IMG/VR virus record: IMGVR_UViG_2910013374_000001 | Location: 42,485 to 106,484 of that record | DNA: 64,000 bases | From: a virus | Taxonomy: Duplodnaviria > Caudoviricetes | Reading direction: 5' to 3' (one strand) | Part shown: positions 1 through 64,000 of the stretch, one piece after another | Numbering within the stretch: the first letter of the stretch is position 1 | How the letters are laid out: each line of letters begins with the position of its first letter | Program-made: the position numbers and the translations under genes | Notes under the pieces: generated by a model | Told to the model about the DNA's origin: nothing | The model's input: only the letters and a program-made list of their open reading frames with translations | Database searches by the model: none

Positions 1-94
1 TCACCTACATGAACTCCATGGCGCATCGCCGCTGGTGGTATGCCGCCTCGCCGCCTCCTGGGAAGAACTATCCGAACTATCCAGGAGACAACGG

Positions 95-316
95 ATGAGC
101 AACCGTGCCCTTTCGGTGATGCGCTGCTGCGCGTCTGCTTTGGCTTTGATTGCCTATGGGCTGCTCACCCACGGCATGACGACCGCCGGGATCTTCGTGG
201 CCTTGGCCGGCCAGTGCGCCTTTATCCCCTGGTCGATCCGTAACAAGGTCTGGGACATGGTCGCCCTCGACGCCTTCTACATCGCCATTGGTCTCACTCG
301 CCTGGTGACGCTGTGA
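95..316 (+). CDS. Small membrane protein
   Basis: Hydrophobic ORF (MSNRALS...), GTGA overlap with next gene. Confidence 0.6.
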   Translation: MSNRALSVMRCCASALALIAYGLLTHGMTTAGIFVALAGQCAFIPWSIRNKVWDMVALDAFYIAIGLTRLVTL

Positions 317-555
317 TCCGTCTTTACTTCTCCCACGCCACAAGACTGCGCAAGTTCTCCCTGTGGACCGCGATGATCGGTTTTGGCGGGTTCATCGTGG
401 GCGCTGTTGAGTTCGCTCTCTGGGTGCGAATCCTCACCGAGCTAACCCGCTTGCCGAGCTTCAAAGAAGAGGGCATGACCGACCAGGTCCGCCTCTGTTA
501 TGTGGTGCTGATCGGTTGCGTGATTGGTCTGATTCGGCTGCGCTTCTACCCCTGA
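313..555 (+). CDS. Small membrane protein
   Basis: Hydrophobic 80-aa ORF, translationally coupled. Confidence 0.6.
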   Translation: MIRLYFSHATRLRKFSLWTAMIGFGGFIVGAVEFALWVRILTELTRLPSFKEEGMTDQVRLCYVVLIGCVIGLIRLRFYP

Positions 556-557
556 GC

Positions 558-678
558 TGACGAGCTACTCGTCACTGCACAGCTAGTCGTCAGTGAAGAG
601 CTACTCGTCACTGGGTGACGACCTAGTCGTCATCTAGATGAAGAGCTACTCGTCATCAAGGTGAAGAGCTACTCGTCA
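558..678. repeat. Six palindromic 17-bp iterons (TGACGAG-CTA-CTCGTCA type), candidate replication origin
   Basis: Copies start at 558, 576, 594, 616, 639, 662 and are followed by an A-rich TAAGAAG repeat tract at ~680-725. Confidence 0.85.
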
Positions 679-1083
679 ACATATAAGAAGGTTTATAAGA
701 AGCTCTTTAAGAAGAAGAAGAAGAACCTCACTTCGTTCGGCAACCTCCTCCGCGTCTCCCTTCAAAGCGTGGACAAGCCACTCACTGATCACCAAGTCAA
801 GCTCCTCAAAATCATCGACCACGTCAGATGGGATGAGAACGATGAGCTGGACGCTTTCGGATACCACCAAGTGCGTCGGGCGATTGGCCAAGGCGACTTC
901 GTCATCGAGTTCGAGCTGAAGCAGGCCGTGGACCATCAGGAGTCGTTCTCAGGCCAAGGCTTTCCAACTCCACCGCCGGGTGAGGCTCGCTCTCCATGGA
1001 TCGACACCTGGAATGTGCCCCTGGATCAGTACCGGCGGATCAGCACTGCCATCGACCTGTCTGGCTTCGAACCGGGCTCGTAG
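661..1083 (+). CDS. Hypothetical protein (start uncertain; 5' end overlaps iterons/A-rich tract)
   Basis: 140-aa ORF; 3' two-thirds has phage-like codon usage. Confidence 0.45.
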   Translation: MKSYSSTYKKVYKKLFKKKKKNLTSFGNLLRVSLQSVDKPLTDHQVKLLKIIDHVRWDENDELDAFGYHQVRRAIGQGDFVIEFELKQAVDHQESFSGQGFPTPPPGEARSPWIDTWNVPLDQYRRISTAIDLSGFEPGS

Positions 1084-1109
1084 CTTGTCCTGTTCCGTAC
1101 AGCTTGAAC

Positions 1110-1310
1110 ATGTTTACGGCAAGACCCCGTCCGGTTGATCGCCTCACGGTGACCGACACCGCCTTCGTCCTCAATCTCGGCTTCTTCGCTCTGGTTGGCT
1201 TCAACACGATCCACCACACCGATGGGCACATCACCTGGGGCGCAACCTGGGCCATGCTTGATCTCGGCTTCGTGCGCACCGCTGGATTCATCGGGGGGAC
1301 AGGCCAGTGA
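1110..1310 (+). CDS. Hypothetical protein
   Basis: ATG at 1110, GTGA overlap with next ORF. Confidence 0.5.
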   Translation: MFTARPRPVDRLTVTDTAFVLNLGFFALVGFNTIHHTDGHITWGATWAMLDLGFVRTAGFIGGTGQ

Positions 1311-1546
1311 TCACCCGCTTCTATCTCGCCCTTGCGGCGAGCATGGCCGGCATTGGCTTGTGCTTCTACCTCGCGCCAGCTCAGCAGTGGCCCGTCACCC
1401 GCAGCGGCCTCGATTGCTCGGAGATCGGCGAGGTTCTGTCCGAGGTTCCGCCTGAACTTCGTATGCCGCTCGCTGACATCGAGGCGATCATCGAGCGCTG
1501 CAGGAATTCTGAGATGTCTCAGGCAATGCTCACTCGAACAGCTTGA
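1307..1546 (+). CDS. Hypothetical protein with N-terminal TM/signal segment
   Basis: Hydrophobic N-terminus, coupled start. Confidence 0.55.
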   Translation: MITRFYLALAASMAGIGLCFYLAPAQQWPVTRSGLDCSEIGEVLSEVPPELRMPLADIEAIIERCRNSEMSQAMLTRTA

Positions 1547-1571
1547 CATCAAGTCTTCGCTGAGCGACTCT
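1516..1571 (+). promoter_or_regulatory. Sigma70-type early promoter 1
   Basis: GTCTCAG(1516), TTGACA(1543)-17 nt-GACTCT; same layout as three other promoters. Confidence 0.6.
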
Positions 1572-1629
1572 TAAGGAGTCGAGCCCGAACCGGCTTTTTT
1601 TAAGCCTCCACCTTGTTCTAGTTCTTACC

Positions 1630-1758
1630 ATGACCGCTACTTCACGCGAACTGCGCATCATCGAACTCACGAAGGAAGCTCAGATGCACAGCGATATGGG
1701 CAACAAATTCGGCATGTACGCGTGCCTCCGCGAGATCACATCTCTGCGCCAGCCATGA
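1630..1758 (+). CDS. Small hypothetical protein (42 aa, not in ORF track)
   Basis: MTATSRELRIIEL...; ATGA overlap with next ORF. Confidence 0.55.
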   Translation: MTATSRELRIIELTKEAQMHSDMGNKFGMYACLREITSLRQP

Positions 1759-1898
1759 CCTACTCCGTCACCTTCATGACCAAGCAGGGAGCCAGTCGCA
1801 CCGAACACGTCAAGGCCGACTCGCTCTTCCTCGCCGTCCAGACCTGTCAGCACACCGACCAGGTCGCAAAAGTCCTCCGCATCGTTGAAGTCCAATGA
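1755..1898 (+). CDS. Small hypothetical protein (47 aa, not in ORF track)
   Basis: MTYSVTFMTKQG...; ATGA overlaps at both ends. Confidence 0.6.
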   Translation: MTYSVTFMTKQGASRTEHVKADSLFLAVQTCQHTDQVAKVLRIVEVQ

Positions 1899-2167
1899 TC
1901 GATCTCACCCAACACTCCGACGTCCACGTCCTGTTCCTCGAGACCACCGAGGCAGACCTCAAGGCCAAAGACAAGAGCCTCCCGAGTGACACCCATTTGG
2001 TGCGCTACATCAAAGAGGGCATCGAGCAGATCAGCGCCCTGCGGGCCTACAAGAGCGTCGACATCTTCGACGCCCTGCACGACAACGGCTGCGAAGTGCT
2101 CGAGATTCGCCGCGGGTTCGGGACCATCAGGCCGAATCTGTACGGCTTCGTGAAGACGGAGGGCTGA
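1895..2167 (+). CDS. Hypothetical phage protein
   Basis: 90-aa ORF, coupled start, biased codon usage. Confidence 0.7.
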   Translation: MIDLTQHSDVHVLFLETTEADLKAKDKSLPSDTHLVRYIKEGIEQISALRAYKSVDIFDALHDNGCEVLEIRRGFGTIRPNLYGFVKTEG

Positions 2168-2170
2168 TCT

Positions 2171-2437
2171 ATGGCTCAGTCATCAGCCGAGAAGCGCGAC
2201 CGCTTCGCCCGGATGTTCCCGCCACGTGCCCAGAAGCTTGTCGATCAGTTCCGCCTTCTGGAGAACTGCACGAGCAAGTCCAACTACGAGTGGACCGAGG
2301 ACACGGTGAAGCGGGCCTGGATTGAGATCGCTAAGGCGTTGCAGACCACTGCCAAGGCCTACGACCTGGAACTGGACGTCAGCCTCAATGGCGACGAGGT
2401 CCAATTCATCGACACCAGCAAACCCCTGCCCGAGTAA
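2171..2437 (+). CDS. Hypothetical phage protein
   Basis: 88-aa ORF (EKRDRFARMFPPR...SNYEW). Confidence 0.7.
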   Translation: MAQSSAEKRDRFARMFPPRAQKLVDQFRLLENCTSKSNYEWTEDTVKRAWIEIAKALQTTAKAYDLELDVSLNGDEVQFIDTSKPLPE

Positions 2438-2440
2438 GCC

Positions 2441-2620
2441 ATGACCGAATTCACCACTGATCCCTACGGACCCGAGAACGTCGCCACCCTCCTCGCTGCC
2501 ATGAAGCGTGTCCGGGAGCTCCGCAAGGCTGGGAGAGACCCAGAAGCCGGTGAGGTCGTCAAGCAGCACTGGCCGCACCTGTACTCCCACTTCTTCGAAG
2601 GGGAAGCACGCAGGGCTTGA
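2441..2620 (+). CDS. Small hypothetical protein (59 aa, not in ORF track)
   Basis: MTEFTTDPYGPENV...; directly follows previous gene and precedes a terminator. Confidence 0.6.
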   Translation: MTEFTTDPYGPENVATLLAAMKRVRELRKAGRDPEAGEVVKQHWPHLYSHFFEGEARRA

Positions 2621-2640
2621 GTTTGCCCTTACTCAGGAAA

Positions 2641-2696
2641 TTCTCAGGGGCCTCGGCCCCTTTTTTGTTGACACCACGTCCCCCAGGATCCATGCT
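2641..2696 (+). promoter_or_regulatory. Sigma70-type early promoter 2
   Basis: TTCTCAG(2641), TTGACA(2668)-17 nt-CATGCT. Confidence 0.75.
2646..2666 (+). terminator. Intrinsic terminator
   Basis: AGGGGCC-TC-GGCCCCT followed by T tract. Confidence 0.75.
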
Positions 2697-2719
2697 TAAC
2701 GAGTCACCGAGAGAACGAC

Positions 2720-2989
2720 ATGCAACGCCAACTCCGCACCCCTGAAGAAGTCGCCGCTTTCAAGGCCGCCAACCTCGCAGCAAACGCCCGCAACAAGCAG
2801 GTGGTCGTGATCAAGGCCGAGAGGCCAGCACCTCGCCCGACCCAGCGCCAGCAGTTCGCAGCTGACCTGCGCGAGACCGAGGACATGATCCGCGCCGCTA
2901 AGCGCCAAGGCCTTCTGCAGGCCATCCCCGCCCTGATCGGCCGCCACAACACACTGACCGCCTTGGTCAATAACGCCGCGCTGACCTGA
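2720..2989 (+). CDS. Hypothetical early protein
   Basis: First ORF downstream of promoter 2. Confidence 0.7.
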   Translation: MQRQLRTPEEVAAFKAANLAANARNKQVVVIKAERPAPRPTQRQQFAADLRETEDMIRAAKRQGLLQAIPALIGRHNTLTALVNNAALT

Positions 2990-2990
2990 G

Positions 2991-3392
2991 ATGTCACGCG
3001 GAGGACGCGTAGCTGGGGGCGCTTTCCCCGGCCCCTCGATCGGGTGCTTGCCAGCACTCCTGCCATTCATCGGGATGGCACTGGTCCTTGCAGCGGCAAG
3101 GCCTCTGGCGCAACAGACGCCCGCTCCTGCGCCTGCAGCTCCGCTGGTTCAGGTCAACCTCGGGCCTGTGATCGAGAACGTGAACATCTACGTGAAAGAG
3201 GGAACGCCTCAGTGGGTGATCGAGGAAGAGCTGAGGAATCTGGGCCGAGCAAAGGCTCACTCGCCCGCCTCCCCCATGGCTGCCCGCACCCGCGCTGGTC
3301 GCACCACTCACCTCAAGACGCCGGCGATGTATTTCAGCGACTGCGAGGACGATCCAGTGCTGATGCCGCTCAAGGAGTGGAGGGAACGCTAG
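2991..3392 (+). CDS. Hypothetical protein, possible signal/TM segment (start uncertain)
   Basis: ORF with hydrophobic segment and Pro/Ala linker. Confidence 0.4.
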   Translation: MSRGGRVAGGAFPGPSIGCLPALLPFIGMALVLAAARPLAQQTPAPAPAAPLVQVNLGPVIENVNIYVKEGTPQWVIEEELRNLGRAKAHSPASPMAARTRAGRTTHLKTPAMYFSDCEDDPVLMPLKEWRER

Positions 3393-3721
3393 GGCGACTG
3401 GTAGCTGTGTCTTGTTCGAGTTCGTACTATGACCGTTTTCTCTCCCGGCCCGTTCAAGGGTCACCAGCGCAAGCATTCACCCCTCGTCGACGCCGCAACG
3501 CTCAAGGCCCGCCTCGACGAACAGGTTCGCCAATTCCGCCAGGGAGCCGAGCAGTGAGCCGCGCCTCTGATCGATTGGCGCTACTGGATCTCGCCATCGA
3601 GGCCGCAGACACTGACGAGCTGAAACACCAGCTGATCGGTGAACGGGCTGCGCTGGCTGAGGCCTATAGGACGCCCACTCAATGACACATGCGCGACCCG
3701 GTTTTCGAGCCGGGTTTCGTT

Positions 3722-3777
3722 TTCTCAGGCAACTCTCAGTTCCGAATGTTGACACCACGTCCATCTGGGGCCATAGT
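3722..3777 (+). promoter_or_regulatory. Sigma70-type early promoter 3
   Basis: TTCTCAG(3722), TTGACA(3749)-17 nt-CATAGT. Confidence 0.75.
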
Positions 3778-3826
3778 TGGCACAGATCGGTCGAGCAACT
3801 CTTCGGCTCCCGCTCTCACAGAACTG

Positions 3827-4171
3827 ATGAACACCACCACCACTCACCCCATCGATCACGCCATCGTCGCTTTCCTGTTCCTGCTTGAAGGCATCGCCTG
3901 GATCATCAACGAGGCCGCTGGCTTCCACGCCCCCTTAACCGCGGAAACTGCTGAGCCCGAGCTCATCGATCCCCGCGACGTCTACGCCATCGAGGCACCC
4001 GTCCACGAGCCCACCATCACTGAGATGCCTGACTTCGCCGAGTACGTCGAGTTCATGGCTCCCTTCGACCTCGCCAAGCTCAAGGTCACCGAACTCCGCA
4101 AGCGGGCCCGAGGCCTCGCCAAGGGCGTCCACCTGATGCGCAAAGAGGAACTCCTGCAGGTGCTCGCATGA
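3827..4171 (+). CDS. Early protein with C-terminal Rho-N/HeH-like nucleic-acid-binding motif
   Basis: C-terminus LAKLKVTELRKRARG...MRKEELLQVL matches the Rho_N pattern; ATG 3827 follows promoter 3. Confidence 0.65.
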   Translation: MNTTTTHPIDHAIVAFLFLLEGIAWIINEAAGFHAPLTAETAEPELIDPRDVYAIEAPVHEPTITEMPDFAEYVEFMAPFDLAKLKVTELRKRARGLAKGVHLMRKEELLQVLA

Positions 4172-4296
4172 CCTACTCCTGCATCTTCAGGAACGGAGAC
4201 GCCCGCAAGGGCCTCCTGTTCGACCAGGCCTGGGCTCTGTTCATGGCCTACCGCTTCACCACCAATCCCTGCACCCTCTCCGTGGAGATGAACTGA
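4168..4296 (+). CDS. Small hypothetical protein (42 aa, not in ORF track)
   Basis: ATGA coupling. Confidence 0.45.
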   Translation: MTYSCIFRNGDARKGLLFDQAWALFMAYRFTTNPCTLSVEMN

Positions 4297-4398
4297 TGGA
4301 ACTGATCCTTGTCCCTGTCATTCTTCTTGCCTTGCCCTGCCTGATCATCGAGGGCTTCGGCAACTGAGCGGAATCCTGGGGGAGCCGCCTCCCCCTCC

Positions 4399-4644
4399 TT
4401 GACCACTAGAGAACTCGCCCTGGGCGTCGTGATCGCTGGCCTCTTCATCGGGGTCAGCGGTTCGTATTACAGGGCCGCTGCCTGCGGGACCGAGAAGATC
4501 TGCGACGAGTACTGGAACGCAGCTGGACTGGCCACCAGCGGAGCCGTGGGCATGGGCTGGGCCTGGCTGACCAAGGCACCGGGCGACGACACGCCCACCA
4601 AACCGACACCGCGCCGGACCACCCGAGTGAAGAACCCGGACTGA
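4399..4644 (+). CDS. Small two-TM membrane protein (late)
   Basis: Two hydrophobic segments; CGGAATCCT motif 30 nt upstream. Confidence 0.6.
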   Translation: MTTRELALGVVIAGLFIGVSGSYYRAAACGTEKICDEYWNAAGLATSGAVGMGWAWLTKAPGDDTPTKPTPRRTTRVKNPD

Positions 4645-4738
4645 CATCACGTCCGCCGTGTGCGATCTACAGGAGGGCCAGGAAGGCCCCTCCGCCCTGT
4701 TCTGGGTCAGATCCTGCAGTCTCCTGATTAGGCGTCCC

Positions 4739-5047
4739 TCAGGGAGCCTCTTCGTCGAAGGCGCGATGTCTCGCTCTTAGCTCGCCGCCTAGAGGCGTTT
4801 CGCCTTCTGGTGTCTCGCTACGGGTCCAAGGGTCGTCATCAACCCACTTGGCCTTGATCGCTTCGATCTGTTCGTCGAGACCGGCCATTGTCTTGGCCGT
4901 TTTGTACTCCACCCAAGACGAGAACCAGTTGTCGTGGATCATCTGGGCGATTCGGTGGGTCCTAGAGAGAAGGCCCCGGTCCCAGAGCCGACGAATCAGC
5001 TCAACGACCAGGGCCTGGAGGACCACCGTGGTGGTCAAGGATTTCAC
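4739..5047 (-). CDS. Hypothetical late protein, possibly lysis-associated
   Basis: GTGA-coupled to the upstream holin-like ORF. Confidence 0.55.
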   Translation of the reverse strand: MKSLTTTVVLQALVVELIRRLWDRGLLSRTHRIAQMIHDNWFSSWVEYKTAKTMAGLDEQIEAIKAKWVDDDPWTRSETPEGETPLGGELRARHRAFDEEAP

Positions 5048-5184
5048 TTCTTCGGCGCGTAAGGGAAGACACCGCGCAGGACTTCGATGATTTCTTGCAC
5101 CACACCGTTGCCCTTCAGCGGGGTGTAGGGAAGAACCTCAGAAACAACAAGCAGAACGAGAGCTGCGACCGTGACGAATTCCAT
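5044..5184 (-). CDS. Holin-like small membrane protein (46 aa, not in ORF track)
   Basis: MEFVTVAALVLLVVSEVLPYTPLKGNGVVQEII...; CGGAACCCT on minus strand at 5208-5216. Confidence 0.55.
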   Translation of the reverse strand: MEFVTVAALVLLVVSEVLPYTPLKGNGVVQEIIEVLRGVFPYAPKK

Positions 5185-5243
5185 GGATGAGTGATGTGAA
5201 CTGCCGCAGGGTTCCGGAAGGCTCAGCCGTTCGCACTTGGTTC

Positions 5244-5426
5244 ATGTCTCTGCTTGAAGCGCATCAGATCCTGTTCAAAGGCCAGTCGAATGTGCGCCTG
5301 ATGGCGACAGAAGTCGGATGCACGCTTGAAGAGCTGCAGCAGTCGTTCCGCGCTTACGTGGCCATGAATCCGATCTCCGATGACGCATGGGAGAAAGATG
5401 TCGAGCTGTCCTGGCCCTGGGCTTGA
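5244..5426 (+). CDS. Small hypothetical protein
   Basis: ATG 29 nt after CGGAAGGCT (5215). Confidence 0.5.
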   Translation: MSLLEAHQILFKGQSNVRLMATEVGCTLEELQQSFRAYVAMNPISDDAWEKDVELSWPWA

Positions 5427-5482
5427 TTCTCAGCCGATTCTAAGTCGCACTGATTGACACCACGGCCAGCCAGGACCATGAT
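5427..5482 (+). promoter_or_regulatory. Sigma70-type early promoter 4
   Basis: TTCTCAG(5427), TTGACA(5454)-17 nt-CATGAT. Confidence 0.75.
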
Positions 5483-5508
5483 GGAGGCATCGAGATCGCA
5501 GCAACCCG

Positions 5509-5853
5509 ATGACCACCACCACCCACAAGCTCACCAACGGCGAGGGCAACTGGCTCTTCCGCATCTCCGGCGACGTCGCCACCGTGATCCAGGTCTTGCC
5601 CTGGGGCGTCACCAAGATCGAAGACAAGATCAGCACTGCCGCTCAGGCCCGCAAGTTCTGGGCTACCGCTAAGAAGTACGGCTGCACCGAGGGTTGGACC
5701 GAACTGATGAAGTTCCGCAAGCTCACCACCTGGGAGCAGGTCGACACCTACATCGCAGCCAACTACAACATGGCCGCCGACAACGATCCCGAGGCAGCCC
5801 TGGCACTCGAGGACGAGTTCCGTGGCTGCGGTTGTTTGAACGTGGCCGCATGA
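5509..5853 (+). CDS. Hypothetical early protein
   Basis: 114 aa, first ORF after promoter 4. Confidence 0.7.
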   Translation: MTTTTHKLTNGEGNWLFRISGDVATVIQVLPWGVTKIEDKISTAAQARKFWATAKKYGCTEGWTELMKFRKLTTWEQVDTYIAANYNMAADNDPEAALALEDEFRGCGCLNVAA

Positions 5854-6005
5854 AATACATCTGGACTGGCCTGGGCATCGCGATCGGCGTTGCCCTTTGG
5901 CCAATCGTTCTACCTGTCTTCATTCTCACCCTGATCTTTGTTTGTATTTCTGACGCCCAGAAAAAGCCCAAGCCACCCACCAAGCCAACCCGTAAAGATC
6001 CATGA
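5850..6005 (+). CDS. Small membrane protein
   Basis: MKYIWTGLGIAIGVALW...; ATGA coupling. Confidence 0.55.
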   Translation: MKYIWTGLGIAIGVALWPIVLPVFILTLIFVCISDAQKKPKPPTKPTRKDP

Positions 6006-6208
6006 CCCAACTCACTCCTCGCCCCACCTACACCGCCCCGGCTCGTCCAAAGCGTGTCTCTCTCAAGCCTTTCATCGTTCACTACACCACCCGAGCTGGC
6101 TTCCGCGCCTCGTGGACCCTTTCGGCTCCGACGCAATGCGCAGCGCGTTTTGCCTTCCAGGAGTTGCTTCCCACAGGCCGGATCAACCTGATCTCTCTCC
6201 AGATGTAA
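6002..6208 (+). CDS. Hypothetical protein
   Basis: ATGA coupling. Confidence 0.55.
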   Translation: MTQLTPRPTYTAPARPKRVSLKPFIVHYTTRAGFRASWTLSAPTQCAARFAFQELLPTGRINLISLQM

Positions 6209-6253
6209 TGGTTCGAATCACGACCGGTAGCCTGTGCCATTGACTGCACCTCG

Positions 6254-6463
6254 ATGGCCCTTCCCTCCTTAGATCCTGGCCATCTCCTCCTCTGTTGTCT
6301 GGCTGTCGCTGTGAAGAGACGCGATCCCGTCCTTGTCAGCCAGATTGCCGAGAAAGCCGACAAGACTCTCCCCCAGTCTCAGCTCAAGCGAGCGTTCGGA
6401 CGACTCAAGGGGTTTGGCATGTCAACCGACGACCTCCTCTGGCTGGCTTCCCTCGAGGAGTGA
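6254..6463 (+). CDS. Hypothetical protein
   Basis: 69-aa ORF. Confidence 0.5.
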   Translation: MALPSLDPGHLLLCCLAVAVKRRDPVLVSQIAEKADKTLPQSQLKRAFGRLKGFGMSTDDLLWLASLEE

Positions 6464-6470
6464 GCCCCAA

Positions 6471-6529
6471 CCTTTGGTTCCGCCTGCGTTTCGTATAGGG
6501 GCGCAGATCTTGTCTTTGAGAGGACCTCG
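6471..6529 (+). repeat. Dispersed 59-bp element, copy 1
   Basis: CCTTTGGTTC-N22-GCAGATCTTGTCTTTGAGAGGACCTCG. Confidence 0.9.
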
Positions 6530-6563
6530 GCCGGAAACCTTGAGGCAGCTCTCGTCGTCACCT

Positions 6564-7109
6564 ATGCCTGCCTCTCGCGTTGGCCCCCTCTTTGGGCCCC
6601 TCCCTGAACTCGATGAAAGCTGGATCCTGATGACAGCAGACGAGACCTTGGTTTTGTACACCGCCGAGGACGTCCGCGAGTTCATTCGCGAGATCCAAGA
6701 CCTGCGCGGCGCGTACGACCAGATCCACAAACTTTCGATGGCCATGAACGGCCTCGCTGCTTACAACCCGGTCGCCGTCAAGACCGTTCTCGTTGACGTG
6801 ATCCGGTATCTCGAGCTCGAAGACATCCTCAACGCCAAACAAGAGGAGAGCCCCACCAATGTCTCGCCCGACGGCTTGCCGATCATCAAGGCCGACGTGG
6901 TCGAGTACTCCGAGGAGCCTCTCAAGAACGGCACTAACTACATGGAGACCGTGCTGCAGCCAATGCGTGAGCGCATGGCACGCCTGAAAATGAGCATCTG
7001 CAGGGCTTTGGATCTGTGCAGTTATGACCTGAGCGAGGCCCCTTGCTGCGACGGTCCCACCGCCATGAAGAGCTATCGGCGCGGTGCCACTCACATGTAC
7101 CGGAGCTGA
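6564..7109 (+). CDS. Putative head-tail adaptor/neck protein
   Basis: ATG 32 nt after CGGAAACCT; first of a neck-like cluster; KADVVEY motif. Confidence 0.5.
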   Translation: MPASRVGPLFGPLPELDESWILMTADETLVLYTAEDVREFIREIQDLRGAYDQIHKLSMAMNGLAAYNPVAVKTVLVDVIRYLELEDILNAKQEESPTNVSPDGLPIIKADVVEYSEEPLKNGTNYMETVLQPMRERMARLKMSICRALDLCSYDLSEAPCCDGPTAMKSYRRGATHMYRS

Positions 7110-7112
7110 TTG

Positions 7113-7577
7113 ATGGCGACTCCGCTCGAGCAGTTCAGCAATGCCCGCCTTCTCGTCACGGCCCCCGGTGGCAGGGGTGGTCCGGAGACCGGTTTCCAGG
7201 AGCTTCCTGGCCAGGAGTACATCGTTCTGGCATTTCTGAAGCTGGTCAAACCGGATCGGAAGGACACCTTCAAGGGCATGGTCGACCTCAAGGTTTCGAC
7301 CGAGATCGCCGAGGGCTACATCACAGGCTTCTGCCCCATCCCAGACGGTGAGGACTGGAAGACCTACGCCTTCAGGTCCGATGCGAACTACGACTCAACC
7401 GGATTCCGCTTCCCAGGATTCATGGCCCCCAAAGGGGTCGAGGTTCTGATGTCCGGTCGCCACTTCACTGTCGCTGAACTGATCGAAACCGCAGGCGTGT
7501 TCCTCGATGAGGGCATCGGCCAGATCGTCCGCGACGTGATCGGGGATCGACTCATCGTCAAATTCGAGCGTTTCTGA
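7113..7577 (+). CDS. Putative head closure protein
   Basis: Position between adaptor-like and gp10-like genes; size ~155 aa. Confidence 0.45.
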   Translation: MATPLEQFSNARLLVTAPGGRGGPETGFQELPGQEYIVLAFLKLVKPDRKDTFKGMVDLKVSTEIAEGYITGFCPIPDGEDWKTYAFRSDANYDSTGFRFPGFMAPKGVEVLMSGRHFTVAELIETAGVFLDEGIGQIVRDVIGDRLIVKFERF

Positions 7578-8011
7578 TGGCCAACAACTTTCAATTTGAG
7601 ATCAACGTTGAACTCCCGAAAGGAGCAGAGAAGACCTTCGAGCGAGCAGCTGAGCAAGCGATGAAGCAGGTGTCTGCAGAGCTCGATGGACGCTTCACCG
7701 ATGCGATCAGCTCAGCTGTGTGGCCTTGGCCCTTCCCTGCGAGCAATGGCAAGGGCAGTCCCCGCTCCATCGTCGATACGGGGGCACTCAAGCAGTCAGG
7801 GGTCTTCAAGCTCTCGGGTCTGCAAGCCGAGTGGAAGTGGACCTCCAACTACGCAGCAGCAGTGCACGAAGGTGCTCGGCTTTGGAATGGCGCCAACATC
7901 CCAGCGAGGCCCTGGACCAATGCAGTCCTCGAAGGCGGAACCTCAGCAAGCATCCCGGTCTACGACTTCTCCACGGAACTCTCTAAGAGAATCACCAACA
8001 TTCTTTCCTGA
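7577..8011 (+). CDS. HK97 gp10-like neck/tail completion protein
   Basis: IVDTGALKQS...YAAAVHEG...PARPW motifs. Confidence 0.75.
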   Translation: MANNFQFEINVELPKGAEKTFERAAEQAMKQVSAELDGRFTDAISSAVWPWPFPASNGKGSPRSIVDTGALKQSGVFKLSGLQAEWKWTSNYAAAVHEGARLWNGANIPARPWTNAVLEGGTSASIPVYDFSTELSKRITNILS

Positions 8012-8088
8012 TGCCTCTTCCTCTGATCACTGCAAAGGGCTGCGGCAAAGGCGGCAAAAAAGGTGGCAAGAAAGGCGGCAAGAAATAG
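8011..8088 (+). CDS. 25-aa basic micropeptide MPLPLITAKGCGKGGKKGGKKGGKK (not in ORF track)
   Basis: TGATG coupling; synonymous variation among GGKK repeat codons. Confidence 0.6.
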   Translation: MPLPLITAKGCGKGGKKGGKKGGKK

Positions 8089-8102
8089 GCCCGGATTTCA
8101 AA

Positions 8103-8161
8103 CCTTTGGTTCCCCGTGTGTTTTGTATAGGCCCGCAGATCTTGTCTTTGAGAGGACCTCG
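8103..8161 (+). repeat. Dispersed 59-bp element, copy 2
   Basis: CCTTTGGTTC-N22-GCAGATCTTGTCTTTGAGAGGACCTCG. Confidence 0.9.
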
Positions 8162-8208
8162 ATCCGGTTCGGTTGATCCCGGAACACTCGGCCAGATTCC
8201 GAGACTTC

Positions 8209-8925
8209 ATGGCATCCCTCAAGCTCCCGTTTCAGACCGCACCAGCAGAAGAGCGGGTAGTCCTAGGGAATGAGCGCACAGGCACTCTGGAGTTTCCCGT
8301 CTACAACGATCTGACGATCACCGAGACGGCTTTCATGGCCGCCAACGGAGCAAAGAACACAGCCTTCACCTACACATCCAAGACCGCTCTCAAGATCGCC
8401 CGCGTTGAGAACGCCAAGCCGATTGATACCCATAACTTCGTCTCCAAAGTCCTGGTCGCCTCGATGGGTGGTCAAGTGAACTTCACAGAGCTGGAATTGG
8501 CCTGGCAGGTCAAGTACATCCGTGAACTCGAGGAGACCGCCTTCAAGGTTCTCGAGCTGTCTGTGATGCAACAGCAAGTGCTTGTGACTTGCGTGATCCG
8601 CCACCGTCTTCCAGGAATGCACGAGTGGAATCCCGAGGACACCGCAAGCCTCCCGAGTGAACTCTGTGAGGCCATTTATGAGTTCGCTCTAAAGGAGCAG
8701 GGACGAGGAGAGGATTTCGACAAGGAGGGCGCCGTCGAGGAGGTTGCGGAAATGCTGGGAAAGTCGAAGACGGAACCTACGGAGGAGTCGAGCACCCCGA
8801 CTGGGGAGACATCTTCCACCAGCTCAGAGACCTCTACCCCGGCTCCCAAGAGTTCACGCCGGAAACGTTCGGCCAGCTCAAAAGCGGATACGTCCTCGAG
8901 TGCCTCCGAGAAGGAAGCCGGCTAA
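8209..8925 (+). CDS. Tail assembly chaperone (lambda gpG-like)
   Basis: In-frame G-GGA-AAG slippery site at 8757-8763; ATG 29 nt after CGGAACACT. Confidence 0.75.
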   Translation: MASLKLPFQTAPAEERVVLGNERTGTLEFPVYNDLTITETAFMAANGAKNTAFTYTSKTALKIARVENAKPIDTHNFVSKVLVASMGGQVNFTELELAWQVKYIRELEETAFKVLELSVMQQQVLVTCVIRHRLPGMHEWNPEDTASLPSELCEAIYEFALKEQGRGEDFDKEGAVEEVAEMLGKSKTEPTEESSTPTGETSSTSSETSTPAPKSSRRKRSASSKADTSSSASEKEAG

Positions 8926-9422
8926 GACGCGATCACTATCACGCTCTGGAGCTGCCAATCGCGCAGCTCTCAAGCATTCACGCCAACTTGAACAGGGACC
9001 CCAAAAGGACCCGCAAGGCCTATACGGCCGAGGACTTCTGCTTCTTCGTCGACCACGGCTACAACAAGCCGGAGGAACGAGCGGCTCGAGCCTTCATGTC
9101 TTTGGTGCAAGCCAAGCAACTCCCAAGCTTTGCTCTTGGTTTCTTCTCAGACTTCAAGCACGGCAAAGCGAGCAAGGCTCCATGGGAGGAGCAGGCCCTC
9201 GTTCACGAGAGCTTCATTCTGCTTGCGCCGATGCCGATCGATGGTGGATTCACCGGCACGATGCTCGCTGAAAACGAAGTTGCAGGTCAGGTGATCGAGG
9301 TTCAGCACATGGGCCAAACCTGGGTGATTCAAGTACCTGACTTCAAGGACTACGTGAAGGCTGAAAACAGCATCGAGATCGATGTGGTCAGGCCGCCTGA
9401 GCCTGTTCCGCCTGGATCATGA
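8760..9422 (+). CDS. -1 frameshift extension of the tail assembly chaperone (gpGT-like)
   Basis: The -1 frame is open from the slip site (KVEDGTYGGVEHPDWGDIFHQL...) into track ORF 8988-9422. Confidence 0.75.
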   Translation, partial: KVEDGTYGGVEHPDWGDIFHQLRDLYPGSQEFTPETFGQLKSGYVLECLREGSRLRRDHYHALELPIAQLSSIHANLNRDPKRTRKAYTAEDFCFFVDHGYNKPEERAARAFMSLVQAKQLPSFALGFFSDFKHGKASKAPWEEQALVHESFILLAPMPIDGGFTGTMLAENEVAGQVIEVQHMGQTWVIQVPDFKDYVKAENSIEIDVVRPPEPVPPGS

Positions 9423-9933
9423 CGATCGCCTCAAGATTGGACTCCCACTGCTCGCCACCTGTGCGGTCGCCCTGGGCCATCCAGCTTTCGATCTCAAGCT
9501 CACGAGTGCGGCAATAGAAGTCTTGCTTCCGATACCACTCCTTCCAGTCCTCACTTCCCTTGTCGGTGTTGCAGGACTGGCAGGCCGGGACGAGATTCCT
9601 GGTCAGGTCTTCGCCTCCTTTGCTCTTTGGTTTGACGTGGTCAAGAGTGAGAGATTCGTCGTCGATTGGTGTGGCGTTGCAAAAAGCGCAGCGGTTGTCC
9701 CAGCAGGCCTTGATCCCGTCGCGCCAGATGGCTCGGGCTTCCTTTCTATTCATTGTTTCCAGGGCGAAGAGGTAGTCCTTGTGCGTGGGCCTGGGTGGCT
9801 CAACAGAGCCGAACTTCCAGGCGGGAGAGGGATAGGTGCCGCTCACTTGCTGCAAGTGACGGAGAAGCTGCTGTTGGTCGAAAGAGCGCGACGCATAGGC
9901 TTCTCCGGCTTCTACCGGTGCGATGGATGCCAT
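9388..9933 (-). CDS. HNH endonuclease
   Basis: CAFC...LTLDHVKPKSKGG...NLVPACQSCNTDKG. Confidence 0.9.
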   Translation of the reverse strand: MASIAPVEAGEAYASRSFDQQQLLRHLQQVSGTYPSPAWKFGSVEPPRPTHKDYLFALETMNRKEARAIWRDGIKACWDNRCAFCNATPIDDESLTLDHVKPKSKGGEDLTRNLVPACQSCNTDKGSEDWKEWYRKQDFYCRTRELEIESWMAQGDRTGGEQWESNLEAIVMIQAEQAQAA

Positions 9934-10019
9934 AGCGTTCCCGAGAAGGCAGTGGTGGCCTGACTTTCCCGGTGGCCTTGTGCTCGGAACCCTGGACACA
10001 CGAATGCGCACGCCCTCCC

Positions 10020-10451
10020 GTGATCGAGTCAGCCAACGAGATCCTGTTGAAGCTTCAGGCGGACGCAGACTTCATGGCGAACGTCGGCCACTACGACTTC
10101 GGCAGCGGGATCATCGAGACAGCTCTGACCGTGCTCGCTTCCAATCAGCACGTCCCGAACATCAAGCAAGTCGTCGGAGTCGAGGCGATCATCGGCCGCG
10201 TGCCAGACATGACCTCCAGGGCGATGGTCGCTGGCTGCAGCATCCGCGAAAAAATGTGGAGGGTCTACCTGGTTCAGTACGCAGGAAGTGACCTCGACGC
10301 AGCAATGCTTGCCGCTGATCGCATCGTTGATCTTTGTCCTGGGGCGTCTTACAGCTCAGTCGGTACAGGGGACACTCAGTCCGAGATCGCAGGTATCGAG
10401 CAGATAGTCGTCAAAATTCCAGCTCATGCTCCGTGGGCTGATCTGAACTAG
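10020..10451 (+). CDS. Putative tail terminator
   Basis: GTG 35 nt after CGGAACCCT; size and position. Confidence 0.5.
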   Translation: MIESANEILLKLQADADFMANVGHYDFGSGIIETALTVLASNQHVPNIKQVVGVEAIIGRVPDMTSRAMVAGCSIREKMWRVYLVQYAGSDLDAAMLAADRIVDLCPGASYSSVGTGDTQSEIAGIEQIVVKIPAHAPWADLN

Positions 10452-10485
10452 GGGACGGAAGACTCCAGAAGGTCGGAAGGGGCTT

Positions 10486-11553
10486 ATGGCGTCGCTGGAT
10501 CAGCTAAAGAAGAAGATCCAGGGCAACCCCGTCCTCAAGGCCGCGATCGGCGATGGCTCGATTCGCATTATTTACAAGGAACCGCCCGTCATCGACGAGG
10601 ACAGGTTGTTCCGCACCTGGACGCTTGAAGTCCTGATCGTTGACGACAGCACGTACAACGGCCTGATCCAGAAGTCCCTCGAGACGCTTGGCTTCGATGC
10701 CAGCCGCAAAGGCGACAAGATCACAGCCGTCCTCGATGAGGCCATCACCGCCAGTGAGCGGCAGGAGATGGAGGCCGACGACAGGCAAGAACGCAAGGCC
10801 GCAAAAGTCCAGGCAGACGAACGCAGGGATGACCTGCTGATCAAGACGCTCGAGGCCATGCAGGCCAAGATCGATGCGCTCGAGGAGAAGATCGAGTTCA
10901 TGTCCCTGGTGAAGGCCAAGGGGCAAGCAGGCCCGCCCGGACGACAAGGTCCGAGTGGTGCCGCGGGACGTGACGGCCAAGATCTCCTGGCTACGGACGC
11001 CAATCTTCAGGACCTGAACGACGTCTCAGACGAAACCCCCAAGCAGGGCCAAGTCGTGATGTATCAGGAGGCGACGGACTCCTGGGAGCTGCGCTTCCCC
11101 CCAATGGGAGGCGGCGGCGGCGGTGGTGGCGGAGCTGGTGGTGGTCAGGCCAAGCTTCAGCACTGGACCGAGACAAGTGAGGGGCACCTGGTTCCCAACG
11201 GCGAGGACCAGAACCTGGGCTCACCGACTCAGCCGGTTCGCGAGATCTATGTGACGGGCAACACCGTCTACATGGACAACAAGCCGCTATCGATCAACGA
11301 GAACGAGCGGATCTCATTTGACGGCAATCAGCTGGGCTATGGCGACGGCGACGTTTCTGAAGCTCCTGAGAACTCGGTTGCTTATGTCCGTAGAGATGGC
11401 ACCTGGATCCCTTTGGACACGGTCAACACCGATATCGAGTTGCCCACCTCCATCACTGCATACCCCAGCAACTACGCCAACATCGTCATCGACCTCGACA
11501 CCGGTTTGCTCGTTGCTGTGGAACCTGAGGACGTGATCAGCCCAGAGGGCTGA
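10486..11553 (+). CDS. Fibre/collar-like structural protein
   Basis: Coiled coil, collagen-like GPPGRQGPSG, LQDLNDV motif, EAP...YVRRDGTW foldon-like motif. Confidence 0.65.
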   Translation: MASLDQLKKKIQGNPVLKAAIGDGSIRIIYKEPPVIDEDRLFRTWTLEVLIVDDSTYNGLIQKSLETLGFDASRKGDKITAVLDEAITASERQEMEADDRQERKAAKVQADERRDDLLIKTLEAMQAKIDALEEKIEFMSLVKAKGQAGPPGRQGPSGAAGRDGQDLLATDANLQDLNDVSDETPKQGQVVMYQEATDSWELRFPPMGGGGGGGGGAGGGQAKLQHWTETSEGHLVPNGEDQNLGSPTQPVREIYVTGNTVYMDNKPLSINENERISFDGNQLGYGDGDVSEAPENSVAYVRRDGTWIPLDTVNTDIELPTSITAYPSNYANIVIDLDTGLLVAVEPEDVISPEG

Positions 11554-11611
11554 GAGAGGAAGCCTGAACTGATGGCCCACCAGTCATCGGATTCCAGCTC
11601 CTAGGAGACTT

Positions 11612-13402
11612 ATGGCCAGTTTTAAGGTCTCGCAGTTCACTGGGGTGACAGACACGACAGCAGATTCTCTGCTGCTCCTGGCGTACACCGCAGACAACGG
11701 CGCAACTTATTCCACACGAAAGATCCGCGTACAGGATCTTCTTGATGACCTCGCGCAAGATTCAGATCTCACCAGCCTGCTCACCCTTCAAGGTGTCCCT
11801 GCAGGATCAGCTGATCTGGGCAGCTTTACGGGCGACACGATCGCCGAGGGCGCAACAATCAAGGAAGCCCTTCAGGCCCTTGAGAGCAGCCTCGAACTTC
11901 AGCAAGGCGCTCTGACTGCCGGCAACGGTGTCGAGCTCGATGCTCAGGGAAACATCTCTTTGAAGATCGCCACCGGCGGCTTCCTTGAGTTCTCTAGCGA
12001 TGAGCTAAGTGTCAAGACTCTCGACGAAGATGACTTCGTCAGCAACAGCGACAGCCACCTCCCGACTCAGCAGTCGGTCAAGGCCTACGTTGACACCCAG
12101 ATCAGCACCCTTGGCAGCGTTTCTGAAGGCGCTTATGTCAAGAAGGACGGCTCTGTCGCCTTCGAGGGTGACCAGTCCATGGGCGGCTTTGAGCTGACCA
12201 ACCTGGCGATCCCGACACAGGATTCTTCCGCTGCCACGAAGCAGTATGTGGACCTGGCCGTTCAAGGCCTGGACCTCAAAGAGTCCGTCCGTGCAGCCAC
12301 AACTGTTGAGCTTGCTCTCGTCGGTGAGCAGGTTGTTGACGGTGTGTCCCTGACGGCAGGTGATCGCGTTCTGGTCAAGAGCCAGACCGACGCCAGCGAG
12401 AACGGCATCTACGTCGTCGACGCAGGCGCTTGGACCCGTGCAGAAGACGCCGATGGCAACCCCGACGGTGAAGTCACCTCAGGGATGTTCACCTTCGTCG
12501 AAGAAGGCACGGTCAATGGTCAGAACGGCTTCTCGCTGTCGACTGCCAACCCGATCCTTGTAGGCGCAACGGATCTCACTTTTGTTCAGTTCTCTGGCGC
12601 TGGTCAGATCACCGCTGGAAACGGCATCTCGATCACTGGCAACGAGATCAGCGTTGCTCCTGCTGTCCTTTCGGACATCAGTGACCTGGCCTCCCTTACT
12701 GGAGTGAGCGGAAGCAGCGATCTCGGGACGTTTGCTGGCGACACGATCGCCGATTCCTCGACCATCAAGGAAGCTCTCCAATCCCTGGAGACCCTGGCCG
12801 AAGCAGTCGCCTCGAACATCGCGACGAACGACACCGAACTGGCTGATCATGAGAGCCGGATCGCTGCCAACGAGCTGAACATCGCCTCGATCGATGGAAT
12901 CAATACAGCTCAGTCCACCCGCATCTCTGACCTTCAGGATGCTTTAGGTGCTGCTGACGGTGTGCAGGACATGGGCTCCTTTACGGGTGCCACCATCACC
13001 GACAACGGATCCGTCCGTGACGCCCTGCAAGAACTGGAAACAGCTCTCGAGCAGCTGGCACTTGACTCAGGCTCCGGCTCTGCTGTTGCAGCCAACTTGG
13101 CTGAGATCACCGCCCTGCGTTCCGCTCAAGGAACTGCTAACGGCGACATCAACCTCGGCACCTTCACCGGTGGCACGATCAGCGACAACGCCAGCGTGAA
13201 AACCGCCTTGAGCGAGTTGGAAGCTGCTGTTGAAGCTGGTGCTGGCAACTACGTCAGCAAAGGCGCCAACGTCACCGAATTGGTGGCTGGAACGGTTGCA
13301 GAGACCGAGCCTGCTAACTACCTCTTCATGGTGGTTGACCAGGCCGATGGCTCAATCAAGGTCCTCGACAAGACTTTCATCGAGACCGAAGAATCCGCCT
13401 GA
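11612..13402 (+). CDS. Head/tail fibre protein with four DLGxFTGxTIxDxxxxKxALxxLE repeats
   Basis: AATKQYVD...GDRVLVKSQT...ENGIY...WTRA fibre domain; coiled coils. Confidence 0.75.
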   Translation: MASFKVSQFTGVTDTTADSLLLLAYTADNGATYSTRKIRVQDLLDDLAQDSDLTSLLTLQGVPAGSADLGSFTGDTIAEGATIKEALQALESSLELQQGALTAGNGVELDAQGNISLKIATGGFLEFSSDELSVKTLDEDDFVSNSDSHLPTQQSVKAYVDTQISTLGSVSEGAYVKKDGSVAFEGDQSMGGFELTNLAIPTQDSSAATKQYVDLAVQGLDLKESVRAATTVELALVGEQVVDGVSLTAGDRVLVKSQTDASENGIYVVDAGAWTRAEDADGNPDGEVTSGMFTFVEEGTVNGQNGFSLSTANPILVGATDLTFVQFSGAGQITAGNGISITGNEISVAPAVLSDISDLASLTGVSGSSDLGTFAGDTIADSSTIKEALQSLETLAEAVASNIATNDTELADHESRIAANELNIASIDGINTAQSTRISDLQDALGAADGVQDMGSFTGATITDNGSVRDALQELETALEQLALDSGSGSAVAANLAEITALRSAQGTANGDINLGTFTGGTISDNASVKTALSELEAAVEAGAGNYVSKGANVTELVAGTVAETEPANYLFMVVDQADGSIKVLDKTFIETEESA

Positions 13403-13427
13403 TCCTGATCAGATCAATCGGAACTCT

Positions 13428-13449
13428 GGGGGCACTTGCCCCCTTTTTT
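13428..13449 (+). terminator. Intrinsic terminator
   Basis: GGGGGCA-CT-TGCCCCC + T6. Confidence 0.75.
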
Positions 13450-13450
13450 C

Positions 13451-13675
13451 ATGGCACCTCGTGAAGAGCTGATCGAACTTGTGGAGGCTTATGCAGCCGC
13501 GAAAAAGACCGACAACAAGCTGCTCATCGGCATGGCCAGCAAGGCCCTGGGTGCATTTCTGAAGTCCGTCGACATCGTCAAGCCAGTCGATGTTCCTGAG
13601 GAAATCAAGCAGGCCGTCGAGGTCCAGCTGCCCAAGAAACCCGCCGCTTCACGCAGGTCAAGATCAAAAAGCTGA
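13451..13675 (+). CDS. Small hypothetical late protein
   Basis: ATG 32 nt after CGGAACTCT. Confidence 0.65.
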   Translation: MAPREELIELVEAYAAAKKTDNKLLIGMASKALGAFLKSVDIVKPVDVPEEIKQAVEVQLPKKPAASRRSRSKS

Positions 13676-13708
13676 TGCGGAAGCCTGTGGCGTCACAGCG
13701 CCACTCGC

Positions 13709-15532
13709 ATGAAGATCTCAGGCTTTCAGGCAGTCCCGGACGGCTCGGACGAGTCCCTGTTGATGATCAGCTACACCGAAGACGGTGGCGCGACCTTCAA
13801 GACCCGGAAGATCCGGCTTGAAGACTTCATCGATGACTTTCGCGTCGAAGATCTGGCGAACGTGGGCGAGGACGTCGAGGCTTTCGATGGTGCCGTCCTG
13901 TCATGGAGCCAAGCGGATCAGTACTGGCACGCGGTCAATCCAGCGATTGCAGCGGCCCCCGTTGCAGCGGGCTTCACCCTTGGCCTGACTCAGAAGCTTC
14001 TGGCTGAGAACCGCCAGATCGGAAAGACCGTTTTCGCTGTTCCTTACGTCTACAGCGATCGAGATGCCTTGGCGGTCGCACGCCCTGAAGGTGGAGTCGA
14101 GCGTGGCCGCTGTCAGGTCGTCAGCCTTGAAGACGGGAACACCCTCTTCGTTTACGCCAGCGGAAACGACTTCCTCACCCAGACGATCCAGGAAGGTCCG
14201 ATCTTCCTGAGCAAGGGCGAGATCTATGTGATCGACGAGGTCGTCCCTGGCGCGATCATCACGATGGAAGAGGGCGGATATGGCATCTGCGAGCAGGGCA
14301 GCGGCGCCAGCGTGTCGCCCATGCCACTGCTCAGCCTTGCGCTCGGCTTCAACGATTCATTCTTTTTCGCCTTCAGGAACTCAGAAGGCCAGACCCCAGG
14401 TGGAACGGACCAAGGCTGGATCCATGTGGTGAATGGTCCGATCGCCTCGACGGTCAACCTGCAGTTCGGCAACGGCCTCCCGGTCGCGGACTACGACGGG
14501 AACTTCCAGATCGGAATCGAGCTGGCCCCCTGGGAATATCGCCGCCTCTACACCCGAGGAAACACCGAATACCGGCTCACCAGTAGTCAGCTCTGCATGG
14601 CTGCACTGAACGCAAGCATGGGCCCGAGCCCGCGCTTCTACGACTCGCGGCTGATCATGCCGATGACGACTGACGGGATCACTTGGCCAAGGTCCGGATT
14701 CGTCTCGGCCCAGTTCCCCAGCACCCTGGTTCGCTACTGGAACAACGCTGGATTCAAGGGAGCTAACAACGATGGCAGTTTCGTCGTCAGCCCTGGCGCC
14801 CCGATCGACTCCGACAGCCAAGACGGCACAGCTGCCGCTCAGTCCGATTACGAGGCAGAAGGCGCCACCCGTTACAAGGCGGCAGGCGTGATCTCGGCCT
14901 ACTCAGGCGCCGACTCAGCCGGTCTGGAAGCCACTCCTCTGCTGGCCACGAAGAACATGACCCAGCGGGTGGCCATCCCTTGTTTCGTCGCTGCTTCGGG
15001 TGATGGCGGCAACAACGGGATTGCAGTCGCCTCTCCATTCGCTGGAAGTTTCCGCCTGTACGAATGGAACCCAGCCACCGGTCAGGCCGAAGTTGTCACG
15101 GTGGCCAACTCAAACAACGCCTTCATCCAAGACATTCCCCTCGCGAGGCGAACGGGCTCGACACCAGCCGCGAACGCGGAGGAGCAGAACGTCCCCGCCT
15201 CAGCCATGGTCAGCCGGATCAGAGAAGGCGACAACTGCATCTGGACAGGAACTCAGGCGAGCGCTGGATTCAATGGCGGATATGTGGAAGCGACCGTCCC
15301 GATCACGGTGGTGGTGAACTCCGAGCAGAACAGCGCCAACAGCAGCACTCCTGATCGGTTCTATCGGGGAACAGGAGGACAACAGCTTCCCGGAATCCCC
15401 ATCAATGACGACGAGACCCTGATGGTCGGGATCACGCCTTTTGACATCAAGGCAGAGATCAGACGCGGAGATGACGGTCGCTTTTTTCGCCGAAAGATCA
15501 ATCAATGGAACACGACTTGGGAGATCGTCTGA
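13709..15532 (+). CDS. Fibre/receptor-binding protein, N-terminal paralog of 11612
   Basis: KISGF...SLLMISYTEDGGATFKTRKIRLEDF vs KVSQF...SLLLLAYTADNGATYSTRKIRVQDL. Confidence 0.7.
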   Translation: MKISGFQAVPDGSDESLLMISYTEDGGATFKTRKIRLEDFIDDFRVEDLANVGEDVEAFDGAVLSWSQADQYWHAVNPAIAAAPVAAGFTLGLTQKLLAENRQIGKTVFAVPYVYSDRDALAVARPEGGVERGRCQVVSLEDGNTLFVYASGNDFLTQTIQEGPIFLSKGEIYVIDEVVPGAIITMEEGGYGICEQGSGASVSPMPLLSLALGFNDSFFFAFRNSEGQTPGGTDQGWIHVVNGPIASTVNLQFGNGLPVADYDGNFQIGIELAPWEYRRLYTRGNTEYRLTSSQLCMAALNASMGPSPRFYDSRLIMPMTTDGITWPRSGFVSAQFPSTLVRYWNNAGFKGANNDGSFVVSPGAPIDSDSQDGTAAAQSDYEAEGATRYKAAGVISAYSGADSAGLEATPLLATKNMTQRVAIPCFVAASGDGGNNGIAVASPFAGSFRLYEWNPATGQAEVVTVANSNNAFIQDIPLARRTGSTPAANAEEQNVPASAMVSRIREGDNCIWTGTQASAGFNGGYVEATVPITVVVNSEQNSANSSTPDRFYRGTGGQQLPGIPINDDETLMVGITPFDIKAEIRRGDDGRFFRRKINQWNTTWEIV

Positions 15533-16200
15533 TGGTTTCCCTTGACTTTGAATCGGCCCTGGCGGCCGCTTGCAGTGACGCGTCCTACGAGTACAAGCCG
15601 GTGGCTGGTTGCCGGCTGATTTGGGAGCACCACCAGGGCAGCGATTCCGTTGGGATCTATGCCTACCAAGACCAGCCAGATTGGCTTGTGTTGACCTTTC
15701 GAGGTTCAGAAGAGCTTCGTGACTGGAGCCGGAACTTCAGGGCATTCCCACGCCATCAGGGTGAGATTCACGGGGGATATGCCCGCTGTTGGGCGGGTCT
15801 GAGCCATGCGGTCGAGGAGAAGCTTGCTGGCCTTTCTTTCACTCATCTGACGATTACTGGCCACTCCATGGGCGGTGCAGTGGCGACCCTTGCGGCTTGG
15901 CAGCTGCCATGGGCTTGCCACTTGATCACTTTCGGCAGCCCTCGAGTGGTGAACCATTCGCTTGCGGAACGGATCCAAGAGAAGGTTCCAGTCGTGAGGC
16001 GCTTCGTTCATGGCGGCGATGTTGTCCCCCTCTATCCCGTTCTCCTTCATCGCCACGTCGGAGAGGTCCGGCGGATTGGTGCGGAGCGAACTTTGGTGCG
16101 GATGTTGCTCAAAGGTTTTGCTGATCACCACCCGAAGCGATATGCGGAACTGCTGGCCACTTCTTTGAAAACAACCGGTTGGGGTTCGAATCCCGACTGA
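15532..16200 (+). CDS. Lipase class 3 family alpha/beta hydrolase
   Basis: FRGS...DW, HGG, ITGHSMGGAVA, TFGSPRV, DVVP, DH motifs; TGATG coupling. Confidence 0.88.
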   Translation: MVSLDFESALAAACSDASYEYKPVAGCRLIWEHHQGSDSVGIYAYQDQPDWLVLTFRGSEELRDWSRNFRAFPRHQGEIHGGYARCWAGLSHAVEEKLAGLSFTHLTITGHSMGGAVATLAAWQLPWACHLITFGSPRVVNHSLAERIQEKVPVVRRFVHGGDVVPLYPVLLHRHVGEVRRIGAERTLVRMLLKGFADHHPKRYAELLATSLKTTGWGSNPD

Positions 16201-16302
16201 AAGCTCTAGAGGAGTTCTTACCAGAACCAAGCCCGGAATCCTCAGACAGAAGGGGCAGGTCTCGCCACGCCCCGACCCGTCACTTCAAGGAGTTCCCTTC
16301 CT

Positions 16303-16932
16303 ATGGCTTCCTGTTCTCAGTATTCAGCCGCATTCGGCTATCAAGTATTCATCACTCCTGTCAGCGCTTGCGGCGTTGACCTGAACTCAGTCAACGGCGG
16401 CGTCGGCGCTGGTGGCTTCATCGATCCCACAGCTCTTGCTCCTGCAACCGAAAAGATTGTCGAAGGCGCTAGCGCTGCTGAGATTCTCTTGGGCGATCCT
16501 GGTGCGAACATCGTTTATGACAACGACACTGTAACGACCGAGACAGTGTTCAAGCTCCTGGGCCTGACCAACGCAGCTCTCGAGACTGACACCTCTTCCG
16601 AGACCGTCACCACCTACGACACCGAGTCAAAGGGTTTCGACCAGAACGTCGCTACCTCCAAGAGCTGGAGCCTCAGCTTGGAAGGTGTGAGCCAGTTCGG
16701 CGACTCCGCCTACAAGGCGCTCCGTCTTCTTGAGCTCAACTCTGTTGCTGGTTCACTCAAGTGCAAGATCGGCCGCATCGGTCCTTCCGGAACTGTTGAG
16801 TCCGTTTACGGCTACGTGACCCTGACCAACTTCTCTGAATCAGTAGAAGCAGGTTCAATCGTTTCCTGGAGCGTGACAGCTACTGGCTACGGTCCGATCT
16901 CTATCGATCTGGACAACAGCGCCAGCGTTTAG
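16303..16932 (+). CDS. Major tail tube protein
   Basis: ETVTTYD...SKSWSLSLEG...GYVTLTNFSES...IVSWSVTATGYG; strong RBS; upstream of tape measure. Confidence 0.85.
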   Translation: MASCSQYSAAFGYQVFITPVSACGVDLNSVNGGVGAGGFIDPTALAPATEKIVEGASAAEILLGDPGANIVYDNDTVTTETVFKLLGLTNAALETDTSSETVTTYDTESKGFDQNVATSKSWSLSLEGVSQFGDSAYKALRLLELNSVAGSLKCKIGRIGPSGTVESVYGYVTLTNFSESVEAGSIVSWSVTATGYGPISIDLDNSASV

Positions 16933-17499
16933 CTGACTGGAGGAGTCGCCTCCGCTTCAGTAACTGATGCCGGCATCGCTATCGCTGACGACATCTACTC
17001 GGCCCAGGCCCTGTCAACTACAGGGTCCGGCGCTGATGCCACCGCAGACATCGAAGTCTCAGGTGGCACCGTTACCGGCTTCACCATCGTGAACGCCGGC
17101 ACCGGTTACAAGGTTGCAGACCAACTGTCCGCAACCCTTCCAGGAGAGGACACCATCACTCCTGGAACTGGCGAGGTTCTCACCACCAGCTTCACCGCTG
17201 GCGATGGCCTGGACGCAGCAGACGAGACCCTTGTTGGTGTCGCCTCTTCTTCCACTACATCGATCTCTGGTGCTGGAGCCAGCTTCGACATCACCATCAC
17301 CGGTGGTGCAGTTACCGACGTCCAGCTCAATGCTGCTGGCGCCGACTACGAAGCAGCCGACGAAATCACAATCTTTGCTTCCGATCTTGGAGCAACTACA
17401 GGCACCGATCTGGTCATCACTGTCGCCACCGTCGACGAAGACACCATTTCAGCAGGTCCAGACGTCACCATCACGGCAGCCGTCTCAACCATCGCCTGA
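16933..17499 (+). CDS. In-frame C-terminal extension of tail tube beyond a single TAG (probable read-through)
   Basis: Same frame as 16303, stop-free 16933-17496, beta-rich GSGA..I.V.GG.V...NAG.GY repeats begin before the first GTG. Confidence 0.7.
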   Translation: MTGGVASASVTDAGIAIADDIYSAQALSTTGSGADATADIEVSGGTVTGFTIVNAGTGYKVADQLSATLPGEDTITPGTGEVLTTSFTAGDGLDAADETLVGVASSSTTSISGAGASFDITITGGAVTDVQLNAAGADYEAADEITIFASDLGATTGTDLVITVATVDEDTISAGPDVTITAAVSTIA

Positions 17500-17567
17500 T
17501 CATCGACCTGAAGTCCCCCACCTACCAATCCGCGACTCATCGGCAAGGACAAGGACCACGGAATACC

Positions 17568-17590
17568 AGGGGCCAGTTGGCCCCTTTTTT
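17568..17590 (+). terminator. Intrinsic terminator
   Basis: AGGGGCCA-GT-TGGCCCCT + T tract. Confidence 0.75.
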
Positions 17591-17764
17591 ATGCACGTTC
17601 CCCAGCTGGTTTATGACCAACGGCTTGCGATCTGTAGGGGTTGCATCAGATGGCTACCAAGTGATCGCTGTAGTGCTTGTGGCTGCTTCATGTCAGTCAA
17701 GGCCAGGGCTGCACACATCAAGTGCCCGTTGGGGTTTTGGGAGACCTGGGCGCCGGAAGCCTGA
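17591..17764 (+). CDS. Small six-Cys protein (DUF6171-like)
   Basis: RLAICRGC...CSACGCF...K......CPLGFW. Confidence 0.7.
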   Translation: MHVPQLVYDQRLAICRGCIRWLPSDRCSACGCFMSVKARAAHIKCPLGFWETWAPEA

Positions 17765-17787
17765 AAGGACGTTGAACAGGCGACCAG

Positions 17788-20700
17788 ATGTCAGGTGGAC
17801 TTGGAGAAGTCAAGGTATCGCTAGGACTTGACACGTCCAAGGCCAAAGGCCAGATGGCGGAGTTCTTCTCCGGCATTGGAAAGAACCCTGTTCAGAATCC
17901 TTTTAAGGGCCTCGACGAAAGCCTCAAGAAAACAGGCCAGGCCGCTAAGACACTTACAGATCAATTCAAGCCCTTACAAAAGAGTGATCTCCTCAAGGGC
18001 ATCACAACTTCAACCAAGCAGGCCAAGACAGATCTCGACAGCCTGGGAACCGCGGGCAAGACCCTCAAGACAACGCTCCAAGGCTTAGGGCAAGGCGGAA
18101 ATGGACTCAAGACTCTTGGCACTGACGCCAAGACGGCCTACGGCTCCGTTCAGAATCTCTCTACAGGCGCGAAGACTCTCGGGGCTGCAATCACAGGCCT
18201 GAATAGGGCCAAGCCCCTGCCTGGGATGAAGGCGACGCTGGACCAGATCAATGGCACAGCAAGAACAACCACCACAACCTTCGGGACGCTCAAGACTGCG
18301 CTCAACAATGCAGGGCAAGGCGGCAAGTCGCTGACCCAGTTGCCCACAGGGCTCAACGCCGTCAAGACAGCGCTTCAGGGTGTCAAGAATTCAACGACCG
18401 GTGTCGGCACCGAATTCACGAAGTCCAAGACCGTTGGTGAGGGATTCCTCGACTCAATCAGGAACGGCTTCAAGAATCTGGCGACTGGCATTCCTCAGGG
18501 CATCGGCCTCGCACTCGGCAACGCGATCCTGCAGCCCCTGAAAAACATCGCTGGCGTTATTCCTGCAGCGGTTGAAGAGTTCAGAGCGCTTGATGAGCAG
18601 CTCCGCTTAACCCTTGAAATTTCTGGCGCAGGTGCTTCGAAGTTTGGTGAGCTGCAGCAAGCAGTTCTGGACGTTTCGAGTCAGTTCGCAGCGACGGCTG
18701 TCGAGGTCGCAAAGGTTCAGCAGTCCTTGGCTCGCGCTGGATTCTCGCTCGATGAAATCAAGCAGGCGACCACCGGGGTCATCCAAGGCGCAGAAGCAAC
18801 TGGCACCAGTTACGAGCGAATGGGCGACATCGTCGTCTCAGCTCTTGGTGCATTTGGTCTTGCTGCAAGTGACTCGACTGACGTTGTTGACACCCTGACG
18901 GTCGCAGCCAACAGCTCCAACCAGTCAGTCAATGACTTGGGAGAGGCGATCAAATACGTCGGCCCGATCGCGGCATCGACAGGTCAGTCATTGCAAGACG
19001 TTTCCCTGGCCCTCGAACTGCTAGCCAACAACGGCATCAGGGGTTCACAGGCAGGCACCAGCTTCCGCACGATTCTGACCAACCTCCAGATCGCAGCATC
19101 AGGCGCGGGCGAGGAGTTCATGGGCCTGACTCGAGGCTCCACGCGACTGGCCAAAACCCTGAAGGTGATCGGCGCTGACATGACCGACGCCAATGGCGAA
19201 CTTCTAACGGGTCGCGACTTGATCGAGGAGCTGCAGCGCTCCATGGAAGGTCTGTCGTCTGGAGAGAAGGCGCTGGTCTCCAAAGCGCTTGCCGGCGCTG
19301 AAGGGCTGCCCGCAATGAACTCCCTGATCAACGCCAGTACAGAGCAGATCGACAAGTTGGCCGAAGGTCTTGAGAACAGGGCAGGCAAAGCAGCTGAGCA
19401 GGCGGAGAACGCACTGGCCGGTCTGTCTGGTTCGTTCAAAGTCCTCGAGTCGAATGTCTCGGCCGCCCTGGTTCAGATCGGCGCGATCATCGCGACAGCA
19501 CTGAAGCCGCTGATCGATGCGGCCACTGCAGTCCTGGCAGCTCTGAATGGGCTCCCCGGTCCGATCAAGAACCTCCTCACCACCCTCGCTCTGCTCGGTA
19601 CTGCCATCGGCGCGACTGTGGTGGCGCTCAATCTCCTCAAAGGCACCAAGGTCTCGGGCTTCTTCCTGGAAGCGGCTGCCGGTGTCAAGAAATGGGCCGC
19701 ATCGATTGCCACAGCAAACATCGGAGGGACTCTCACGACCTGGGTGAGCTCGCTCGCTGTTTTTGGGAAGAAGGTCAAGGCCACACTCATCTTGGGCCTC
19801 ACCAATGCGACCAAGAGCCTGAACGACTTCAGGAAAACGCTCTCGAGCATCAAGGTCGGGAACATCCTGAACAACCTCACCGAGGGCTTCTCGAACTTCT
19901 TCAAGGTCGCCACTAAGAAGGGCATCCCTGCGGCGATGAACGGCCTCAAGGTCGGAGCAAACGGAGCTTTGGGTGCGCTTAAGGGTCTCTTGCCTGCGAT
20001 CGGAGGCTTTGTAACCGCTGCGGCTCCGTTTATCGCAATCGGTGCAGGCATTGTTGCCACATGGGTCGCCATTCAACGCCGTTGGGAAGCAGCCAAGGCC
20101 GTTGCAGATCCGCTGGCGGATTCACAGTCATCGCTTGACGATGCACTTCGCAAGGCGGGAGAAGGCGGAGAAGTCGCCGCCGAGGGCTACACCGGATGGG
20201 GCAAAGCCATCGAGGACGCACTTGGTCCGCTCGATCGCTTACTAAGTATTGCCAGCCCCCTATACAACGGCATCAAGCTCGTCGCCGAGGTTCTCGGCAA
20301 GGTCGACAACTGGAGCCGCAACAACGCCGCTGTCCAGCAGGTCAACGACGAGTATGCGAAGTTCCAGAAGTCGATGGATGCGACCAATCGGAAGATCAGC
20401 GAGAACCGCGATGCGATGTCACGACTCAACCCGGAGTCGGAAGAGTTCGGGCGGCTGGCAACTGAGAACGCTGAACTGATCAAGGCTGAGAAGAATGCCG
20501 TTCAGGACCGCATCAAAGCGATCGACAGCACGATCGCAAAACTCAAAGAGAACGAAGGAGCGAACCGCAGAACGATCGATGCCCTCGAGGAGATGAAGGG
20601 CAAGTACCAGGATCAGCTCCCCGTCATCGAGGCGAACGAAGCCTTGCTGCGTGAAGAAAGACAGACCTATGAGGAGCTCAGCGGATCTGTTCAGAACTAC

Positions 20701-23700
20701 ACGCTGAGGCTTGATGAAGCCACCGAAGCAAGAGAGAAATCATTCTCAAAAGCAGATACTCAGGTCATCTACGACGAACTGGAGGCTTACAACGCGCTTA
20801 AGGAAGGCCTGATCAACGAAGCCGAGGAGCGTGCAATCAATGCCAAGGCGGCTCTCAATGCAAGTGACGCCAAGATCAAGGCCGTCAACAACGAGATGAC
20901 GGAGATTCAGGCGGCTTACGACGAAGGCGCGATCTCCCTCGATCAGTACGAAAAGCGGATGGATGCGGCCTATAAGGCCATGGAAGGCCTGACGGAAGGC
21001 CGGATCGAGACTGAAAGGGCAGCAACGGAAGCAATCAGGGCAGCGGTCGAATCGCGCATCGCTGAGTACGAGAGAGAAGCTCAGGGTGTGGCTTCAGCGA
21101 TCCAGAAGATCAACACCGCCATCGGCGAGATTCAGCAGGTTCGTGGGACTGGTATCTCAGCGTTCAAGACCCTGGCTCAGGAGGTCACAAACGCAGAGAT
21201 TGCTGGGATCGATAGGGCGAAGACAGCTCGAGATCAAGCCATCGATAACAACCTGCAGAACCGGCTCAGGGCAATCGAGAAAGCTGGCTACGGAGAGAAG
21301 ACAGCAGCAAGGAAGAAGAGGCAAGCGGAAGCCAATGCCGAGTCCGCACGCATGGACGCCGAGCGCAGCTACGTCAACGAGCGCAGGAACATCATGCAGA
21401 AACAGATCGACTTCGAGAAGAAAGCACTCGAAGCTCAGATCGCTCTCAAGAAGGTCGAGCTCGAACTTTGGTATGAGCAGGCAAGGGTCTCGTCAGAATT
21501 GGCCATTGCGCAGAACGCTGCAGCCCAAGCACGAGCAGAAAACAGCGGTGACAAGAAATTGATCGAGGCCCTCGAGAAGGAGGAAGAGATCTTGAAGAAG
21601 CAGCTCGGTCAGCTGGACCAGATGAAGAAGCTGAAGGGCGCGGTCCTGAAGGTCGAAGAAGACATCGGCAAACAGCAGATCTCAACCAAGGCCAGCGCTG
21701 AGGGTGTCGCCTCTGGTTACGGCACCGTCGTCACGAGTATCGAGTCGGTCAGCAGCGCTCTCGATGGCTTCCTGGGCGAGACGCAGCAGCTCGAGAAGTC
21801 CTGGGAGCCGCTGAAGAAAGGATTGGGCGAGATCCCCATGGACGTGAAACAACGCGTCGAAGAATCCAAACGGATCATCGAACAAGGCTTTGGCGAAGTT
21901 TCCTTCGAAGGACTCAAGCAGTCCTTGCTGGATCGTGGCTTTACCCCTGCTATTGCCGAACAGACCGCCAAGAGACTCACGAGCGCTTTCGAAACCGAGT
22001 CCGTACTGGCTGGTGACATTGCTGCCAAAAACATCCTCGATCGTTTTGGCGATGCGATCCCAAAGGATCTGATCAAAGATCAACTCATCAACGCTTTCGT
22101 CGATGGCGCAAACGTCTCACTCGCAGAAGCTGAGCGTCGCTTCTCCGAGCTACCCAACAAGCTTTCTGCCGAGAAGGCAGCCCGGACTCTGGCCCTCGCT
22201 CTCGAAGGGGGTGTCAACGCGGGCTACGCGGCTCTAGCGAACACACCACTCCCTCCTGGTCTGTTCAGCGGTGCAGGCGAGAAGCTCACAACAGAGATCA
22301 ACTATGCAACGGAAACGGCCAAGCCCGCGCTTGAAGGACTCGGCCAAGTAGGTCGGGCCAGCCTCGACCAGATGACGCTGGGCCTGGGATCCTCCTCCAT
22401 CGAAATTGCAGAGTTCGCTCTCACCTCTGGCCAGCAGATCGCGCAAGGTTTCTCCGAGGGGAGCCGCGAAGGCTTCAACGCCATCGGAGAGGTGGCTAAG
22501 GACGGCCTTTCAACCATCCCGACCTTCTTCAACAACAACATCGTCAGTGACATGAGCCAGGGTTTCATCACCCTTGCTGACAACTTCTCCGGCTTCTCTC
22601 AAGGGGCTGGCCAATCACTGAATCAGTCACTGGCGGAAGGCCTTGACGAGGCAGCAACAGTTGCAGCCCCGAGATTCGTTCAGAGCATTGGCGACGTGAT
22701 CATCCCAGGCATGGGCACCATCACAGCAGCTCTGACCAATGATTTTGGGGAGGCTGGAAAAATTGCCGGTCAAATCTTCGGTGAAGAAAACACCACCGCT
22801 TTCTTGCAAAAAGCAGAGGGAATCAAGAACGGACTGATCGAGTACTTCACCGGCGGGGACCTGGACACTGTGATCAGCGGAGCGGGTGAGACCAATGGCT
22901 TCAACTTTGCCAATGGCTTCACTCAGGAATCGATCCCAGTGATCAACGAGTTCGCCAGTACCGTCGGCGAACGATTCGGGAATCTGATCCCCAAGGAGGC
23001 CATCATTGGCAACCTGCGCTTTGCCTTAGAAGACGGCACTTTCCAGGGCACTGAGCGGGCCAACGAGATCATCGCCGGTTTGCCTGACGCGATCCCCAGG
23101 GAAGAGGTCGCCAGAATTTTGGGAACAGGCTTCGAAGAAGGAGCGGCTGTAGGCGAAGACTTCCTCAACAACATCAAGCTCGAAGGCGACACGATCGAAG
23201 AGATCGAGAGAGACCTTGCGTCCGGACTTGAGGGAGGTGCCGAAGACGGCGCCAAGAAGATCACCGAGAAGATTGATGAGACCAAAGATCCCGCTGCAGA
23301 AAAGATCGCCGACGCCATTGGCAGCGGATTCTCCGAGGGAGCTCAGAAAGGTGGAGAGGAAGTGATCAAGTGGTCGGAAGATGCTGGCGTGAAGATCGGG
23401 GACAACCTGTCCAAGGGCGCTGAGGGTGCTTCCGAAAAAATCGTCAAAGCTTTCGACAACGAGTTCAAAGTCCTCAAAGAGGACATTGCCAACCTTGGGG
23501 ATGAGATCGATGTCCAGAAAATCGAGAAGGCGATCAACAAGGGACTCAGCGAACCGATCAAGAAAGCCTCTGAGGAAATGGGCAACATCCGCCTTCCTGA
23601 AGGCTTTGCCGCCACGTTGACAGAAGCGGGAGAGGGCGCCAAGTCGATCGCCCAATCCAACTTCGCTCAGGAGCTACGCGGAGCAGCGAACGCAGCCAGG

Positions 23701-24252
23701 CCACTGGCAAGCAACACCAGGCCCCTGTCATCGAATATCAGGAGAGCGGTCGGCCCTGCCAACTCATTGGCCCGCGCTCTGGAACGTGCCGCACGTGCCG
23801 CAGCAAGAGCAGCCGCCGCAAGATTCGCCGGTGGCCCTGTTGAAGGCGGTCAGACCTACACGGTCAACGAGCTCGGGAAAGAGATGTTCATGTCCAAGTC
23901 AGGCAGCCTCTCGGAGATCAAGGCTCCCGCATTCGGAGACTGGCGAGCACCATCGAGCGGAACTGTTATCCCTGCAGGTATCGCCCAACAGATCCGCGAC
24001 AACCGTGAAGCACAGTCAGCCGCTCAACAGATCCAATCTGTCCAGGGCGCAGTTTCTCCACGCTTGTCCGGCGAGGGCGGTGGCGGCAGCGACATGTCCA
24101 ACGCAATCCTCAAGGGCCTCAAGGGTCTGGGCGGTGGCACCAATCAGCAGGTGACCAACAACGTCCAGATCACCAGCCAGGCTCCGGTCAACGATGCCTC
24201 TCGCATTCTCACTGACCTGGCTCGACTCAGGAGCCAACGACGACGACGCTGA
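17788..24252 (+). CDS. Tail tape measure protein (TP901-type core), 2154 aa
   Basis: LARAGF...LGEAIKYVGP...GIRGSQAGTSFR core; C-terminal GGPV...YTVNELGKE. Confidence 0.93.
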   Translation: MSGGLGEVKVSLGLDTSKAKGQMAEFFSGIGKNPVQNPFKGLDESLKKTGQAAKTLTDQFKPLQKSDLLKGITTSTKQAKTDLDSLGTAGKTLKTTLQGLGQGGNGLKTLGTDAKTAYGSVQNLSTGAKTLGAAITGLNRAKPLPGMKATLDQINGTARTTTTTFGTLKTALNNAGQGGKSLTQLPTGLNAVKTALQGVKNSTTGVGTEFTKSKTVGEGFLDSIRNGFKNLATGIPQGIGLALGNAILQPLKNIAGVIPAAVEEFRALDEQLRLTLEISGAGASKFGELQQAVLDVSSQFAATAVEVAKVQQSLARAGFSLDEIKQATTGVIQGAEATGTSYERMGDIVVSALGAFGLAASDSTDVVDTLTVAANSSNQSVNDLGEAIKYVGPIAASTGQSLQDVSLALELLANNGIRGSQAGTSFRTILTNLQIAASGAGEEFMGLTRGSTRLAKTLKVIGADMTDANGELLTGRDLIEELQRSMEGLSSGEKALVSKALAGAEGLPAMNSLINASTEQIDKLAEGLENRAGKAAEQAENALAGLSGSFKVLESNVSAALVQIGAIIATALKPLIDAATAVLAALNGLPGPIKNLLTTLALLGTAIGATVVALNLLKGTKVSGFFLEAAAGVKKWAASIATANIGGTLTTWVSSLAVFGKKVKATLILGLTNATKSLNDFRKTLSSIKVGNILNNLTEGFSNFFKVATKKGIPAAMNGLKVGANGALGALKGLLPAIGGFVTAAAPFIAIGAGIVATWVAIQRRWEAAKAVADPLADSQSSLDDALRKAGEGGEVAAEGYTGWGKAIEDALGPLDRLLSIASPLYNGIKLVAEVLGKVDNWSRNNAAVQQVNDEYAKFQKSMDATNRKISENRDAMSRLNPESEEFGRLATENAELIKAEKNAVQDRIKAIDSTIAKLKENEGANRRTIDALEEMKGKYQDQLPVIEANEALLREERQTYEELSGSVQNYTLRLDEATEAREKSFSKADTQVIYDELEAYNALKEGLINEAEERAINAKAALNASDAKIKAVNNEMTEIQAAYDEGAISLDQYEKRMDAAYKAMEGLTEGRIETERAATEAIRAAVESRIAEYEREAQGVASAIQKINTAIGEIQQVRGTGISAFKTLAQEVTNAEIAGIDRAKTARDQAIDNNLQNRLRAIEKAGYGEKTAARKKRQAEANAESARMDAERSYVNERRNIMQKQIDFEKKALEAQIALKKVELELWYEQARVSSELAIAQNAAAQARAENSGDKKLIEALEKEEEILKKQLGQLDQMKKLKGAVLKVEEDIGKQQISTKASAEGVASGYGTVVTSIESVSSALDGFLGETQQLEKSWEPLKKGLGEIPMDVKQRVEESKRIIEQGFGEVSFEGLKQSLLDRGFTPAIAEQTAKRLTSAFETESVLAGDIAAKNILDRFGDAIPKDLIKDQLINAFVDGANVSLAEAERRFSELPNKLSAEKAARTLALALEGGVNAGYAALANTPLPPGLFSGAGEKLTTEINYATETAKPALEGLGQVGRASLDQMTLGLGSSSIEIAEFALTSGQQIAQGFSEGSREGFNAIGEVAKDGLSTIPTFFNNNIVSDMSQGFITLADNFSGFSQGAGQSLNQSLAEGLDEAATVAAPRFVQSIGDVIIPGMGTITAALTNDFGEAGKIAGQIFGEENTTAFLQKAEGIKNGLIEYFTGGDLDTVISGAGETNGFNFANGFTQESIPVINEFASTVGERFGNLIPKEAIIGNLRFALEDGTFQGTERANEIIAGLPDAIPREEVARILGTGFEEGAAVGEDFLNNIKLEGDTIEEIERDLASGLEGGAEDGAKKITEKIDETKDPAAEKIADAIGSGFSEGAQKGGEEVIKWSEDAGVKIGDNLSKGAEGASEKIVKAFDNEFKVLKEDIANLGDEIDVQKIEKAINKGLSEPIKKASEEMGNIRLPEGFAATLTEAGEGAKSIAQSNFAQELRGAANAARPLASNTRPLSSNIRRAVGPANSLARALERAARAAARAAAARFAGGPVEGGQTYTVNELGKEMFMSKSGSLSEIKAPAFGDWRAPSSGTVIPAGIAQQIRDNREAQSAAQQIQSVQGAVSPRLSGEGGGGSDMSNAILKGLKGLGGGTNQQVTNNVQITSQAPVNDASRILTDLARLRSQRRRR

Positions 24253-24253
24253 T

Positions 24254-24312
24254 CGAGGTCCTCTCAAAGACAAGATCTGCGCTCATATATGTATCGCCCG
24301 CAGAGCCAAGGG
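24254..24312 (-). repeat. Dispersed 59-bp element, copy 3 (inverted)
   Basis: CGAGGTCCTCTCAAAGACAAGATCTGC-N22-GAGCCAAGGG on + strand. Confidence 0.9.
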
Positions 24313-24347
24313 CTCCGGAACCCTGAACCGACGTGATCGACGGTTCT

Positions 24348-24767
24348 GTGGCCTGTATCCAACACCCTGGCATCACCGTCACATTCACCGACGGAACCAC
24401 TCTGTACAAGGTTCAGATCGACAAGTTCACTGCTGAGCCCAGGCAATTCGTTGAGGCCGGCCAACTGACATTCAGTACGTCGGGAACTGCAACCCAGTCA
24501 GGCAGCAGCCGTGCGAACCGGATGACATGGGCGATCAGCGCCTTCGCAAGCGTCGAGACCTGTTTCAGTCTTGATGAGCTTTATCGCGCCTGGGATGCAG
24601 CAAGAGCTTCAGGCCTGACAGCTGTGGTTGCGATCACCGATCAGACCCGCGTCCGAGACCCGATCAATTCCCCCATTACTGCTTCTGCTGTTTTTACTGC
24701 TCCTCCTGTCTTCGAGCGCCGTTCAGGTGTCACGGACTTGCTGAGCTTCGGACTGACGGAGATCTGA
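24348..24767 (+). CDS. Putative distal tail protein
   Basis: Immediately after tape measure; GTG 24348 is 32 nt after CGGAACCCT (alternative start 24333). Confidence 0.55.
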   Translation: MACIQHPGITVTFTDGTTLYKVQIDKFTAEPRQFVEAGQLTFSTSGTATQSGSSRANRMTWAISAFASVETCFSLDELYRAWDAARASGLTAVVAITDQTRVRDPINSPITASAVFTAPPVFERRSGVTDLLSFGLTEI

Positions 24768-24770
24768 TTC

Positions 24771-26987
24771 ATGGCATGGCTTAACAACACAGCGGTCCGC
24801 TGCACGGTCTCCATCAACGGCGCGGACTACAGCGACGAGTTCACCGGCGGTTCTCTGTCGGATTCGAGTGTTGTCCAAGGAGGATTCGTCACGACGGGCG
24901 GGAGCCTCACCTTTCAAGACTTACCCGGATTCAGCCGCCTAGAGGACTACGACGACACGAAGTTTGGTCGTGGAGGCATTGTCACGATCGACCTGCAAAC
25001 CGCAGGTTCTGAGATGCGCCGCCATCCTCGCGGTCACCTTCGCGTGATCACGGCCACCTATTCGCCAGAGACACGTTCGATGACTGTCGAGGTGGGTTGC
25101 CTGCTCACATTGCACAACTTGACGAATGACATCACCAACCTGAAATACCTGACGGTCTTCGACTTGCCAAACGAGGCGGGGATGAGCGATCTCAGTGCCG
25201 CACTGGCTTCTGAATCGAAGTTCGCATGGCAAAAGAGCGACGGCTCGATACAGCTCTCTTCCTTCTTCGGATCTGACGGACTCGGCTCCAATAAATACCC
25301 GGCTAGGTGGGTCAGCGTTCGCGATCAGACGGCCATCGCGTCCCAGCCGCTAGGCGGAGGCAATCCAATCCCAGACCTGATCCGGTGCACCTACACCTGG
25401 GCAACTGTCGAGTCAGACGATGGCGGCGGCGGCGATGGACCAGCTGAGGACATCGATGAAACGGTCTCTGTTTATTGGCTGGAGCACCCCGCTCAACTGA
25501 AGAAGACTCAAAAAATATGCACCACTGACTTGGCTGGGACTAGGACCTGCCGACAGGTCGAAGTCAATGACGGCAAGAAATCCTTCTCAGTCACTAAGAC
25601 CAACAATTCAAGGCGTGTCTACGGAGCACTCGGTGCCTCTTTATCTAGCGAGATCTCAATCACGGAGGGGCCTGCTGTTGAGCTCGCTGGCGGATACTTC
25701 GGCGAGCTCTATGCGTTCAAGCTTGCTCGAGCTAACTACGTTGCGGCCAACGTTCCCCTCGACGGTCTGAACACGGTCGTCCAAGAGAAGAGAGAGAAGA
25801 GCTACGTCTACGGGACCGGTGGCGAAGTACTCAAGACCATTGAGTACACCTACAGGAACTACATCTCGGCGATGACTACGAACGACTGGCGAGCAGGAAC
25901 GTTCGACACTGGCTCTGAGTACGACCCAGAGAACCCCCCGTCGCAGGGCACTCGTGGATTCTTGACTGACATCCCCTCCGACAAGTTGTACTTATCGCAA
26001 AAGGTCACCACTGAGTGGGAGTACTTCGATGACCGCACGATTGAGAAGAAGTCCACCCTCCAATCAAGTGCTCAGTGCAACGGCGTTGGCATCTTCCCAA
26101 CCCAAGGCGAGCGAATCCTTGAGAACATCGATGCGACCAATAACGGAGTCGAAACTTCGCAGACGCGGACCAGTCGTGGAGGCTTGCTAAATCCTGACCA
26201 GCCGCCAAGGAATCCAGGCACAGCTGCGATTTCAACGAAGTCAGAGGTTTATGAGAACGAGTCTGCGAAATACACACCAACGACTGCTGGATCCATCGTC
26301 TTGAACACGAGCGTCCCTTACACGAATTTGGGCGACACAGAATCACAAGCAAGGACTAGAGCTGCCGCCTACACCCAAAACCAGCGCCAGTTACTCGAGG
26401 GCGACGCTGCTGGCATCAGGGTGGCCGAATCGATGCGCGAGGAAATCTTTGACTACTACCCAGGGATGCCTTTCAGCTTCTTCGACCCCACGCTTGAGAA
26501 ACTCATCAAGTTGAGGATGAACGCAACGGGGTGGGCTCTTTCGACCAGTCAAGCGATCTTCTCGACCGACGGAGTGTTCATTGGTGTCTCGAATGGCACG
26601 GTCACTCTTCCCAGCAACGTTGACGCAGTCAGCGCCAACAACGCTTTCGAGGAAGTGCTCTTCAAGAGGAATCAGACGGAAATCGCTGAGGATGCCTTTG
26701 AGGTCGCCGATCAAGCTTGCGACGTTGACCTTGACCTGCTGGCAGCTATCGAAGAGGAGCAGGCAGAACGACTCCTTCCTGACGAGCCCGACCAGATCTT
26801 TGAGGCTCTTGTGATTCAGGTTCCTGAATTTGTCGTGACGACAGGAGCACCTGAGCCGGACGAGATCTTCGTTGTCGACATTCAGAACGATGCGCCACCT
26901 GCCAACAAGACCTACGGAGTGATCAGCGCAGAAGAGTCCTTCGAGGTCATAACCGCGGACACTTTCGAGGTGACAGTTGCCGACTAG
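24771..26987 (+). CDS. Putative baseplate hub/tail-tip protein with C-terminal PDQIFxV-type repeats
   Basis: Position after Dit-like gene; size; repeat tail. Confidence 0.6.
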   Translation: MAWLNNTAVRCTVSINGADYSDEFTGGSLSDSSVVQGGFVTTGGSLTFQDLPGFSRLEDYDDTKFGRGGIVTIDLQTAGSEMRRHPRGHLRVITATYSPETRSMTVEVGCLLTLHNLTNDITNLKYLTVFDLPNEAGMSDLSAALASESKFAWQKSDGSIQLSSFFGSDGLGSNKYPARWVSVRDQTAIASQPLGGGNPIPDLIRCTYTWATVESDDGGGGDGPAEDIDETVSVYWLEHPAQLKKTQKICTTDLAGTRTCRQVEVNDGKKSFSVTKTNNSRRVYGALGASLSSEISITEGPAVELAGGYFGELYAFKLARANYVAANVPLDGLNTVVQEKREKSYVYGTGGEVLKTIEYTYRNYISAMTTNDWRAGTFDTGSEYDPENPPSQGTRGFLTDIPSDKLYLSQKVTTEWEYFDDRTIEKKSTLQSSAQCNGVGIFPTQGERILENIDATNNGVETSQTRTSRGGLLNPDQPPRNPGTAAISTKSEVYENESAKYTPTTAGSIVLNTSVPYTNLGDTESQARTRAAAYTQNQRQLLEGDAAGIRVAESMREEIFDYYPGMPFSFFDPTLEKLIKLRMNATGWALSTSQAIFSTDGVFIGVSNGTVTLPSNVDAVSANNAFEEVLFKRNQTEIAEDAFEVADQACDVDLDLLAAIEEEQAERLLPDEPDQIFEALVIQVPEFVVTTGAPEPDEIFVVDIQNDAPPANKTYGVISAEESFEVITADTFEVTVAD

Positions 26988-27024
26988 GGACTGGGAACCC
27001 TAGCCGTGATGCCAGGCCCCTTGT

Positions 27025-29466
27025 ATGCCCGATTACAACTACCTGGAAGATCTCACCGATGCTGAGCTTGAAGCTCTTCGGGTCGAGGTCGCTTCACGTT
27101 GTTCGGTGTGCCAGGTCGAGGTCGAGGATTTACAGGACGCTTTAGACGATGCAAGCCAGGCAGAAGAAAACGCTCAACAGACATACGAAGACACCGTTGA
27201 AGCAGTAGTCCAGATTCCAACTGTTGTTGGTGAAACATCTGTTTCTTCGGGTGGCTCTGGTCCAGACGTTGTCGAATTCATTGCCATCGATATCCCTGTC
27301 GGCGCTGTGGTCTCCACCGGAAATGGTGACGATGGCATCGGAGTCCTTACGAGCTGGGATGTCCCAGAGGAGTTGCGGCTCAACTTCAACATCTTGGTCT
27401 TCGTTTCAGGCGAGAAGGTTGGAGCGAATGCCCAGATCCTTGAAGCGGACTACATCGGCGGCATCCCTGACTTCCAGGACAGCATCCTTGTCTCTGACGA
27501 TGGTGTGATCATTCCAGATCTGTTTGATCCAGAGGTGGAGCGCAGTCCGGATCAGACTTTCTTTGTTGGAACAGGTCCGAAGGCTTTTGAAGAGGTCTTC
27601 ACGGTGAGGGTCTTCGCTGAGGTTCCAAACCAAACCTTTGATGTCAGCACATTCGCGAAACCTGCTGATCAGATCTTCAGCGTTGAGAGCATTCGGACTT
27701 ACGGCATCTCCGTGGCTGAGCCTCCTTTCCTCGTAGAGGTGGGTCCAGAAGTACCCGACCAGATCTTCAGTACCAGGACGAGCGCGACTCCTCCGGACAG
27801 GACTTTTGTTGTCAACCGTGGAGCAGAGATTCCCTCGCAGGTTTTCGAAGTACTCACAGGCAACACCTTCGAGGTCTTTACTTCTTTCGCACCTCCGGAC
27901 AGAACGTTCTACGTGCAACTGGGTCCACCACCTGCCAGAGATCCGGATCAAATCTTCGGCGTCTCAGTCGGAGGCCCCGACGCTCCTCCGATCCCCGATC
28001 CTTTCCAGATCTTCGACGTTTCAACGTCATGGGCGACCCCGGACAGAGTTCTCGACATCAAGGTCATCACCAACCGAGTGGTGGATGCCTTCGAGGCTCC
28101 CTTCTCCGTCACCGTCGGCCCAGAAGCACCGTCCCAGGTCTTCGAAGTCATCACAAGCGCCATCCCTTACGACCAACTGTTCAGCTTTGAGGTTGGACCT
28201 GAGATCCCCACTCAGATCTATGACACTGCTGTCATCCAGGAGTTCGAGGTTGATGCCTACGAGCGCAGGGTCACCTATCAGATCCAGGAATCCAATATCT
28301 CTGGCGATGAGAACTACATCGTCAGCGGTGAAGGCCTTGAGTTTGCTGTTGAACCAGAGATCGCTCTGAAGGTTGGTCAGATGGCTCACCTCTACGTGAA
28401 CACCCCAGGGAATGCCCTTTGGATCAAGGACGTCCAAGAGGCGGGTGCAGGCGAACTCGACCCCTACTTCGTGTCAGTTACAAACCAAGGCACGACCAAC
28501 AAGCTTGTGAAGGCTCAGTTCTTGCAGAGCGGGACCTTCTACTACCAGTCGGAGTTCAACGCTGAAGCCTTTGGTGTCATCGAGGTGACAGGCGTGTCTT
28601 CTGCAGCTCCTGATCAAATCTTTGATGTCTTCGTTGGAGCTGATCCCACGGGGTTCAGCGAATTGTTCGATGTGACCGTCGGCCCGGAATTCCCTGACGA
28701 GGTCTTCGTCGTGGACATTCAAAACGAAGCGCCTCCTGTTCACCAGATCTTCGAAAGCACTGTTGGACCTGAGCTTCCTCTCGAGAGCTTCGAAGTTCTC
28801 AGCGCAACCGCGCCGCTCTCCTACAACGTGACCAACTCTGGAGCTGGCTCGTACCTGTTCAGCGGGAATGGACTGAGTTTCGCGTCCAATCCCACACTCA
28901 ATCTCGAGGTGGGGCAAATGCTCGAAATTGCTATCAATGCAGCCGGCCACCCCTTCTACGTCAGCGACAGCAACTCAAGTGGCGTGAAGGACTCCGTCAC
29001 TCCTTACATCCACGACATCGTCGGTCAGGGGGCTGCTTTAGGAGCGATCCGCGTGATCTTCTCCCAGCCCGGCACGTACTACTACAACTGCGGTTTCCAT
29101 GCCGCCATGAGTGGAGAGATCGTCGTCACGGGCGTCGGCATGGATCAGAAGATCTACACGGTGTCGCAGGCTCAGGATCGCTACACCCTCTCCGGTGAAG
29201 GCTTGCTGAATGAGAGCAACCCGACCATCAGCGTCGGTGTGAGCGAAACCTTGTTCTTGTCTGTGGTGGCACCGGATCAGCCCGTCTACATCAAACGCGC
29301 TCCTGGCACTGGCACCGAAGTCCAGAGCCCCGACTTCATGCAGCTCCTTGTGAGACAGGGAACAACTGACGGCCTTATGAAGATGCGCTTCCTGCTTCCC
29401 GGCACCTATTACTACGCCAGCTCGAACGACCAGAAGTTCGGGGGAGTGATTGAAGTCACGGCCTAA
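27025..29466 (+). CDS. Tail-associated protein with >20 PDQIFxVxV repeats and three cupredoxin-like domains
   Basis: NPTLNL..G...GHPF...PGTYYYNCGFHAAMSG in domain 2; degenerate domains 1 and 3. Confidence 0.75.
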   Translation: MPDYNYLEDLTDAELEALRVEVASRCSVCQVEVEDLQDALDDASQAEENAQQTYEDTVEAVVQIPTVVGETSVSSGGSGPDVVEFIAIDIPVGAVVSTGNGDDGIGVLTSWDVPEELRLNFNILVFVSGEKVGANAQILEADYIGGIPDFQDSILVSDDGVIIPDLFDPEVERSPDQTFFVGTGPKAFEEVFTVRVFAEVPNQTFDVSTFAKPADQIFSVESIRTYGISVAEPPFLVEVGPEVPDQIFSTRTSATPPDRTFVVNRGAEIPSQVFEVLTGNTFEVFTSFAPPDRTFYVQLGPPPARDPDQIFGVSVGGPDAPPIPDPFQIFDVSTSWATPDRVLDIKVITNRVVDAFEAPFSVTVGPEAPSQVFEVITSAIPYDQLFSFEVGPEIPTQIYDTAVIQEFEVDAYERRVTYQIQESNISGDENYIVSGEGLEFAVEPEIALKVGQMAHLYVNTPGNALWIKDVQEAGAGELDPYFVSVTNQGTTNKLVKAQFLQSGTFYYQSEFNAEAFGVIEVTGVSSAAPDQIFDVFVGADPTGFSELFDVTVGPEFPDEVFVVDIQNEAPPVHQIFESTVGPELPLESFEVLSATAPLSYNVTNSGAGSYLFSGNGLSFASNPTLNLEVGQMLEIAINAAGHPFYVSDSNSSGVKDSVTPYIHDIVGQGAALGAIRVIFSQPGTYYYNCGFHAAMSGEIVVTGVGMDQKIYTVSQAQDRYTLSGEGLLNESNPTISVGVSETLFLSVVAPDQPVYIKRAPGTGTEVQSPDFMQLLVRQGTTDGLMKMRFLLPGTYYYASSNDQKFGGVIEVTA

Positions 29467-29511
29467 GGGCGTTCGGAACCCTACGGCCGAACACGCGACG
29501 CCCCCCATTCA

Positions 29512-29850
29512 ATGGCTGTCTTTTACATCGACAATGTCGCCCAGGACACCTTGACCATGGTGAAGGGCAACATCTACCGCTTCGACCAGAACAACGGGTC
29601 GAATGCTGCAGCACCCTTAAGTCTTTCCGAAACCGAGGACGGCGACAACAACGCTGGCGCCCCATACACCGTGGGCGTGAGCTACTGGTTGAACAATCTT
29701 GAGGTGAACAGGACCACTTACCTGTCCGGCTTCGCAGGCGCCACCTCCCGCTTCATCCAGGTCCAAGTCGACCCCTCTGCACCAGCGGTCCTCTATTACT
29801 ACGCAGTCGGAACACCGACCATGGGCGGCCCGATCAATATCACCACCTAA
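29512..29850 (+). CDS. Small cupredoxin-like virion protein lacking the first strand and Cu ligands
   Basis: FYID..Q.TL...KG..YRFDQ...SN..P...AP..LYYY...MGG.I pattern. Confidence 0.65.
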   Translation: MAVFYIDNVAQDTLTMVKGNIYRFDQNNGSNAAAPLSLSETEDGDNNAGAPYTVGVSYWLNNLEVNRTTYLSGFAGATSRFIQVQVDPSAPAVLYYYAVGTPTMGGPINITT

Positions 29851-29864
29851 AGGAGGGCTGAACA

Positions 29865-30302
29865 ATGCCAGTCCCCTCACAGGTATCGGCCGCCGAACTA
29901 GCGCGGGTGGCCGAGAAGTCGTACATCAACAACACGTTTCGTGTTGCCTTGGTGGATGCCCCTGGCAGCGACTTCGACGCAACCGACTCACTGTCAACGA
30001 TCTTGGCGAACGAGGTCACCTCGGGGCTTGGCGGTTACAGCCGCCAGCAAATTGGCTACACCTCAGCTGACCTTGACAGCTACAACAACGGCAGGAGAGC
30101 TCTCGCTCGTAAGGCAGCCACCTTCGTTCACAACGGGAATACAGCGGAGACGGTCCGCTTCTCTCACGTCGTGCTGCTGAACCCCACAGAAACCGCTGCA
30201 GTTGCAGTCACCAAGCTCTCGGCGCGAGCAACGTTGAGTGATGGGCAGTCCGCGATCTTTTACTTCGACTTAACGCTCTACGGAGTGTTTGTGGTGGAGT
30301 AA
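29865..30302 (+). CDS. Putative tail-tip structural protein
   Basis: FRVALV...NEV..GGYSR pattern; position. Confidence 0.55.
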   Translation: MPVPSQVSAAELARVAEKSYINNTFRVALVDAPGSDFDATDSLSTILANEVTSGLGGYSRQQIGYTSADLDSYNNGRRALARKAATFVHNGNTAETVRFSHVVLLNPTETAAVAVTKLSARATLSDGQSAIFYFDLTLYGVFVVE

Positions 30303-30583
30303 TGGCGAACGAGATACAAGCTGACCTTTTAGGAGCACTGCTCAACTTTCAAGAGTTGGTCAGGACCGAGGAGGTCGTGAGTGCAAAGGAAGCGGCGCTT
30401 GATGAACGCAAAAGAACTGATGTGACCGGCCGCTGGTGGGGTTACACCGCCGATGGTTCCGGACTGGTTCTTTACAACGGCCAGCTTTATGAAGCCGAGC
30501 TTTTATCCAATACCTGTCGCCCGAAGTACTCACCCGTGAACCTCAGAAGGACACGCCAGGGCAACTTCGTCGATTGGCAATAG
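30302..30583 (+). CDS. Small tail protein sharing its N-terminal helix with the Cys-rich giant
   Basis: DLLGALLNFQELVRTEE vs DLLNDLLRIQGEIRAME; TAATG coupling. Confidence 0.6.
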   Translation: MANEIQADLLGALLNFQELVRTEEVVSAKEAALDERKRTDVTGRWWGYTADGSGLVLYNGQLYEAELLSNTCRPKYSPVNLRRTRQGNFVDWQ

Positions 30584-30619
30584 TCCGGAACCCTACGCCG
30601 ACTCAAGCGGACTCGAGCG

Positions 30620-30838
30620 GTGTCGATCAATAGGCCTGAACTCAAGAACACCATCGGCCATCGGTTCGCGACTGACACCGCCATCGCGTGGCGGACAAAG
30701 AACCCAATTACTGCAAGTCCACCAGACAACGTGCCCCTCTTCCCTGGGCAGTTGATCGCGGTCCGCACTGGACCCGCCAGCTGTGACCTTTACGTGGGAT
30801 CCGACGACCGGTCTCGCTGGTTGAAAGTCGGAGGCTGA
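30620..30838 (+). CDS. Small hypothetical late protein
   Basis: GTG 34 nt after CGGAACCCT. Confidence 0.6.
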   Translation: MSINRPELKNTIGHRFATDTAIAWRTKNPITASPPDNVPLFPGQLIAVRTGPASCDLYVGSDDRSRWLKVGG

Positions 30839-30841
30839 TCA

Positions 30842-33800
30842 GTGTCTACCGAAAGAGATCTCCTGAATGACCTCCTAAGGATTCAGGGCGAGATTCGTGC
30901 GATGGAACAGGAGGAGTACGAGCTCTCATACGAAGAGCCCGATCCTGGTCAGCGCCATGGAGGAATCGACGGCTCCGATACCTACGAGCAACGAAGCGGA
31001 CTCAATTACACGGACTCGAGTCCTGCTTCCATCCCGCCCGGAACGCTCATCGTCGAGTCTCCGGCTGACGATCCTGGTGGCTTGATCTTTGCGGATCATC
31101 CCCGCCCTCAAAAAAACAAGGACGGCTCCTGGACCGATGCTCCTTGCACGAACGGTGTCAGCTGCGCCGGTTCTGACTTCTGCTACTCGGACTACGAGTG
31201 CGACCGCTGCTCTCAGTGCGTCAACTCTCAGTGCGTTGAGATTGACCCCAATCGGCCCTGCAACTCCAACGCAGACTGCCCCTGCGCCCCAAGCGAAGAC
31301 CAGAGCTACGTCTGCGAGAACACCCAGTGCAAGCTGACCTGCGCTGAGACACCAGACTGCCCGCTAGGCCAGGCCTGCAACCTTGACAGCTTTCTCTGCG
31401 AGCCAGGCTGTGAGAGCGATGATGCCTGCGATCCCAGCAGCTCAAACGCGGCTCCTGACGCGAAGTCCAACTCGATCTGCGTGAACTTTGAGTGTGTTCG
31501 GCCTTGTGAGCCGGATCTCATCTGCAAGGGTCCAAATGACACCACGACGTGCCCAGAGGGCAGCTACTGCGGCGAACGTGTCGGCAAAGCTCAAGGTGAT
31601 GGCGATGGCGAGATCTATGCCTGTCTCGATGGCTGCTCTAAGAACGAGCAGTGCCAGCCAGAGATCTTTACCGAGCGATGCGATACCGATGTTGATCCCG
31701 ATTGCTCAGACAAGAGCTACGCATACGAGACCTTCTGTGTCGACAACTCTTGCGTCAGGCCGTGCAATGGGAACGAAGACTGCCCTACGGACTTCGGCTA
31801 TGGATGCGTCGCGGGAATCTGTGAGTCCATTGGCTTCATCTGTGTTGGCGATGGCGACTGTGGAGATGGCGAGTACTGCAATGGCGATGGCCGCTGTTCC
31901 TCTGGATGCACCGGCGACATCGATTGCCGCAAGGAATGTCCAGCACTATCGGAATGCGTTTCTACCTGTCCGCCGGAGCCCTCATGCTCTTGCCTGACTA
32001 TCTATGGCGAGGACTCCCTCTGCGATCCGAACGACGATTCTTGGAAGCAATTTTGTGAGCGCGATCCTGCCTGCTTAGGTCGCTGTCCCAGGGATCCAGG
32101 TTGTCTTGAGAGCTTCAACCCCAACGCAGTCTGCGACCAAAACACCTGCATCACTCCCTGTCCTTGTGAAGAGGGTTACAAGTGCGAGGAGGTTGAAGGC
32201 AGATCCCCTCGCTGCGTTTCGGTGACCTCCCGGTCAACCATCGAGAAGTGTTGGGAATGGACCGAAGAGACAGTCGACGCAGACGGAAATATCGAGATCG
32301 TCGAGTTTCGCGAATGCGCTTTTATCAGCCCGAAGCTTGATGAGGATTTCTACGGCTGCGAGTGCGGCGAGCTGTGCACCAAGCAAGGCACGTGTGCCCC
32401 TGGTGTCTGTTCGGTGGATTCGGACTGTGAGAGCTGCAGCTATTGCGACGACGGAGTTTGCGTTCCAGGCTGTGATTCAGAGAATCCATGTGCTGCTGGA
32501 AAGTGCTGCCAGAACGATGGCAAGTGCCACCTCCTTTGCGGCTCTGACAGTGACTGCCCTGACCCCGAGATGTGTCTGGCCGGCGGCTGTTGTGGCATTG
32601 CCTGCGAGCCCATCGTCACCTGCAATCAAAAAAGCGACTGTCCCGAAGGGAGCTATTGCTCAGGGGCTGGCATCTGCGAGGCGGGCTGCCAAGAGCAGAG
32701 CGACTGCGAGAACGGTGAGATCTGCTTCCAGTTCGGATGCGAGCAGTCATGCGGCGCTGGTTGTTTAGACGGAACGATCTGCGGTCCTGACGGATTTTGC
32801 ATCAGTACTCCCAAGCCACCATGCAGTAACGACAACGACTGCACCGATGGCATCTGCCTCGATGGTTCCTGCAATTCGAATGGTTGCCGAACCGATTCAG
32901 AGTGTGGCCGCTATGGGATCTGCAGCGGTCAGACATGCACCAACTATTGCTTAGACGATGCTGAGTGCGCGTCTCTCAACACTGAGACCGAAGACTCAAG
33001 GTGCCAGCGCGACACAGGATCACAGGAAGAAATCAGGCAAAGATACGAGCGCCTCAAGTGGATGGAGGCGAACGGCCAAAATCCTGATCCACAAGAGCTG
33101 CAGCGCTACACGGCTCTGTTCAACAACCTGACAAAAGCTGGCAAATGTGCGCTTCAACCAAGTGGCATTGACAGTCCAGACGGTCGCACTGGATGCGAGT
33201 GCTACGAGAATTGCGACGAGCAGGGTCGCTGCAGTCGATCAGTTTGTGCCAACACGGGCGACTGCGAGTGCGGCGACTGCTTAACGGACAACAAATGTGG
33301 CTACTGCAGACGAGACCAGGACTGCAAGAACAGTCAGGTCTGCGACATTGCGGAAGGCGAGTCAGATGGAGTTTGCGCCACTCCTTGTATCCCGGCCTCA
33401 CCCTGTGGCTCCGATGGTGATTGTCCGGCGGACAGCTACTGCCGACCCGACGCGTTCGGTCGAACTGAAGAAGAGGGTGGCGGTGCCCAGTGCACCCAGG
33501 GATGCCGGAGCGACGCGAGCTGCCTTCCGGGGCAGAAGTGCTACGACAACCGCTGCCTCCCTACTTGTTCGAGTGGCAGCGATTGCAATACGGACACGGA
33601 GCTATGTCTTCGTGGAGTTTGTGTTGAGGTTGGATACTCCTGCCTTTCTGATAGCGACTGTCCTTCCAGTGAGGGCTGGTGCTTAAACGGATATTGCGCG
33701 GAGGATATTCGCTGCTCTGGCGACGAGGACTGCTCAAGCTCTGAGGTCTGCAATCCCGCGACCAGCATGTGTGAGCAGGGTGATCGCTGCAGCTCGAGCA

Positions 33801-36800
33801 GCGATTGCAAGAGAACATGCGAGTCCGATCTTGACTGCGGCAATAAGCAGTGCGAATCAGCTGCCGACTGCACTGAACCTGGTCAGACCTGCAAGCAGTT
33901 CGGTTCTGTTGGCATCTGTGTCGGCGGTTCGGACTACGGAGCCTGCTCTTCTGGTCTTTGCATTGGTGGCAGTTCAGACAATCGCTACTGCGACACAAGA
34001 GGCGTCTGCCAGCAGGGTGAGGCCTGCAACAGCGACAGCGACTGCAACTTTCCCAAGAGCTGCTACAACGGCGGCTGCCAGTTCAAGCGTCGCTGCAACG
34101 GCGACAGCCAGTGCCAGCAGGGAGAGTTCTGTGACGCAGGTTTCTGTGCTGGCGATAACCGCTGCGACGGCGACTATGACTGCGTTGAGGGCTACGCCTG
34201 CAACCAGTCAGGACGTTGCTTCAACGACGATCAGCGGGTCACCGCTATTGAGATTGGCTGCGAAGACTGCCAGATCTGCAACCCCACCACTTTCCGCTGC
34301 GGGAATGAGGTTTGTCCGGGCGACGGCGACAACGGTGACAACGGCGACGAATGCCTGTCCGATAGCGACTGCGAAGCAGGCAAGTGCGTCTGCGATGGCT
34401 CTGGAGAAGATCGCTCATGCCAGTGCATCGAATGCCGCAACGATCAGGACTGCGCGGATGCTTATGGCAGCGGGGACTTGGTTTGCGTTGAAAATGTTTG
34501 CGAGACCCCTTGCTACACGGGGCTTTCGACCGGCGACTGTTTCACCGGCCTCTTCTACGGAGACACCTGTGGCAACTGCCCCGACAAGTGCCCAGGAAAT
34601 GCTGTGTGCACAGAGGTCGACAAGGTCTGCGGTACTTACGAGATCTTCGTAGAAGGCAAGGCCTATACGCGTCCAATCCTTTGCAAAGAGTGCGTCGGCA
34701 ATTGCCAGGCCGACAGTGACTGTCCTGACGATTCGATCTGCTCCAACTCTGGCGCCACGAGCGGCCAGTGCGTCTCGTTCGATGGAACCTGTGACACCGA
34801 TCTCGACTGCCAGAGGTTCAACAGCAAGTTCGGCGAGTCCATGTACTGCATGAACAACAAATGCGAAGTGGGTGAGACCTGTATCGGAAGCTCTGACTGT
34901 TCAGGACAAGAGCTCTGTGGTGGTGAAGGCTTCTGCAGGAAGGGGGTCTGCCTGGAGGATGAAGACTGCGGTGGCGGGCGCACTTGCGTCTTTGGTGCCT
35001 GTGAATTCACCTGCGAGGTGCAAGCCCTTGTCTGTGAGTGCAGTCTCGACCCCTACAGCCCTGGAATTTTGTGCCCAGAGGGATACAACTGCAACTGCGA
35101 TACCAACCTCTGCAGTCGTGAGGGCTACCCCGGTATCGAGCCGACCATGGACGCGGAGTCTTGCCCAAGTGGCACTTTCTGCGACACGGCAAGAAAAGGC
35201 TGCAGGCCATTCATTCAAGGCCAGCTGGAGTGCTTCACCGATGCTGGCTGTTTTGGAGCAAAGACCTGCGAAAAAGGCCTCTGCGTTTCTCGGGATGAAT
35301 TTGGAGAAGAGGTTCCCGATCCCGATCTGGGCGACAATCGCGACAACGCTAAAGCTGCTGACAACTGCGAGCCTCTCGACAAATGCTGCAACGACGAGGG
35401 GTTCTGTGACGACTGCCCCTGTGATGATGAGCACCCTTGCCAGGAAGGCTGCTGTGACCCGGAGTCGGGCTTATGTATCGACTTCAATGAGCACCCTCAA
35501 ACAGAACTCGGAGCTCCCGAGTCCTGCACTTTTGGAGAGGTCTACTGCGAAGTTTTAGGTCCAGAAGGTGATCCACTCGACGTTGTGGTTCTTGGCAAAG
35601 GCAAGGGCTACCAAGGTTGCGAATTCGTCTACGAGGACGAAGATGGCATTCCGCTGAAAGATGGTGAGCGCCGCAAGGTCTGCTGGTCTGGCGCCGATCT
35701 CAGCTCGGCGCAGACATACAAGCTGCTCGTTCAGGAATGCAAGGCCGAGCAAGAAGAGGACAAAGAATGCGAGTGCGATGAAGTGCCTCCAGAAGAAGAC
35801 GAGTGCTTCCGCAATAAAGACTGCGGGAATTGCATGGTCTGCAGGTCTAAGACCTGGCAGAGCACTCCCTGCTGCCCAGTAGCGGATGAGGCTGGTAACG
35901 ACAGCGTTACGAGAAATCTCTGCCGTGCTGTCAATGGAACTTTTGAAGAAGAAGCGCCTGACGAGGACGAGGAATGTGGTTGCTTGTCCGCTTCTGACTG
36001 CGGACCCTGTGAGGCCTGCAACTTCAACGGCTTAAACGGTGAAGAGGGCAGGTGCGTGGCCAAGTGCGAGGAGCTGTGCCCCGATGGAGGCGAACTCAGT
36101 ACTGGCGGAAAGTGCCCAACCTGCGAGGAGAGGTTCGGTAAGTGCGTCGAGGGAGTTTCAGCCACAGTTAAACCTGCAGGCGTTGATCCAGAAACTGGAC
36201 AAGCGGTTCCGGCGGTTACGAAAAGCACTTGCCAAGTCAAGGACGCGAACCAGTGCTGCAGTGGTTTCAGTACTCCTGAAGAGGCAGGCAAAAAACGCGA
36301 CTCTTGCGAGCTAAAAACAGAGACGGATCAGAACGGCAACCTGGAAACCATCGAAGTCCCCTGGTGTATCGACTTCGACGCGGGCATCTGCGCTGGTTGC
36401 ACAGAAGACAGCCACTGCTCTGGCAATAAGACCTGTAGGGGCTACCAGTGCGTCGTTCAGTGCGGCCAGGAAAATGCTGTTGATCCTGAGGCCGGTGACT
36501 GCTCTTGCTGCACCGACGATGGCCAATGCAAAGAGCTCTACGAGAATTGGACAGAATCCCGCGCAAGCGGTGACGAAGGCCAAACCAGACCGTGCTCGTG
36601 CACACAGAATGGAATTGATTGTGCTCCTTACCAAGAAGCAGAGTCCTGCTACGCCTGGGTTCGAGTTGATGGCGGGGAAGGTGGAGATGGTGATCAAGCC
36701 AAGGCTGATCGCGACAAAAATCTTGAGCAGTTGGATGAGTATGAGAAACAAGAACCCTTGCTTCGCTTCGATCTTGAGGATGCGTTGGCCGCTGTCCCTG

Positions 36801-38878
36801 ATGCTTGCATCAACCAAGACATCGTCGATGGGGAGCTAGTTGACTCTTCACGATGTCAATCAGCAAGAAATAGTGCAGCGCAAGCTGATAAAAATCTACA
36901 GGACAACCTCGGATATCAACGCCAGCTTTCGCAACAGTTAAGGAACACGATTTACAGGCCTGCGGAATTCAAACAGGTCAGGAAATGCCAGTGTTGCGTT
37001 GATGGCATGTGTCGTCCTGAGGATGAGTGCACCTACGGAACTTGCTACCTCTGCGTCAAGAAACCGTCCAGCTACTTCCGGGCAGCTCTTTACACATCTG
37101 TTCTAGAGACTGAAGTCTGTACAGGTTGCACTGACCTGAATGGAAACACCCCTGCTCCTGGCGGCTGCACTATCGGGGAATTGGGCGAGGGATATAGCGG
37201 TGGAACGAATTCCGTTTATTTCAGCAGCGAGGAAGGGGACTGTGTGAAATACCGCTGCGAGGATGGCATCTCATGGGTGGATGAGCTTTGCACTGGAACC
37301 AATACTTCTTGGTATGACTACTGCTACGGATCAATCATTGGATGTGTCTTCTCCTGCCGTGACAATCCCAGCGGAGGCAACACCAGCTTCTACAACTATT
37401 GGAACGGTTGGAAATATGACATCGACTGCTCAGAGGCGGGCACGTATGCCTACAACAAGAACACAGAAGGCGATGGTGCAGATCCAAAGAAAGGCATTCG
37501 ACTAAGCAAACCTGAGGAGGATAAGTTCAAGACAGCTTGCGCTTATCCGAATCCGACCGGGTGTATCCAAGGTAATTGGCTCGTTAGATACACCTCCCTT
37601 GTTCAGATCCATCCCTGTTGCCATGAGGCAATCATCTATCACGAGTGCGATCCGGAGCATCCGAACTGCGCTGCAGGACTAGAGCTCCTGTTTGAAGCTG
37701 GCGACAAGACTGGGATCTTGAAGCGTCTGGAGGCTCAGATCAAGGCTCTGGAGAGATATCTTGAAAACCTCGACGAGGTGACGGAGCAACTCAAAGATCT
37801 CAAGGATGTTACGGACAGAGATATTGAGCAGCTTGAAAGAGATCTGGAAAATGCAGAGATTGATGATGACAAACTTGAAGATGATTTGATCAATGCGGAG
37901 GGCTTTATTCCACAGATTGAGGCCGATATAAAAAATCAAGAGCCCAAGGTTGAGAGTGCTACAGAGAAGCGAGATGAAGAATCAGAACAGCTTGAGGAGA
38001 GCAAGGATAAGATTGAAGAGTTGTCGATCGAGAAGGACGAACTAACAGAAGTGCTGACTATTCTCGAAGAAGACTTGGAGAACGCTCAGTCCAACAAAAA
38101 TAGTTCTAAAGCAGCGGCGGAACGCAAACGGAAGGAACTAATAAAGTTGAAGAATCAGCTAGCTATTCTTGGTCAAACAATTGTTGACTACGGCTGCGAA
38201 TGTCCAGGCGATTCCGATTGCGGCGAGCTTCCCAATGCTGACAGTCTTGAATGCTTCAATCTCCTGGAGGAACGTGAAGCATTGGAGATTCGGGCTGATG
38301 AAGTTGAATCAGAAAAGGATTTTCTAGAAGGTGAACGAGATTCCTATGCGGATGAGGAAGCAGAAATCAAAGTTGAAATAAAGCCGATCAAAGATGAAAT
38401 CAAGGAGCTCGAAAAGAAAATCAGCATAGAGCAGAGAAACTATCAAGTTTATTACAAGATTCTTGCCGATGCTCAGTACAAGCTTGATGAGGCGATTGCC
38501 GAGCTTGGATCCCTCAACAATGAACTCCTATCTACAAATCAAGAGGTCATCCGCCTCACTAAGCTTCTAGAAAGGGACGTGGTCCTCGACGAAGTTGGAG
38601 ATATCGAGGAACAGATTGCCAAGAAAGAAGAAATCCTTTCCAATATCGAAAACAGCAATCAAGAAATTGCAAACGAGAAGACCGAATCTGAATCAGAACT
38701 TTCTGCGAAAGAGTCTGAGTTCGACCGCTTGAAAGATGAGCTCGATGTCCCTGTTGTTCCCGAAGCCTCTGGCCCTCCTGCGGAAGGGAAGACCATGAAG
38801 GAGCTCAACGAGGAGTACAAGGAGGTGATTGAGGAAGATAAGAAGAAGGGAGAGGACAAGTGGTATCCAGGGCGCTAG
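30842..38878 (+). CDS. Giant cysteine-rich repeat protein (2678 aa) with C-terminal acidic coiled coil
   Basis: Dozens of C-x2-D-x-DC-x2-G-x2-C-x2-G-x-C modules; heptad-rich E/K/L C-terminus; no signal peptide visible. Confidence 0.9.
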   Translation: MSTERDLLNDLLRIQGEIRAMEQEEYELSYEEPDPGQRHGGIDGSDTYEQRSGLNYTDSSPASIPPGTLIVESPADDPGGLIFADHPRPQKNKDGSWTDAPCTNGVSCAGSDFCYSDYECDRCSQCVNSQCVEIDPNRPCNSNADCPCAPSEDQSYVCENTQCKLTCAETPDCPLGQACNLDSFLCEPGCESDDACDPSSSNAAPDAKSNSICVNFECVRPCEPDLICKGPNDTTTCPEGSYCGERVGKAQGDGDGEIYACLDGCSKNEQCQPEIFTERCDTDVDPDCSDKSYAYETFCVDNSCVRPCNGNEDCPTDFGYGCVAGICESIGFICVGDGDCGDGEYCNGDGRCSSGCTGDIDCRKECPALSECVSTCPPEPSCSCLTIYGEDSLCDPNDDSWKQFCERDPACLGRCPRDPGCLESFNPNAVCDQNTCITPCPCEEGYKCEEVEGRSPRCVSVTSRSTIEKCWEWTEETVDADGNIEIVEFRECAFISPKLDEDFYGCECGELCTKQGTCAPGVCSVDSDCESCSYCDDGVCVPGCDSENPCAAGKCCQNDGKCHLLCGSDSDCPDPEMCLAGGCCGIACEPIVTCNQKSDCPEGSYCSGAGICEAGCQEQSDCENGEICFQFGCEQSCGAGCLDGTICGPDGFCISTPKPPCSNDNDCTDGICLDGSCNSNGCRTDSECGRYGICSGQTCTNYCLDDAECASLNTETEDSRCQRDTGSQEEIRQRYERLKWMEANGQNPDPQELQRYTALFNNLTKAGKCALQPSGIDSPDGRTGCECYENCDEQGRCSRSVCANTGDCECGDCLTDNKCGYCRRDQDCKNSQVCDIAEGESDGVCATPCIPASPCGSDGDCPADSYCRPDAFGRTEEEGGGAQCTQGCRSDASCLPGQKCYDNRCLPTCSSGSDCNTDTELCLRGVCVEVGYSCLSDSDCPSSEGWCLNGYCAEDIRCSGDEDCSSSEVCNPATSMCEQGDRCSSSSDCKRTCESDLDCGNKQCESAADCTEPGQTCKQFGSVGICVGGSDYGACSSGLCIGGSSDNRYCDTRGVCQQGEACNSDSDCNFPKSCYNGGCQFKRRCNGDSQCQQGEFCDAGFCAGDNRCDGDYDCVEGYACNQSGRCFNDDQRVTAIEIGCEDCQICNPTTFRCGNEVCPGDGDNGDNGDECLSDSDCEAGKCVCDGSGEDRSCQCIECRNDQDCADAYGSGDLVCVENVCETPCYTGLSTGDCFTGLFYGDTCGNCPDKCPGNAVCTEVDKVCGTYEIFVEGKAYTRPILCKECVGNCQADSDCPDDSICSNSGATSGQCVSFDGTCDTDLDCQRFNSKFGESMYCMNNKCEVGETCIGSSDCSGQELCGGEGFCRKGVCLEDEDCGGGRTCVFGACEFTCEVQALVCECSLDPYSPGILCPEGYNCNCDTNLCSREGYPGIEPTMDAESCPSGTFCDTARKGCRPFIQGQLECFTDAGCFGAKTCEKGLCVSRDEFGEEVPDPDLGDNRDNAKAADNCEPLDKCCNDEGFCDDCPCDDEHPCQEGCCDPESGLCIDFNEHPQTELGAPESCTFGEVYCEVLGPEGDPLDVVVLGKGKGYQGCEFVYEDEDGIPLKDGERRKVCWSGADLSSAQTYKLLVQECKAEQEEDKECECDEVPPEEDECFRNKDCGNCMVCRSKTWQSTPCCPVADEAGNDSVTRNLCRAVNGTFEEEAPDEDEECGCLSASDCGPCEACNFNGLNGEEGRCVAKCEELCPDGGELSTGGKCPTCEERFGKCVEGVSATVKPAGVDPETGQAVPAVTKSTCQVKDANQCCSGFSTPEEAGKKRDSCELKTETDQNGNLETIEVPWCIDFDAGICAGCTEDSHCSGNKTCRGYQCVVQCGQENAVDPEAGDCSCCTDDGQCKELYENWTESRASGDEGQTRPCSCTQNGIDCAPYQEAESCYAWVRVDGGEGGDGDQAKADRDKNLEQLDEYEKQEPLLRFDLEDALAAVPDACINQDIVDGELVDSSRCQSARNSAAQADKNLQDNLGYQRQLSQQLRNTIYRPAEFKQVRKCQCCVDGMCRPEDECTYGTCYLCVKKPSSYFRAALYTSVLETEVCTGCTDLNGNTPAPGGCTIGELGEGYSGGTNSVYFSSEEGDCVKYRCEDGISWVDELCTGTNTSWYDYCYGSIIGCVFSCRDNPSGGNTSFYNYWNGWKYDIDCSEAGTYAYNKNTEGDGADPKKGIRLSKPEEDKFKTACAYPNPTGCIQGNWLVRYTSLVQIHPCCHEAIIYHECDPEHPNCAAGLELLFEAGDKTGILKRLEAQIKALERYLENLDEVTEQLKDLKDVTDRDIEQLERDLENAEIDDDKLEDDLINAEGFIPQIEADIKNQEPKVESATEKRDEESEQLEESKDKIEELSIEKDELTEVLTILEEDLENAQSNKNSSKAAAERKRKELIKLKNQLAILGQTIVDYGCECPGDSDCGELPNADSLECFNLLEEREALEIRADEVESEKDFLEGERDSYADEEAEIKVEIKPIKDEIKELEKKISIEQRNYQVYYKILADAQYKLDEAIAELGSLNNELLSTNQEVIRLTKLLERDVVLDEVGDIEEQIAKKEEILSNIENSNQEIANEKTESESELSAKESEFDRLKDELDVPVVPEASGPPAEGKTMKELNEEYKEVIEEDKKKGEDKWYPGR

Positions 38879-38914
38879 TGGGTCGGAACACTCAGGCGCT
38901 TCTGACTCGTTTCC

Positions 38915-39475
38915 ATGCAGACCCCTGATTGGACTCACTTCCGCTCAGCGGACACCGACCCCGCCGGCCCCGCATGTCTGCTTGCGACCAGCTTCAGCTT
39001 GAGCGAACTACCTAAGAACTACATCTGGACAATTGGCTATATCGGCCAATGGCTTGGCCCTGAAGAGGCTGAGATCAACGCGCAGGTCAAGTCCTATTCA
39101 AGGGAGTACTTGATCCAGAGGGCTGAGGAGCTTGAGTCCAAAAAGAACGAAGCAGTGCAGAAGCAGCAACAGCTAGAAGCATTGCGACAACAGAGAAACA
39201 GCGAGCTGGACCGCCTCACCAAAGCGAACCTCGGTTTCAAAGATGAAGATGCCATCAAGCAGAGGGTCGAAGCGGGTCCGTTGAAGATGGCTCGAAGCCT
39301 GGTGAAGTCGGCCGCTGACCTGGCGACGGGCGGTGTTACCGATCCAACCGCTCGGATGGAGATCTGCAACACCTGCCCTTTCAAGGGTGACGATCAACGC
39401 TGCGGCAAGTGTGGCTGCTTCTTACCTGCCAAGACCAGGGTCAAGAAATCAAGCTGCCCGATCGGCCGTTGGTAG
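38915..39475 (+). CDS. Protein with C-terminal six-Cys DUF6171-like domain
   Basis: RMEICNTC...CGKCGCF...K......CPIGRW. Confidence 0.72.
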   Translation: MQTPDWTHFRSADTDPAGPACLLATSFSLSELPKNYIWTIGYIGQWLGPEEAEINAQVKSYSREYLIQRAEELESKKNEAVQKQQQLEALRQQRNSELDRLTKANLGFKDEDAIKQRVEAGPLKMARSLVKSAADLATGGVTDPTARMEICNTCPFKGDDQRCGKCGCFLPAKTRVKKSSCPIGRW

Positions 39476-39513
39476 GCGCGGAACCCTAGGCGGATTCTTG
39501 GTTCCAGACGGTT

Positions 39514-42500
39514 GTGGCAAAGCTCGATCAGATACTCCTGAAGACGAGCAACCTGAGCCAGAGGGATCTGATAGATACCCTCGAAGGTAGAGGGAGAGAT
39601 AGTCGAAATAGAATTGAAAAAGGCGAGACCGTTCTTCGCTATACCGGTGCTGGCAGGCTCGGCCCGGAAGGCGAGACGGTAAACGAGTCCCCTGGTCAAG
39701 TCGAATTCTGGACAGTCAACGACAGCGAGGAAGCTGTTCAGATCTACGTGGATTTCGGAGCTGAGATTCCGCCTTGGTCGACCTCCGAGCTGCAAGAAGC
39801 CAGCATCGGTCTCCTGAAGGACGTCGACATCCTCGATGGCGCCAGCGGCGGCGAGCTATTGCTGCAAGCTGGCAAGGTTCTCACCTGGGACGGCGCCAAG
39901 CTTGTGCTGCGCGATCCACCAGGGGTAGGGGAAGGCGCCAAGATCCTTGAGTCCCTGAACAATGTTGGTGACGTCAACTATGGCTTTTACGCAATATCCC
40001 TGAACAAGTTTGGACCTGAGGGTGGCGACATTCTCCTCTACAAGTTCAACAACCTGTCCTCAAAATATGAATGGGCACCGACCAAGTTTGAGATCGATCT
40101 GTTCGATGAATTCACGACCCGGAATCGGTTTCTCGTCTTCAACAGGACTGTCCACAAGGGCATCGAGTTTGGGAATCTCACATCTACTGCGACGTCATCT
40201 GCGCGTTTCTCGGACGCTGGCGGGGCATCCATGCTCTTCAACCAGTACAGAGGTAGGAATCTCAGCAACCGAATCCATGGCGTCGAAGCCAGTTCTTTCG
40301 GTTCCATCAATCTGTCAGTCCGAGACGGTGAAGACATCGTCATCAAACTTGGGGATGGCTATGCAAACAATGAAGGAAAACCTGGCGCTCTTAGATACGA
40401 GCGGATCGATGATGTTCCTTTAACTATTACTGACGAGAGATACTTCGCCACGCTCAAGCACGTCAATCAAGCGATACGTGATTCGGACCTTAACTTCCTC
40501 AACAACGTCAATGACACTGGGATCATTCAGGGACAGGTTTTGTCCTGGGATGCGATCAGACAGGAATACATCCCAACATCGGGGATCGCTCCAGACCTTT
40601 CTCAGGCTTCGATCGAGAGCCTCGAAGACGTCAATGCTCAAGCCAAGGGTCGCGGCAAGCCCCTGACCTGGAACGACACAGATAACACTTGGATCCCTGA
40701 GACTTTGAGGTCGAGAGATCTTGAGTGGGACTACAACCCAGAAGGTTTTGGCAATGGGGTTTTCTCAGAAGATGATCCTCTTGGAGAGGGTTATTGCGAA
40801 GAATGCAAGGAAGAGACTCTCGGCCAATTCACGGTTGCCAGAAACAAGGCTTATGTCTGCCTGAGAACTAGAGATCTCAATTCCAGTACGGGGAATTTCG
40901 AATCCACCTATGACTGGGTCAAGATCCTGGTCGACGGCTACAACCTGACCGAAAATCGCCGTCAATACGCTCCGAACGAGTACAGGCAGGCCTATGGCTT
41001 CGAGAAGCGAAGGGATGCCCTTTCTCCGGCTGCCTACGAGGGAACTCTTGGATCGCTAGCCAACGTCAGTACTGCTGACGTTTTCCCAGGTGCTGCTCCT
41101 ATCTACAACGCCTCGACGTCCTCCTTCGAGATGGGCTTCCCGGCTCTAGACCTGCAGAGCTATTCGGTAGGAGCGCTCGGCGATGTCAATCTCACCGGCG
41201 CTGGTGTGGGCTACGGACTGCTGTGGAACGGCGAGCAGTGGTACGCCAGCAGCCTGGACCAGAAAGTACGACTTGATGATCTTCAGGATGTTCAATTTGG
41301 ATCCTTAGGTGTTACCAACACCAAGATGGTTGCGGCGTTCATGCTTACGGACTCCCCGGCACTTGGCCCTACTTTTGTTTACAACCAAGACGTCTCTACG
41401 ACCCTCGCTGTTTCGACTCCAAAGGACAGCTACTTCCCAGGTTCCACGGCCTACGCCCGCTGGGGAGAAAATGCTTTTGGTGGTGGTCAAGCTCCTACTC
41501 AAGGTGGAACCTATTTCTTCAACTGGAGATCTCAGCCACCGATGTCAGTGGCCGAGATTCTTGACCTCTACATTCGCTGGCCGAAGGACAACTCCTGGCA
41601 GACGATCGACGGTGATGGTGTCATCGAGCTGTACTTCTATCCAACGCAGCTCCTCGACACCAGGACACTTTTCCGTCGCGTTTCTCTGCTCCCAGGCACC
41701 GGCGGCTACATCCTGCAACTCGATCAGACAGGCGCCTTGCGCTTTGCCGTGTCAGCACCTTCCGGCGAGATTGGCTTCACGATTTCAACGGTTTCCAACT
41801 TCATCTCGACTAACAACTGGCACCACGTCGCTCTTGTTAAAGAGGGAGCATCCAACAGGATGTATGTCGACGGGGATCTTGTAGGCGAGGCCCTAAGCAC
41901 CACCCCTTGGACAGGTGACGACATGTTCGTCATGGGTCGGAACGACCTCGATGACAACAATGTTCTGACGCATCATTTCTTCCGTGGTGTCATGTCTGAC
42001 CTGAGGGTCACCAAAGGACGCAGCAAATACAGCGGAAACTCTTATTCGCAGCCTGCATCAATCGAAGCTGAGATTATTGACACCACCCCGAATGCTGGCG
42101 ATTTTCTTAGTTACGACGGCACAAGGTGGACCAATGTTTCTGGCGTTGAGGGCGACATCAGCAACAAGTCGATCAATGAACTTGCAGATGTAGATACCGG
42201 CACCAACGACCCAGCACAGGGTGATGCCTTGGTCTGGACTGGCGCAGCCTGGGAGCCTGGCATTCCTGGCATTGGCGCCACGTGGTCGTTGAACGACATG
42301 ACAGATGTCGAGACCTTCTATCAATCAGGAACTCCTTCGATTCGCTTCTCTCAGGCCGAGAAGCTCAATTTCAGCAATGCCTTCAATGCAAGTGATGACG
42401 GGGGCTCGATAAGCCAGGCCCGCCAGGGGAACCAGTCCTTCGGGATTGTGACCCAGTGGAACGACTGCAGTCATGTGTGCGGGTCAGGAAGCCCCTGCGG

Positions 42501-45129
42501 GAACGACGGCCCGTACGCCAACGGCAGCACTTCTTACATCATGCCCACGAACAAGGGGCAGGTGATCGTCCGAGCTGAGCGGATGACGATCTCCAACGTC
42601 TTCCAGGATTGCAAGCTCGTTCCAGACACTTATCACGAGGATGCCCTTCACTACGCCGGTTGCCCCGATCGAGGAGAAAGTGATGGAAATGATCTTCCAG
42701 GAACCGTTCCGGAGACCTATATCCCCGCCTGGGGTGTCATCCAGGACCACGTTGACGAGATCCTGCCCTACGGCAAGCTCCGCCAGCTAGGCGATGTCGC
42801 GGCGACGCTTCCCACCCTTGGTCAAGCCCTGGCATGGAATGGTGTCGAGTGGGCTCCTACCAGCACGATCGCTGCAGATGTCTCGAATAACGAGCTGAAT
42901 GATCTGGGCAATGTTGATTGCTTAAGCGCTGTTCTCGACGACTTCCTGGTTTACGACGGTCAGTCCTGGAGGAATACACCCTTCAATGTGCAACTCCGTG
43001 ATCTCACGGACATGAGCGTTGAACGGTTCTATGTCGACGAACCGTTCAATACAACGAACATGAGGAATCCGCCTCGTGTCATCAACAACGTTGACCAGAA
43101 CGATCGACTCAGTGATGGGCTCATCTCAAGTGGATACAGAGGGATGCAGTGGGCCGGTGGTGCATCGGTCGCCACTCACGAAAACAAGACCACAACTCTT
43201 ACCTCGGGCAAACAGACAGGAACCCAGGTGCCGAATTGGACCTGGATCGAGCTGAATTCGTATTTCATACGCTTTGCCGGACATGGCCAGAACTGGGGAA
43301 GCCAGGGCTTACTGATCGGTGACAACCTGCTGATCAGGTACGAGAACCAAAACCGCGACCTCAATGACTATGGGCTTTTTGATGTAGCACCTAAAGGCGT
43401 TCTAGTCGATTACATCGACCTTGGACTAGCGAACCTTGACTTGTCACCAAATACGCTCGAGCAGCTCGGAAACGTCGATACCGCTGGAAAGGCTCCGGGC
43501 TATGCCCTTGTCTGGGATGGCACCAATTGGTCAGCTTCTCAAGGGGTAGCTGTTGACGTCAGCCTTACTTCTGTTGGCGAACTTCGTGACGTCACCAAGA
43601 CTGAGAATTCAGATCTAAGTACAAACGATGGGGTTCTGAGTTTTGATGTCGGCGAATTGCGCACGAATGCACCGCAAGAAAACCTTGGCGGCATCGAACT
43701 CACCAATGAGAACCGGACAGCACGGATCGGATGGTCTGGAGTCTGGGGCGGTTCTCCGATCATGGCCAACTCGGCCTATTCCTTGCTTCCTTCTTTTGTC
43801 CGCGTCCAAGAGCTGGAAATCCAGGTTCAAGCAGCTGGTGGTCTCCGTTACACCACCTCTCCTGGCTTAACCGACTCGACCATCCCTGCTTGGTCTCAGG
43901 TCAAGCAACAGATTGCAAGACAGGCGGCGGACTACACGGCGCTGTTCTTTATGGATGGCAACAGCTTCACTGAACGGAACTACGGCTGGCCGCTGGATGT
44001 TCAAGTCACGTCGCAGCCCAATCCGCAGTACTTCTCACCATTTGCTGATCAGTACTCATACAACCTGCGAAAAATCAACCAGGACAAGATCACGTGGTCC
44101 ACTGATGATGGCGCTCCTTTCCTTTGGAACACCGACACGCTTTGGTCAATGGAGATGTGGGTTTTCATCTCCGCGTCAGATGCCAGCGATGGGAAGCTTG
44201 AGTACATCCTGGCGCCGAAAGATAGAGGCTCGGGGCAATCCAAAGGGCTTCATATCGGCCTCTGCGGGGATCAACGAAACCTCTTTTTCTTCACTCTTGA
44301 CACTGCAAGCAATGAAAGTAACAGGCCCGCTAGCGGCTCTTTAACTGCTGAGGGCAACTTCGACGCTTGGAACCACGTTTATGTCGCGCACGAAGGTTCG
44401 GGCCGTCATCGCTTCTATCTCAACGGCCAGCTTGTCAATACGATTCAGCGAAACAGTGCCTTCACGATGCCTGGAGGCCTGGCTTTTGGTGGCCAGGAAA
44501 ATTCCAATGGTCAAAACGCTAACGGCTATCTAAGCGCCGCTTTAGATGACATTCGATTCACCAAGGGCTGGCTTCCTTACGCCACTGACACAAGCAATGT
44601 CCCGGTCCCTGTTGAACCGCTTCCCCCTGGTGCATGGAAAGCGGTCTTCGGCTCTCTTGACGCCTTGGAGGATGTCCAGTCCTCGGGGGCTTACGAGCCG
44701 TCCAACGGTCAGGTCCTGCAGTGGAACAACGTCGCTAAGGCTTGGAGGCCTGGACCTCTTGAAGCTGTCGCCTACGACGTCAGCTCCAACTCACTCACCG
44801 ACCTCGTAGACGTCGACACCACCAACTCGGTGCCCGACCAGGATGACGTTCTGCGCTGGGATGCTGCTCAAGCTGCCTGGCGTCGAAGCAAGGTCGATGG
44901 AAACGGAGGCATCACTCCCTTGGTGCAGCGAACTGCAACTCCTGGAGTTATCCCCAACCCTTCGATACTGAAGGCGGGTGAGCTGTTCTTGAACATGGCT
45001 GACCAAGTTCTCTACGCCCTGGACTCAGCTGGAGAGGCCTTCGCTTTTGCGACTGGTCAACTCGATGAGGACGGAATCCTCAGCGCAGTTGACACCACGT
45101 ACGACCGCGTGGTCGGAGGAACCTTCTGA
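39514..45129 (+). CDS. Long tail fibre with two LamG/ConA-like domains and LxDLxDV...LxW repeats
   Basis: WHHVALV...MYVDG...SDLRVTKG; WNHVYV...FYLNG...DDIRFTKG; ends VVGGTF. Confidence 0.82.
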   Translation: MAKLDQILLKTSNLSQRDLIDTLEGRGRDSRNRIEKGETVLRYTGAGRLGPEGETVNESPGQVEFWTVNDSEEAVQIYVDFGAEIPPWSTSELQEASIGLLKDVDILDGASGGELLLQAGKVLTWDGAKLVLRDPPGVGEGAKILESLNNVGDVNYGFYAISLNKFGPEGGDILLYKFNNLSSKYEWAPTKFEIDLFDEFTTRNRFLVFNRTVHKGIEFGNLTSTATSSARFSDAGGASMLFNQYRGRNLSNRIHGVEASSFGSINLSVRDGEDIVIKLGDGYANNEGKPGALRYERIDDVPLTITDERYFATLKHVNQAIRDSDLNFLNNVNDTGIIQGQVLSWDAIRQEYIPTSGIAPDLSQASIESLEDVNAQAKGRGKPLTWNDTDNTWIPETLRSRDLEWDYNPEGFGNGVFSEDDPLGEGYCEECKEETLGQFTVARNKAYVCLRTRDLNSSTGNFESTYDWVKILVDGYNLTENRRQYAPNEYRQAYGFEKRRDALSPAAYEGTLGSLANVSTADVFPGAAPIYNASTSSFEMGFPALDLQSYSVGALGDVNLTGAGVGYGLLWNGEQWYASSLDQKVRLDDLQDVQFGSLGVTNTKMVAAFMLTDSPALGPTFVYNQDVSTTLAVSTPKDSYFPGSTAYARWGENAFGGGQAPTQGGTYFFNWRSQPPMSVAEILDLYIRWPKDNSWQTIDGDGVIELYFYPTQLLDTRTLFRRVSLLPGTGGYILQLDQTGALRFAVSAPSGEIGFTISTVSNFISTNNWHHVALVKEGASNRMYVDGDLVGEALSTTPWTGDDMFVMGRNDLDDNNVLTHHFFRGVMSDLRVTKGRSKYSGNSYSQPASIEAEIIDTTPNAGDFLSYDGTRWTNVSGVEGDISNKSINELADVDTGTNDPAQGDALVWTGAAWEPGIPGIGATWSLNDMTDVETFYQSGTPSIRFSQAEKLNFSNAFNASDDGGSISQARQGNQSFGIVTQWNDCSHVCGSGSPCGNDGPYANGSTSYIMPTNKGQVIVRAERMTISNVFQDCKLVPDTYHEDALHYAGCPDRGESDGNDLPGTVPETYIPAWGVIQDHVDEILPYGKLRQLGDVAATLPTLGQALAWNGVEWAPTSTIAADVSNNELNDLGNVDCLSAVLDDFLVYDGQSWRNTPFNVQLRDLTDMSVERFYVDEPFNTTNMRNPPRVINNVDQNDRLSDGLISSGYRGMQWAGGASVATHENKTTTLTSGKQTGTQVPNWTWIELNSYFIRFAGHGQNWGSQGLLIGDNLLIRYENQNRDLNDYGLFDVAPKGVLVDYIDLGLANLDLSPNTLEQLGNVDTAGKAPGYALVWDGTNWSASQGVAVDVSLTSVGELRDVTKTENSDLSTNDGVLSFDVGELRTNAPQENLGGIELTNENRTARIGWSGVWGGSPIMANSAYSLLPSFVRVQELEIQVQAAGGLRYTTSPGLTDSTIPAWSQVKQQIARQAADYTALFFMDGNSFTERNYGWPLDVQVTSQPNPQYFSPFADQYSYNLRKINQDKITWSTDDGAPFLWNTDTLWSMEMWVFISASDASDGKLEYILAPKDRGSGQSKGLHIGLCGDQRNLFFFTLDTASNESNRPASGSLTAEGNFDAWNHVYVAHEGSGRHRFYLNGQLVNTIQRNSAFTMPGGLAFGGQENSNGQNANGYLSAALDDIRFTKGWLPYATDTSNVPVPVEPLPPGAWKAVFGSLDALEDVQSSGAYEPSNGQVLQWNNVAKAWRPGPLEAVAYDVSSNSLTDLVDVDTTNSVPDQDDVLRWDAAQAAWRRSKVDGNGGITPLVQRTATPGVIPNPSILKAGELFLNMADQVLYALDSAGEAFAFATGQLDEDGILSAVDTTYDRVVGGTF

Positions 45130-47474
45130 TGGCAGATCTAAACGCAAGAATCCTGCCCCTCCGTACAGAAGTACAGGGACGAGAACCTGACGACTTGACG
45201 ATGGTGGGACTGGGGCAGGACCCCATCGATGTGGGCGAGCTGGTCCTCAACCTCGAGGATCGCAAGATCTTTTCCAAGAAATCCGACGGCACGATCGTCA
45301 CCCTTGGATCTGGCTCGTTGGATTCCAATGACCTCCTTCCTGGTGAGCTCCTAGGCCAGGCGCTCGTATGGAACGGCGTGGATTGGGTGAATGGCCCGGT
45401 GCTCGGCGGACTGCCTCCGGCTGCTGTTGGAGGTGATCCCACCACCACCTTCCTCACCAACATGGAGGGCAATGGCAACAACACTGCTGGAGCGAAAGAA
45501 GCGCTCACCTATGTCGGAGACTCTGCCTTCGATTCCAAGACACTGTTCGGCACCGGGAGCGTCTTCAATCCAGGCACCGGATCTTGGGTGAATTGGGAAA
45601 GAAGTCAGGCCTACAAGCTGGACCAGAACGAATGGACTCTCGAGTTTTGGTTCTCGTCGGATGGCGTCCTGGTCGATGATGGCGAATGGATCCTGAGCGC
45701 ATCCGCTGGCGACAGTGGTGACTATGGATGGAGGGAAGAGAATGGCAATTACTGGAGCACCAAGGTTGGAGCCAGGCAGGCCACATTCAGCTATTGGTCA
45801 GGCTCAGAACAGCAGAACATCGTCTGGAATTACGTCCCGCTCGACTACAGCCGCAAGTGGATCAACGTTGTATTTCAAGCAAGCGGCAGTGGCCTGTCCC
45901 TTTGGTTGGATGGCGTCTTCTTTGGGTCCAAGTCGTATGTCAAGAGTGCCGACCCCACAGGATTGCTCCCTCGGCTGACCTTTGGCAGCTTCGAGGAGAG
46001 CACTGAAGGCAACCCTGTCTTCGAGGGGTGGCTTGGTGGTGCACGGATCATTCAAGGGCGGACCCAATACGCGCCATTGGTTGACCACGAGGTCATAGCT
46101 GAGCCCTTCGGGTCGACGGGTGACCTCGGATTCAACCTGCAAAAACTCGAGGATGTCTCGATCAACAGGTTGGAGTTAAAGGACGGCCAGGCCTTGGTCT
46201 ACGACTCCTCGTCCAACACCTTCGCCAATCGTTTTGCTCGCATCCAAGATTCCGGAGACTTCCAGCTGAGCGAGTCGTTGCCGACTGTCGCCAGGTGGGA
46301 TCAAGGGAGTGAATCAAACCCTGGCCAGTACTCAGTTGACGGTGAGACATGGCTACTCAACGTCGTCGATAGCGCGACGAACGATCAGACCTTGCTTATC
46401 GAGGAGGCGAGCACATCAGGGATTCTCTTTTGGTCTGCAGATGGAATCTCTTGGAATGAGACCCCATACAGCGGCTTGTTTTTGGGTGCACTTCTTGTCC
46501 GAATTGACTTTGCAACCGCTCCGCTTCCTGGTCCGAGCTTATTTCTGGCATTCGATACTCCAGGAGCTGAGGTCTCGTATCCGCTAAGAGAAGGAGACAC
46601 TCTCAAGTGGGACGGTGCGAAGCAGGCTTTCCGGCCAATCCCGCTCAGTTCGCTCGGCATCAATGTCAACGACCTGGTCGATGTCAACACACTGACCAAT
46701 CCACCGACTCAAGGACAAGCCTTGGTTTGGGATGCAATCGCTGGGACATGGAAGCCAGGAGACGTCGCGACCGACGTCAGTGGAATCGTTCTGGAGGAGT
46801 TGGCTGACACAGCCTTCACGGGCCTGACAACTGGCCAGATCATTCGATACGACGGATCCAACTGGATCAACGAGACCCTGGACTACAGCCTGGTTCGAAA
46901 CGCACCAACGATCCCCACCACGATCTCCACGCTCGACGACACAGATTTTTCTGATGCACCAACTGTCGGTCAGGTTCTTGTCTGGAATGGAAGCAAATGG
47001 ACTCCAGCGGATCCAACGGGCGGTGGCGGCGGTGGATCTACGACAGCAGGAGCTATCACCGAACGTGCAGACATCACGGTTGGAGCCAGTCTTGACTCGA
47101 ACAGCAGTGCGAATCTTGATTTCAATGGGCTAGGAGAAGCTGGCTCCTTCGTGCAAGTCACTACAAGTTCGGCGGCTTGGGTGCGGTTCTATCCGACCAG
47201 TCAGGATCGATTGAGTGACATAACCAGAGACGAGGACACTGATCCTTTGCCGGGGTCTGGGGTGCTTCTTGAGATCCGAACGAAGCAACCTGGACAGGTC
47301 GTCAAGATCACTCCCGCTGCGCTGTACTACAACAACGATCTTCTCCCCGAGCAGAAGCTTTACGCCAGGGTCACCAATCGCAGTGGCGAAACAGCTCTCG
47401 TCAACGTGACAGTCAGGGCCTTCACTCAGACAGACACCCAGGCAATCTCCGGCGGGACCTTCGGCTCTGGCTAG
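45129..47474 (+). CDS. Tail fibre with LamG-like domain
   Basis: WTLEFWF...LWLDG; LxDV repeats; ends ISGGTFGSG. Confidence 0.8.
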   Translation: MADLNARILPLRTEVQGREPDDLTMVGLGQDPIDVGELVLNLEDRKIFSKKSDGTIVTLGSGSLDSNDLLPGELLGQALVWNGVDWVNGPVLGGLPPAAVGGDPTTTFLTNMEGNGNNTAGAKEALTYVGDSAFDSKTLFGTGSVFNPGTGSWVNWERSQAYKLDQNEWTLEFWFSSDGVLVDDGEWILSASAGDSGDYGWREENGNYWSTKVGARQATFSYWSGSEQQNIVWNYVPLDYSRKWINVVFQASGSGLSLWLDGVFFGSKSYVKSADPTGLLPRLTFGSFEESTEGNPVFEGWLGGARIIQGRTQYAPLVDHEVIAEPFGSTGDLGFNLQKLEDVSINRLELKDGQALVYDSSSNTFANRFARIQDSGDFQLSESLPTVARWDQGSESNPGQYSVDGETWLLNVVDSATNDQTLLIEEASTSGILFWSADGISWNETPYSGLFLGALLVRIDFATAPLPGPSLFLAFDTPGAEVSYPLREGDTLKWDGAKQAFRPIPLSSLGINVNDLVDVNTLTNPPTQGQALVWDAIAGTWKPGDVATDVSGIVLEELADTAFTGLTTGQIIRYDGSNWINETLDYSLVRNAPTIPTTISTLDDTDFSDAPTVGQVLVWNGSKWTPADPTGGGGGGSTTAGAITERADITVGASLDSNSSANLDFNGLGEAGSFVQVTTSSAAWVRFYPTSQDRLSDITRDEDTDPLPGSGVLLEIRTKQPGQVVKITPAALYYNNDLLPEQKLYARVTNRSGETALVNVTVRAFTQTDTQAISGGTFGSG

Positions 47475-47508
47475 CCGGAAGCCTAGCGGCGTCTGACGCC
47501 CAGCCTCC

Positions 47509-50500
47509 GTGACTGACTTCATCGCAAGAATCAAGCCGAAGCGTTCGACGGTTTCTGGTGAAGTTCCTGCGCCTACGGATTTAGAGCTGGCGGAGTTAGC
47601 AGTCAATACGGCCGATGGTGTTCTCTTTACCAAGCACACAGATGGAACGATCAAGTCCATCTCCGGCGGAGGTGGAAGCGGTGGTGGCACGATCGAAAGC
47701 ATCGGAAACGTCGAACCTCGGCAGGTTGCCACCAGCTACGCCTCATGGAACAACGGCGAGAGCGCAACGAGTGCCGGTGGGTGGTTTTACGACATCGATG
47801 CAAGTTCTACTCTCACTCTCAACAAGGAAGATGCCAACGGCGACCTCGTTACGCCATACGTCTCAACACTGCCAGCGAGTGGAACGTTTTGGTGGAGTAA
47901 CGACGACATCAACTTCCTTGCGACCGCTTACAGCAACCTGGCAATCAATGGTGCGGCAGGACTGATCACCTTCGACGTCGTCGAACTACCAGGGATTCAG
48001 AGCTCCTCAACGCTTTACGTCGCCTGGGCGGATCCGTACAGCGAATCGGCCAGCTTCGACGGCGATCTCTTGGTGTTCGATGCCACGAAGGGTCAATGGG
48101 TCCCAACGTCTGCAGAGCTAAGCGTCCCGAACAAACTCGTGGACCTGGATGACGTCGATCTGACACCGACTGAGCTTGTCGACGACCTTCCGGTGGTCTG
48201 GGATGGATCGAGCCAGACGTTCAAGGCGGACTTCCCGCTCCTCTCTATTGACCCACAGGAGGGGGCACGTTCATTTGGAGGCAGCCTTGGACTGCTTGGA
48301 CCTTCTACTTTTTACGGAATACCCCAAGACGCAGTGGGGGACGGCTGGACAGACCTGAATTTGACCGGTGATGACCGGTCCCACCGTCTCCAAACCCCAG
48401 CGGATTTAGTCGGTGTCGTGTTCTATGGCAAGCCAATTCCGGCCGAGATTCTCTTCGACACCAATGGGGCCCTTTACTGGGGAGTCAATGCGCAAGAGAT
48501 AAGTTTTATCGGCGGAGGCGACATACGCGACGACGCAGACAGAGGCAGCGAGTTTTTTCTCGCTTTGTGGAGTCAAGACACACAGGCAAGGGCCACGTTT
48601 GAGCAGTTCGATGGAACGACCTGGACCCTTCGACTAGAGCAGCGGCTCCCCTACAACAGCCAAAACGGAGTTCCAGTTGAGGTCAGCTTCAAGACCGATG
48701 GCACGATCAGGGTGATCTATGGCAGCAACAGTGGATCCGACATCCAACTCGGCTCCCGACGCCAGGGAATCGTTATTGATGATGAGCTGATTGTTGGTGG
48801 CTGGAGCTATCAAGGAGATGGTCACCTTGGAAACTTCACTTGGGAGACGTTCAAGATCCTCGGCGGCGGTCGGGGGATAGAAGATCTATCAAACGTCTCA
48901 CGAACACTTCCAGCGCAGGGAGAAGTCCTGCAGTGGGACGAAAACTTTCAACAATTCCGACCCGGTCCGGTCTTAACTCTTAGTGATTCAGCACCTATTG
49001 TCGATCAGTATCACGTTATTGCTGAAGAAGATGTAATAGTTTCCGGCAATATCGACGAAGGCACGTGGGGAATTGATTATGGGATCATCATTTTTGGTAC
49101 GCAAAACCCTTCTATTCCTGTTGATGACCTGAGAAGGTTGCAACCTGGGGACGAACTTACATTCACTAAGGATGGCTTTCCACCTTTCAATGTAAAAGTC
49201 GACCAAGCAGCGCAACCACTTCTATCGTATTCAGATGTTGAGTATGTCGATCTGTTATTACAGGCACCTGCTGAACTTAGTTACGTTGCTGGCGTAGCAA
49301 TCAGTTCCCCTCGGTTTGAGGATGGAGCTACTGACGGACAAGCGACCCAGTACATCCTTCAATGGCACGATTCCGATCAGAAATATAAAACTGCTGAGCT
49401 CCGTTTACCTGAAGCTGCTGTCGGGAGTGTCAACGAACAGACAGGTGAAGTAAGCCTGGGCATCCAGGACATGAATGATGTCTTACTCCCTGGAGGAAAT
49501 CTTTCAGACGGCGACATCCTGAAGTGGAATAACGGACTTCAATCGTTCGTGGGTGCTCAGCTTCCTGAGCCCTCCGTCAATCTCGATGACCTCGAGGACG
49601 TTGATCTCGCCACGACACTTCCAACTGACAGACAGGTGCTGGGCTACGACGCGGCAAGCCAGGGATGGAAACCGCTAACGGTGGCTTTCGATGATGAGAT
49701 AGATGCGATAGAGGCTTGGGTTGAGGCCAAGGGCTATGCAACCGAAACCTGGACCGAGTCTTTCGTTGATGCGCAGGACTTTGCGACCGAGGCTTGGGTT
49801 GATCTATGGCTTCTGGCGAAGAACTACGCGACGAAGACCTGGGTTACAGACAAGAACTACGCCGCCCAAGTCTGGGTCGAAAATAAGAACTACGCCACAG
49901 AGTCTTGGGTTGAAAATAAGACTTATGCAACAGAGGCCTGGGTTGAAGAAAAGAGTTATGCAACAGAGGTCTGGGTTGAAGAGAAGAGTTATGCAAGCGA
50001 GACCTGGGTCGAAGAGAAGAGTTACGCCACGGAGACCTGGGTCCAAGCAGAGATCCAGGCAGAGATTGGAGCGCTTCAAGCTGAGGTTTTAACCCTGCAG
50101 GACCAGCTCGAAACCAAGATCGACCCAGCCCCGCAAGACGGATCTGCTTACGTTCGTCAGGACGGACAGTGGCTCAGCCTCGCTGGAGTTCTTGCTGCTC
50201 TTGGCTTCCAGCCCGGTGGCGGTGGAGGTCCTCAGACGCCAGACGTCCCTGAAGTCATCAATGGCGGTGACTTCTCAACCGGTGCTGCTGGAAGTGTCGA
50301 CCTGACTCTTGCTGGTGGCAACTTCACGACAGGATCAGCTGGCAACAGTGACGCGACCCTCGACGGAGGCAACTTCTCTGGCGGCACCGTGACCGCTTCT
50401 GGTGGTGACTTCACGACTGGCGCGGCTGGTGGTATCGATGCGAGCTACGGCGGTGGGGACTTCAGCAGCGGAGCCCCTGGCCAGTCCAATGTGACTCTCG

Positions 50501-51345
50501 ACGGCGGTTTCATCTCGCCTGACATTCTTGAGGAAACTCTCAGTGGCGGCGACTTCACCAGTGGAGTCGGTGGAACCGACGACAGGTCCTTCGGTGGCGG
50601 CGACTTCCGCAGTGGTCAGTCCAGTGGTTCGGATGAATATCTCGACGGTGGAGTCTTCTCTTCAGGTAGCGGTGGCCCCTCTTTCGGCGGCGGCGACTTC
50701 GGATCCGGTGGTTCTGGTGGGCCCGACGTCACTCTGAGCGGTGGCAATTTCTCGAGCGGAGAATCAGGCTCGACCGATATCACCCTTGATGGCGGAGTCC
50801 TCGATGGTGGTGGATTGCTGGCTGGTGGCGGTGACTTCATCAGCGGCGGATTCGGTGGTCCTGACATCACTTATGGAGGCGGCGACTTCTCAGCCGGTGG
50901 TTCTGGCTCTGAGGACGTGACTCTTGATGGAGGCTTCTTCGAGGGTGATGGCCTGACGACCGGTGGCGGCGACTTCACTGCTGGTGGATCCGGCGGCCCC
51001 GATGTGACTTACGGAGGCGGTGACTTCTCGACCGGAGGCCCTGGCTCTGGTGATGTGAACCTTGATGGTGGTGACTTCGGCGGCCCTGAAGCAAGCGGCG
51101 GTGACTTCACTTCCGGCCAATCCGGTGATGACAACTCAACCTATGGAGCCGGAGACTTCTCGACCGGAACATCCTCGGGAGAGTCAGTGACCATGGATGG
51201 TGGCGACTTCACCGCTGAGGGTGGTGGCGACTTCACGAGCGGCGGAGCGGGTGGAGCTGATGTGACATTTGGGGCTGGCGACTTCACTTCCGGCGAGTCA
51301 TCTGGAGCCGCTGTCGAAATGGATGGAGGCGACTTCAGCAGCTGA
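47509..51345 (+). CDS. Tail fibre with YATExWV hendecad repeats and 24 C-terminal GGxF motifs
   Basis: Repeats read directly from the translation. Confidence 0.82.
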   Translation: MTDFIARIKPKRSTVSGEVPAPTDLELAELAVNTADGVLFTKHTDGTIKSISGGGGSGGGTIESIGNVEPRQVATSYASWNNGESATSAGGWFYDIDASSTLTLNKEDANGDLVTPYVSTLPASGTFWWSNDDINFLATAYSNLAINGAAGLITFDVVELPGIQSSSTLYVAWADPYSESASFDGDLLVFDATKGQWVPTSAELSVPNKLVDLDDVDLTPTELVDDLPVVWDGSSQTFKADFPLLSIDPQEGARSFGGSLGLLGPSTFYGIPQDAVGDGWTDLNLTGDDRSHRLQTPADLVGVVFYGKPIPAEILFDTNGALYWGVNAQEISFIGGGDIRDDADRGSEFFLALWSQDTQARATFEQFDGTTWTLRLEQRLPYNSQNGVPVEVSFKTDGTIRVIYGSNSGSDIQLGSRRQGIVIDDELIVGGWSYQGDGHLGNFTWETFKILGGGRGIEDLSNVSRTLPAQGEVLQWDENFQQFRPGPVLTLSDSAPIVDQYHVIAEEDVIVSGNIDEGTWGIDYGIIIFGTQNPSIPVDDLRRLQPGDELTFTKDGFPPFNVKVDQAAQPLLSYSDVEYVDLLLQAPAELSYVAGVAISSPRFEDGATDGQATQYILQWHDSDQKYKTAELRLPEAAVGSVNEQTGEVSLGIQDMNDVLLPGGNLSDGDILKWNNGLQSFVGAQLPEPSVNLDDLEDVDLATTLPTDRQVLGYDAASQGWKPLTVAFDDEIDAIEAWVEAKGYATETWTESFVDAQDFATEAWVDLWLLAKNYATKTWVTDKNYAAQVWVENKNYATESWVENKTYATEAWVEEKSYATEVWVEEKSYASETWVEEKSYATETWVQAEIQAEIGALQAEVLTLQDQLETKIDPAPQDGSAYVRQDGQWLSLAGVLAALGFQPGGGGGPQTPDVPEVINGGDFSTGAAGSVDLTLAGGNFTTGSAGNSDATLDGGNFSGGTVTASGGDFTTGAAGGIDASYGGGDFSSGAPGQSNVTLDGGFISPDILEETLSGGDFTSGVGGTDDRSFGGGDFRSGQSSGSDEYLDGGVFSSGSGGPSFGGGDFGSGGSGGPDVTLSGGNFSSGESGSTDITLDGGVLDGGGLLAGGGDFISGGFGGPDITYGGGDFSAGGSGSEDVTLDGGFFEGDGLTTGGGDFTAGGSGGPDVTYGGGDFSTGGPGSGDVNLDGGDFGGPEASGGDFTSGQSGDDNSTYGAGDFSTGTSSGESVTMDGGDFTAEGGGDFTSGGAGGADVTFGAGDFTSGESSGAAVEMDGGDFSS
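49735..50046 (+). repeat. ~33-bp coding tandem repeats (YATETWVEEKS)
   Basis: About nine imperfect copies. Confidence 0.85.
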
Positions 51346-51346
51346 T

Positions 51347-51405
51347 CGAGGCCCTCTCAAAGACAAGATCTGCGCCCGTACATGAAACGGGTGCAGAACC
51401 AGAGG
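51347..51405 (-). repeat. Dispersed 59-bp element, copy 4 (inverted)
   Basis: CGAGGCCCTCTCAAAGACAAGATCTGC-N22-GAACCAGAGG on + strand. Confidence 0.9.
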
Positions 51406-51444
51406 TTCCCGGAACCCTGACTGCGAAACCACAGCGTCACCCCG

Positions 51445-53142
51445 ATGCCAGTCCCCTCCCCACGCTCGAAGCTGCTGCCCGCACGGGGTAACGCAGCCGA
51501 TCTACTTGCCAATGTCTCCGCCCTTGTCGAGGGTGAGATCTGTTATGCGATCGACGAAAATTCCTACTACCAGAAAGTCGGCGCCTCCCTCGTAAAAGTT
51601 TCAGGCGGATCAGGATCCGGAACTTCTTACGACGACACCGCTCTTGCTGGTCGCGTGACAACGGTCGAGGGAGAGGTTGATGCTCTTGAGACAACCGTTG
51701 CTGGGCTCTCCAGCTATGACGACACCGCTCTTGCTGGTCGCGTGACGACTGTCGAAGGCGACGTTGATGCCCTGGAGACCACCGTTGCTGGGCTCTCCAG
51801 CTATGACGACACCGCTATCGACGGCCGTGTCACTCAACTCGAATCAGACGTCTCTGGTCTGAGTGCCTACGACGACACTGCACTGGCTGCTCGCGTGACT
51901 CTCGCCGAGAGCGACGTCGATACTCTCGAGACCGACGTCGATACTCTCGAGACCGATGCAACTGCGTTGGCTGCTCGCGTGGCTCTCGCTGAAGGTGAAA
52001 TCACCGACATCAAAGCCGATGCGCTCACCACGGCTGCAATCGACACAACTCAACAGTTAGCTCTGAATGATCTAGGCCCCCGAGTCACCACTCTTGAGAG
52101 CTCTACATATAACGGCCCCACCATCAGTGGTGACTTCGGAATAGCAACCGGGACCGCAGCCTTCGCTCCGGGGGATGGGAGTGTCCTCACCTTTACTGCG
52201 ACGGGCGATCAGTTTCACACTTTTACTGTGGGAAATACATACCCTCAAGGCGGGGTATCCGGAACTACTTGGGCATTGGACAACGGGAGTGTTTTCTATG
52301 GCTTGAATGAACCCACGATTCCTGTCGATGATCTAAGAAGATTGCAAGTTGGGGACGAGGTTACATTTATCATCCCTGGAGAATCAGTTCCTTTCACGGC
52401 TACAGTTACCCAATCAAACACAACAGCCACTTCTGAGATTGAGTACTTAATCCTGGGCTTACAAAATCCTGCCGGTACGAGTTTTATACCTGGGACAACA
52501 ATCAGTTCTCCAAAGTTTCAGGATGGAATCACCGAAGGCCTTTACTTCCCTGCGCCCTCTAGCTCTTCCCTCAGCTCCCTGACCGATGTTGATGCACTCA
52601 CTCCATCGGATGGCAATGTTCTCGCTTACAACAACACAGCCGGTAAGTGGGAGCCAACTGCACCAGCAACCGGTGGCGGTTCCGGTGGAGAGATCACTGG
52701 TCAATACAACATCGACACCGGCATCGCTGAAGCTCCTCCCCAGGAAGGACAAGTGCTGACCTGGAATGAGTCCGCCGGCTACTACTTGCCATCGGCTCCT
52801 TCCGGCGGCGGCGGCGGATCCTCGACCGTGACCGGTGACATCGAGATCGATCAAGGAATTGCGGCGTCCTCTCCGCAAGCAAATACCGCGTTGATGTTCA
52901 ACGCGATTGCAAACAAATTCATCCCTAGTGAGACATTCCGAATCGTTGGCATCGCACTGACTTTTGCCGACACATCAGCGAAACCAATATGGGAAGATCC
53001 CGGCACCGTTGGTGATGTTTTCATCGACGCTTACGACTGGACGATGGTCATCTACACCGGTCCGTTTGATCCGAACGAGGGCGCTGGTGGCTGGCTTCAG
53101 ATCGATATGAACCAATCGGGTGGCGGTGGAGGCCTTGCCTGA
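51445..53142 (+). CDS. Tail fibre with YDDTALAGRVTTVE coiled-coil repeats
   Basis: N-terminal RG...L.EGEI.Y..D domain; 87-bp near-perfect duplication from 51628. Confidence 0.8.
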   Translation: MPVPSPRSKLLPARGNAADLLANVSALVEGEICYAIDENSYYQKVGASLVKVSGGSGSGTSYDDTALAGRVTTVEGEVDALETTVAGLSSYDDTALAGRVTTVEGDVDALETTVAGLSSYDDTAIDGRVTQLESDVSGLSAYDDTALAARVTLAESDVDTLETDVDTLETDATALAARVALAEGEITDIKADALTTAAIDTTQQLALNDLGPRVTTLESSTYNGPTISGDFGIATGTAAFAPGDGSVLTFTATGDQFHTFTVGNTYPQGGVSGTTWALDNGSVFYGLNEPTIPVDDLRRLQVGDEVTFIIPGESVPFTATVTQSNTTATSEIEYLILGLQNPAGTSFIPGTTISSPKFQDGITEGLYFPAPSSSSLSSLTDVDALTPSDGNVLAYNNTAGKWEPTAPATGGGSGGEITGQYNIDTGIAEAPPQEGQVLTWNESAGYYLPSAPSGGGGGSSTVTGDIEIDQGIAASSPQANTALMFNAIANKFIPSETFRIVGIALTFADTSAKPIWEDPGTVGDVFIDAYDWTMVIYTGPFDPNEGAGGWLQIDMNQSGGGGGLA

Positions 53143-53166
53143 TCTCGGTCTGAACTGAACAGTTTT

Positions 53167-53193
53167 GGCTTCGCTTCGGCGGGGCCTTTTTTT
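53167..53193 (+). terminator. Intrinsic terminator
   Basis: GGCTTCGC-TTCG-GCGGGGCC + T7. Confidence 0.8.
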
Positions 53194-53237
53194 GTGCCTG
53201 CAGTCCGGAACCCTAGGCCGCTTCTGCCAGCCCAGCC

Positions 53238-54308
53238 GTGACCCTTTTCATTGGAGAACAGTCGACTACAGGCTTGAACCTGTACGACGGCGACCCGACT
53301 GAATTGTCAGTCTGGGGCTGGGTAAACGATCGGCTGATCGACTGGCTGGGAGAGATTTGCGACCCCCAATTTGGGGCAATCACCAATGCCGGGTCGGGGT
53401 ATATCGACGGCGTCTACACCGAAGTGGAGTTGCGGAGAACGGCTTCGACTCAGACTGGTGGCAACCACATGCTTTGCACAGTCACTATCGCTGGCGGCGG
53501 TGTGAGTGATGTGCAGATCTCCCAAAAGGGCAACGGATTCAAGACTGGAGACGAGCTGAATATCCCGAACGTTGCACAGGTCGGAGGAAGCGGCTCTGGC
53601 TTCACCATTGTTCTCGATTCTGCGAATGCAAGCCTCGGCTTCATTTATGACGTCACCAGAGCTGGAACAGATTCCTTGAAGGGATTCATGTTTGGAGCAG
53701 AAAGGCAAAACAGCTATAACCGAGGACTCTTTTACTACAAAACAAGCAACACATCAAGCACCCGAGTCTATGATTTTAGATCCCACACTCCAGGCACATC
53801 AAATAACAACTACGGCTCTTTTGACGTAAATAGCAACCCGATTATAAATACATATCACGACGGCGATGGAGACGGATACGCTGTTCGTGTTGCTTATTCC
53901 ACAGAGCCAGATGATCGTTGGTTCGTCATGACAGATAATGCTTACTTCAGCCATTTTGAGTTGTTCGAGACGCTTCAACCTGCAGGGGGTGTCTATGCAG
54001 ATTCAGCGGTTGCCTCTAGATGGTGCTGGGGAATTGGTACTACCACTATGACAATGTATCCATTGATCGGTGTCGACAAAGACAGGGAATTGTTTGGCTA
54101 TTCAGAGCATAGTCCTAGGAGATCAGCAGACGATGATGTGCTCTTTACTGGCCAGGCTGTCTATGGAGATTCCTATGTAGTTGGCATCATGCCGCCAGGG
54201 CTTGGATACCACAAAGCTTTCGGCGGAAGCTTTAGTAAGCAACTTCAAAACAATACCGAAGTTTGGGATGTCTTTGGTCAATGTCTCTTCGCGAGGACTT
54301 CAAAGTGA
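53238..54308 (+). CDS. Putative receptor-binding/structural protein
   Basis: GSGY.DG.Y..V...GG.V..V.I...G.G...GD.L domain like the tail-tube extension; AT-richer 3' half. Confidence 0.6.
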   Translation: MTLFIGEQSTTGLNLYDGDPTELSVWGWVNDRLIDWLGEICDPQFGAITNAGSGYIDGVYTEVELRRTASTQTGGNHMLCTVTIAGGGVSDVQISQKGNGFKTGDELNIPNVAQVGGSGSGFTIVLDSANASLGFIYDVTRAGTDSLKGFMFGAERQNSYNRGLFYYKTSNTSSTRVYDFRSHTPGTSNNNYGSFDVNSNPIINTYHDGDGDGYAVRVAYSTEPDDRWFVMTDNAYFSHFELFETLQPAGGVYADSAVASRWCWGIGTTTMTMYPLIGVDKDRELFGYSEHSPRRSADDDVLFTGQAVYGDSYVVGIMPPGLGYHKAFGGSFSKQLQNNTEVWDVFGQCLFARTSK

Positions 54309-55198
54309 GTATTACTTTTGACTACCTCAACTACAGGAACTCAATCTCGAATGCGTTCGATCCATCTACCGAGTGGTTTTCTTTTCTGGCGGTAAAGCTC
54401 GCCGATTGGGCTGGAAAAGTCGGTCCAAACAAGATGGAGCTGCTCACCGGTGTTCAGCAATGGCAGGAAAGCGGTTATGACTGGGGGTCCACCTCTTCAA
54501 ACCTTTCTATTCAGTTGGCTTTTAAGATGGACGATGAGCGAGATGGCAGTTTCTCTCAGCCTTACTGGAGCTCACTGAGATGGATGGCAGGGAATAACTG
54601 GTATTTTTATTGCTTCGCAGAAAAGATCAATAAGAACAGTTCTCGCGACACTTATGGAAAGTTTTTTACCACTGACTCAGACCAGCTCGGATCAAGTTAT
54701 CAGCATTTTTATGGACCGAATGTGACTCAGGGCTATCAACTCGCCGTTTGCTATTCAGATACGCCTGGCAAAGAATTCTTTGCGATCAGCGATAGTCAAA
54801 GTTCGTCCTCAATCTTTGGGTTGAATTGTGTCATAGCAAAGACGGAACCTCGACCAGGCCTCACTCCTGGACACAACCAGGGCTGGGCTGTGTTCAGCGG
54901 AAACAACGCTTTCACCTGGGGGTTGAATCAATTCAGCGAACGATATTCACCCCTCTCAGGTGGAGTCGATCCCTGGGGCAGCGTTGGCAGCGGAGGCACA
55001 AACCCAGATATACCTTACTTAAAAATAGACCCACCTGTTTACAGTTATACAAACAATTGGGTGGCAAATTCCAAAACAGTTAGTTACTCGAATGTTGCTG
55101 GAAAATCACTAAACGTGGTCCAGATTCCTGATGGTCGTCAGTTCATGACCTGGAGAAATGGGTTGGTCATCGATGTCACTGGTGAAGGGATTCTCTGA
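54305..55198 (+). CDS. Hypothetical structural protein (AT-richer)
   Basis: GTGA coupling at 54305; aromatic/Ser-rich. Confidence 0.6.
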   Translation: MSITFDYLNYRNSISNAFDPSTEWFSFLAVKLADWAGKVGPNKMELLTGVQQWQESGYDWGSTSSNLSIQLAFKMDDERDGSFSQPYWSSLRWMAGNNWYFYCFAEKINKNSSRDTYGKFFTTDSDQLGSSYQHFYGPNVTQGYQLAVCYSDTPGKEFFAISDSQSSSSIFGLNCVIAKTEPRPGLTPGHNQGWAVFSGNNAFTWGLNQFSERYSPLSGGVDPWGSVGSGGTNPDIPYLKIDPPVYSYTNNWVANSKTVSYSNVAGKSLNVVQIPDGRQFMTWRNGLVIDVTGEGIL

Positions 55199-55821
55199 TG
55201 GCAGCTGATCCTGTTCAAGCGATCGTCGACTTCAGCACTTCTGTGCAAAGTATTCGCGTCATCGCTCCATTCAAGAAGTTCCTTCCCATCCCAGGACAGC
55301 TCCTCGTGAATCCTGCTGTGCCTCCACTCCTGACGAAAGACTTTCGACGTGGGGTGATCTCTTCAGTGCATCCAGGTCCTTATGTAGGAACGCAAGTTAT
55401 TCAACAAGTCGACGTCAGTCAGACATCTCCTCTCGGTCGTTTCAGAGGTGAGGTCCATGCAGGTCCCTCCCCCTATCAGTTAAACGGCCGCCCAGGGACT
55501 CCGTCTATTTCGCTCAAGGGATCTTGGAATCAGCGATACATCGACCAAGAGACGATGTGGTCCGCAGCGGTTCTCATCAGTGAAGATGACCTTCACCCAC
55601 TGACGGCGGTTGAGTACTACACGGACAACGACTTTTATCTGATAAATACTGACTTCGGTACTCAGTTCAGGTCTGTCTCACCCTTGATTGCTGGTGATGT
55701 TCTCCAGGAAGTCTGCGCAAGCGTGAACAACCCCTATCTCAACCCAATCTTGAGAGGTGAAGGTGGCAATGGTGGATCAGTTCGCCCAGACGACGGCCTG
55801 CTTTATCCCCGCAAGGTGTAA
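55198..55821 (+). CDS. Hypothetical structural protein
   Basis: TGATG coupling; ends RP..GLLYPR. Confidence 0.6.
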   Translation: MAADPVQAIVDFSTSVQSIRVIAPFKKFLPIPGQLLVNPAVPPLLTKDFRRGVISSVHPGPYVGTQVIQQVDVSQTSPLGRFRGEVHAGPSPYQLNGRPGTPSISLKGSWNQRYIDQETMWSAAVLISEDDLHPLTAVEYYTDNDFYLINTDFGTQFRSVSPLIAGDVLQEVCASVNNPYLNPILRGEGGNGGSVRPDDGLLYPRKV

Positions 55822-55881
55822 CGGTTCGAATCGGAACACTCGGACGCAACTTTCAACGGGGAGTGATTCCCTGTTCGCCCT

Positions 55882-56619
55882 ATGTCCGAAGAACTCACTC
55901 CGCAGACCTCCGAGACGGAGATTCCAGTAGGCGGCGATGTTCAAGCCGAAACTTCTGCCGCAGAAGCGCAGAAGAGCTACAGCGAGAACGAAGTCCAAGA
56001 TCTTCTCAAGGCACTCAAGTCTGAGCGGGAAGCCCGCAAGCAGAACGAGAAGAGCCTCAAGGAATCAAAGTCTCAACTCGCACAGCTCGAGGGCATTGAT
56101 CCCGAGACCTATGCCCGTCTCCAAGCTGAGTCCGCCAAGCGTGCAGAACTTGAAGCAGAACTGGCCGGCAAGGTCGGAGCCATCGAGAAGAGCTACGCCG
56201 ATCAGCTCAGTGCAGCTAAGACCGAACAGGAAGCGGCTGCAGTTCAGGTTCACGAGCTGCAGAAGAAGTATGCGTTCGAAAGAGCCTTCTCTTCAGCCGG
56301 TGGTCGAGGTGGTGAATTCACCGATTTGGCATACACCAAGCTCCAGGCCGAATTCAAGCTGATGGATGACGGGACTGTCGCCGTTGTCGATAAGGCTGGA
56401 GCCTTCGTCGTTGATGACAAAGGCAAGCGCGTTGATCCTGCTGAGCACCTCAAGCAGTACAAAGGCCACCAACTGTTGGGCTACACCTTCCAAGCAGAAC
56501 GCGGTGCTGGCAGCGGTCTTGTTCCTCACCCAGGAACATCACTTGCCAACGGTGCAGACATGCACAGCTTGTCTACTTCGGAGCTGTTCGGCCAAGCCTT
56601 CGGACGCAAGGTCGTCTGA
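55882..56619 (+). CDS. Capsid scaffolding protein
   Basis: LKALKSER coiled coil, GAGSG tail, immediately upstream of capsid gene. Confidence 0.78.
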   Translation: MSEELTPQTSETEIPVGGDVQAETSAAEAQKSYSENEVQDLLKALKSEREARKQNEKSLKESKSQLAQLEGIDPETYARLQAESAKRAELEAELAGKVGAIEKSYADQLSAAKTEQEAAAVQVHELQKKYAFERAFSSAGGRGGEFTDLAYTKLQAEFKLMDDGTVAVVDKAGAFVVDDKGKRVDPAEHLKQYKGHQLLGYTFQAERGAGSGLVPHPGTSLANGADMHSLSTSELFGQAFGRKVV

Positions 56620-56643
56620 TCTCAGGTGACAACTGACAACACC

Positions 56644-56671
56644 GGCTCCGCTAAGGCGGGGCCTTTCTTTT
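56644..56671 (+). terminator. Intrinsic terminator
   Basis: GGCTCCGC-TAAG-GCGGGGCC + T-rich tail. Confidence 0.75.
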
Positions 56672-56790
56672 GCTCGGAACCCTTAGGGAGAAGCCCCCGG
56701 AAGGCGTGAAGTCCGAAGGGTGGCCAAGACAAAGGGGCGCGAGGCCTCGGCGTCTGAACCCTCCCCATCCTTCATTTACAGAACCTAAAA

Positions 56791-57723
56791 ATGGCTCTAA
56801 CCCTTCTTGAGGCGTCTAAGCACGCCCGCTCTCCTGAGGAACTCGCCGTTGTGCGCGAACTCGCCGAAGGCGACCTCCTCGGTTCACTCCCATTCAGAAA
56901 TATCTCAGGCTCCGGCTTGTTTTGGAAGCGTGAAGAAAGCCTGGCGAACGTCGGCTTCCGTCACATCAACCAAGGCCTTGCTGAGGACTACGGTCAGACC
57001 AGTCAGCAGTCAGAAGCCCTCAAGTTCTTTGGTGGCGACGTGGTTGTTGACCGCGCCATCCTCGAGCTTGAAGGACCTGAAGCTCGCGCCTATCAGGTGC
57101 AGTCCAAGATCCGCGCAATGCGCATGGCTTACGAGCGCGTGTTCATCAAGGGATCCGAGACAGCTTCAAACGGCCTCGAGTTCGACGGCCTTGAGAAGCG
57201 CTGCGGCGAAATCGGTGGCACCAGCCAAGTCGTCGACAACGGCGGCGGCGGTCTCAGCTTTGCTGCTCTCGACGAAATGCTCGACACCGTCGACGCACAA
57301 GGCGGCAGCAAGTACATGATCATGTCGAAGGCAATGCGCCGTCGTCTGACTCAAGCCGCACGCGATGGCGTGATCAACGGCGGAATCCAGATCATGCAAG
57401 ACGCCATGGGTCGCAAGCAGTCCTACTACCAGGACACCCCGATCATGATCGTCGACAAGGACGAGAACAACAACGACATCCTCGGCGCTAACGAAGCAGC
57501 CGCTGGAAACGGTTTGACCTCCTCCATCTACTGCATCAGCTTCGGCGATCTCTTGACCGTCGGCATCCAGAACGGCGGCCTGTCCGTCCGTGACTTGGGT
57601 GAGTCCCACTCCGCTCCTCAGTTCCTGACACGCGTCGAGTGGTACTGCGGCCTGGCAACCATCAACGGCCGCTCCGTTGCTCGCTTGGCCTCCATCGATC
57701 CTGCTGTCGCAGCAATCGTCTGA
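56791..57723 (+). CDS. Major capsid protein (HK97 fold)
   Basis: LTLLEA...LPF...GGDVVVD...EFDGL...RVEWYCGLA...ARL pattern; follows scaffold. Confidence 0.88.
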   Translation: MALTLLEASKHARSPEELAVVRELAEGDLLGSLPFRNISGSGLFWKREESLANVGFRHINQGLAEDYGQTSQQSEALKFFGGDVVVDRAILELEGPEARAYQVQSKIRAMRMAYERVFIKGSETASNGLEFDGLEKRCGEIGGTSQVVDNGGGGLSFAALDEMLDTVDAQGGSKYMIMSKAMRRRLTQAARDGVINGGIQIMQDAMGRKQSYYQDTPIMIVDKDENNNDILGANEAAAGNGLTSSIYCISFGDLLTVGIQNGGLSVRDLGESHSAPQFLTRVEWYCGLATINGRSVARLASIDPAVAAIV

Positions 57724-57789
57724 TCTAGGTGATCACGTCCGGGGCTGACGCACAGCCCCACACCATCCCCTTTCTCTAGGACTTCCATC

Positions 57790-58113
57790 ATGGCTGCACG
57801 TTCCAGCGGCATGTTCCCCCGCAAGGCTGCGTGGGTTGACGCCGCAACAATCATCCCCGCTAACGGCGACGCACTAACCGTCCCCAACCTTCAGCACTCC
57901 GGCGAAGTGACCCTGATCGCTTACTTCAGCAACGACGCTGTCGGATCTGTTGCTGTGACTCTCGGCTCCGAGGTCATCACATTGTCCGCTGCTGATCAGA
58001 GCGACAAGAAAGTCATCAAGGTTCGCTCCGGTTACGAGCTGGGCCCTGTGACCTCCGTGTCTGCTGACTACGCCGGCCTCACTGCTGGCACCGCTCAGGT
58101 ATCCATCTTCTGA
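57790..58113 (+). CDS. Putative capsid decoration/cement protein
   Basis: Small beta-rich ORF after capsid, followed by terminator. Confidence 0.55.
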   Translation: MAARSSGMFPRKAAWVDAATIIPANGDALTVPNLQHSGEVTLIAYFSNDAVGSVAVTLGSEVITLSAADQSDKKVIKVRSGYELGPVTSVSADYAGLTAGTAQVSIF

Positions 58114-58135
58114 TCTCAACGATCAGTTCGAACAC

Positions 58136-58159
58136 AGGGCTCCTCAGGGGGCCCTTTTT
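58136..58159 (+). terminator. Intrinsic terminator
   Basis: AGGGCTCC-TCAG-GGGGCCCT + T tract. Confidence 0.75.
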
Positions 58160-58196
58160 CATGCTCGGAATCCTGGGTGGCTTACGACACTTCACC

Positions 58197-58514
58197 ATGT
58201 CAACCGTTTTTATCTATGACCTGGAGAGTGGCAAAGGCCACAAGGTCTACCCCGCTTCTGTTCAGGCCTTCCTAGCCACTGGCCGCTACAGCCTGGACAA
58301 ACCAGCCAACGGCAAACTCGACGATTCTGCCTTCCGTTCTGAGCTTCCTTCTGCCGGCCGTGAAGCTGAGCGTCCTCGCCCTGCTGACATCGCCATGGCT
58401 GCCAAGAATGTCGAGGCAAAAGTTGAGGAGAAGACTGAGGAAGTCAAAGAGATCCTCGAAGAAAGCAGCAAGCCAGAGGCTAAGCGTGCCCCTCGTCGTC
58501 GCAGTGCTGAGTGA
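58197..58514 (+). CDS. Hypothetical late protein
   Basis: ATG 31 nt after CGGAATCCT. Confidence 0.6.
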   Translation: MSTVFIYDLESGKGHKVYPASVQAFLATGRYSLDKPANGKLDDSAFRSELPSAGREAERPRPADIAMAAKNVEAKVEEKTEEVKEILEESSKPEAKRAPRRRSAE

Positions 58515-58584
58515 TCTAGAGATCCAGTAACTATCTAGGGGGTCGTTTTTCGGGAAACCTGAAGTGTCAGGCACTTGGTTCCTC

Positions 58585-58890
58585 ATGTTTCCCGAAGCTC
58601 TCGCTGGTGTGTTGATCCCCCTCGTCCTCGGATGGATGGGTTTCACCTGGAAGAGGACTGACCGTGCCCTCGATTCTGTCGAGCGTGTCTCTGACAAGAT
58701 CGACAAAGTTGAACTCAAAATGGCCGAGAACTTCGTGACTAAAGCCGATTTTCATCTCTCAATCGAGCGGATGATGAAAGGCATCGATCGCCTTGACAAG
58801 AAAACTGATCTTTTGGTGTTTGATCAATCAACCACCATCAGAGAACTCAAAAGCAGACTCCGCAATCACGGAGAAGACGCAGAAGTCTGA
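58585..58890 (+). CDS. Putative holin/antiholin-like protein (N-terminal TM plus coiled coil)
   Basis: Single TM, directly upstream of endolysin. Confidence 0.55.
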   Translation: MFPEALAGVLIPLVLGWMGFTWKRTDRALDSVERVSDKIDKVELKMAENFVTKADFHLSIERMMKGIDRLDKKTDLLVFDQSTTIRELKSRLRNHGEDAEV

Positions 58891-58928
58891 TTGTCGGAAC
58901 CCTGCCCCGTCACTGAACGAGGGAGTCC

Positions 58929-60194
58929 ATGGCCCGCAGAATCTGCGCGGAAGCCATCAGCCTGATCAAGTCCTTTGAAGGACTGTCGCTGGAGGCTTAT
59001 CCGGACCCTGGTTCAAAAGATGGGTTGCCATTCACCATTGGATATGGACACGCCGGCCCTGACGTCTACCTAGGCGATGCCATCACCGAGGAAGAAGCAG
59101 AAGAGCTACTTCGACAGGACCTGCTCAGGTTTGAGGCGGGAGTCGAGGAGCTGATTCCTGGCCTTTGCAAACATGAATTCGAAGCGTTGGTGAGCTGGGC
59201 TTTCAACGTTGGACTGGGAGCAGTTGCTGAAAGCACTCTTCGTCGAAGGATCCTCGCGGGAGAGCCTCATCACGCGGTGATTGCCCAAGAGCTTCCTCGA
59301 TGGAACAGAGGCGCCGATGGAGTCATGGCTGGACTCGTACGCCGCAGGATTGCCGAAGTTGACCACTCTGCCCTCAGCGGTAGCACGTGCCCCCACGCAG
59401 CGCCAATCAGGACAAAGATGACACCAAGCACCTCTCAAGCCACTAAAGCGGCTTCTGAGGCCTCTCAAGTGGCTCTGGTCGACTTCTTCCGTTACTTCAT
59501 CGGCACAGAGGCGCAGGTCTCTGCTGTCGAAAGCCTTGAGAAAGCTCTGCAAGCCAAAGCCCCTGATCTCCTACTGGACATCGCTGACTGGGTGATCAAG
59601 TACAGGGAGAAAGACGTTGAAGAGGACGCCACCACGCCAGTCGTGAACAACCATCTTGACGTTTCATACCTTTATCAGTTCGACAGCAACAGCGACCAAG
59701 GCGCACGGATGTGCTTCAGCTCTTCCAATGCAATGTTGCTCGAGTTCTTGCGTCCTGGGATTCTCAAAGGAGTTCAGGAAGATGACGCTTACCTGGACAC
59801 AGTTCTTGAGTTTGGTGACACCACGAGCGCGGATGCACAGATCCAGGCTCTCAAGTACTACGGCGTCAACGCTGCCTTCAGGACTGACGGCACCAGTCGT
59901 CTCGCGAAAGACCTGATTCGCCGCAACATCCCTGTCCCTGTGGGAGTTCTCCATCGAGGCCATGTCTCGGAACCGACTGGAGGTGGCCACTGGATCGTTT
60001 TGGTCGGCTTCGATGACACCGAGAAATGCTGGTACGCGCACGACCCAGCAGGCGAAATGGACGTCGTGAATGGGTCTTATGTGCGCAGCGGACCATCCGA
60101 TGGACGCTTTGTCAAATACTCCTACAAGAACCTGAACCCGCGCTGGATGGTGGCAGGAGAAGGGGATGGCTGGCTGATTGAGGCAAGGCCATGA
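58929..60194 (+). CDS. Endolysin: GH24 lysozyme fused to a C39-like cysteine peptidase
   Basis: FEGL.LEAYPD...TIGYGH...FNVG...RW...GL.RRR; Q...MCFSSS...GHWIVLVG...HDP. Confidence 0.87.
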   Translation: MARRICAEAISLIKSFEGLSLEAYPDPGSKDGLPFTIGYGHAGPDVYLGDAITEEEAEELLRQDLLRFEAGVEELIPGLCKHEFEALVSWAFNVGLGAVAESTLRRRILAGEPHHAVIAQELPRWNRGADGVMAGLVRRRIAEVDHSALSGSTCPHAAPIRTKMTPSTSQATKAASEASQVALVDFFRYFIGTEAQVSAVESLEKALQAKAPDLLLDIADWVIKYREKDVEEDATTPVVNNHLDVSYLYQFDSNSDQGARMCFSSSNAMLLEFLRPGILKGVQEDDAYLDTVLEFGDTTSADAQIQALKYYGVNAAFRTDGTSRLAKDLIRRNIPVPVGVLHRGHVSEPTGGGHWIVLVGFDDTEKCWYAHDPAGEMDVVNGSYVRSGPSDGRFVKYSYKNLNPRWMVAGEGDGWLIEARP

Positions 60195-60394
60195 GACCCG
60201 ATCTCCACGACGAGCTCCTTCGGATCCAGCTCCAACAACAGATCGAAAAGGCATTTCAGACCAAGGATCTCCGCTTGATGAGAGAGGTCGCGGAAATGCT
60301 TGCTGACTCTTATGTCAACAGCAGGGTTGCTGCAAAACACTTGGCACTTAAAGGCGTCGGAACCCTTTCCAACAACAGCGACACGGCGGAGTAG
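60191..60394 (+). CDS. Hypothetical protein
   Basis: ATGA coupling. Confidence 0.55.
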   Translation: MRPDLHDELLRIQLQQQIEKAFQTKDLRLMREVAEMLADSYVNSRVAAKHLALKGVGTLSNNSDTAE

Positions 60395-60609
60395 TGGCCA
60401 ACTGGATCGAACATCGTCTCTTGCCGGGATATTTAGTCAGCAGGAGCAATGTGGTCCTCTCGGCCACCGGAGCAAAGCATGGCTGCCCTGAACCTCAGCT
60501 CGGCAAAAACGAGGCGGGTGACTTAGCGTTTTGGGTAAGACCTTTAGGTCACCCAGCAGCGATCCGCATCAGGATCGAGGGCCTGAAAAATTTATTCGAT
60601 CATCCATGA
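60394..60609 (+). CDS. Hypothetical protein (NUMOD4-like N-terminus possible)
   Basis: W....PGYLVS..N.V pattern; CGGAACCCT 36 nt upstream. Confidence 0.45.
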   Translation: MANWIEHRLLPGYLVSRSNVVLSATGAKHGCPEPQLGKNEAGDLAFWVRPLGHPAAIRIRIEGLKNLFDHP

Positions 60610-60812
60610 CCCTGCGCAAACCCATCACCGGAGAGGCTGCAGCAGAGATCAAGGTTTGGTTCACAAGCAAGGGAAGCAGTCCCATCACGCCTTACGTCGA
60701 AAGGACAAGGCTCGAGCGTCGATACGTCAAAGTCCCAGGTCACTTGATAGCTGACACCACGGAAGATCAGTGGTGCATCGAGTCAGAAGCCGGAGAAACA
60801 CCAGAGCCCTGA
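60606..60812 (+). CDS. Hypothetical protein
   Basis: ATGA coupling. Confidence 0.45.
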   Translation: MTLRKPITGEAAAEIKVWFTSKGSSPITPYVERTRLERRYVKVPGHLIADTTEDQWCIESEAGETPEP

Positions 60813-60881
60813 GCCCGTATTGCGATGCGAACTCGAACAGCAGCTGGTATGTTGTTGGAAAGCTGATAAGAGCTGGTAAGC

Positions 60882-61100
60882 ATGGGCATGTCTAAGAAAG
60901 AGATCTCCGCAGGACGCTGGGTTGAGTCACGTCCCCTTTGTGAAATCGTCGGCTTCAGCTATACGACCCTGCACCGACTGAAAGGTGAGGGCTATTGGAC
61001 CGAAGGTCGTCACTACCGGCGGAAGAATCCAACACGCCCGAAGTCCGAGCTTCTCTGGAACGTTGACAGGGTGTTCTTGAAACTGGGCATCGCCCTCTGA
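60882..61100 (+). CDS. Excisionase/recombination directionality factor
   Basis: Small winged-HTH pattern (L..IVG.S..TL.R...G.W.EG.HY...W) convergent with integrase. Confidence 0.72.
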   Translation: MGMSKKEISAGRWVESRPLCEIVGFSYTTLHRLKGEGYWTEGRHYRRKNPTRPKSELLWNVDRVFLKLGIAL

Positions 61101-61157
61101 GACCCGCTGCGGTGTAAGCTCTTCGCGGAAGTCATTGCCGTTAGGCTTTGCCTGCCT

Positions 61158-61231
61158 GCCTCCATAGCTCAGCCGGTTAGAGCGACGGATTCATAGCCCG
61201 TAGGTCGCCTGTTCAAGTCAGGCTGGAGGCA
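61158..61231 (+). tRNA. Phage-encoded tRNA-Met (CAT), elongator type
   Basis: Acceptor GCCTCCA/TGGAGGC+A, D arm, anticodon arm ACGGA-TTCATAG-CCCGT, T arm GCCTG-TTCAAGT-CAGGC. Confidence 0.92.
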
Positions 61232-61241
61232 TTCTCACCGG

Positions 61242-62687
61242 TCAGTCCTCGTCCTCCTGGAGGGCGTCGATCATCTTTTTCTGCTTAGCACTCTTCCTCT
61301 TTTCCTTCTCCAGCTCTTTCTCCAGCTCCTCCAGGCGTTGCATCACAGCAGCTTGCTGAGGATCGACGGCTGAGGTTGGCTCTGGCTGGACTTCCTCCGA
61401 AGGGATATTCATCGAGGCCTGCAGCGCATCTTTGTCGTCTTGTTTTGCCTCGAGCTGATTCTCGAGCCATGCCTGCATACCCGCGAGCCCCCTTTCCGCG
61501 TTGATCCATCTCAAGTAGATGCGCTCGTGCACTTCAACCCCGTGCCCCATCCACTTTGACTGGATTGTCATAGGAACATGAAAGGTGGTCGAGTGGACGC
61601 TGCATCGGATCGCGTAGGTGTGGCGCAGGTCATAAGGACGCACCCAGTCCTGGCCTTTGCCAACCTTCAGATCACAGAAGAGTTGCTGAGTGCCACGCAT
61701 CGTGAATTGCTTGTAGAGATAGTGACCCAGGTCATCGTTATTGACCGGAACAGTGATCTCGTTTGCCTGCCCTTCATTTTTGACGACGCCCCACTGGACC
61801 TTCCATCGATCTCTCAACTCTGACTGATACTTTTCAAAGTTCTTTTTGAGCTGGAAATCTTCAACCCACTCGGCCGGGACAGGTGGTGCATGGTGAGTTC
61901 GTGTCTTTGTAAGTAAGGCTTGGCCAGCGTCATTCGCGTCTGGTCCTCCAGGAACAGTCAGCCATCCCTTCTCATCAATCCCTGTTACATGCCACAGCTC
62001 GTGTGGCCTCAGTCCGTAGGTCGCGAGCATCCCGTAGACCCATTGCTCGAAATGGTCGAGCCCCTTCAACCAGGACTCGATTTCAGAATCTGTAGGGATG
62101 ACCCTGATTTTGTTTTTCTGAGCTTTCGCAACTTTTGCGGCTGAACCCGTTGGCCTCTTGGCCTTCACGGCCGCGAGAGCAATCGTTAGGTCAATCTTCT
62201 CGTAGGACTTCTGAATTTGTGCGAGCACATCAACGCGTTTGTTGAACCGAGGGAGCTGCTCAATCGGATCGACTTCTAAGACCCAGTCCTTCAAGGACAT
62301 CGCATTGACGGTTCCTTCCCACTTGCAGATCTCCTGCCCAAGAGCTGACTCGAGGTGACTTCGCGAACCCTTCTTTGGAATTCGCTTGCGAACGTCCTCT
62401 AAAGCTGCCGAGCAAAGAGCAGCCCAGGAACCTGCTGGCGCTTCCGAGCGCTGATCATCAATCCACTCTCCTTCCTTGTTTGATTCAAGGCACTTTGAAT
62501 GTGCAACGCGCACGTCATCATCGTCACGCCACTGAAGAGGCTGAAGAGAGAACTCGCGCACGACCTTGGTTCCTTCGTACTCACGAATGCGAATGAACTT
62601 GATCGATGAGATTTTGCGCAGACGAAAGCGAGAACCAGCGAGCCTCAGATCTGCTTGAAGTCGATTCCAAAGGGATTGAGATTCCAT
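61242..62687 (-). CDS. int: Tyrosine recombinase/integrase
   Basis: YGLRPHE, YDLRHTYA, MGH...HERIY catalytic motifs; adjacent to att junction. Confidence 0.92.
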   Translation of the reverse strand: MESQSLWNRLQADLRLAGSRFRLRKISSIKFIRIREYEGTKVVREFSLQPLQWRDDDDVRVAHSKCLESNKEGEWIDDQRSEAPAGSWAALCSAALEDVRKRIPKKGSRSHLESALGQEICKWEGTVNAMSLKDWVLEVDPIEQLPRFNKRVDVLAQIQKSYEKIDLTIALAAVKAKRPTGSAAKVAKAQKNKIRVIPTDSEIESWLKGLDHFEQWVYGMLATYGLRPHELWHVTGIDEKGWLTVPGGPDANDAGQALLTKTRTHHAPPVPAEWVEDFQLKKNFEKYQSELRDRWKVQWGVVKNEGQANEITVPVNNDDLGHYLYKQFTMRGTQQLFCDLKVGKGQDWVRPYDLRHTYAIRCSVHSTTFHVPMTIQSKWMGHGVEVHERIYLRWINAERGLAGMQAWLENQLEAKQDDKDALQASMNIPSEEVQPEPTSAVDPQQAAVMQRLEELEKELEKEKRKSAKQKKMIDALQEDED

Positions 62688-62917
62688 GGAGAAGCGAGAA
62701 GAGAAATGCGCCGACTGGTCTCATGCGTCTCCATTTGAGACGGCTTTTTCGGGCTTTGCCTGGTTAGGTCGGTGTACCTGAAAATAGCAATGTGGGGGTC
62801 TTCGTGGGCATCAGTGGTAAGACTGAACACCTCTCGAAAAACGTGAGATCAACTGCGCTTACTGCAGTGTTCCAGTTGTGACAGGGGATCTCAGCGATTC
62901 GACTCGATACAGCAGCC

Positions 62918-62960
62918 GGGGTTATGAATCCCACGCTCTAACCAGCTGAGCTACCGAGCC
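62918..62960 (-). pseudogene. 5' half of host tRNA-Met (CAT), interrupted at prophage att site
   Basis: GGCTCGGTAGCTCAGCTGGTTAGAGCGTGGGATTCATAACCCC then no pairing T arm and no CCGAGCC acceptor strand. Confidence 0.85.
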
Positions 62961-62995
62961 GTAACTTTGAAATTTTAGACGATCGCCTGGACGTC

Positions 62996-64000
62996 TTAAG
63001 CCCGACGACGTGCTGGAAGCTTTGCCATTGGATCTAATGCTGAACCACCGCGTTGGCGTATTTCGAAATGCAGATGAGGTCCAGTGCTTCTTCCAGTACT
63101 GCCCATGAGTGAGATTTTTACTCCCTGGGGAATGATCTGTCCTTTGCGAACCAGTAGACGGCTGTTGTGGGCGTAGCGGGTGGATGAACCGTCGGAGTGA
63201 GCTAACTCCACCAAATAACCGTATCCGCTACTCCAGCCAGAAAATTTCACGACGCCATCTCTGGCCGCAACAATTGGGGTGCCAACGTTGTTTGCAATAT
63301 CGATGCCCTTATGCATGCGGCCCCACCTCCATCCGAAACCCGAGGTAAATACTCCTTTTGTGGGCCACATGAAGGATTGATTCCCAACGGCACCACCATC
63401 CTCCATTCCAGGCAATGGGGGTAGAGATGGAAAACTTGCGCCGCCTGAAACCGTTGGGCGAATCGCCAACAGGGCCCGCGGTGAAGCTTTGGCAACTCGC
63501 ACTTCGCTGCCGATGGTCAAACGGGCTAGATCTAGACCGGGATTAAGCGAGCGCAATTCACTCAAGCTGAGCCCTTGGTCTCGCGAAAAGGTCGAGAGAG
63601 ATTCGTTCGCTTTGATGCGAACAACGGATTGTGGATCTGGAGGAGATTGAAGAGGTGCCTTATGGAGAATCGTTGATCCGTCAAGACGGCTTGTATTTGC
63701 GAGGCTTTCCTCAGCGTCAGCAGGGAGGACAATCCATGAACCAGCCTTGAGCGCTTCAAAGGATGTCTGGTCGTTAAGAGCGGTTAAATCAGATGAGGTA
63801 AGGCCAAGATCCGCGGCTATACCTTTAAGAGTGCTCTTCGTCGAGACCTTCACCCAAATCCTGCTTTGAGTTGCTGGTGCCGATGCCAGAAGAAATGGGA
63901 CCTGTACGTGCTCAGCGTCCGCGAAGCCTGGATGCTGCGCCAGAACAGATAAAGACGTTCCTGAAGCGATTGCCGTGACGAGAACGAGAAGGGGCTTCAT
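62996..64000 (-). CDS. Host LysM/M23 family peptidoglycan endopeptidase (NlpD-like)
   Basis: Signal peptide, LysM-like segments, HKGID and HLHFE zinc motifs. Confidence 0.92.
   Translation of the reverse strand: MKPLLVLVTAIASGTSLSVLAQHPGFADAEHVQVPFLLASAPATQSRIWVKVSTKSTLKGIAADLGLTSSDLTALNDQTSFEALKAGSWIVLPADAEESLANTSRLDGSTILHKAPLQSPPDPQSVVRIKANESLSTFSRDQGLSLSELRSLNPGLDLARLTIGSEVRVAKASPRALLAIRPTVSGGASFPSLPPLPGMEDGGAVGNQSFMWPTKGVFTSGFGWRWGRMHKGIDIANNVGTPIVAARDGVVKFSGWSSGYGYLVELAHSDGSSTRYAHNSRLLVRKGQIIPQGVKISLMGSTGRSTGPHLHFEIRQRGGSALDPMAKLPARRRA

What the first reader, a model, noticed from the sequence alone, without database searches (positions are those of the whole stretch)
26775..29850. Orphan beta-strand array beside a strand-less cupredoxin-fold protein: possible donor-strand-complemented beaded fibre
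Seen: the tail of 24771-26987 and much of 27025-29466 consist of >20 repeats like P-D-Q-(I/T/V)-F-x-V-x-V-G-P at ~13-16 residue spacing. The three complete cupredoxin-like domains in 27025 each begin with a similar strand (RVTYQIQE, PLSYNVTN, KIYTVSQ) before Y-x-x-x-G...PTL. The next gene (29512, own late motif) encodes the same fold but starts directly at FYID...DTL, without that first strand. Established: donor-strand complementation builds chaperone-usher pili. Inference: many copies of the 112-aa protein complete their fold on each orphan strand, making beads on a string.
Basis: partly seen in the sequence, partly recalled or inferred. Interest (0 to 1): 0.85.

Follow-up and report, generated by a model that had tools for sequence, protein, structure and literature searches.

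The report
Strand-less cupredoxin beside phage strand array
In the tail-tip genes of a P-SS2-like cyanophage prophage, a small virion protein is a copper-protein-like domain that always lacks its first strand and sits next to fibre proteins carrying about thirty look-alikes of that strand, so it probably clips onto the fibre by borrowing a strand, but a 20-bead string is unproven and less likely.

Summary
P0001 (27025-29466) and the tail of P0003 (24771-26987) carry about 31 short strands of the type P-D-Q-I-F-x-V-x-V. P0001 also has three confident cupredoxin-like domains, each with its own first strand. The 112-aa protein (29512-29850) and all 43 orthologues start at strand 2, whereas about 95% of 225 related domains carry strand 1 in cis.

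The strands resemble that missing strand 4-9 times more often than shuffled controls. In P-SS2 and a relative, the array protein ends on the best strand-1 look-alike just before the 112-aa gene. The P-SS2 orthologue is a virion protein.

The "20 beads on a string" reading is not supported:
- The array is hierarchical, with five-strand modules of about 57 residues, tight hairpins and one invariant hinge.
- It is fused to a hub-like protein (presumably trimeric) in relatives.
- AlphaFold2 folds the small protein alone with confidence.

Best reading: a presumably trimeric central-fibre shaft with cupredoxin knobs, plus a split-domain joint that holds the small protein at one or a few sites.

The scan noted this gene block before in another genome, and split-domain joints in other phages.

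The parts
24771..26987 (+). P0003, 738 aa, the hub-like (Tal-like) protein that follows the tape measure gene and a small Dit-like gene.
   Evidence: Gene order. ESM Atlas structural neighbours are Phage_GPD hub proteins, TM 0.61-0.64 by row, from a low-confidence model, so this is a lead only. No Pfam, PHROG, NCBIfam or PDB hit.
26763..26984 (+). C-terminal tail of P0003 with about 6 strand repeats. It ends in TFEVTVAD, followed by the stop codon.
   Evidence: The last 8-mer is the best strand-1 look-alike in the whole 64-kb window: 12.1 bits, next best 9.3.
27025..29466 (+). P0001, 813 aa, the fibre protein: helix, small conserved domain, two strand arrays and three cupredoxin-like domains.
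   Evidence: It has 45 homologues carrying 0-3 cupredoxin domains, some of them fused to the hub protein.
27058..27207 (+). Long N-terminal helix (residues 12-61), a candidate coiled coil.
   Evidence: DSSP helix 12-61 with pLDDT 72-83.
27262..27528 (+). Conserved 'TGNGDDG' region (residues about 80-168) that precedes the array in all relatives.
   Evidence: Nearly invariant T98, G99, D103, G104, G106, G129, G145, D165 and F167. It is poorly modelled, pLDDT 38-51.
27532..28269 (+). Array 1 (residues 170-415): about 20 strands in four five-strand modules. Each module ends in a tight hairpin. An invariant hinge G-V-S-V-G-G-P-D-A-P-P lies at residues 311-321.
   Evidence: Self-comparison peaks at offsets 13, 56, 69 and 125. 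The two halves share 34 of 125 identities. pLDDT is about 30 with no DSSP strands in the monomer fold.
28270..28599 (+). Cupredoxin-like domain 1 (residues 416-525), without copper ligands.
   Evidence: pLDDT 91-97, first strand at 416-422.
28600..28815 (+). Array 2 (residues 526-597): five strands, which is one module.
   Evidence: pLDDT is 32-40.
28816..29136 (+). Cupredoxin domain 2 (residues 598-704), which keeps the His, Cys-x2-His-x2-Met type-1 copper ligand pattern.
   Evidence: Sequence. Aligned to amicyanin. The profile hits pseudoazurin, plastocyanin and amicyanin at E from 0.002.
29137..29463 (+). Cupredoxin-like domain 3 (residues 705-813), with the copper ligands lost.
   Evidence: pLDDT about 88-92, first strand at 708-715.
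29467..29511 (+). Spacer carrying TCGGAAC (29473-29479) inside a hairpin, GTTCGG 29471-29476 paired with CCGAAC 29487-29492. This is a promoter-like motif that also occurs upstream of other genes.
   Evidence: A similar motif sits in the same spacer of P-SS2, L003, L005 and L008. Its function is inferred.
29512..29850 (+). P0002, 112 aa: a cupredoxin-like domain without strand 1 and without copper ligands.
   Evidence: The P-SS2 orthologue ORF080 was detected in virions (PMC2784084).

Best explanation
This is the central tail-fibre module of a P-SS2-like siphovirus prophage of a marine cyanobacterium.

A hub-like protein (P0003) is continued by a shaft. In some relatives hub and shaft are one polypeptide; here they are separate genes. 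The shaft is built from five-strand modules of about 57 residues with roughly 13-residue strand spacing. It probably folds only as an oligomer, most likely a trimer set by the hub. Cupredoxin-like knobs interrupt and end the shaft, and one of them still has a blue-copper site.

The 112-aa protein is a virion component. It is a cupredoxin-like domain whose gene lacks the first strand. I think it is fixed to the fibre by borrowing a strand-1-like strand in trans, as a split-domain joint at one or a few sites per chain:
- in the P-SS2 clade, the C-terminal strand of the array protein;
- in this window, possibly the C-terminal TFEVTVAD of P0003 or an internal strand.

I do not think it sits on every repeat.

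Shown: the anatomy, the missing strand, the strand-1 likeness, the conservation and the virion presence. Inferred: the trimeric state, the docking and the stoichiometry.
For: - The family normally has strand 1 in cis (225 domain copies, about 95% include it). All 43 orthologues lack it.
- The structural match to cupredoxins starts after their strand 1.
- The N-terminal 10 residues are the least confident part of the stand-alone model, pLDDT 66 against 85-94.
- Array 8-mers are strand-1-like 7 times more often than shuffles, and far more often than other phage proteins. This repeats at 4-9 times in P-SS2, L002, L003 and L008.
- In P-SS2 and L005 the best strand-1 look-alike of the locus is the extreme C-terminus of the array protein, directly before the 112-aa gene. 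In the window it is the C-terminus of P0003.
- Gene order is conserved in every locus examined.
- The 112-aa protein is the most conserved protein of the module, 57-84% identity against 36-56% for the Dit-like and hub proteins and 40-54% for the arrays.
- ORF080 of P-SS2 is in virions.
- The array is fused to the hub-like protein in P-SS2, P0175, P0183 and others.
- P0003 resembles Phage_GPD hubs in the ESM Atlas.
- The arrays do not fold as a monomer.
- Precedent: in phage Tuc2009 a C-terminal hairpin of BppU completes a sheet of BppA (PMC4742702).
Against: - No complex could be modelled. In the read-through fusion fold the 112-aa part stayed unfolded, pLDDT 30-57.
- P0002 alone is predicted as a compact fold (pLDDT 86, pTM 0.77), so it may not need a donor strand.
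- There is no universally placed terminal donor. In L002 and L003 the best look-alikes are internal, and L008 and L012 have none above 9.5 bits.
- The repeats also resemble the strand 6-arc-strand 7 segment of the domain, so the likeness is not exclusive to strand 1.
- The hub assignment and the trimer rest on gene position and on a low-confidence Atlas model.
Confidence: 0.45

Rival explanations
1. Every orphan strand (20-30 per chain) is occupied by one copy of the 112-aa protein through donor-strand complementation, giving a thick beads-on-a-string or bottle-brush fibre.
For: - There are many strand-1-like strands.
- The arrays are unstructured when folded alone.
- Pro-rich linkers of 6-7 residues separate the strands.
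- A promoter-like motif sits just before the 112-aa gene and nowhere else between 24 and 38.8 kb.
- The 112-aa protein is very highly conserved.
- It has the highest peptide density of the module in P-SS2 virions, 9 peptides per 113 aa against 43 per 1001 aa.
Against: - Every fifth strand is the return arm of a hairpin with a 2-4 residue turn, for example QVFEVL-TGN-TFEVFT, and cannot hold a separate domain.
- The array has a 56/69/125-residue hierarchy and position-specific invariant residues (S314, G316, G317, A320), not equivalent sites.
- It hangs on a hub that is presumably trimeric.
- The length-normalised peptide ratio is about 2:1, not 20:1, and the counts are not quantitative.
- Strand spacing of 40-45 Angstrom at most is tight for a 30-40 Angstrom domain (my estimate).
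Confidence: 0.1
2. No strand borrowing at all. The 112-aa protein is a self-sufficient seven-strand sandwich in which strand 2 pairs directly with strand 3. It binds elsewhere in the tail tip, for example to the conserved 145-aa, 93-aa or giant Cys-rich proteins downstream. The arrays are simply a trimeric beta-structured shaft, a triple beta-helix or similar.
For: - The stand-alone model is confident.
- Generic Ig-like sandwiches also match it.
- Alternating F-x-V-x-V with a conserved P-D-Q corner fits the stacked corners of a beta-helix.
- The ESM Atlas's own low-confidence model of the array is nearest to haemagglutinin-type beta-helix repeats, TM 0.51.
- In L012 the block from the array gene to the giant gene stays together while the hub and Dit-like genes are inverted.
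Against: It does not explain three things: why a family that keeps strand 1 in about 95% of copies loses it in exactly this orthologous group; why the neighbouring strands are specifically strand-1-like; and why the P-SS2-clade gene boundary falls exactly between strand 1 and strand 2.
Confidence: 0.3
3. The arrays fold by themselves as monomeric domains, either two-sheet solenoids or small five-strand barrels of about 57 residues, and need no partner.
For: The regular five-strand modules and the 125-residue duplication. The repeat unit resembles a strand-arc-strand segment of the cupredoxin domain.
Against: AlphaFold2 with 50 homologues gives pLDDT of about 30 and not one DSSP strand over residues 158-409 and 530-589, while neighbouring domains reach 90-97. 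The ESM Atlas model is also poor, pLDDT 0.47.
Confidence: 0.08

Closest known systems
Prochlorococcus siphovirus P-SS2, ORFs 078-084 (Sullivan et al. 2009, PMC2784084)
   Same: The same gene block: tape measure, small protein, hub-plus-array protein, 112-aa protein, 145-aa protein, about 90-aa protein, giant Cys-rich protein. The 112-aa proteins are 71% identical. ORFs 079-084 were detected in virions.
   Different: In P-SS2 the hub and the array are one 1000-aa protein with no cupredoxin domain, and it ends on a strand-1-like strand. Here the fibre is split into two genes and has gained three cupredoxin domains. The paper gives no function or structure for these ORFs.
Lactococcus phage Tuc2009 baseplate joint BppU-BppA (crystal structure, PMC4742702)
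   Same: [quoted passage not shown] The composite is a normal sandwich domain.
   Different: That joint is an Ig-like (titin-like) domain completed by a two-strand hairpin, seen by crystallography. Here the fold is cupredoxin-like, a single N-terminal strand is missing, there are about 30 candidate donors, and no complex has been observed.
Donor-strand complementation in chaperone-usher pili (Fim, Pap, Caf1; established knowledge)
   Same: An incomplete beta-sandwich subunit and a spare strand on another chain.
   Different: Pilins lack the C-terminal strand, carry their own donor extension and polymerise head to tail with a chaperone and an usher. P0002 lacks the N-terminal strand, has no extension of its own, and has no chaperone or usher genes nearby.
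Cupredoxins (plastocyanin, amicyanin, azurin; Pfam PF00127, PF13473)
   Same: Domain 2 keeps the His/Cys/His/Met ligand pattern and matches amicyanin and pseudoazurin. The best structural matches of the P0002 model are cupredoxins, Z 5.3-6.0.
   Different: P0002 and domains 1 and 3 have lost the ligands. P0002 lacks strand 1. All are parts of a phage fibre, not electron carriers. Pfam scores are below the cut-off.
Trimeric beta-structured phage and virus fibre shafts (triple beta-helix of T4 gp5C/gp12, adenovirus triple beta-spiral; from my own knowledge)
   Same: Short repeats with alternating inward hydrophobic residues and Pro/Gly corners, attached to a trimeric hub.
   Different: There is no sequence or profile match to any solved fibre. 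The 13-residue single-strand unit and the five-strand module do not fit the 15-residue two-strand spiral repeat or the 8-residue gp5C repeat.

Membership tests
Cupredoxin fold (plastocyanin/azurin-like) | Greek-key beta-sandwich of 7-8 strands. | tested here: met
   Domains 1-3 are folded with pLDDT above 90 and 9-10 strands each. The profile matches pseudoazurin, plastocyanin and amicyanin at E 0.002-0.05. The top VIA matches of the P0002 model are mostly cupredoxins, Z 5.3-6.0, rmsd 2.5-3.3 over 77-92 residues. That Z is middling.
Cupredoxin fold (plastocyanin/azurin-like) | Type-1 copper ligands: His, then Cys-x2-His-x2-Met. | tested here: not met
   P0002 has AAPLSL and YYYAVGTPTMGG in place of the His and Cys-His sites. 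Domain 2 of P0001 does meet the pattern: GHPF and NCGFHAAM.
Cupredoxin fold (plastocyanin/azurin-like) | Pfam PF00127 or PF13473 above the gathering score. | tested here: not met
   P0001 scores 13.3 bits against a cut-off of 21.2, and 12 against 27. P0002 has no hit.
Phage tail-fibre cupredoxin-like domain family (phrog_708, 693, 677, 9158) | Significant profile match. | tested here: met
   P0002 matches phrog_708 at 1.4e-12 and phrog_693 at 8e-08. P0001 matches phrog_9158 at 2.8e-30 and phrog_677 at 1.1e-19. P0002 has 853 hits at E<=0.001 among representative proteins.
Phage tail-fibre cupredoxin-like domain family (phrog_708, 693, 677, 9158) | First strand T-[YF]-x-V-T-V in cis, before the KYYIDG strand. 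| tested here: not met
   It is absent from P0002 and from all 43 orthologues. It is present in about 95% of 225 domain copies.
Donor-strand complementation as in chaperone-usher pili | Subunit with an incomplete sandwich that lacks one strand. | tested here: met
   Strand 1 is missing.
Donor-strand complementation as in chaperone-usher pili | Each subunit carries its own donor extension, so that subunits polymerise head to tail. | tested here: not met
   P0002 is 112 aa, consists of the domain only, and has no N- or C-terminal extension.
Donor-strand complementation as in chaperone-usher pili | The donor strand occupies the groove of the acceptor. | not testable with these tools
   No multimer prediction was available. 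The read-through fusion fold left the P0002 part unfolded.
Split-domain joint between phage fibre proteins (Tuc2009 BppU-BppA type) | The donor strand lies at the terminus of the neighbouring structural protein, at the gene boundary. | tested here: inconclusive
   This is met in P-SS2 and L005, where the array protein ends on the best strand-1 look-alike (13.4 and 11.7 bits), one residue before the stop and just before the 112-aa gene. In the window P0001 ends in a complete domain, and the best look-alike is the C-terminus of P0003. In L002 and L003 the best look-alikes are internal.
Triple beta-helix / beta-spiral fibre shaft | Short repeats with alternating hydrophobic residues, and a homotrimer. 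| tested here: inconclusive
   The repeat pattern is present. The trimer is inferred only, from fusion to a hub-like protein. There is no match to solved fibres.

The most novel reading that the evidence does not exclude
The strand arrays are multivalent docking rails. Each free strand-1-like repeat, about 20-25 per chain and up to about 70 per presumably trimeric fibre, completes one copy of the strand-less 112-aa cupredoxin-like protein. The result would be a bottle-brush tail fibre assembled by donor-strand complementation, a building principle not described for any virus.
Probability: 0.1. Interest if true: 0.85.

Novelty: new variant of a known kind. Interest (0 to 1): 0.55.

Why it matters
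P-SS2-like siphoviruses infect Prochlorococcus and Synechococcus, and their tail tips are structurally unknown.

If the strand-less cupredoxin-like protein is held by a borrowed strand, this would extend the split-domain joint seen in Tuc2009 to a different fold and to marine cyanophages. It would explain why this 112-aa protein is the most conserved protein of the module. It would also give a simple handle for attaching or exchanging tail-tip modules.

The strand array is an undescribed repeat family with no Pfam, PHROG-function or PDB relative. Its structure would be new information whichever model is right.

The retained blue-copper site on one knob raises a separate question about metal or redox use at a phage tail tip.

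Tried and rejected
1. Upstream start or read-through supplying strand 1. The two ORFs are in the same frame here and in P-SS2, but they are separated by one to three stops and no start codon. They are in different frames in L002, L005 and L008. Rejected.

2. Pseudo-complex by folding the natural read-through product (TAA=Q, P0198, 941 aa). The three complete domains folded, but the P0002 part did not (pLDDT 30-57), because only four orthologues aligned there. It says nothing about docking. A richer alignment (A4) pulled every cupredoxin domain onto the P0002 columns and was discarded.

3. Foldseek against the PDB with the P0002 model gave only generic Ig-like sandwiches, TM about 0.4, E above 0.001.

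4. phmmer and profile searches of the PDB, Pfam and NCBIfam found nothing for the arrays, for P0003 or for P0002 itself.

5. ESM Atlas for the array: the Atlas's own model has pLDDT 0.47, and its neighbours (haemagglutinin repeats, a viral cluster) are leads only.

6. Stoichiometry from the published P-SS2 proteomics. The peptide counts do not track copy number: the tape measure has 102 peptides, and ORF025, named among the most abundant, has 33. No ratio can be drawn.

7. The TCGGAAM motif as an enriched element. It is not enriched overall (16 found, 21 expected), although 14 of 16 copies are on the + strand and several lie 30-40 nt before start codons.

8. Literature searches for donor-strand joints in phage fibres and for cupredoxins in cyanophage tails found nothing relevant in the held library.
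Full report
**Setting.** The window carries a siphovirus tail module on the + strand:
- a 2154-aa tape measure protein (17788-24252);
- a 144-aa protein (24333-24767);
- P0003 (24771-26987, 738 aa);
- P0001 (27025-29466, 813 aa);
- P0002 (29512-29850, 112 aa);
- a 145-aa protein, a 93-aa protein and a 2678-aa Cys-rich giant.

The nearest annotated phage is Prochlorococcus siphovirus P-SS2, with the same gene order in ORFs 077-084. P0001's own record lies on a 2.73-Mb contig, so this is a prophage.

**The repeats are real.**
- A strict form of the motif occurs 14 times in P0001, against 0.27 expected from shuffles. In six-frame translation of the window it clusters only at 27-29 kb.
- Read by eye, there are about 20 strands in residues 170-415 of P0001, five in residues 526-597, and six in the last 74 residues of P0003.
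- A profile self-comparison shows peaks at offsets 13, 56, 69 and 125. The two halves of array 1 share 34 of 125 residues.
- The array is therefore hierarchical: four modules of five strands (57, 57, 69 and 57 residues). Each module ends in a hairpin with a 2-4 residue turn.
- Near the middle lies a Pro-rich hinge, G-V-S-V-G-G-P-D-A-P-P. Its S314, G316, G317 and A320 are nearly invariant in 50 homologues.
- Array 2 is a single module.

**The domains.**
- AlphaFold2 on the natural read-through product folds three domains of P0001 with pLDDT above 90. Their first strands are at residues 416-422, 598-604 and 708-715.
- A profile of the family matches pseudoazurin, plastocyanin and amicyanin.
- Domain 2 keeps the His and Cys-x2-His-x2-Met ligand pattern.
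- The arrays (residues 158-409 and 530-589) have pLDDT of about 30 and no DSSP strand at all. The ESM Atlas model is equally poor. A self-folding monomeric solenoid is therefore not supported.

**The 112-aa protein.**
- It belongs to a large phage fibre-domain family. There are 853 hits at E<=0.001, mostly inside long multi-domain proteins. PHROG hits include phrog_708 and phrog_693, annotated as tail proteins.
- In alignment A2 the longer homologues carry T-[YF]-x-V-T-V-x4-G-N directly before the strand that corresponds to residues 3-8 of P0002. The stand-alone proteins do not.
- A domain HMM finds 225 copies in 150 representative proteins, and about 95% start at HMM positions 3-11, which includes that first strand.
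- All 43 full-length orthologues start MAV[FYL]Y or MTVYY, except one miscalled start, and 37 of them are exactly 112 aa.
- No upstream start exists. Read-through is not conserved.
- Folded alone with 37 sequences the model is confident: pLDDT 86.2, pTM 0.77. The first ten residues are the weakest part, at pLDDT 66.
- An exhaustive structural search puts cupredoxins on top, at a middling Z of 5.3-6.0. Alignments to plastocyanin and azurin begin at their residues 10-12, after strand 1.
- From textbook knowledge of plastocyanin, strand 1 lies between strands 2a and 3 in one sheet. I could not inspect model coordinates to see how the gap is handled.

**Are the array strands like the missing strand?**
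- I scored every 8-mer of the arrays against every position of the domain HMM.
- Windows whose best match falls on strand 1 occur at 5.0 per 100 residues. The rate is 0.72 in composition-matched shuffles and 0.14-0.78 in the tape measure, the hub body, the giant protein and the other fibres of the window.
- The enrichment repeats at 4-9 fold in the arrays of P-SS2, L002, L003 and L008.
- A second, weaker likeness is to the strand 6-arc-strand 7 segment (I-T-V-P-S-S-A-P-D-T-L-Y). This accounts for the P-D-Q lead-in of the repeats.
- The single best strand-1 look-alike on the + strand of the window is the very C-terminus of P0003, TFEVTVAD (12.1 bits).
- In P-SS2 and L005 the best look-alike of the locus is the very C-terminus of the array protein, one residue before the stop and 36-50 nt before the 112-aa gene. 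There the gene boundary falls exactly between strand 1 and strand 2 of a cupredoxin-like domain.
- In L002 and L003 the best look-alikes are internal. L008 and L012 have none above threshold.

**Context.**
- The 112-aa gene follows the array gene in every locus examined. That pairing is an inference.
- The 112-aa protein is the most conserved protein of the module.
- Architectures vary. The array proteins have 0-3 cupredoxin domains. In P-SS2, L005, P0175, P0183 and others the array is the C-terminal part of the hub-like protein.
- P0003 has no family hit. Its ESM Atlas neighbours are Phage_GPD baseplate hubs, TM 0.61-0.64 by row, from a low-confidence model. Such hubs are trimers (established knowledge).
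- P0001 starts with a 50-residue helix.
- In P-SS2 virions ORF079, ORF080 and ORF081 gave 43, 9 and 7.5 peptides. These counts do not track copy number, so only presence can be taken from them.
- A TCGGAAC motif inside a hairpin lies 32 nt before the ATG of P0002. It recurs before several other genes, and in the same spacer of the relatives. A promoter function is inferred.

**Weighing the models.**
The sequence data fit this better than I expected.
- A solved precedent exists in Tuc2009, where a C-terminal hairpin of BppU completes a sheet of BppA.
- The extrapolation to about 20 beads per chain is weak. Hairpins use up a fifth of the strands. The array has module structure and a unique invariant hinge rather than equivalent sites. 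The array hangs on a hub that is presumably trimeric. The small protein folds confidently alone in silico.
- I therefore favour a presumably trimeric shaft plus a split-domain joint at one or a few sites (0.45). Next comes a self-sufficient small protein with no strand borrowing (0.30). The full bead model (0.10) and self-folding monomeric arrays (0.08) follow.
- The decisive test, co-folding or binding of P0002 with defined peptides, could not be run.

**Earlier notes of this scan.** They describe the same gene block in another genome, the copper-ligand pattern of domain 2, and several predicted split-domain joints in other phages. I checked only the Tuc2009 paper they pointed to.

Noticed in passing
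window 28816-29136: Domain 2 of P0001 keeps a full type-1 copper ligand pattern (G-H-P-F and N-C-G-F-H-A-A-M). Domains 1 and 3 and P0002 have lost it. Relatives L002 and L003 also keep Cys-x2-His-x2-Met in their terminal domains.
   Followed up: partly
L006 5797-5960: In one P-SS2-like contig the spacer between the array gene and the 112-aa gene is expanded. It holds three to four tandem copies of a hairpin element of about 44 nt (ACCCGTGTACTTAGTTTAGTAACACAAACTAAGACGCAT). L005 lacks this element.
   Followed up: no
whole window; P0001 record: The protein's own record lies on a 2,728,628-bp contig. The module is therefore part of a prophage in a small bacterial genome (GC about 57%), which is unusual for marine picocyanobacteria.
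   Followed up: no
L012 1232-3758 versus 3913-11935: In this relative the hub-like and Dit-like genes lie on the opposite strand from the array / 130-aa / 167-aa / 92-aa / giant gene block. The block beginning with the array gene therefore moves as a unit.
   Followed up: no
window 9984, 13418, 29473, 38883, 55831, 56674, 58894, 60357: TCGGAAC(C/A)CT lies 30-40 nt upstream of several start codons, often at the foot of a hairpin. Of the 16 TCGGAAM sites, 14 are on the + strand, although the heptamer is not enriched overall.
   Followed up: partly
window 29865-30302: The conserved 145-aa protein has a conserved segment [FY]-x-V-A-L-V-D-x-P-G-[ST] near residue 24. It loosely resembles strand 1 plus loop of the cupredoxin-like family. 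It did not reach my 9-bit threshold.
   Followed up: partly
window 27532-28269 and the domain HMM: The repeat unit (x-V-x-V-G-P-E-x-P-D-Q-I-F) resembles the strand 6-arc-strand 7 segment (I-T-V-P-S-S-A-P-D-T-L-Y-Y-Y) of the same domain family. This hints that the array arose by amplification of a cupredoxin fragment.
   Followed up: partly
window 26987/27025, L002 5421/5441, L003 5621: The gene break between hub and fibre falls at a different point in each clade: after the short array, before it, before the TGNGDDG region, or not at all in P-SS2. The split has therefore arisen or moved repeatedly.
   Followed up: partly

Follow-up and report, generated by a model that had tools for sequence, protein, structure and literature searches.

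A giant cysteine-rich protein in the tail operon of a marine cyanobacterial prophage is probably a phage tail appendage built from secreted-type disulfide modules

The window analyzed here, a 64,000-nucleotide stretch of IMG/VR record IMGVR_UViG_2910013374_000001, belongs to a marine cyanobacterial prophage, the source record being a provirus that is 99% complete and represents a 106-kb element. Among its tail genes, our results revealed an unusually cysteine-rich protein of 2,678 aa (hereafter, the giant), encoded at window positions 30842-38878 on the plus strand, the strand of all features described below. Upstream lie a tape measure protein of 2,154 aa (matched in PHROGs at E = 3e-88) and then tip proteins, while laminin-G-bearing and other fibre proteins follow downstream. 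The location in a tail operon, already proposed by a first-pass annotation, is borne out by synteny. Specifically, the order tape measure, ~139, 700, 460-840, 112, 145, 90, and 72 aa, giant, ~186, and ~1,850 aa is identical in eight loci, namely, the window, phage P-SS2 (L001), and six metagenomic or viral contigs (L002-L007). The genes are spaced 3-38 nt apart, and no promoter-like site or convincing terminator breaks up the stretch from 24 to 40 kb in the window.

Two small genes immediately precede the giant. The first (30302..30583) encodes a 93-aa orthologue of P-SS2 ORF082, whose N terminus forms an amphipathic helix and whose C-terminal half is conserved (VDVTG-x-W ... NLRRT), and the second (30620..30838) encodes a 72-aa orthologue of P-SS2 ORF083, separated by 3 nt from the start codon of the giant. 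In every locus, the next gene after the giant encodes a 186-aa protein (38915..39475), the equivalent of P-SS2 ORF085, which combines a coiled-coil middle with a C-terminal six-Cys zinc-ribbon-like cluster. The earlier description of the giant as flanked by Cys-cluster genes thus holds on the downstream side, where the 186-aa protein carries seven cysteines in all, but not on the upstream side, where the 93-aa protein has one. A further suggestion, that an N-terminal helix shared by the giant and the 93-aa protein serves as a common virion anchor, stood in part. The pattern D-L-L-x2-L-L-x2-Q-x3-R-x2-E is literally present in both proteins, but the family-level test was weak, with hhalign aligning residues 1-20 of the 93-aa family to residues 1-20 of the giant family at P = 0.005 and a probability of 7%. 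An invariant arginine is aligned between the two (R21 of the 93-aa protein with R19 of the giant), and the small protein of P-SS2 fits poorly. The common anchor might thus be followed up as a weak lead only.

The giant is read in one unbroken frame from a GTG start. Homologues retain its first 20 residues and the N-terminal helix, preceded in their case by an ATG, so that the GTG is the right start and the public annotation, at 2,658 aa, misses 20 residues. At 290 kDa, the protein is acidic, with a pI calculated at 4.1 and 542 D+E versus 221 K+R. Its 298 cysteines (11.1% of residues, against a first visual estimate of ~300) compare with 1.0% Cys in the rest of the 106-kb element and 0-0.5% in the other large virion or structural proteins of the phage, the tape measure protein and two large fibre proteins having none at all. 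They span residues 102-2276 at a density of 5-22 per 100 residues, while the last ~390 residues are very acidic, helical, and Cys-free save for one four-Cys island. A signal peptide is absent (maximum Kyte-Doolittle value of 0.44 over 12 residues in the first 60), and no membrane-like segment was found anywhere along the protein. The first-pass annotation had described much of this correctly, including the lack of a signal peptide. Its C-x2-D-x-DC modules are present, with 18 occurrences of the strict C-x2-D-x-D-C motif and 44 of looser module anchors, and its acidic coiled coil with a cysteine cluster near the middle corresponds to a helical region at residues ~2290-2640 (29% D+E), in which the island (2452-2471) lies mid-way. 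The large open reading frame is real, and its cysteines are under strong constraint.

A domain layout could be assigned along the whole length of the giant. An N-terminal helix (aa 4-30; 30851..30931), in which L8 and R19 are invariant in 17 homologues, is a putative anchor, and is followed by a Cys-free linker (aa 31-101; 30932..31144) that is predicted to be disordered (pLDDT about 30) and contains a conserved S-x-P-x-G-T patch, with G67 invariant. The Cys-rich body (aa 102-1936; 31145..36649) consists of ~22-residue four-Cys units, each an acidic turn plus a beta-hairpin, with a few irregular inserts, one of which (aa 725-761) is small and helical; cysteine makes up 14.6% of the body and histidine 0.2%. 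Two predicted helices (aa 1949-1989 and 2003-2035; 36686..36946), poorly conserved and expanded in other clades, lead to a beta-rich "head" domain (aa 2042-2290; 36965..37711) with 9% Cys. The head is restricted to the giant's family, as an exhaustive profile search of 1.84 billion representatives found no relatives outside it and the ESM Atlas gave no usable match. Beyond the head come coiled-coil arm 1 (aa 2291-2449; 37712..38188), with a hydrophobic periodicity of 3.53 residues, the apex island (aa 2450-2471; 38189..38254), with the arrangement C-x-C...C...C, coiled-coil arm 2 (aa 2472-2633; 38255..38740), predicted to run antiparallel to arm 1, and a conserved C-terminal tail (aa 2634-2678; 38741..38875). 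W2674 in the tail is invariant, as is K2623, just upstream of it in arm 2. Within the near clade, the four cysteines of the apex are kept while its loops are hypervariable.

AlphaFold2 models of the monomer, built on 17-sequence alignments, covered residues 1-1170 (mean pLDDT 65) and 1500-2678 (mean pLDDT 66) and are of medium confidence. The first shows the helix at 4-30, disorder at 30-109, and then a turn plus hairpin every ~22 residues (pLDDT 70-88), and the second shows the two helices at 1949-1989 and 2003-2035, a beta-rich domain at 2043-2289, a 160-residue helix, a loop containing the Cys island, and a return helix of ~165 residues (pLDDT 85-90), with the C-terminal tail predicted to return to the head domain. 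The coiled-coil hairpin is independently supported by the position of the island, which falls at the midpoint in each of the five sequences that make up the window's clade (arm lengths of 166/166, 165/169, 168/179, 166/165, and 166/165 on its two sides). It is not universal in the family, since more distant clades have a different layout of the coil region. In fold searches, the coil model matched only antiparallel stalks, such as those of Rad50, MukB/SMC, chemoreceptors, and PrgA (VIA Z 13-17, Foldseek E 2e-5). Long helices often reach Z values of this size, and the likeness is therefore one of architecture only. The Rad50 zinc hook, SMC/MukB arms, and enterococcal PrgA share with the giant a hairpin of two arms, here predicted at ~165 residues each, with a Cys-bearing apex. 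Rad50-type hooks differ in combining a CxxC apex with an ATPase head, whereas the giant has a C-x-C...C...C apex and no ATPase domain.

Sequence conservation varies along the protein, with identity of 0.43 at the N terminus, its lowest values of 0.17-0.28 in the coil, and 0.48 in the last 28 residues. The giant thereby shows features of the tail-fibre class, specifically, location in the tail module, a conserved proximal end, and a variable distal end. No binding domain was recognized in it, and a search for anchor swapping found the N-terminal 110 residues on no shorter proteins, save one contig-end fragment.

The repeated unit of the body links the giant to secreted proteins. The commonest spacing between consecutive cysteines is C-x5-C (94 of 297 gaps), the motif being present 105 times overall versus 22 times for CxxC, and the canonical unit of ~22 residues reads C-x5-C-x5-C-x5-C, with S/D-x-D preceding the second Cys. 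Scanning metagenomes and genomes for the pattern recovered distant relatives in Myxococcota and other metagenomic contigs. These cellular proteins, with 15-17% Cys, carry a signal peptide or lipobox at the N terminus. Their Pfam matches are to DUF7107 (PF23416; up to 24 repeats, E as low as 4e-67) and Dickkopf_N (PF04706), in keeping with the first-pass remark that such repeats typify secreted proteins. Two comparisons indicate that the modules of the giant are related to these DUF7107-type repeats. First, an HMM built from 65 cellular modules found eight modules at ≥8 bits in the giant, versus none in 30 shuffles of the body. Second, phmmer, run with residues 500-1170 against a 5.8-billion-sequence database, reached proteins bearing PF23416/PF04706 at E = 9e-8. 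Against the PF23416 profile itself, residues 851-1170 lay at the threshold, scoring 24.7 bits (cut-off, 24.6), with 22.6 bits for residues 523-703. The PF23416 profile run against the whole giant was unreported at E ≤ 0.1, and the Dickkopf_N profile had no match in it, the N-terminal region of Dkk4 reaching VIA Z = 3.3 in the fold comparison. Fold searches with the module model yielded nothing stronger than Foldseek E 3e-3 and VIA Z 3.7 (the model is over-long for a single-domain test), the weak matches including LRP2, mastigoneme, NELL, 4-1BB, scytovirin, wheat germ agglutinin, and Dkk4. A PDB sequence search with the Cys-rich body returned nothing meaningful, and the whole-protein Pfam, PHROGs, and NCBIfam matches (DUF4200, SMC, Rad50, and tape measure profiles) were set aside as coiled-coil noise.

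The giant and the bacterial DUF7107/Dickkopf_N proteins have in common the unit C-x2-D-x-D-C-P-x-G-x2-C-x2-G-x-C and its arrangement in long tandem arrays, and the giant retains the DUF7107-type layout, with four-Cys units in tandem whose first loop is acidic and whose hairpin contains G. Two aspects deviate from the cellular members. The phage modules are far more divergent, and the giant lacks the signal peptide or lipobox of the cellular proteins, being predicted to form part of a particle assembled in the cytoplasm. For a protein with modules of the secreted type, having no export signal is truly anomalous.

The cysteines of the giant are strongly constrained. Seventeen full-length homologues (2,660-3,506 aa, 9.4-11.4% Cys) are collinear at 33-54% identity, and across them 232 of the 298 cysteines are invariant, accounting for most of the 320 invariant positions; for comparison, the invariant fraction is 15% for G and 5% for D. 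The number of cysteines is even in 13 of the 17. At 263 consensus Cys columns there are 62 substitutions, 46 of which belong to ten pairs whose two members, 8-48 residues apart, disappear jointly from a given sequence. Several of these pairs recur in two to five homologues, such as 787/810 in four, 1915/1933 in five, and 1664/1712 in three, and large lineage-specific gains often come in multiples of four, corresponding to whole modules. Paired loss is the behavior of disulfides, whereas four-ligand metal sites would behave otherwise, and the pattern of substitution thus favors disulfides over metal. Further, with hydrophobic residues at only 16.6% and histidine at 0.2%, the body would have little besides cross-links to hold it together.

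A search of 50,697 phage records returned a single match to the giant, ORF084 of P-SS2 (gp084, YP_003084228; three P-SS2 records), which is collinear with it at 29% identity over 90% of the giant. This protein of 2,613 aa has 282 cysteines compared with the giant's 298, and lies between the equivalent flanking genes ORF082, ORF083, and ORF085; in all eight loci, the giant sits between ORF082/083-like and ORF085/086-like genes. P-SS2 is a cultured phage. Purified P-SS2 virions yielded about 43 peptides of ORF084, alongside 3.5 of ORF082, 2 of ORF083, and 0 of ORF085 (Sullivan 2009, PMC2784084, Table 2), from samples that were fully reduced and alkylated before digestion and mass spectrometry; cysteine is nowhere mentioned in that study (PMC2784084), and ORF084 has never been characterized. 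The first-pass annotation would have given up its virion fibre for a protein absent from virions or for a well-characterized homologue of known function; the orthologue is part of P-SS2 particles (PMC2784084), and no well-characterized homologue exists. With the detection by mass spectrometry being that of P-SS2, the giant of the present phage is probably virion-borne.

We favor, with moderate confidence, an interpretation of the giant as a long fibre or adhesin, anchored to the tail and stapled by disulfides, with oxidation taking place late in infection or after lysis. From the features above, we infer which end is anchored, how long the thread is and what shape it has, when and where it becomes oxidized, and its role as an adhesin. 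The N-terminal helix and flexible linker would tether the giant to the distal tail, possibly via the two small virion proteins encoded upstream. The ~1,850 residues of four-Cys modules, with up to about 149 intrachain disulfides, would then form a thin, acidic, degradation-resistant thread, carrying at its far end the beta-rich head and a stalk of antiparallel coiled coil, roughly 24 nm long, with its hypervariable four-Cys apex loops. After oxidation, the giant could work as an adhesin or far-reaching capture fibre, probably making contact through the head or the apex.

The giant is synthesized in the reducing cytoplasm, has no signal peptide, and consists largely of modules with almost no hydrophobic core. 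It is thus probably unfolded at first, and would remain largely so until oxidation takes place, either late in the infection of an oxygen-evolving host or upon release into oxic seawater. No Erv/ALR, DsbA, or glutaredoxin is encoded in the 106-kb element; the lack of a phage thiol oxidase counts against this interpretation, and would leave oxidation that is spontaneous or dependent on the host, late in infection or post-lysis. Two candidate oxidants were rejected. The element has two thioredoxin-fold matches, a 97-aa protein and the N terminus of a class II ribonucleotide reductase (compare P-SS2 ORF010/011); being adjacent or fused to the ribonucleotide reductase, they are read as reductase partners rather than oxidases. 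The upstream tip protein of the present phage has a C-x2-H-x2-M copper-site motif, whereas that of P-SS2 does not. As the motif is missing from both P-SS2 and L002, which keep the giant, it cannot be required.

A tentative extension of this model, which we consider possible but would not presume, is that maturation is redox-gated. The giant would exist inside the cell as a reduced, disordered polyanionic thread, and the fibre of ~150 disulfides would fold only after oxidation, thereby activating infectivity or adsorption once the particle has been released. The trigger for folding could perhaps be oxic seawater or the oxidized cytoplasm of a dying oxygen-evolving host, which is again a tentative proposal. 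Reduction at the next host could in turn help to trigger the tail, as proposed for cyanophage Pam3. If true, the giant would be the first tailed-phage virion component made of secreted-type disulfide knots without export, and would represent a new route of oxidative protein folding.

Alternatively, the thread might serve purposes other than host capture, binding particles, polysaccharide, or Ca2+ from outside the virion, or shielding and stabilizing a long tail in seawater. The very acidic body with a conserved Asp beside Cys, the weak fold resemblance to scytovirin, wheat germ agglutinin, LRP2, and mastigoneme, and the several other large fibres already encoded by the phage are all in line with such a role. 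However, the fold matches are not significant, and a hypervariable distal apex and coil better fit diversification driven by the host. We consider this alternative rather unlikely, although it is inseparable from the capture fibre on sequence data alone.

A metal-thiolate scaffold, in which four-Cys clusters bind Zn or another soft metal and the modules fold in the reducing cytoplasm with no need for oxidation, would be in line with cytoplasmic synthesis without a signal peptide and with units that carry four cysteines each. The neighboring 186-aa protein, with its zinc-ribbon-like cluster, lends this idea some local context, and tail tip proteins of the lambda gpL type bind an Fe-S cluster. 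Nevertheless, cysteines are lost in twos, not fours, the spacing is that of C-x5-C, with 22 CxxC among 297 gaps, and His makes up a mere 0.2% of the body, such that the giant has neither the CxxC knuckles nor the His ligands expected of zinc-binding Cys4 sites in any number. In addition, homologous modules sit in exported proteins, and ~75 Zn per chain would presumably be costly for oceanic picocyanobacteria in Zn-poor water. We thus regard metal binding as quite unlikely, and the "metal-stabilised" option of the first-pass annotation is disfavored. Least convincing, and in our judgment very unlikely, is that the giant travels in the particle reduced and unfolded, and folds on release into the oxidizing periplasm of the host, for example, as a conduit or its holder, since, despite secreted-type modules on a protein without a signal peptide, a reduced body that would be a soluble acidic thread (16.6% hydrophobic residues, net charge of -321), and a coiled coil weakly resembling tape measure profiles, the gene lies after the tail-tip genes and among those for fibres, a separate tape measure protein is already encoded, no membrane-active or lytic domain was found in the giant, and the tail lumen would hardly accommodate a chain of 290 kDa that includes a folded head and a stalk of 24 nm.

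As a disulfide-stapled fibre, the giant would have precedents, on a far smaller scale, in cyanophage Pam3, whose disulfide-linked tail fibres are released by DTT (PMC9942802), and in a siphovirus whose tail tube is crosslinked by disulfides (PMC13576161). Pam3 shares with the present phage the dependence of a cyanophage tail apparatus on disulfides, established there by cryo-EM, mass spectrometry, and DTT (PMC9942802). In Pam3, however, the bonds are few and link separate subunits, namely, fibre and wedge proteins of an ordinary type, whereas the giant possibly concentrates ~149 intrachain bonds in one dedicated protein, and no homology was found between the disulfide-linked proteins of Pam3 and the giant.

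Tailed phages assemble in the reducing cytoplasm and mostly avoid cysteine. The giant breaks with this avoidance on a large scale, with ~300 constrained, pairwise co-varying cysteines in modules otherwise found only in exported proteins, and is probably a novel version of a phage tail appendage, combining secreted-type disulfide modules with the lack of export; its orthologue was detected in virions of the relative P-SS2. It poses the question of where and when roughly 150 disulfides are formed, and whether adsorption is under redox control. Such a protein may also explain stiff, degradation-resistant, long-reach fibres of long-lived marine virions, and DUF7107-type repeats thereby gain their first biological context.

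Finally, the zinc-ribbon-like cluster downstream has a distribution of its own. It resembles DUF6171 at 23.8 bits, which is below the cut-off, and matches PHROG 13558, and it was found in 63 phage records, including phages of Synechococcus, Stenotrophomonas, Rhizobium, and Xanthomonas, versus the three P-SS2 records for the giant. The 186-aa protein is probably not part of the virion, and its candidacy as a dedicated partner of the giant was rejected on this distribution. With the giant matching only P-SS2 among the same records, the downstream cluster is best seen as a generic phage zinc-ribbon module.

The giant, a protein of 2,678 aa with 298 cysteines, stands in contrast to several other very large virion proteins encoded in the window, in which cysteine is wholly absent. 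Specifically, none occurs in the 2,154-aa tape measure protein (window 17788-24252), nor in proteins of 781 aa (45129-47474), 1,278 aa (47509-51345), and 596 aa (11612-13402). In the public annotation, the giant begins at Met21 and comes to 2,658 aa; a GTG codon lies 20 codons upstream (the added stretch being window 30842-30901), and its use as the start is supported because the helix that follows it is conserved and, in homologues, follows an ATG. At its other end, the giant terminates in K-W-Y-P-G-R rather than in the G-G-x-F type of C-terminal tail carried by the downstream fibre proteins (window 39514-51345), and thus, judging from these termini, it does not appear to belong to their plug-and-socket chain.

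Sigma-70-like promoters had no matches across the 16 kb of window 24000-40000, versus 5.3 expected from shuffled sequence, which is consistent with the late genes being read as a single long transcript, or with a late promoter that departs from the canonical form. Immediately downstream of the giant, a 186-aa protein (window 38915-39475) carries a C-terminal six-cysteine cluster that is present in 63 phage records with very different hosts. Its counterparts in cyanophages P-SS2 and S-CBS2 are annotated as "DNA-directed RNAP" or "RNA polymerase-like", and the P-SS2 counterpart was not found in P-SS2 virions; the protein may be a regulator housed within the late structural operon.

Two thioredoxin-fold genes lie 5' of the window, at 21.1-23.2 kb of the element (upstream sequence L034). 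One encodes a 97-aa protein with an unusual CGWC motif (L034:1154-1447). The other (L034:1522-3258) encodes an apparent class II ribonucleotide reductase that carries another thioredoxin-like domain (CEPC), fused at its N-terminus; the P-SS2 counterparts of the two are ORF010/011. Further, the tail-tip protein (window 27025-29466, aa ~689-740; elsewhere L003:6105-8621, L004:5621-7009, and L006:1642-3030) bears the motif Y-Y-N-C-x-[FY]-H-x2-M, which resembles a set of type-1 copper ligands and is retained in four of the six loci compared, having been lost in P-SS2 and contig locus L002.

The distal end of the giant varies among homologues. P0007 and P0008 have an additional cysteine pair ~165 residues past the apex island, which, in the hairpin model, would be the stalk base and could staple the returning arm. 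In the distant clades (P0012-P0020), the symmetric hairpin gives way to a longer first helix region (218-294 residues) and, after it, a knot of six to eight cysteines ~48 residues ahead of the conserved C-terminal tail.

What the first reader, a model, noticed from the sequence alone, without database searches (positions are those of the whole stretch)
45100..51600. Candidate phage 'scaffoldin': 8 triplets of GGxF peptides that could dock trimeric fibres
Seen: the C-terminus of 47509-51345 (nt ~50254-51342) holds 24 GG(D/N/x)F-type motifs arranged as 8 triplets. Spacing within a triplet is a fixed 13 residues, the third motif is always DGGx(F/I/L), and linkers between triplets vary. The two preceding fibres end in single GGTF motifs (VVGGTF, ISGGTFGSG). 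Fibres 45129, 47509 and 51445 start with, and 39514 ends with, a related R-x(n)-P-x-L-x-GE-L-x-N-x-D domain. Established: that domain type (Mtd N-terminal/hyaluronidase-like) is a trimeric fibre attachment module. Inference: GGxF is its ligand. A homotrimer ending in GGTF would present 3 motifs and bind one downstream trimer, whereas each triplet would wrap one trimer, so this chain could display 8 fibres. This would be a cellulosome-like branched appendage that I do not recognise as described.
Basis: partly seen in the sequence, partly recalled or inferred. Interest (0 to 1): 0.88.

Follow-up and report, generated by a model that had tools for sequence, protein, structure and literature searches.

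The report
Phage fibre with eight docking triplets
A marine cyanobacterial prophage encodes a fibre whose floppy tail repeats a short docking tag in eight sets of three, most likely so that many copies of the next fibre can clip onto it like bristles on a brush; similar multi-fibre 'ropes' are known from a few phages, but this tag code appears undescribed and binding is not yet shown.

Summary
Observation confirmed: 24 GG(D/N/x)F motifs form 8 triplets (period 17, variable linkers). The host element is a P-SS2-like cyanosiphovirus prophage. The triplet grammar is conserved in about 25 homologues, with 2-9 triplets each.

The N-domains have the Mtd-N/collagen-XV trimerization fold; those of 45129 and 47509 are homologous to the T4 gp37 N-terminus. 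In 157 loci picked by the N-domain alone, 77/84 genes before such a domain end in the motif, against 1/315 other genes. gp37-type domains follow single motifs; 51445-type domains follow doublets, triplets or arrays. P-SS2 lacks both the tag on its 45129 orthologue and the two downstream fibres.

Best reading: a tandem docking 'rope' for 51445 oligomers. A foldon makes 47509 a trimer, so capacity is up to 24, not 8. 'One triplet wraps one trimer' is plausible but unproven, since doublets are the commoner partner.

Multi-fibre display is known (A1002/GP4 ropes, two Mtd trimers per BPP-1 fibre), so this is a new variant. This scan noted the single plug/socket pairing before on other DNA.

The parts
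39514..45129 (+). Fibre 1 (1871 aa): divergent socket-like N-domain, LamG domains, a C-terminal socket-fold domain (nt ~44905-45066) and a single C-terminal tag VVGGTF (nt 45109-45126). Orthologue of P-SS2 gp86, a virion protein.
45129..47474 (+). Fibre 2 (781 aa): gp37-type N-terminal socket (nt 45129-45320) and a single C-terminal tag ISGGTFGSG (nt 47445-47471). Orthologue of P-SS2 gp87, which lacks the tag.
47509..47673 (+). N-terminal socket of the scaffold fibre, homologous to the T4 gp37 N-terminus and 70% identical to S-CBS2 gp32
   Evidence: (PHROG 1699, E 2.4e-8)
47509..51345 (+). Scaffold fibre (1278 aa, GTG start): socket, fibre body, helical repeats, foldon, tag array
50116..50187 (+). 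T4-fibritin-like foldon (trimerization) directly before the array
   Evidence: (fibritin 1AVY, E 2.8e-6)
50263..51336 (+). Array of 24 motifs in 8 A-A-B triplets (A = GG[DN]F followed by x-x-G turn; B = DGGx[FIL] exit motif); acidic, Gly-rich, 55 D/E vs 2 K/R
51445..51600 (+). PARG-type N-terminal socket, predicted ligand partner of the triplets; Mtd-N/collagen-XV trimerization fold
51445..53142 (+). Cargo fibre (565 aa, ATG start): socket, coiled coil (aa ~62-220), variable distal part; followed by a terminator-like hairpin at 53167-53186

Best explanation
The four genes build one fibre appendage by tag-and-socket joints in gene order. Trimeric 39514 presents three C-terminal GGTF tags to the N-terminal socket trimer of 45129, and 45129 does the same for 47509. 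These are linear joints of the T4 gp36-gp37 kind. 47509 trimerizes through its socket and foldon and ends in three disordered tails. Each tail carries eight A-A-B units, and each unit is a docking site for one oligomer of 51445 through its PARG-type socket. Most likely the three tags zig-zag round the three equivalent grooves of one trimer (short strand, GG turn, Phe anchor). The result is a bottle-brush tip with 8-24 copies of the 51445 fibre per scaffold trimer, raising avidity or reach. Shown: the motifs, their grammar, domain homology and fold, the foldon, genomic coupling and subtype specificity. Inferred: physical binding, the wrap geometry, stoichiometry, and display on the virion.
For: Adjacency in 157 loci chosen by socket only: 77/84 upstream genes end in the tag vs 1/315 other genes; tags occur in 9 of 12 clusters of upstream proteins. 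Subtype rule: gp37-type sockets follow singlets 9/10; PARG-type sockets follow 55 doublets, 17 triplets, 2 arrays and no singlet. Four T4-like gp36 genes end in D-[FY]-G-x-[YF] directly before gp37, which has the same N-domain. BPP-1 Bbp9 has two such motifs in loops interrupting its helical repeats, matching two Mtd trimers per fibre (PMC2408619). P-SS2 gp87 has no tag and P-SS2 has no 47509 or 51445; its gp86 and gp87 are virion proteins (PMC2784084). In all 7 homologous array loci first examined the next gene starts with the same PARG socket while the rest of that protein varies. Units of 3 dominate: 121 of 154, plus 6 units of 6. Triplet number varies from 2 to 9 while internal spacing stays 16-18, as expected of modular sites. 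Linkers of 8-14 residues make it sterically implausible that three chains converge on each of eight stacked trimers (inference).
Against: No binding or structure of the joint is known to me, and none was computed. The commonest partner of PARG-type sockets is a doublet, which would fill only two of three grooves. About 12 distant homologues end in a triplet plus one extra motif, and three carry doublets in the array. Related loci are not independent, so the adjacency P-value overstates the evidence. The oligomeric state of 51445 is inferred from fold and coiled coil only. No cultured phage with an array was found (low-complexity filter on).
Confidence: 0.72

Rival explanations
1. Same partners, different stoichiometry (a sub-case counted inside the 0.72; this is its share). 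The doublet or triplet is one extended epitope for a single subunit or asymmetric site, or tags from different chains share a trimer as proposed for BPP-1 loops. The array still docks many 51445 fibres, but not by symmetric three-fold wrapping.
For: A and B motifs differ systematically; 55 doublets vs 17 triplets precede PARG sockets; one orthologous fibritin-like family has a triplet in some phages and a doublet in another.
Against: Arrays are built almost only of threes with fixed internal spacing; the socket fold is a C3 trimerization fold.
Confidence: 0.27
2. The tail folds autonomously (a Ca2+-bound beta-roll or hairpin stack) or acts as an acidic, Gly-rich adhesive or spacer. Only its last unit joins 51445 in a 1:1 linear chain.
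For: Gly/Asp-rich repeats with a 17-residue period resemble RTX rolls; the tail is strongly acidic. AF2 draws short hairpins at the motifs.
Against: No RTX nonapeptide (0 matches). AF2 on a homologous tail gave mean pLDDT 44.8 (8 sequences only, so weak). Identical units occur singly at the ends of unrelated fibres directly before sockets, which points to a ligand role. All units keep the full tag grammar.
Confidence: 0.13
3. The tags are real ligands but for other partners or purposes: sockets encoded elsewhere, the 39514 C-terminal domain, or a transient assembly chaperone role. The array is not displayed as a brush on mature virions.
For: Distant loci encode two or three different PARG-socket proteins downstream. 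39514 has two socket-fold domains with no identified tag.
Against: 51445 is the only PARG-type socket in the 106-kb element. Orthologues of the proximal chain members are virion proteins in P-SS2.
Confidence: 0.1
4. The array is a neutral product of repeat expansion by slippage or recombination, with only one functional unit.
For: Unit number varies from 2 to 9 among relatives.
Against: Units within the window are only 42-76% identical in protein and 53-74% in DNA, yet all keep the tag residues and 17-residue spacing; arrays persist in clades about 35% identical.
Confidence: 0.05

Closest known systems
Rope-protein chain-like fibres of podophages A1002 (gp39) and GP4 (PMC13730344)
   Same: One extended polypeptide offers tandem sites that dock many fibre oligomers (11 in A1002, 5 in GP4) by beta-sheet augmentation.
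   Different: Cargo there are small dimers on a rope from the nozzle or a separate protein. Here the predicted cargo are long fibres with an Mtd-N-type socket, the sites are A-A-B tag triplets, and the rope is the triple tail of a distal fibre in a siphovirus. No homology was shown.
Phage T4 long tail fibre, gp36-gp37 joint
   Same: Homologous N-domain (47509, 45129); the upstream gene ends in D-x-G-x-aromatic; gene order equals assembly order.
   Different: T4 has one tag per chain and an unbranched 1:1 joint; no multi-tag units or arrays.
Bordetella phage BPP-1 Bbp9 fibre with Mtd (PDB 1YU0; PMC2408619)
   Same: Same socket fold; two Mtd trimers per fibre; Bbp9 has two tag-like loops.
   Different: Single internal tags on a coiled fibre give 2 copies. 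Here triplets in a disordered tail give 8-24. That Bbp9's loops bind Mtd is my inference.
Synechococcus siphovirus S-CBS2 gp30-gp31-gp32 and P-SS2 gp86-gp87
   Same: Cultured relatives with the same tags and sockets; S-CBS2 gp30 ends in one triplet before a PARG socket; annotated or shown as structural proteins.
   Different: No tandem array; the joints were not described as such in the papers I could read.
Branched tailspike networks (CBA120 TSP4/TSP2, G7C gp66) and cellulosome scaffoldins (from my own knowledge)
   Same: One hub displays several binding proteins.
   Different: There the hub carries folded receptor domains (T4-gp10-like XD domains; cohesins). Here the polarity is reversed: short linear tags on the hub, folded socket on the cargo.

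Membership tests
Mtd_N (PF18454) / collagen XV-XVIII trimerization fold | Pfam Mtd_N score above the curated cut-off | tested here: not met
   Best E 0.04, in 2 of 14 aligned domains
Mtd_N (PF18454) / collagen XV-XVIII trimerization fold | Same small beta-prism fold | tested here: met
   AF2 model pLDDT 74; VIA Z 6.5 (rmsd 1.8, 46 aligned) to 3N3F, Z 5.3 (rmsd 2.4, 45 aligned) to Mtd 1YU0 residues 5-51, Z 3.8 to HylP. Z values are modest, but the top three rows share this fold. Atlas feature hit Mtd_N 0.94
Mtd_N (PF18454) / collagen XV-XVIII trimerization fold | Homotrimer | not testable with these tools
T4 gp36-gp37-type joint | gp37-like N-terminal domain | tested here: met
   47509 N-domain: PHROG 1699 E 2.4e-8; tblastn to 1099 phage records including T4 gp37
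T4 gp36-gp37-type joint | Upstream gene ends in one D/x-x-G-x-aromatic tag | tested here: met
   39514 to 45129 and 45129 to 47509; T4-like gp36 ends
T4 gp36-gp37-type joint | Physical end-to-end binding | not testable with these tools
   Needs structure or pull-down
Rope-protein chain-like fibres (A1002, GP4) | Extended chain with tandem docking sites occupied by many fibre oligomers | tested here: inconclusive
   Tandem sites present and genomically coupled to a socket; occupancy not shown
Rope-protein chain-like fibres (A1002, GP4) | Cargo are ~140-170 aa dimers of the GP4 gp80 fold | tested here: inconclusive
   51445 is 565 aa with a coiled coil; its N-domain matches trimerization folds; only residues 1-56 were modelled
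RTX / Ca2+ beta-roll | Tandem GGxGxDxUx nonapeptides | tested here: not met
   0 matches in the tail
RTX / Ca2+ beta-roll | Autonomous parallel beta-roll fold | tested here: inconclusive
   AF2 mean pLDDT 44.8 on a homologous tail, 8 sequences
Cellulosome scaffoldin | Tandem folded cohesin domains binding dockerins | tested here: not met
   No cohesin or dockerin Pfam hit at E 0.1; repeats are 38-residue low-complexity units. Works-like analogy only
CBA120/G7C branched tailspike hub | T4-gp10-like XD docking domains on the hub | tested here: inconclusive
   No such Pfam or PHROG hit on 47509; body of the protein not folded

The most novel reading that the evidence does not exclude
Phages use a valency code at Mtd-N/gp37-type joints: one tag per chain makes a linear 1:1 joint, while a three-tag unit lets one chain wrap one whole socket trimer. 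Tandem units then turn a fibre tip into a bottle-brush of up to 24 trimeric fibres, with copy number tuned by adding or deleting units (2-9 among relatives).
Probability: 0.42. Interest if true: 0.8.

Novelty: new variant of a known kind. Interest (0 to 1): 0.64.

Why it matters
If right, fibre architecture (order, branch points, copy number) can be read from sequence in many marine phages. It would also explain the unsolved T4 gp36-gp37 and BPP-1 fibre-Mtd joints with one motif. A 38-residue peptide that clamps a ~50-residue trimerization domain (fold shared with collagen XV/XVIII) would be a compact tool for multivalent display. Biologically, it suggests how cyanosiphoviruses raise encounter rate or avidity in dilute water. 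Multi-fibre ropes as such are already known, which limits the surprise.

Tried and rejected
Sequence search of the socket against PDB found nothing significant. Foldseek gave no hit at E 0.001, only weak ones in the same fold. The tail had no match in cultured phages by tblastn (low-complexity filter on), no usable Atlas hit and no single-query hit in IMG/VR. Literature searches for the motifs found nothing relevant; the library lacks most subscription journals, and Dai et al. 2010 was not held. My recollection that crAss001 has such a 'fibre dock' domain was wrong. A tree test of doublet vs triplet against socket subtype was started but not completed. The AF2 tail model was of the L003 homologue, not the window protein. 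No promoter explains the 99-nt gap before 51445. RTX, cohesin and neutral-expansion readings were considered and scored low.

Full report
Context. The window is the right part of a 106-kb element. Its scaffold protein is on record on a 2.73-Mb contig, so this is probably a prophage. It encodes a tape measure protein, a major tail protein, a capsid protein and an integrase. The capsid protein is 70% identical to that of Prochlorococcus siphovirus P-SS2. Genes 30842, 38915, 39514, 45129, 53238, 54311 and 55198 are syntenic orthologues of P-SS2 gp84-gp90. P-SS2 gp84 and gp86-gp90 were detected in purified virions (PMC2784084). Genes 47509 and 51445 are a two-gene addition relative to P-SS2.

Observation. 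The C-terminal 360 residues of 47509 hold 24 motifs in 8 groups of three. Spacing is 17 residues start to start within a group and 8-14 between groups. Two motifs read AGDF instead of GGDF. Shuffling never produced a triplet. The first two motifs of a group (type A) are GG[DN]F followed by an x-x-G turn; the third (type B) is DGGx[FIL] and lacks the turn in most units. A T4-fibritin-type foldon lies just before the array, so the protein is very likely a trimer with three such tails.

Homologues. Searches with the tail gave about 25 arrays from metagenomes. The six close relatives have 18, 18, 18, 18, 21 or 24 motifs. Parsed by the A/B rule, the arrays give 121 units of three, 6 of six, 9 of two, 16 of one and 2 of four (the parse clips the first two motifs of the window protein and parts of P0013, P0016 and P0024). 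A distant clade ends in a triplet plus one extra B motif, hence counts of 3n+1, and three proteins have doublets at the end. Units within the window are only 42-76% identical, so the grammar is maintained by selection and is not a recent duplication.

The partner domain. The N-domains of 47509 and 45129 are homologous to the T4 gp37 N-terminus. That of 51445 is a second subtype (PARG type; hhalign to the first subtype, probability 78%). The N-terminus of 39514 belongs to a third, divergent subtype. An AF2 model of the 51445 domain (pLDDT 74) matches the collagen XV/XVIII trimerization domains, Mtd residues 5-51 and the HylP N-domain. Pfam Mtd_N is not reached at its cut-off.

Coupling of tag and socket. 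I fetched 157 viral and metagenomic loci using only the socket as query. Of the long genes directly before a socket, 77 of 84 end in the tag; of other genes, 1 of 315. The loci are related, but tags occur in 9 of 12 clusters of upstream proteins. The subtypes differ: gp37-type sockets follow a single tag (9 of 10), while PARG-type sockets follow doublets (55), triplets (17) or arrays (2), never a single tag. Seven PARG sockets scored as having no terminal tag; on inspection most of these have a degenerate or internal unit upstream. In the 106-kb element only three long + strand ORFs end in a tag, and each precedes one of the three N-terminal sockets detected.

Known phages fit the rule. Four T4-like gp36 genes end in D-[FY]-G-x-[YF] directly before gp37. 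S-CBS2 runs triplet, PARG socket, single tag, gp37 socket across gp30-gp32. BPP-1 Bbp9 has two tag-like loops interrupting its helical repeats, and cryo-EM suggests two Mtd trimers per fibre (PMC2408619). P-SS2 is a natural control: gp86 keeps its tag and gp87 its socket, but gp87 has no tag and no socket gene follows.

Mechanism. The simplest reading is a chain 39514, 45129, 47509 joined by single tags, ending in three tails whose units each hold one 51445 oligomer. With linkers as short as 8 residues, eight trimers cannot each be gripped on-axis by all three chains, because each trimer's own fibre must point away (inference). A unit from one chain must therefore be enough to hold one oligomer. 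Wrapping of a C3 socket by A-A-B is the natural geometry: 17 residues can span the distance between symmetry-related grooves, and the x-x-G turn after type A motifs would carry the chain on. The many doublets show that two tags also suffice for related sockets, so exact three-to-three matching remains unproven (my estimate 0.45 of the 0.72). A weak supporting hint: 10 of 11 array genes start with GTG while the downstream socket genes start with ATG, in line with less scaffold than cargo, but these loci are kin.

Rivals. Autonomous folding is disfavoured: there are no RTX nonapeptides, a shallow AF2 model of a homologous tail has pLDDT 45, and the same unit occurs singly before sockets in unrelated fibres.

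Comparison and novelty. Extended chains that dock many fibre oligomers are known: A1002 gp39 binds 11 dimers and the GP4 rope binds 5 (PMC13730344). BPP-1 shows two Mtd trimers per fibre. The idea is therefore not categorically new. I found no paper describing this tag, its valency rule or tandem triplet arrays, within the limits of the library. Earlier notes of this scan report the single tag/socket pairing in other phages; they are unchecked AI notes, and I saw them after my own T4 and BPP-1 checks. Verdict: a real feature and a new variant of a known kind, with a well-supported ligand role and an unproven geometry. Interest 0.64.

Noticed in passing
window 39514-39740 and 44905-45066: 39514 has socket-fold domains at both ends with no identified tag partner in the neighbouring genes; the C-terminal one, also in P-SS2 gp86, may simply trimerize the three tags.
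   Followed up: partly
window 30842-38878: 2678-aa Cys-rich protein with a C-terminal coiled coil, orthologue of P-SS2 gp84 (29% over the full length, a virion protein); no family hit for the Cys-rich part.
   Followed up: partly
window 61157-61232, 61242-62687 and ~62923-62953: tRNA-Met next to an integrase 31% identical to P-SS2 Int, a 31-bp inverted partial copy of the tRNA beyond it, then a host-like M23/LysM gene; bet lies at the far end of the 106-kb contig. Consistent with an integrated P-SS2-like prophage; attachment sites not mapped.
   Followed up: partly
window 53010-53110: The C-terminus of 51445 has a G-D-V-F-I-D...Y-T-G segment that resembles the socket core and is conserved in relatives; it may trimerize or carry a tip protein.
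   Followed up: no
L003:10001-13639, L005:10001-13186, L041:7553-10957: Distant array proteins end in a triplet plus one extra tag and are followed by up to three different PARG-socket genes and a subtilase (Peptidase_S8), suggesting mixed cargo.
   Followed up: partly
L003:3531-9980, L038:4077-9980, L039:1872-9980: Large upstream fibres carry one internal triplet (spacing 19-22) rather than a terminal one, which would be a side branch point.
   Followed up: partly
L061:4599-6125 (BPP-1 bbp9): Two tag-like loops at aa 201 and 425 match the reported two Mtd trimers per fibre.
   Followed up: partly
L029:9467-11714, L032:11243-13241, L034:10131-11951: Other phage contigs show a weakly related socket preceded by genes ending in an F-N-C-G-S-S variant tag.
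   Followed up: no
window 49690-50030: About nine tandem 10-residue repeats (consensus Y-A-T-E-x-W-V-E-x-K) in 47509 before the coiled coil and foldon.
   Followed up: no

Follow-up and report, generated by a model that had tools for sequence, protein, structure and literature searches.

A P-SS2-like prophage of Synechococcus that splits a host tRNA(CAT) gene and carries a tRNA of the same class: a probable case of tRNA-dependent lysogeny in a cyanophage

The DNA stretch analysed here (the window, 64,000 nucleotides) represents the last 64 kb of a virus record of 106,484 bp, and its features are listed in the table. Both record ends coincide exactly with gene starts, which suggests that the record is a provirus trimmed from a larger host contig. 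Apart from its right-hand end, the window is occupied by prophage genes, and the prophage runs on leftward to the first base of the record (C1:1). According to PHROG and Pfam matches, the part of the record that precedes the window (C1:1-42484) encodes RecT, DnaB, a primase, a sigma factor, an exonuclease, TerL, RNR and portal, and the record as a whole holds a full gene set in the order known from cyanophage P-SS2, from RecT through large terminase, portal and capsid to excisionase and integrase. Long intact ORFs cover all the main modules. Nucleotide identity to P-SS2 is 67% over the scaffold/capsid region and, in the phage collection, positions 56100-64000 of the window match only P-SS2 and Synechococcus siphoviruses. 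Judged by gene content and order, the element would be a complete-looking ~105-kb P-SS2-like siphovirus prophage of Synechococcus.

Table. Features of the window with their positions, strands and supporting evidence.
Feature	Position	Strand	Evidence
Rest of the P-SS2-like prophage in the window	1..60194	+	PHROG and Pfam matches
Tape measure (2154 aa), fibres, scaffold	within 1..60194	+	PHROG/Pfam
Major capsid protein	56791-57723	+	PHROG/Pfam
Lysozyme	58929-60194	+	PHROG/Pfam
Excisionase-like gene (xis), 72 aa	60882..61100	+	phrog_539 excisionase, 1.2e-6
Phage tRNA leader with putative promoter	61083..61157	+	91% to L074
Phage-borne complete elongator-type tRNA(CAT), type D	61158..61231	+	ARAGORN (61157-61232); Rfam
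Tyrosine integrase (int), 481 aa	61242..62687	-	phrog_1 integrase, 4.8e-9
Phage P' arm between core and int	62688..62917	-	88% to L074; homologous to L127
Hairpin in P' arm	62726-62742		
Putative common core ATTCATAACCCC (12 bp or less)	62918..62929	-	attL (window)/attR (L074) overlap compared with attB (L001)
Host elongator-type tRNA(CAT), 5' 43 nt; bacterial side of attL	62918..62960	-	Identity to intact tRNA
Host tRNA promoter-like site TTAAGA-16-TAAAAT	62972..62999	-	Sigma-70-type consensus scan, 9/12 matches
Host LysM-M23 peptidase gene	62996..64000	-	Pfam Peptidase_M23 3.8e-34, LysM 1.5e-9

At the right edge of the window lies a host LysM-M23 peptidase gene, whose ATG forms the final three bases of the record. 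Orthologues of this gene were found on 557 Synechococcus/Cyanobium stretches, the closest being those of Synechococcus sp. AG-683-A03 (L001, 91%) and of the MAG ChBW.bin.23 (L074, 93%). A tRNA(CAT) gene is located 3' of the peptidase gene in about 75 of the 80 loci examined, and about 60 of the 80 have one sequence in common, referred to here as type A. In the window, this tRNA is reduced to a fragment made of the acceptor 5' strand, the D arm and the anticodon arm up to four bases beyond the loop. From 62960 to 62918 the fragment matches the intact tRNA of five loci (L001, L016, L026, L030 and L073) at 43 of 43 positions, divergence from type A starts at base 62917, and from there on the sequence is phage DNA, in which neither a T arm nor an acceptor strand follows. 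A preliminary description of this DNA had the 5' half of the host tRNA(CAT) ending unrestored at 62918, and this is exactly what the comparison gives. ARAGORN makes no tRNA call at the 62960-62918 fragment and Rfam gives it 25.8 bits against a gathering score of 29, the T arm being absent. With up to 5 errors allowed, the host 3' half was found nowhere on the record, because attR falls outside it. As for attB, an intact tRNA(CAT) occupies the corresponding site in AG-683-A03 and in about 75 other loci.

Inside the prophage, a single tRNA is called by ARAGORN in the window, which is also the sole one on the 106,484-bp record. It scores 63 bits on the Rfam model over model positions 1-71, and the earlier claim that the prophage holds a complete tRNA(CAT) is thereby confirmed. 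The gene lies in convergent orientation to int, separated by 57 nt from the xis stop and by 10 nt from that of int. Its CAT anticodon, UUCAUA loop start and A31.C39 pair are those of the host tRNA, in accordance with the earlier remark that both have the TTCATA loop and an A.C pair at its base; the D arms are near-identical and differ by one D-loop base. The phage tRNA is identical over 74 of 74 positions to the tRNA of Synechococcus sp. ARS1019 (L025) and to that of the metagenome locus L127. Among the isolated phages of the phage collection, none has a close copy of it, and exact-pattern scans of viral and metagenome contigs with the phage tRNA, the P' arm and the attL and attP junctions returned nothing or chance 18-mers.

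Upstream of the phage tRNA, the leader holds a 44-nt block that is fully identical in the MAG ChBW.bin.23, where it is kept in the remains of a related prophage (hereafter the relic). In ARS1019, the sequence aligned with the leader is the native TAAAAT promoter region. A consensus scan found no clear sigma-70 promoter upstream of the phage tRNA. Based on the alignment, the leader may be regarded as a putative promoter of the phage tRNA. The small gene that overlaps it is excisionase-like and matches Pfam DUF1233 (putative excisionase) at 2.1e-4 as well, just short of the cut-off.

The integrase is 31% identical to that of P-SS2, and 18 homologues all retain its residues R227, K261, R355, H382/H387 and Y391. 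It has no Pfam match at E<=0.01 and no match in a PDB sequence search, and the viral contigs searched with it yielded no related locus. Between the int gene and attL lie 230 bp. In a restoring design, attP/attL would contain the tRNA from its anticodon loop through to its 3' end, a feature that is absent here. The similarity of the P' arm to tRNA 3' halves is no greater than that of shuffles (p 0.02-0.94 in 12 comparisons), that is at chance level, and the idea of a decayed half was therefore rejected. A T-arm-less fold was considered as well, in which a 7-nt stretch of the P' arm pairs with the acceptor 5' strand; it was treated as chance because it would arise accidentally in an estimated ~8% of cases and is absent from the relic. 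With regard to the crossover region, positions 4237-4248 of the AG-683-A03 locus (L001) are found at both junctions and the core is therefore at most ATTCATAACCCC, of which the 7 bp CATAACC are common to every att site of this integrase family. Both types of phage tRNA (that of the window and that of the contigs L137/L138, see below) have CATAGCC against CATAACC in the core, a difference which could keep the integrase off the phage's own tRNA gene.

Starting at the peptidase gene, the relic in ChBW.bin.23 follows the window across attL, int and the phage tRNA as far as position 61083. Beyond this point it continues with sequence that corresponds to the first 543 bp of the record, ~103 kb of prophage being gone. 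About 255 bp further the host tRNA is found from the anticodon loop to the 3' end, and the host genes that follow are those found after the intact tRNA in AG-683-A03. This layout places the expected attR of the window prophage ~255 bp to the left of the first base of the record. The attR of the relic consists of a phage arm and an orphan, decayed 3' half, with no phage 5' half and no ARAGORN call; hence the possibility envisaged in the preliminary description, that attR rebuilds the tRNA with a phage-supplied 5' half, is not realised in this relative. The int gene of the relic is a pseudogene (start codon gone, two in-frame stops and one frameshift), and its host halves are changed at 8 of 43 positions (5' half) and about 10 of 43 (3' half), type A being otherwise invariant across genera. 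In contrast, the phage tRNA is 73/74 identical to the window copy, compared to 88-89% for the adjacent int gene and P' arm, and the phage-type tRNA is the only member of its class found in the MAG. The earlier proposal that the host tRNA is replaced in trans, with dependence on the phage tRNA, thus receives indirect support from the relic, where the tRNA is intact while int and both host halves have decayed, and the relic adds natural evidence for what may be a domesticated phage tRNA. As the fragment is perfect in the window and decayed in the relic, the two integrations are probably separate events. The relic is a MAG sequence, in which a few point changes could be assembly noise. Its P arm contains the motif GATGGGGAGGGGG, also present in the P arms of P-SS2, L131, L137 and L088.

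The host-phage junction of the window is found in the relic and, independently, in two metagenome assemblies (L127 and L128), and is therefore no assembly artefact. A chimera might be suspected from the nature of the record, a trimmed provirus piece, and from the D arm common to both tRNAs, but the junction is 1.7 kb away from the shared tRNA sequence and the relic displays both junctions with syntenic host flanks, which, added to the recurrence, makes this explanation extremely improbable.

The loci of related integrases were compared for the presence of the two features, broken host tRNA and phage tRNA. In L127/L128, whose integrase (P0002, from two assemblies) is 55% identical to that of the window, a type-A 5' half is broken after TTCATAACC and is followed by int and then by a convergent tRNA, the one identical to the phage tRNA. 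L137/L138 are free-phage-like contigs with a more distant integrase (P0023, 37% identical) and display, in this order, the P-arm motif, a CATAACC core without a tRNA 3' half, int and a tRNA, which is elongator-type, of different sequence, convergent and abutting the int stop. The integrases of the window, P0002 and P0023 form one clade with 99/98 support. In the relatives outside this clade, the tRNA 3' half is present and int is not followed by a tRNA gene; these restoring relatives are P-SS2, L129, L130, L133 and L140-L147, the last eight coming from 301 genomes searched. The Cyanobium/Synechococcus islands and prophages among them resemble the present one in their integrase family (38-47% identity), in the host tRNA gene used and in the position and orientation of int downstream of it. 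For L129 the identity is 41% over the full length, and its clade groups with P-SS2 in the tree. They differ in having an intact tRNA, then a terminator hairpin before int, and no tRNA gene 3' of int. In L131, the attP of a free phage contains a tRNA-fMet 3' half; the tRNA that ARAGORN calls there upstream of int is actually this fMet 3' half joined to a spurious 5' part.

Tyrosine integrases do use secondary sites, and the broken tRNA could in principle be an accident, either of an aberrant or secondary-site integration or of a later decay of attL in a defective prophage. Integration at secondary sites has also been reported for tRNA-defective mutants in the mycobacteriophage study discussed below (PMC10865867). 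However, the junctions fall within two bases of one anticodon-loop core in three assemblies and in diverged phages, and the attP of the free-phage-like L137 is likewise devoid of the 3' half. Moreover, the 43/43 fragment of the window next to the decayed one of the relic argues for separate events, and a defective prophage is at odds with the long intact ORFs of all the main modules. An accidental break is thus considered very improbable.

In order to evaluate host redundancy, CAT tRNAs were searched by pattern scan and then ARAGORN in five related genomes, namely the relic MAG, AG-683-A03, the complete genome of WH 8017, ARS1019 and C. gracile UHCC 0139. Each of them has exactly three CAT tRNAs, one of which is at the peptidase locus, while the other two are an initiator (1:72 mismatch, GGG/CCC stem) and an Ile2-like tRNA (CUCAUAA loop). 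Another intact tRNA of the class, which would have spoken against the dependence proposed earlier, is thus not found in these five genomes. In ARS1019, the sequence identical to the phage tRNA occupies the orthologous locus behind a native-looking promoter and is the sole member of its class, and the phage tRNA should therefore be able to serve alone, as it does in this free-living strain. As to the host of the window prophage, the record ends before attR and the host genome, and a second tRNA of the class or a gene rebuilt at attR is possible for that host.

tRNA genes are common in many phages. The one studied here might accordingly be viewed as an ordinary accessory tRNA, serving codon usage or counter-defence and next to int by coincidence, with the host owning another tRNA or attR rebuilding one, and the end of the record before attR and the host genome leaves room for this view. 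The single tRNA of the class in each of the five related genomes and the lack of a 5' half at the attR of the relic both speak against it. Furthermore, the tRNA and int are linked across integrases that are only 37-55% identical, unlike in the restoring relatives with no tRNA after int, and in the relic the tRNA has been kept while its surroundings decay. Coincidental adjacency of an accessory tRNA therefore appears improbable, if slightly less so than an accidental break.

The identity of the class was next considered, since the two non-initiator CAT tRNAs may be confused. The tRNA class of the peptidase locus is very probably elongator tRNA-Met rather than tRNA-Ile2, as judged from its anticodon arm. 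Indeed, it is the other, Ile2-like tRNA whose anticodon arm has the 11-nt AACUCAUAAUU in common with plastid trnI-CAU (Rfam consensus), whereas the present class has a UUCAUA loop with U32, like plastid and Bacillus elongator tRNA-Met. With the same mechanism, the class could instead be tRNA-Ile2, whose CAU anticodon is modified to lysidine, and several observations may be read this way: ARAGORN cannot separate the two, an Rfam model corresponding to the reverse complement of plastid trnI-CAU gives 44-45 bits to the phage tRNA read on its antisense strand, and the host type finds its best E. coli BLAST match in a prophage tRNA with a tRNA-Ile annotation. Both the BLAST and the Rfam matches are nevertheless confined to generic D-/T-arm and acceptor sequence, and the Ile2 assignment is considered unlikely. 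The argument for replacement in trans is independent of the Met or Ile2 label.

The host tRNA promoter-like site faces through the tRNA fragment towards int, in agreement with the earlier remark that the host tRNA promoter points into the integrase gene (TTAAGA-16-TAAAAT at 62999-62972 on the - strand). No terminator-like site was detected between the fragment and int on the - strand. In the restoring relatives, a GC hairpin and a T run come directly after the tRNA; the window shows nothing comparable, and transcripts could therefore read through into int. This arrangement makes it plausible that int is transcribed from the host tRNA promoter.

Taken as a whole, the arrangement probably reflects tRNA-dependent lysogeny in a P-SS2-like temperate cyanosiphovirus whose host would have a single-copy elongator-type tRNA(CAT) gene downstream of the peptidase gene. 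Recombination by the tyrosine integrase would take place between a short core in attP, at most ATTCATAACCCC, and this host gene at its anticodon loop. Because attP is devoid of the tRNA 3' half, the host gene would be cut into two orphan pieces, the 5' one remaining at attL (62960-62918) and the 3' one at attR, just beyond the record. Decoding in the lysogen would then fall to the prophage tRNA, which belongs to the same class and has an upstream region of its own. Precise excision by Int and Xis would rebuild the host gene, while any other loss of the prophage would have to retain the phage tRNA, as in the relic. The anatomy, the broken attL, the phage tRNA of matching class, its conserved linkage to this integrase clade and the relic are read directly from the sequences; that the lysogen expresses the phage tRNA and needs it, and where exactly the crossover takes place, is inferred.

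tRNA-dependent lysogeny was defined and genetically proven in mycobacteriophages by Guerrero-Bustamante & Hatfull 2024 (PMC10865867); the actinobacteriophage systems concerned are Fionnbharth (K4), Cluster L, Gaia (X) and Gordonia CQ2/DL. The defining features of these systems are those proposed for the present one and, in Gaia, the tRNA is also downstream of int. Restoring and non-restoring relatives are mixed there too, and the prevalence beyond actinobacteriophages is left open (PMC10865867). The targets given in its Table 2 (PMC10865867) are Lys-TTT, Ile2-CAT and Leu-CAA, elongator-type tRNA(CAT) not being among them. The present case, which is known from sequence, concerns a cyanobacterial host and a 105-kb P-SS2-like siphovirus with no relationship to those phages. 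In the sections of that paper considered here, no natural relic that kept a phage tRNA is mentioned (PMC10865867). A host tRNA left unrebuilt and a cognate tRNA carried by the phage are also reported for the Lactobacillus johnsonii prophage Lj965 (cited in PMC10865867) and for Mesorhizobium-phage-like prophages of Sinorhizobium (PMC12429752); their hosts and phages are unrelated to the present case.

The closest described cyanophage, P-SS2 (NC_013021; Sullivan et al. 2009, PMC2784084), has the same gene order (capsid, lysozyme, xis, int, attP, RecT, helicase/primase) and a similar size (107.5 kb against 106.5 kb for the record), and its attP is likewise upstream of int and contains the 7-bp CATAACC as well as, within its P arm, the motif GATGGGGAGGGGG. 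It differs in that its attP corresponds to an initiator-type CAT tRNA from the anticodon stem to the 3' end, a canonical restoring design, and in that no tRNA gene lies between xis and int. The restoring design alone is described in the P-SS2 paper (PMC2784084) and in the tycheposon preprint, and, of 23 papers using the term tRNA-dependent lysogeny in the literature searched, none concerns cyanobacteria. The mechanism has already been published (PMC10865867) and is therefore less novel than the preliminary description assumed. What is new is the cyanophage case together with a natural relic, not the mechanism itself.

The case puts tRNA-dependent lysogeny in an unrelated phage-host pair of ecological weight. 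In marine and estuarine picocyanobacteria, intact prophages have for a long time been regarded as rare or absent; a complete-looking 105-kb prophage with attL, int, xis and a complementing tRNA therefore represents a concrete system in which to study cyanobacterial lysogeny. In addition, an integration vector for Synechococcus could be built from int, attP and the tRNA gene, as proposed for mycobacteria.

The consequence of the relic is that an essential host tRNA gene could be permanently replaced by a phage copy. The single-copy tRNA gene varies by lineage in acceptor stem and orientation (types A-D) and is inverted in marine subcluster 5.1, where no remnants of an old integration were found beside it. 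It is conceivable, albeit only tentatively proposed here, that tRNA-dependent lysogeny in picocyanobacteria leaves permanent replacements, the phage tRNA becoming the sole elongator tRNA-Met after decay of the prophage as in ChBW.bin.23. If this is true, repeated replacements could explain the lineage differences in acceptor stem and orientation, and the carriage of a whole tRNA would free the phage from acceptor-stem matching, thereby widening the range of hosts that it can lysogenise.

Two short motifs recur in the phage DNA flanking the 7-bp core CATAACC. GATGGGGAGGGGG is found 55-90 bp from the core, in the P arm, in all P-SS2-family attachment sites examined, which makes it a candidate for an arm-type site or for a site used by an accessory protein. 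The att arms also contain repeated CTGGTTAG or its complement and, given that the same sequence occurs in the tRNA D-loop, this motif is possibly an arm-type integrase site or a D-loop mimic. Furthermore, a tRNA-fMet orphan 3' half lies behind a P-SS2-type P arm in Synechococcus sp. ARS1019, which also carries an intact tRNA-fMet. This arrangement resembles an attR from a P-SS2-like element with the restoring design, in which attP carries the tRNA 3' half.

On the other side of the core, in the P' arm, TCGAGTC could base-pair with the orphan host tRNA fragment at attL along its acceptor 5' strand, giving a tRNA-like fold without a T arm (Rfam 25.8 bits). This pairing is probably accidental, its likelihood of arising by chance being estimated at ~8%. 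Between the int start and attL there is also a terminator-like hairpin with a T run. At this putative terminator, transcripts antisense to int, such as those from the phage tRNA, would end. Read in antisense, the phage tRNA itself matches Rfam RF04354 (Plastid-ycf2 5'UTR) at 43.7 bits. Since this model is essentially plastid trnI-CAU in reverse complement, the match was considered a tRNA-derived cross-hit and a UTR element antisense to the phage tRNA was rejected. Next to attR, the first gene of the record is the sole other prophage gene retained, in degraded form, by the decayed relic of the same element (L074).

Coordinates of the features described
Feature	Location	Strand	Remark
TCGAGTC	window 62901-62907	-	P' arm
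Hairpin and T run	window 62726-62742	+	
RF04354 match	window 61158-61232	-	
GATGGGGAGGGGG	L074 3113-3125		MAG ChBW.bin.23
GATGGGGAGGGGG	L081 ~6641-6653		cyanophage P-SS2
GATGGGGAGGGGG	L131 ~5536-5548		free-phage attP
GATGGGGAGGGGG	L137 ~245-257		free-phage-like contig
GATGGGGAGGGGG	L088 ~150-163		ARS1019 contig
CTGGTTAG or complement	window 62760-62767	-	
CTGGTTAG or complement	L137 265-272, 474-481, 497-504		
Putative attR	L088 (G004:C15, ~150-300)		
First gene	C1:1-288 (L134 1-288)	+	95 aa, phrog_31413, unknown function
Type C inverted tRNA	L003, L006, L008-L014, L017, L019		~70-110 bp after peptidase gene

At the host peptidase locus, marine subcluster-5.1-type genomes carry a tRNA that differs in its acceptor stem (type C) and lies inverted with respect to the peptidase gene; no integration scars were seen beside this inverted tRNA in these genomes. 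Other lineages carry types B and D there. In 15 small genomes of the same family (L150-L164; 1.6-1.7 Mb), the native elongator-type tRNA(CAT) has the loop CATAGCC, as in the phage tRNAs, and therefore would not match the CATAACC core.
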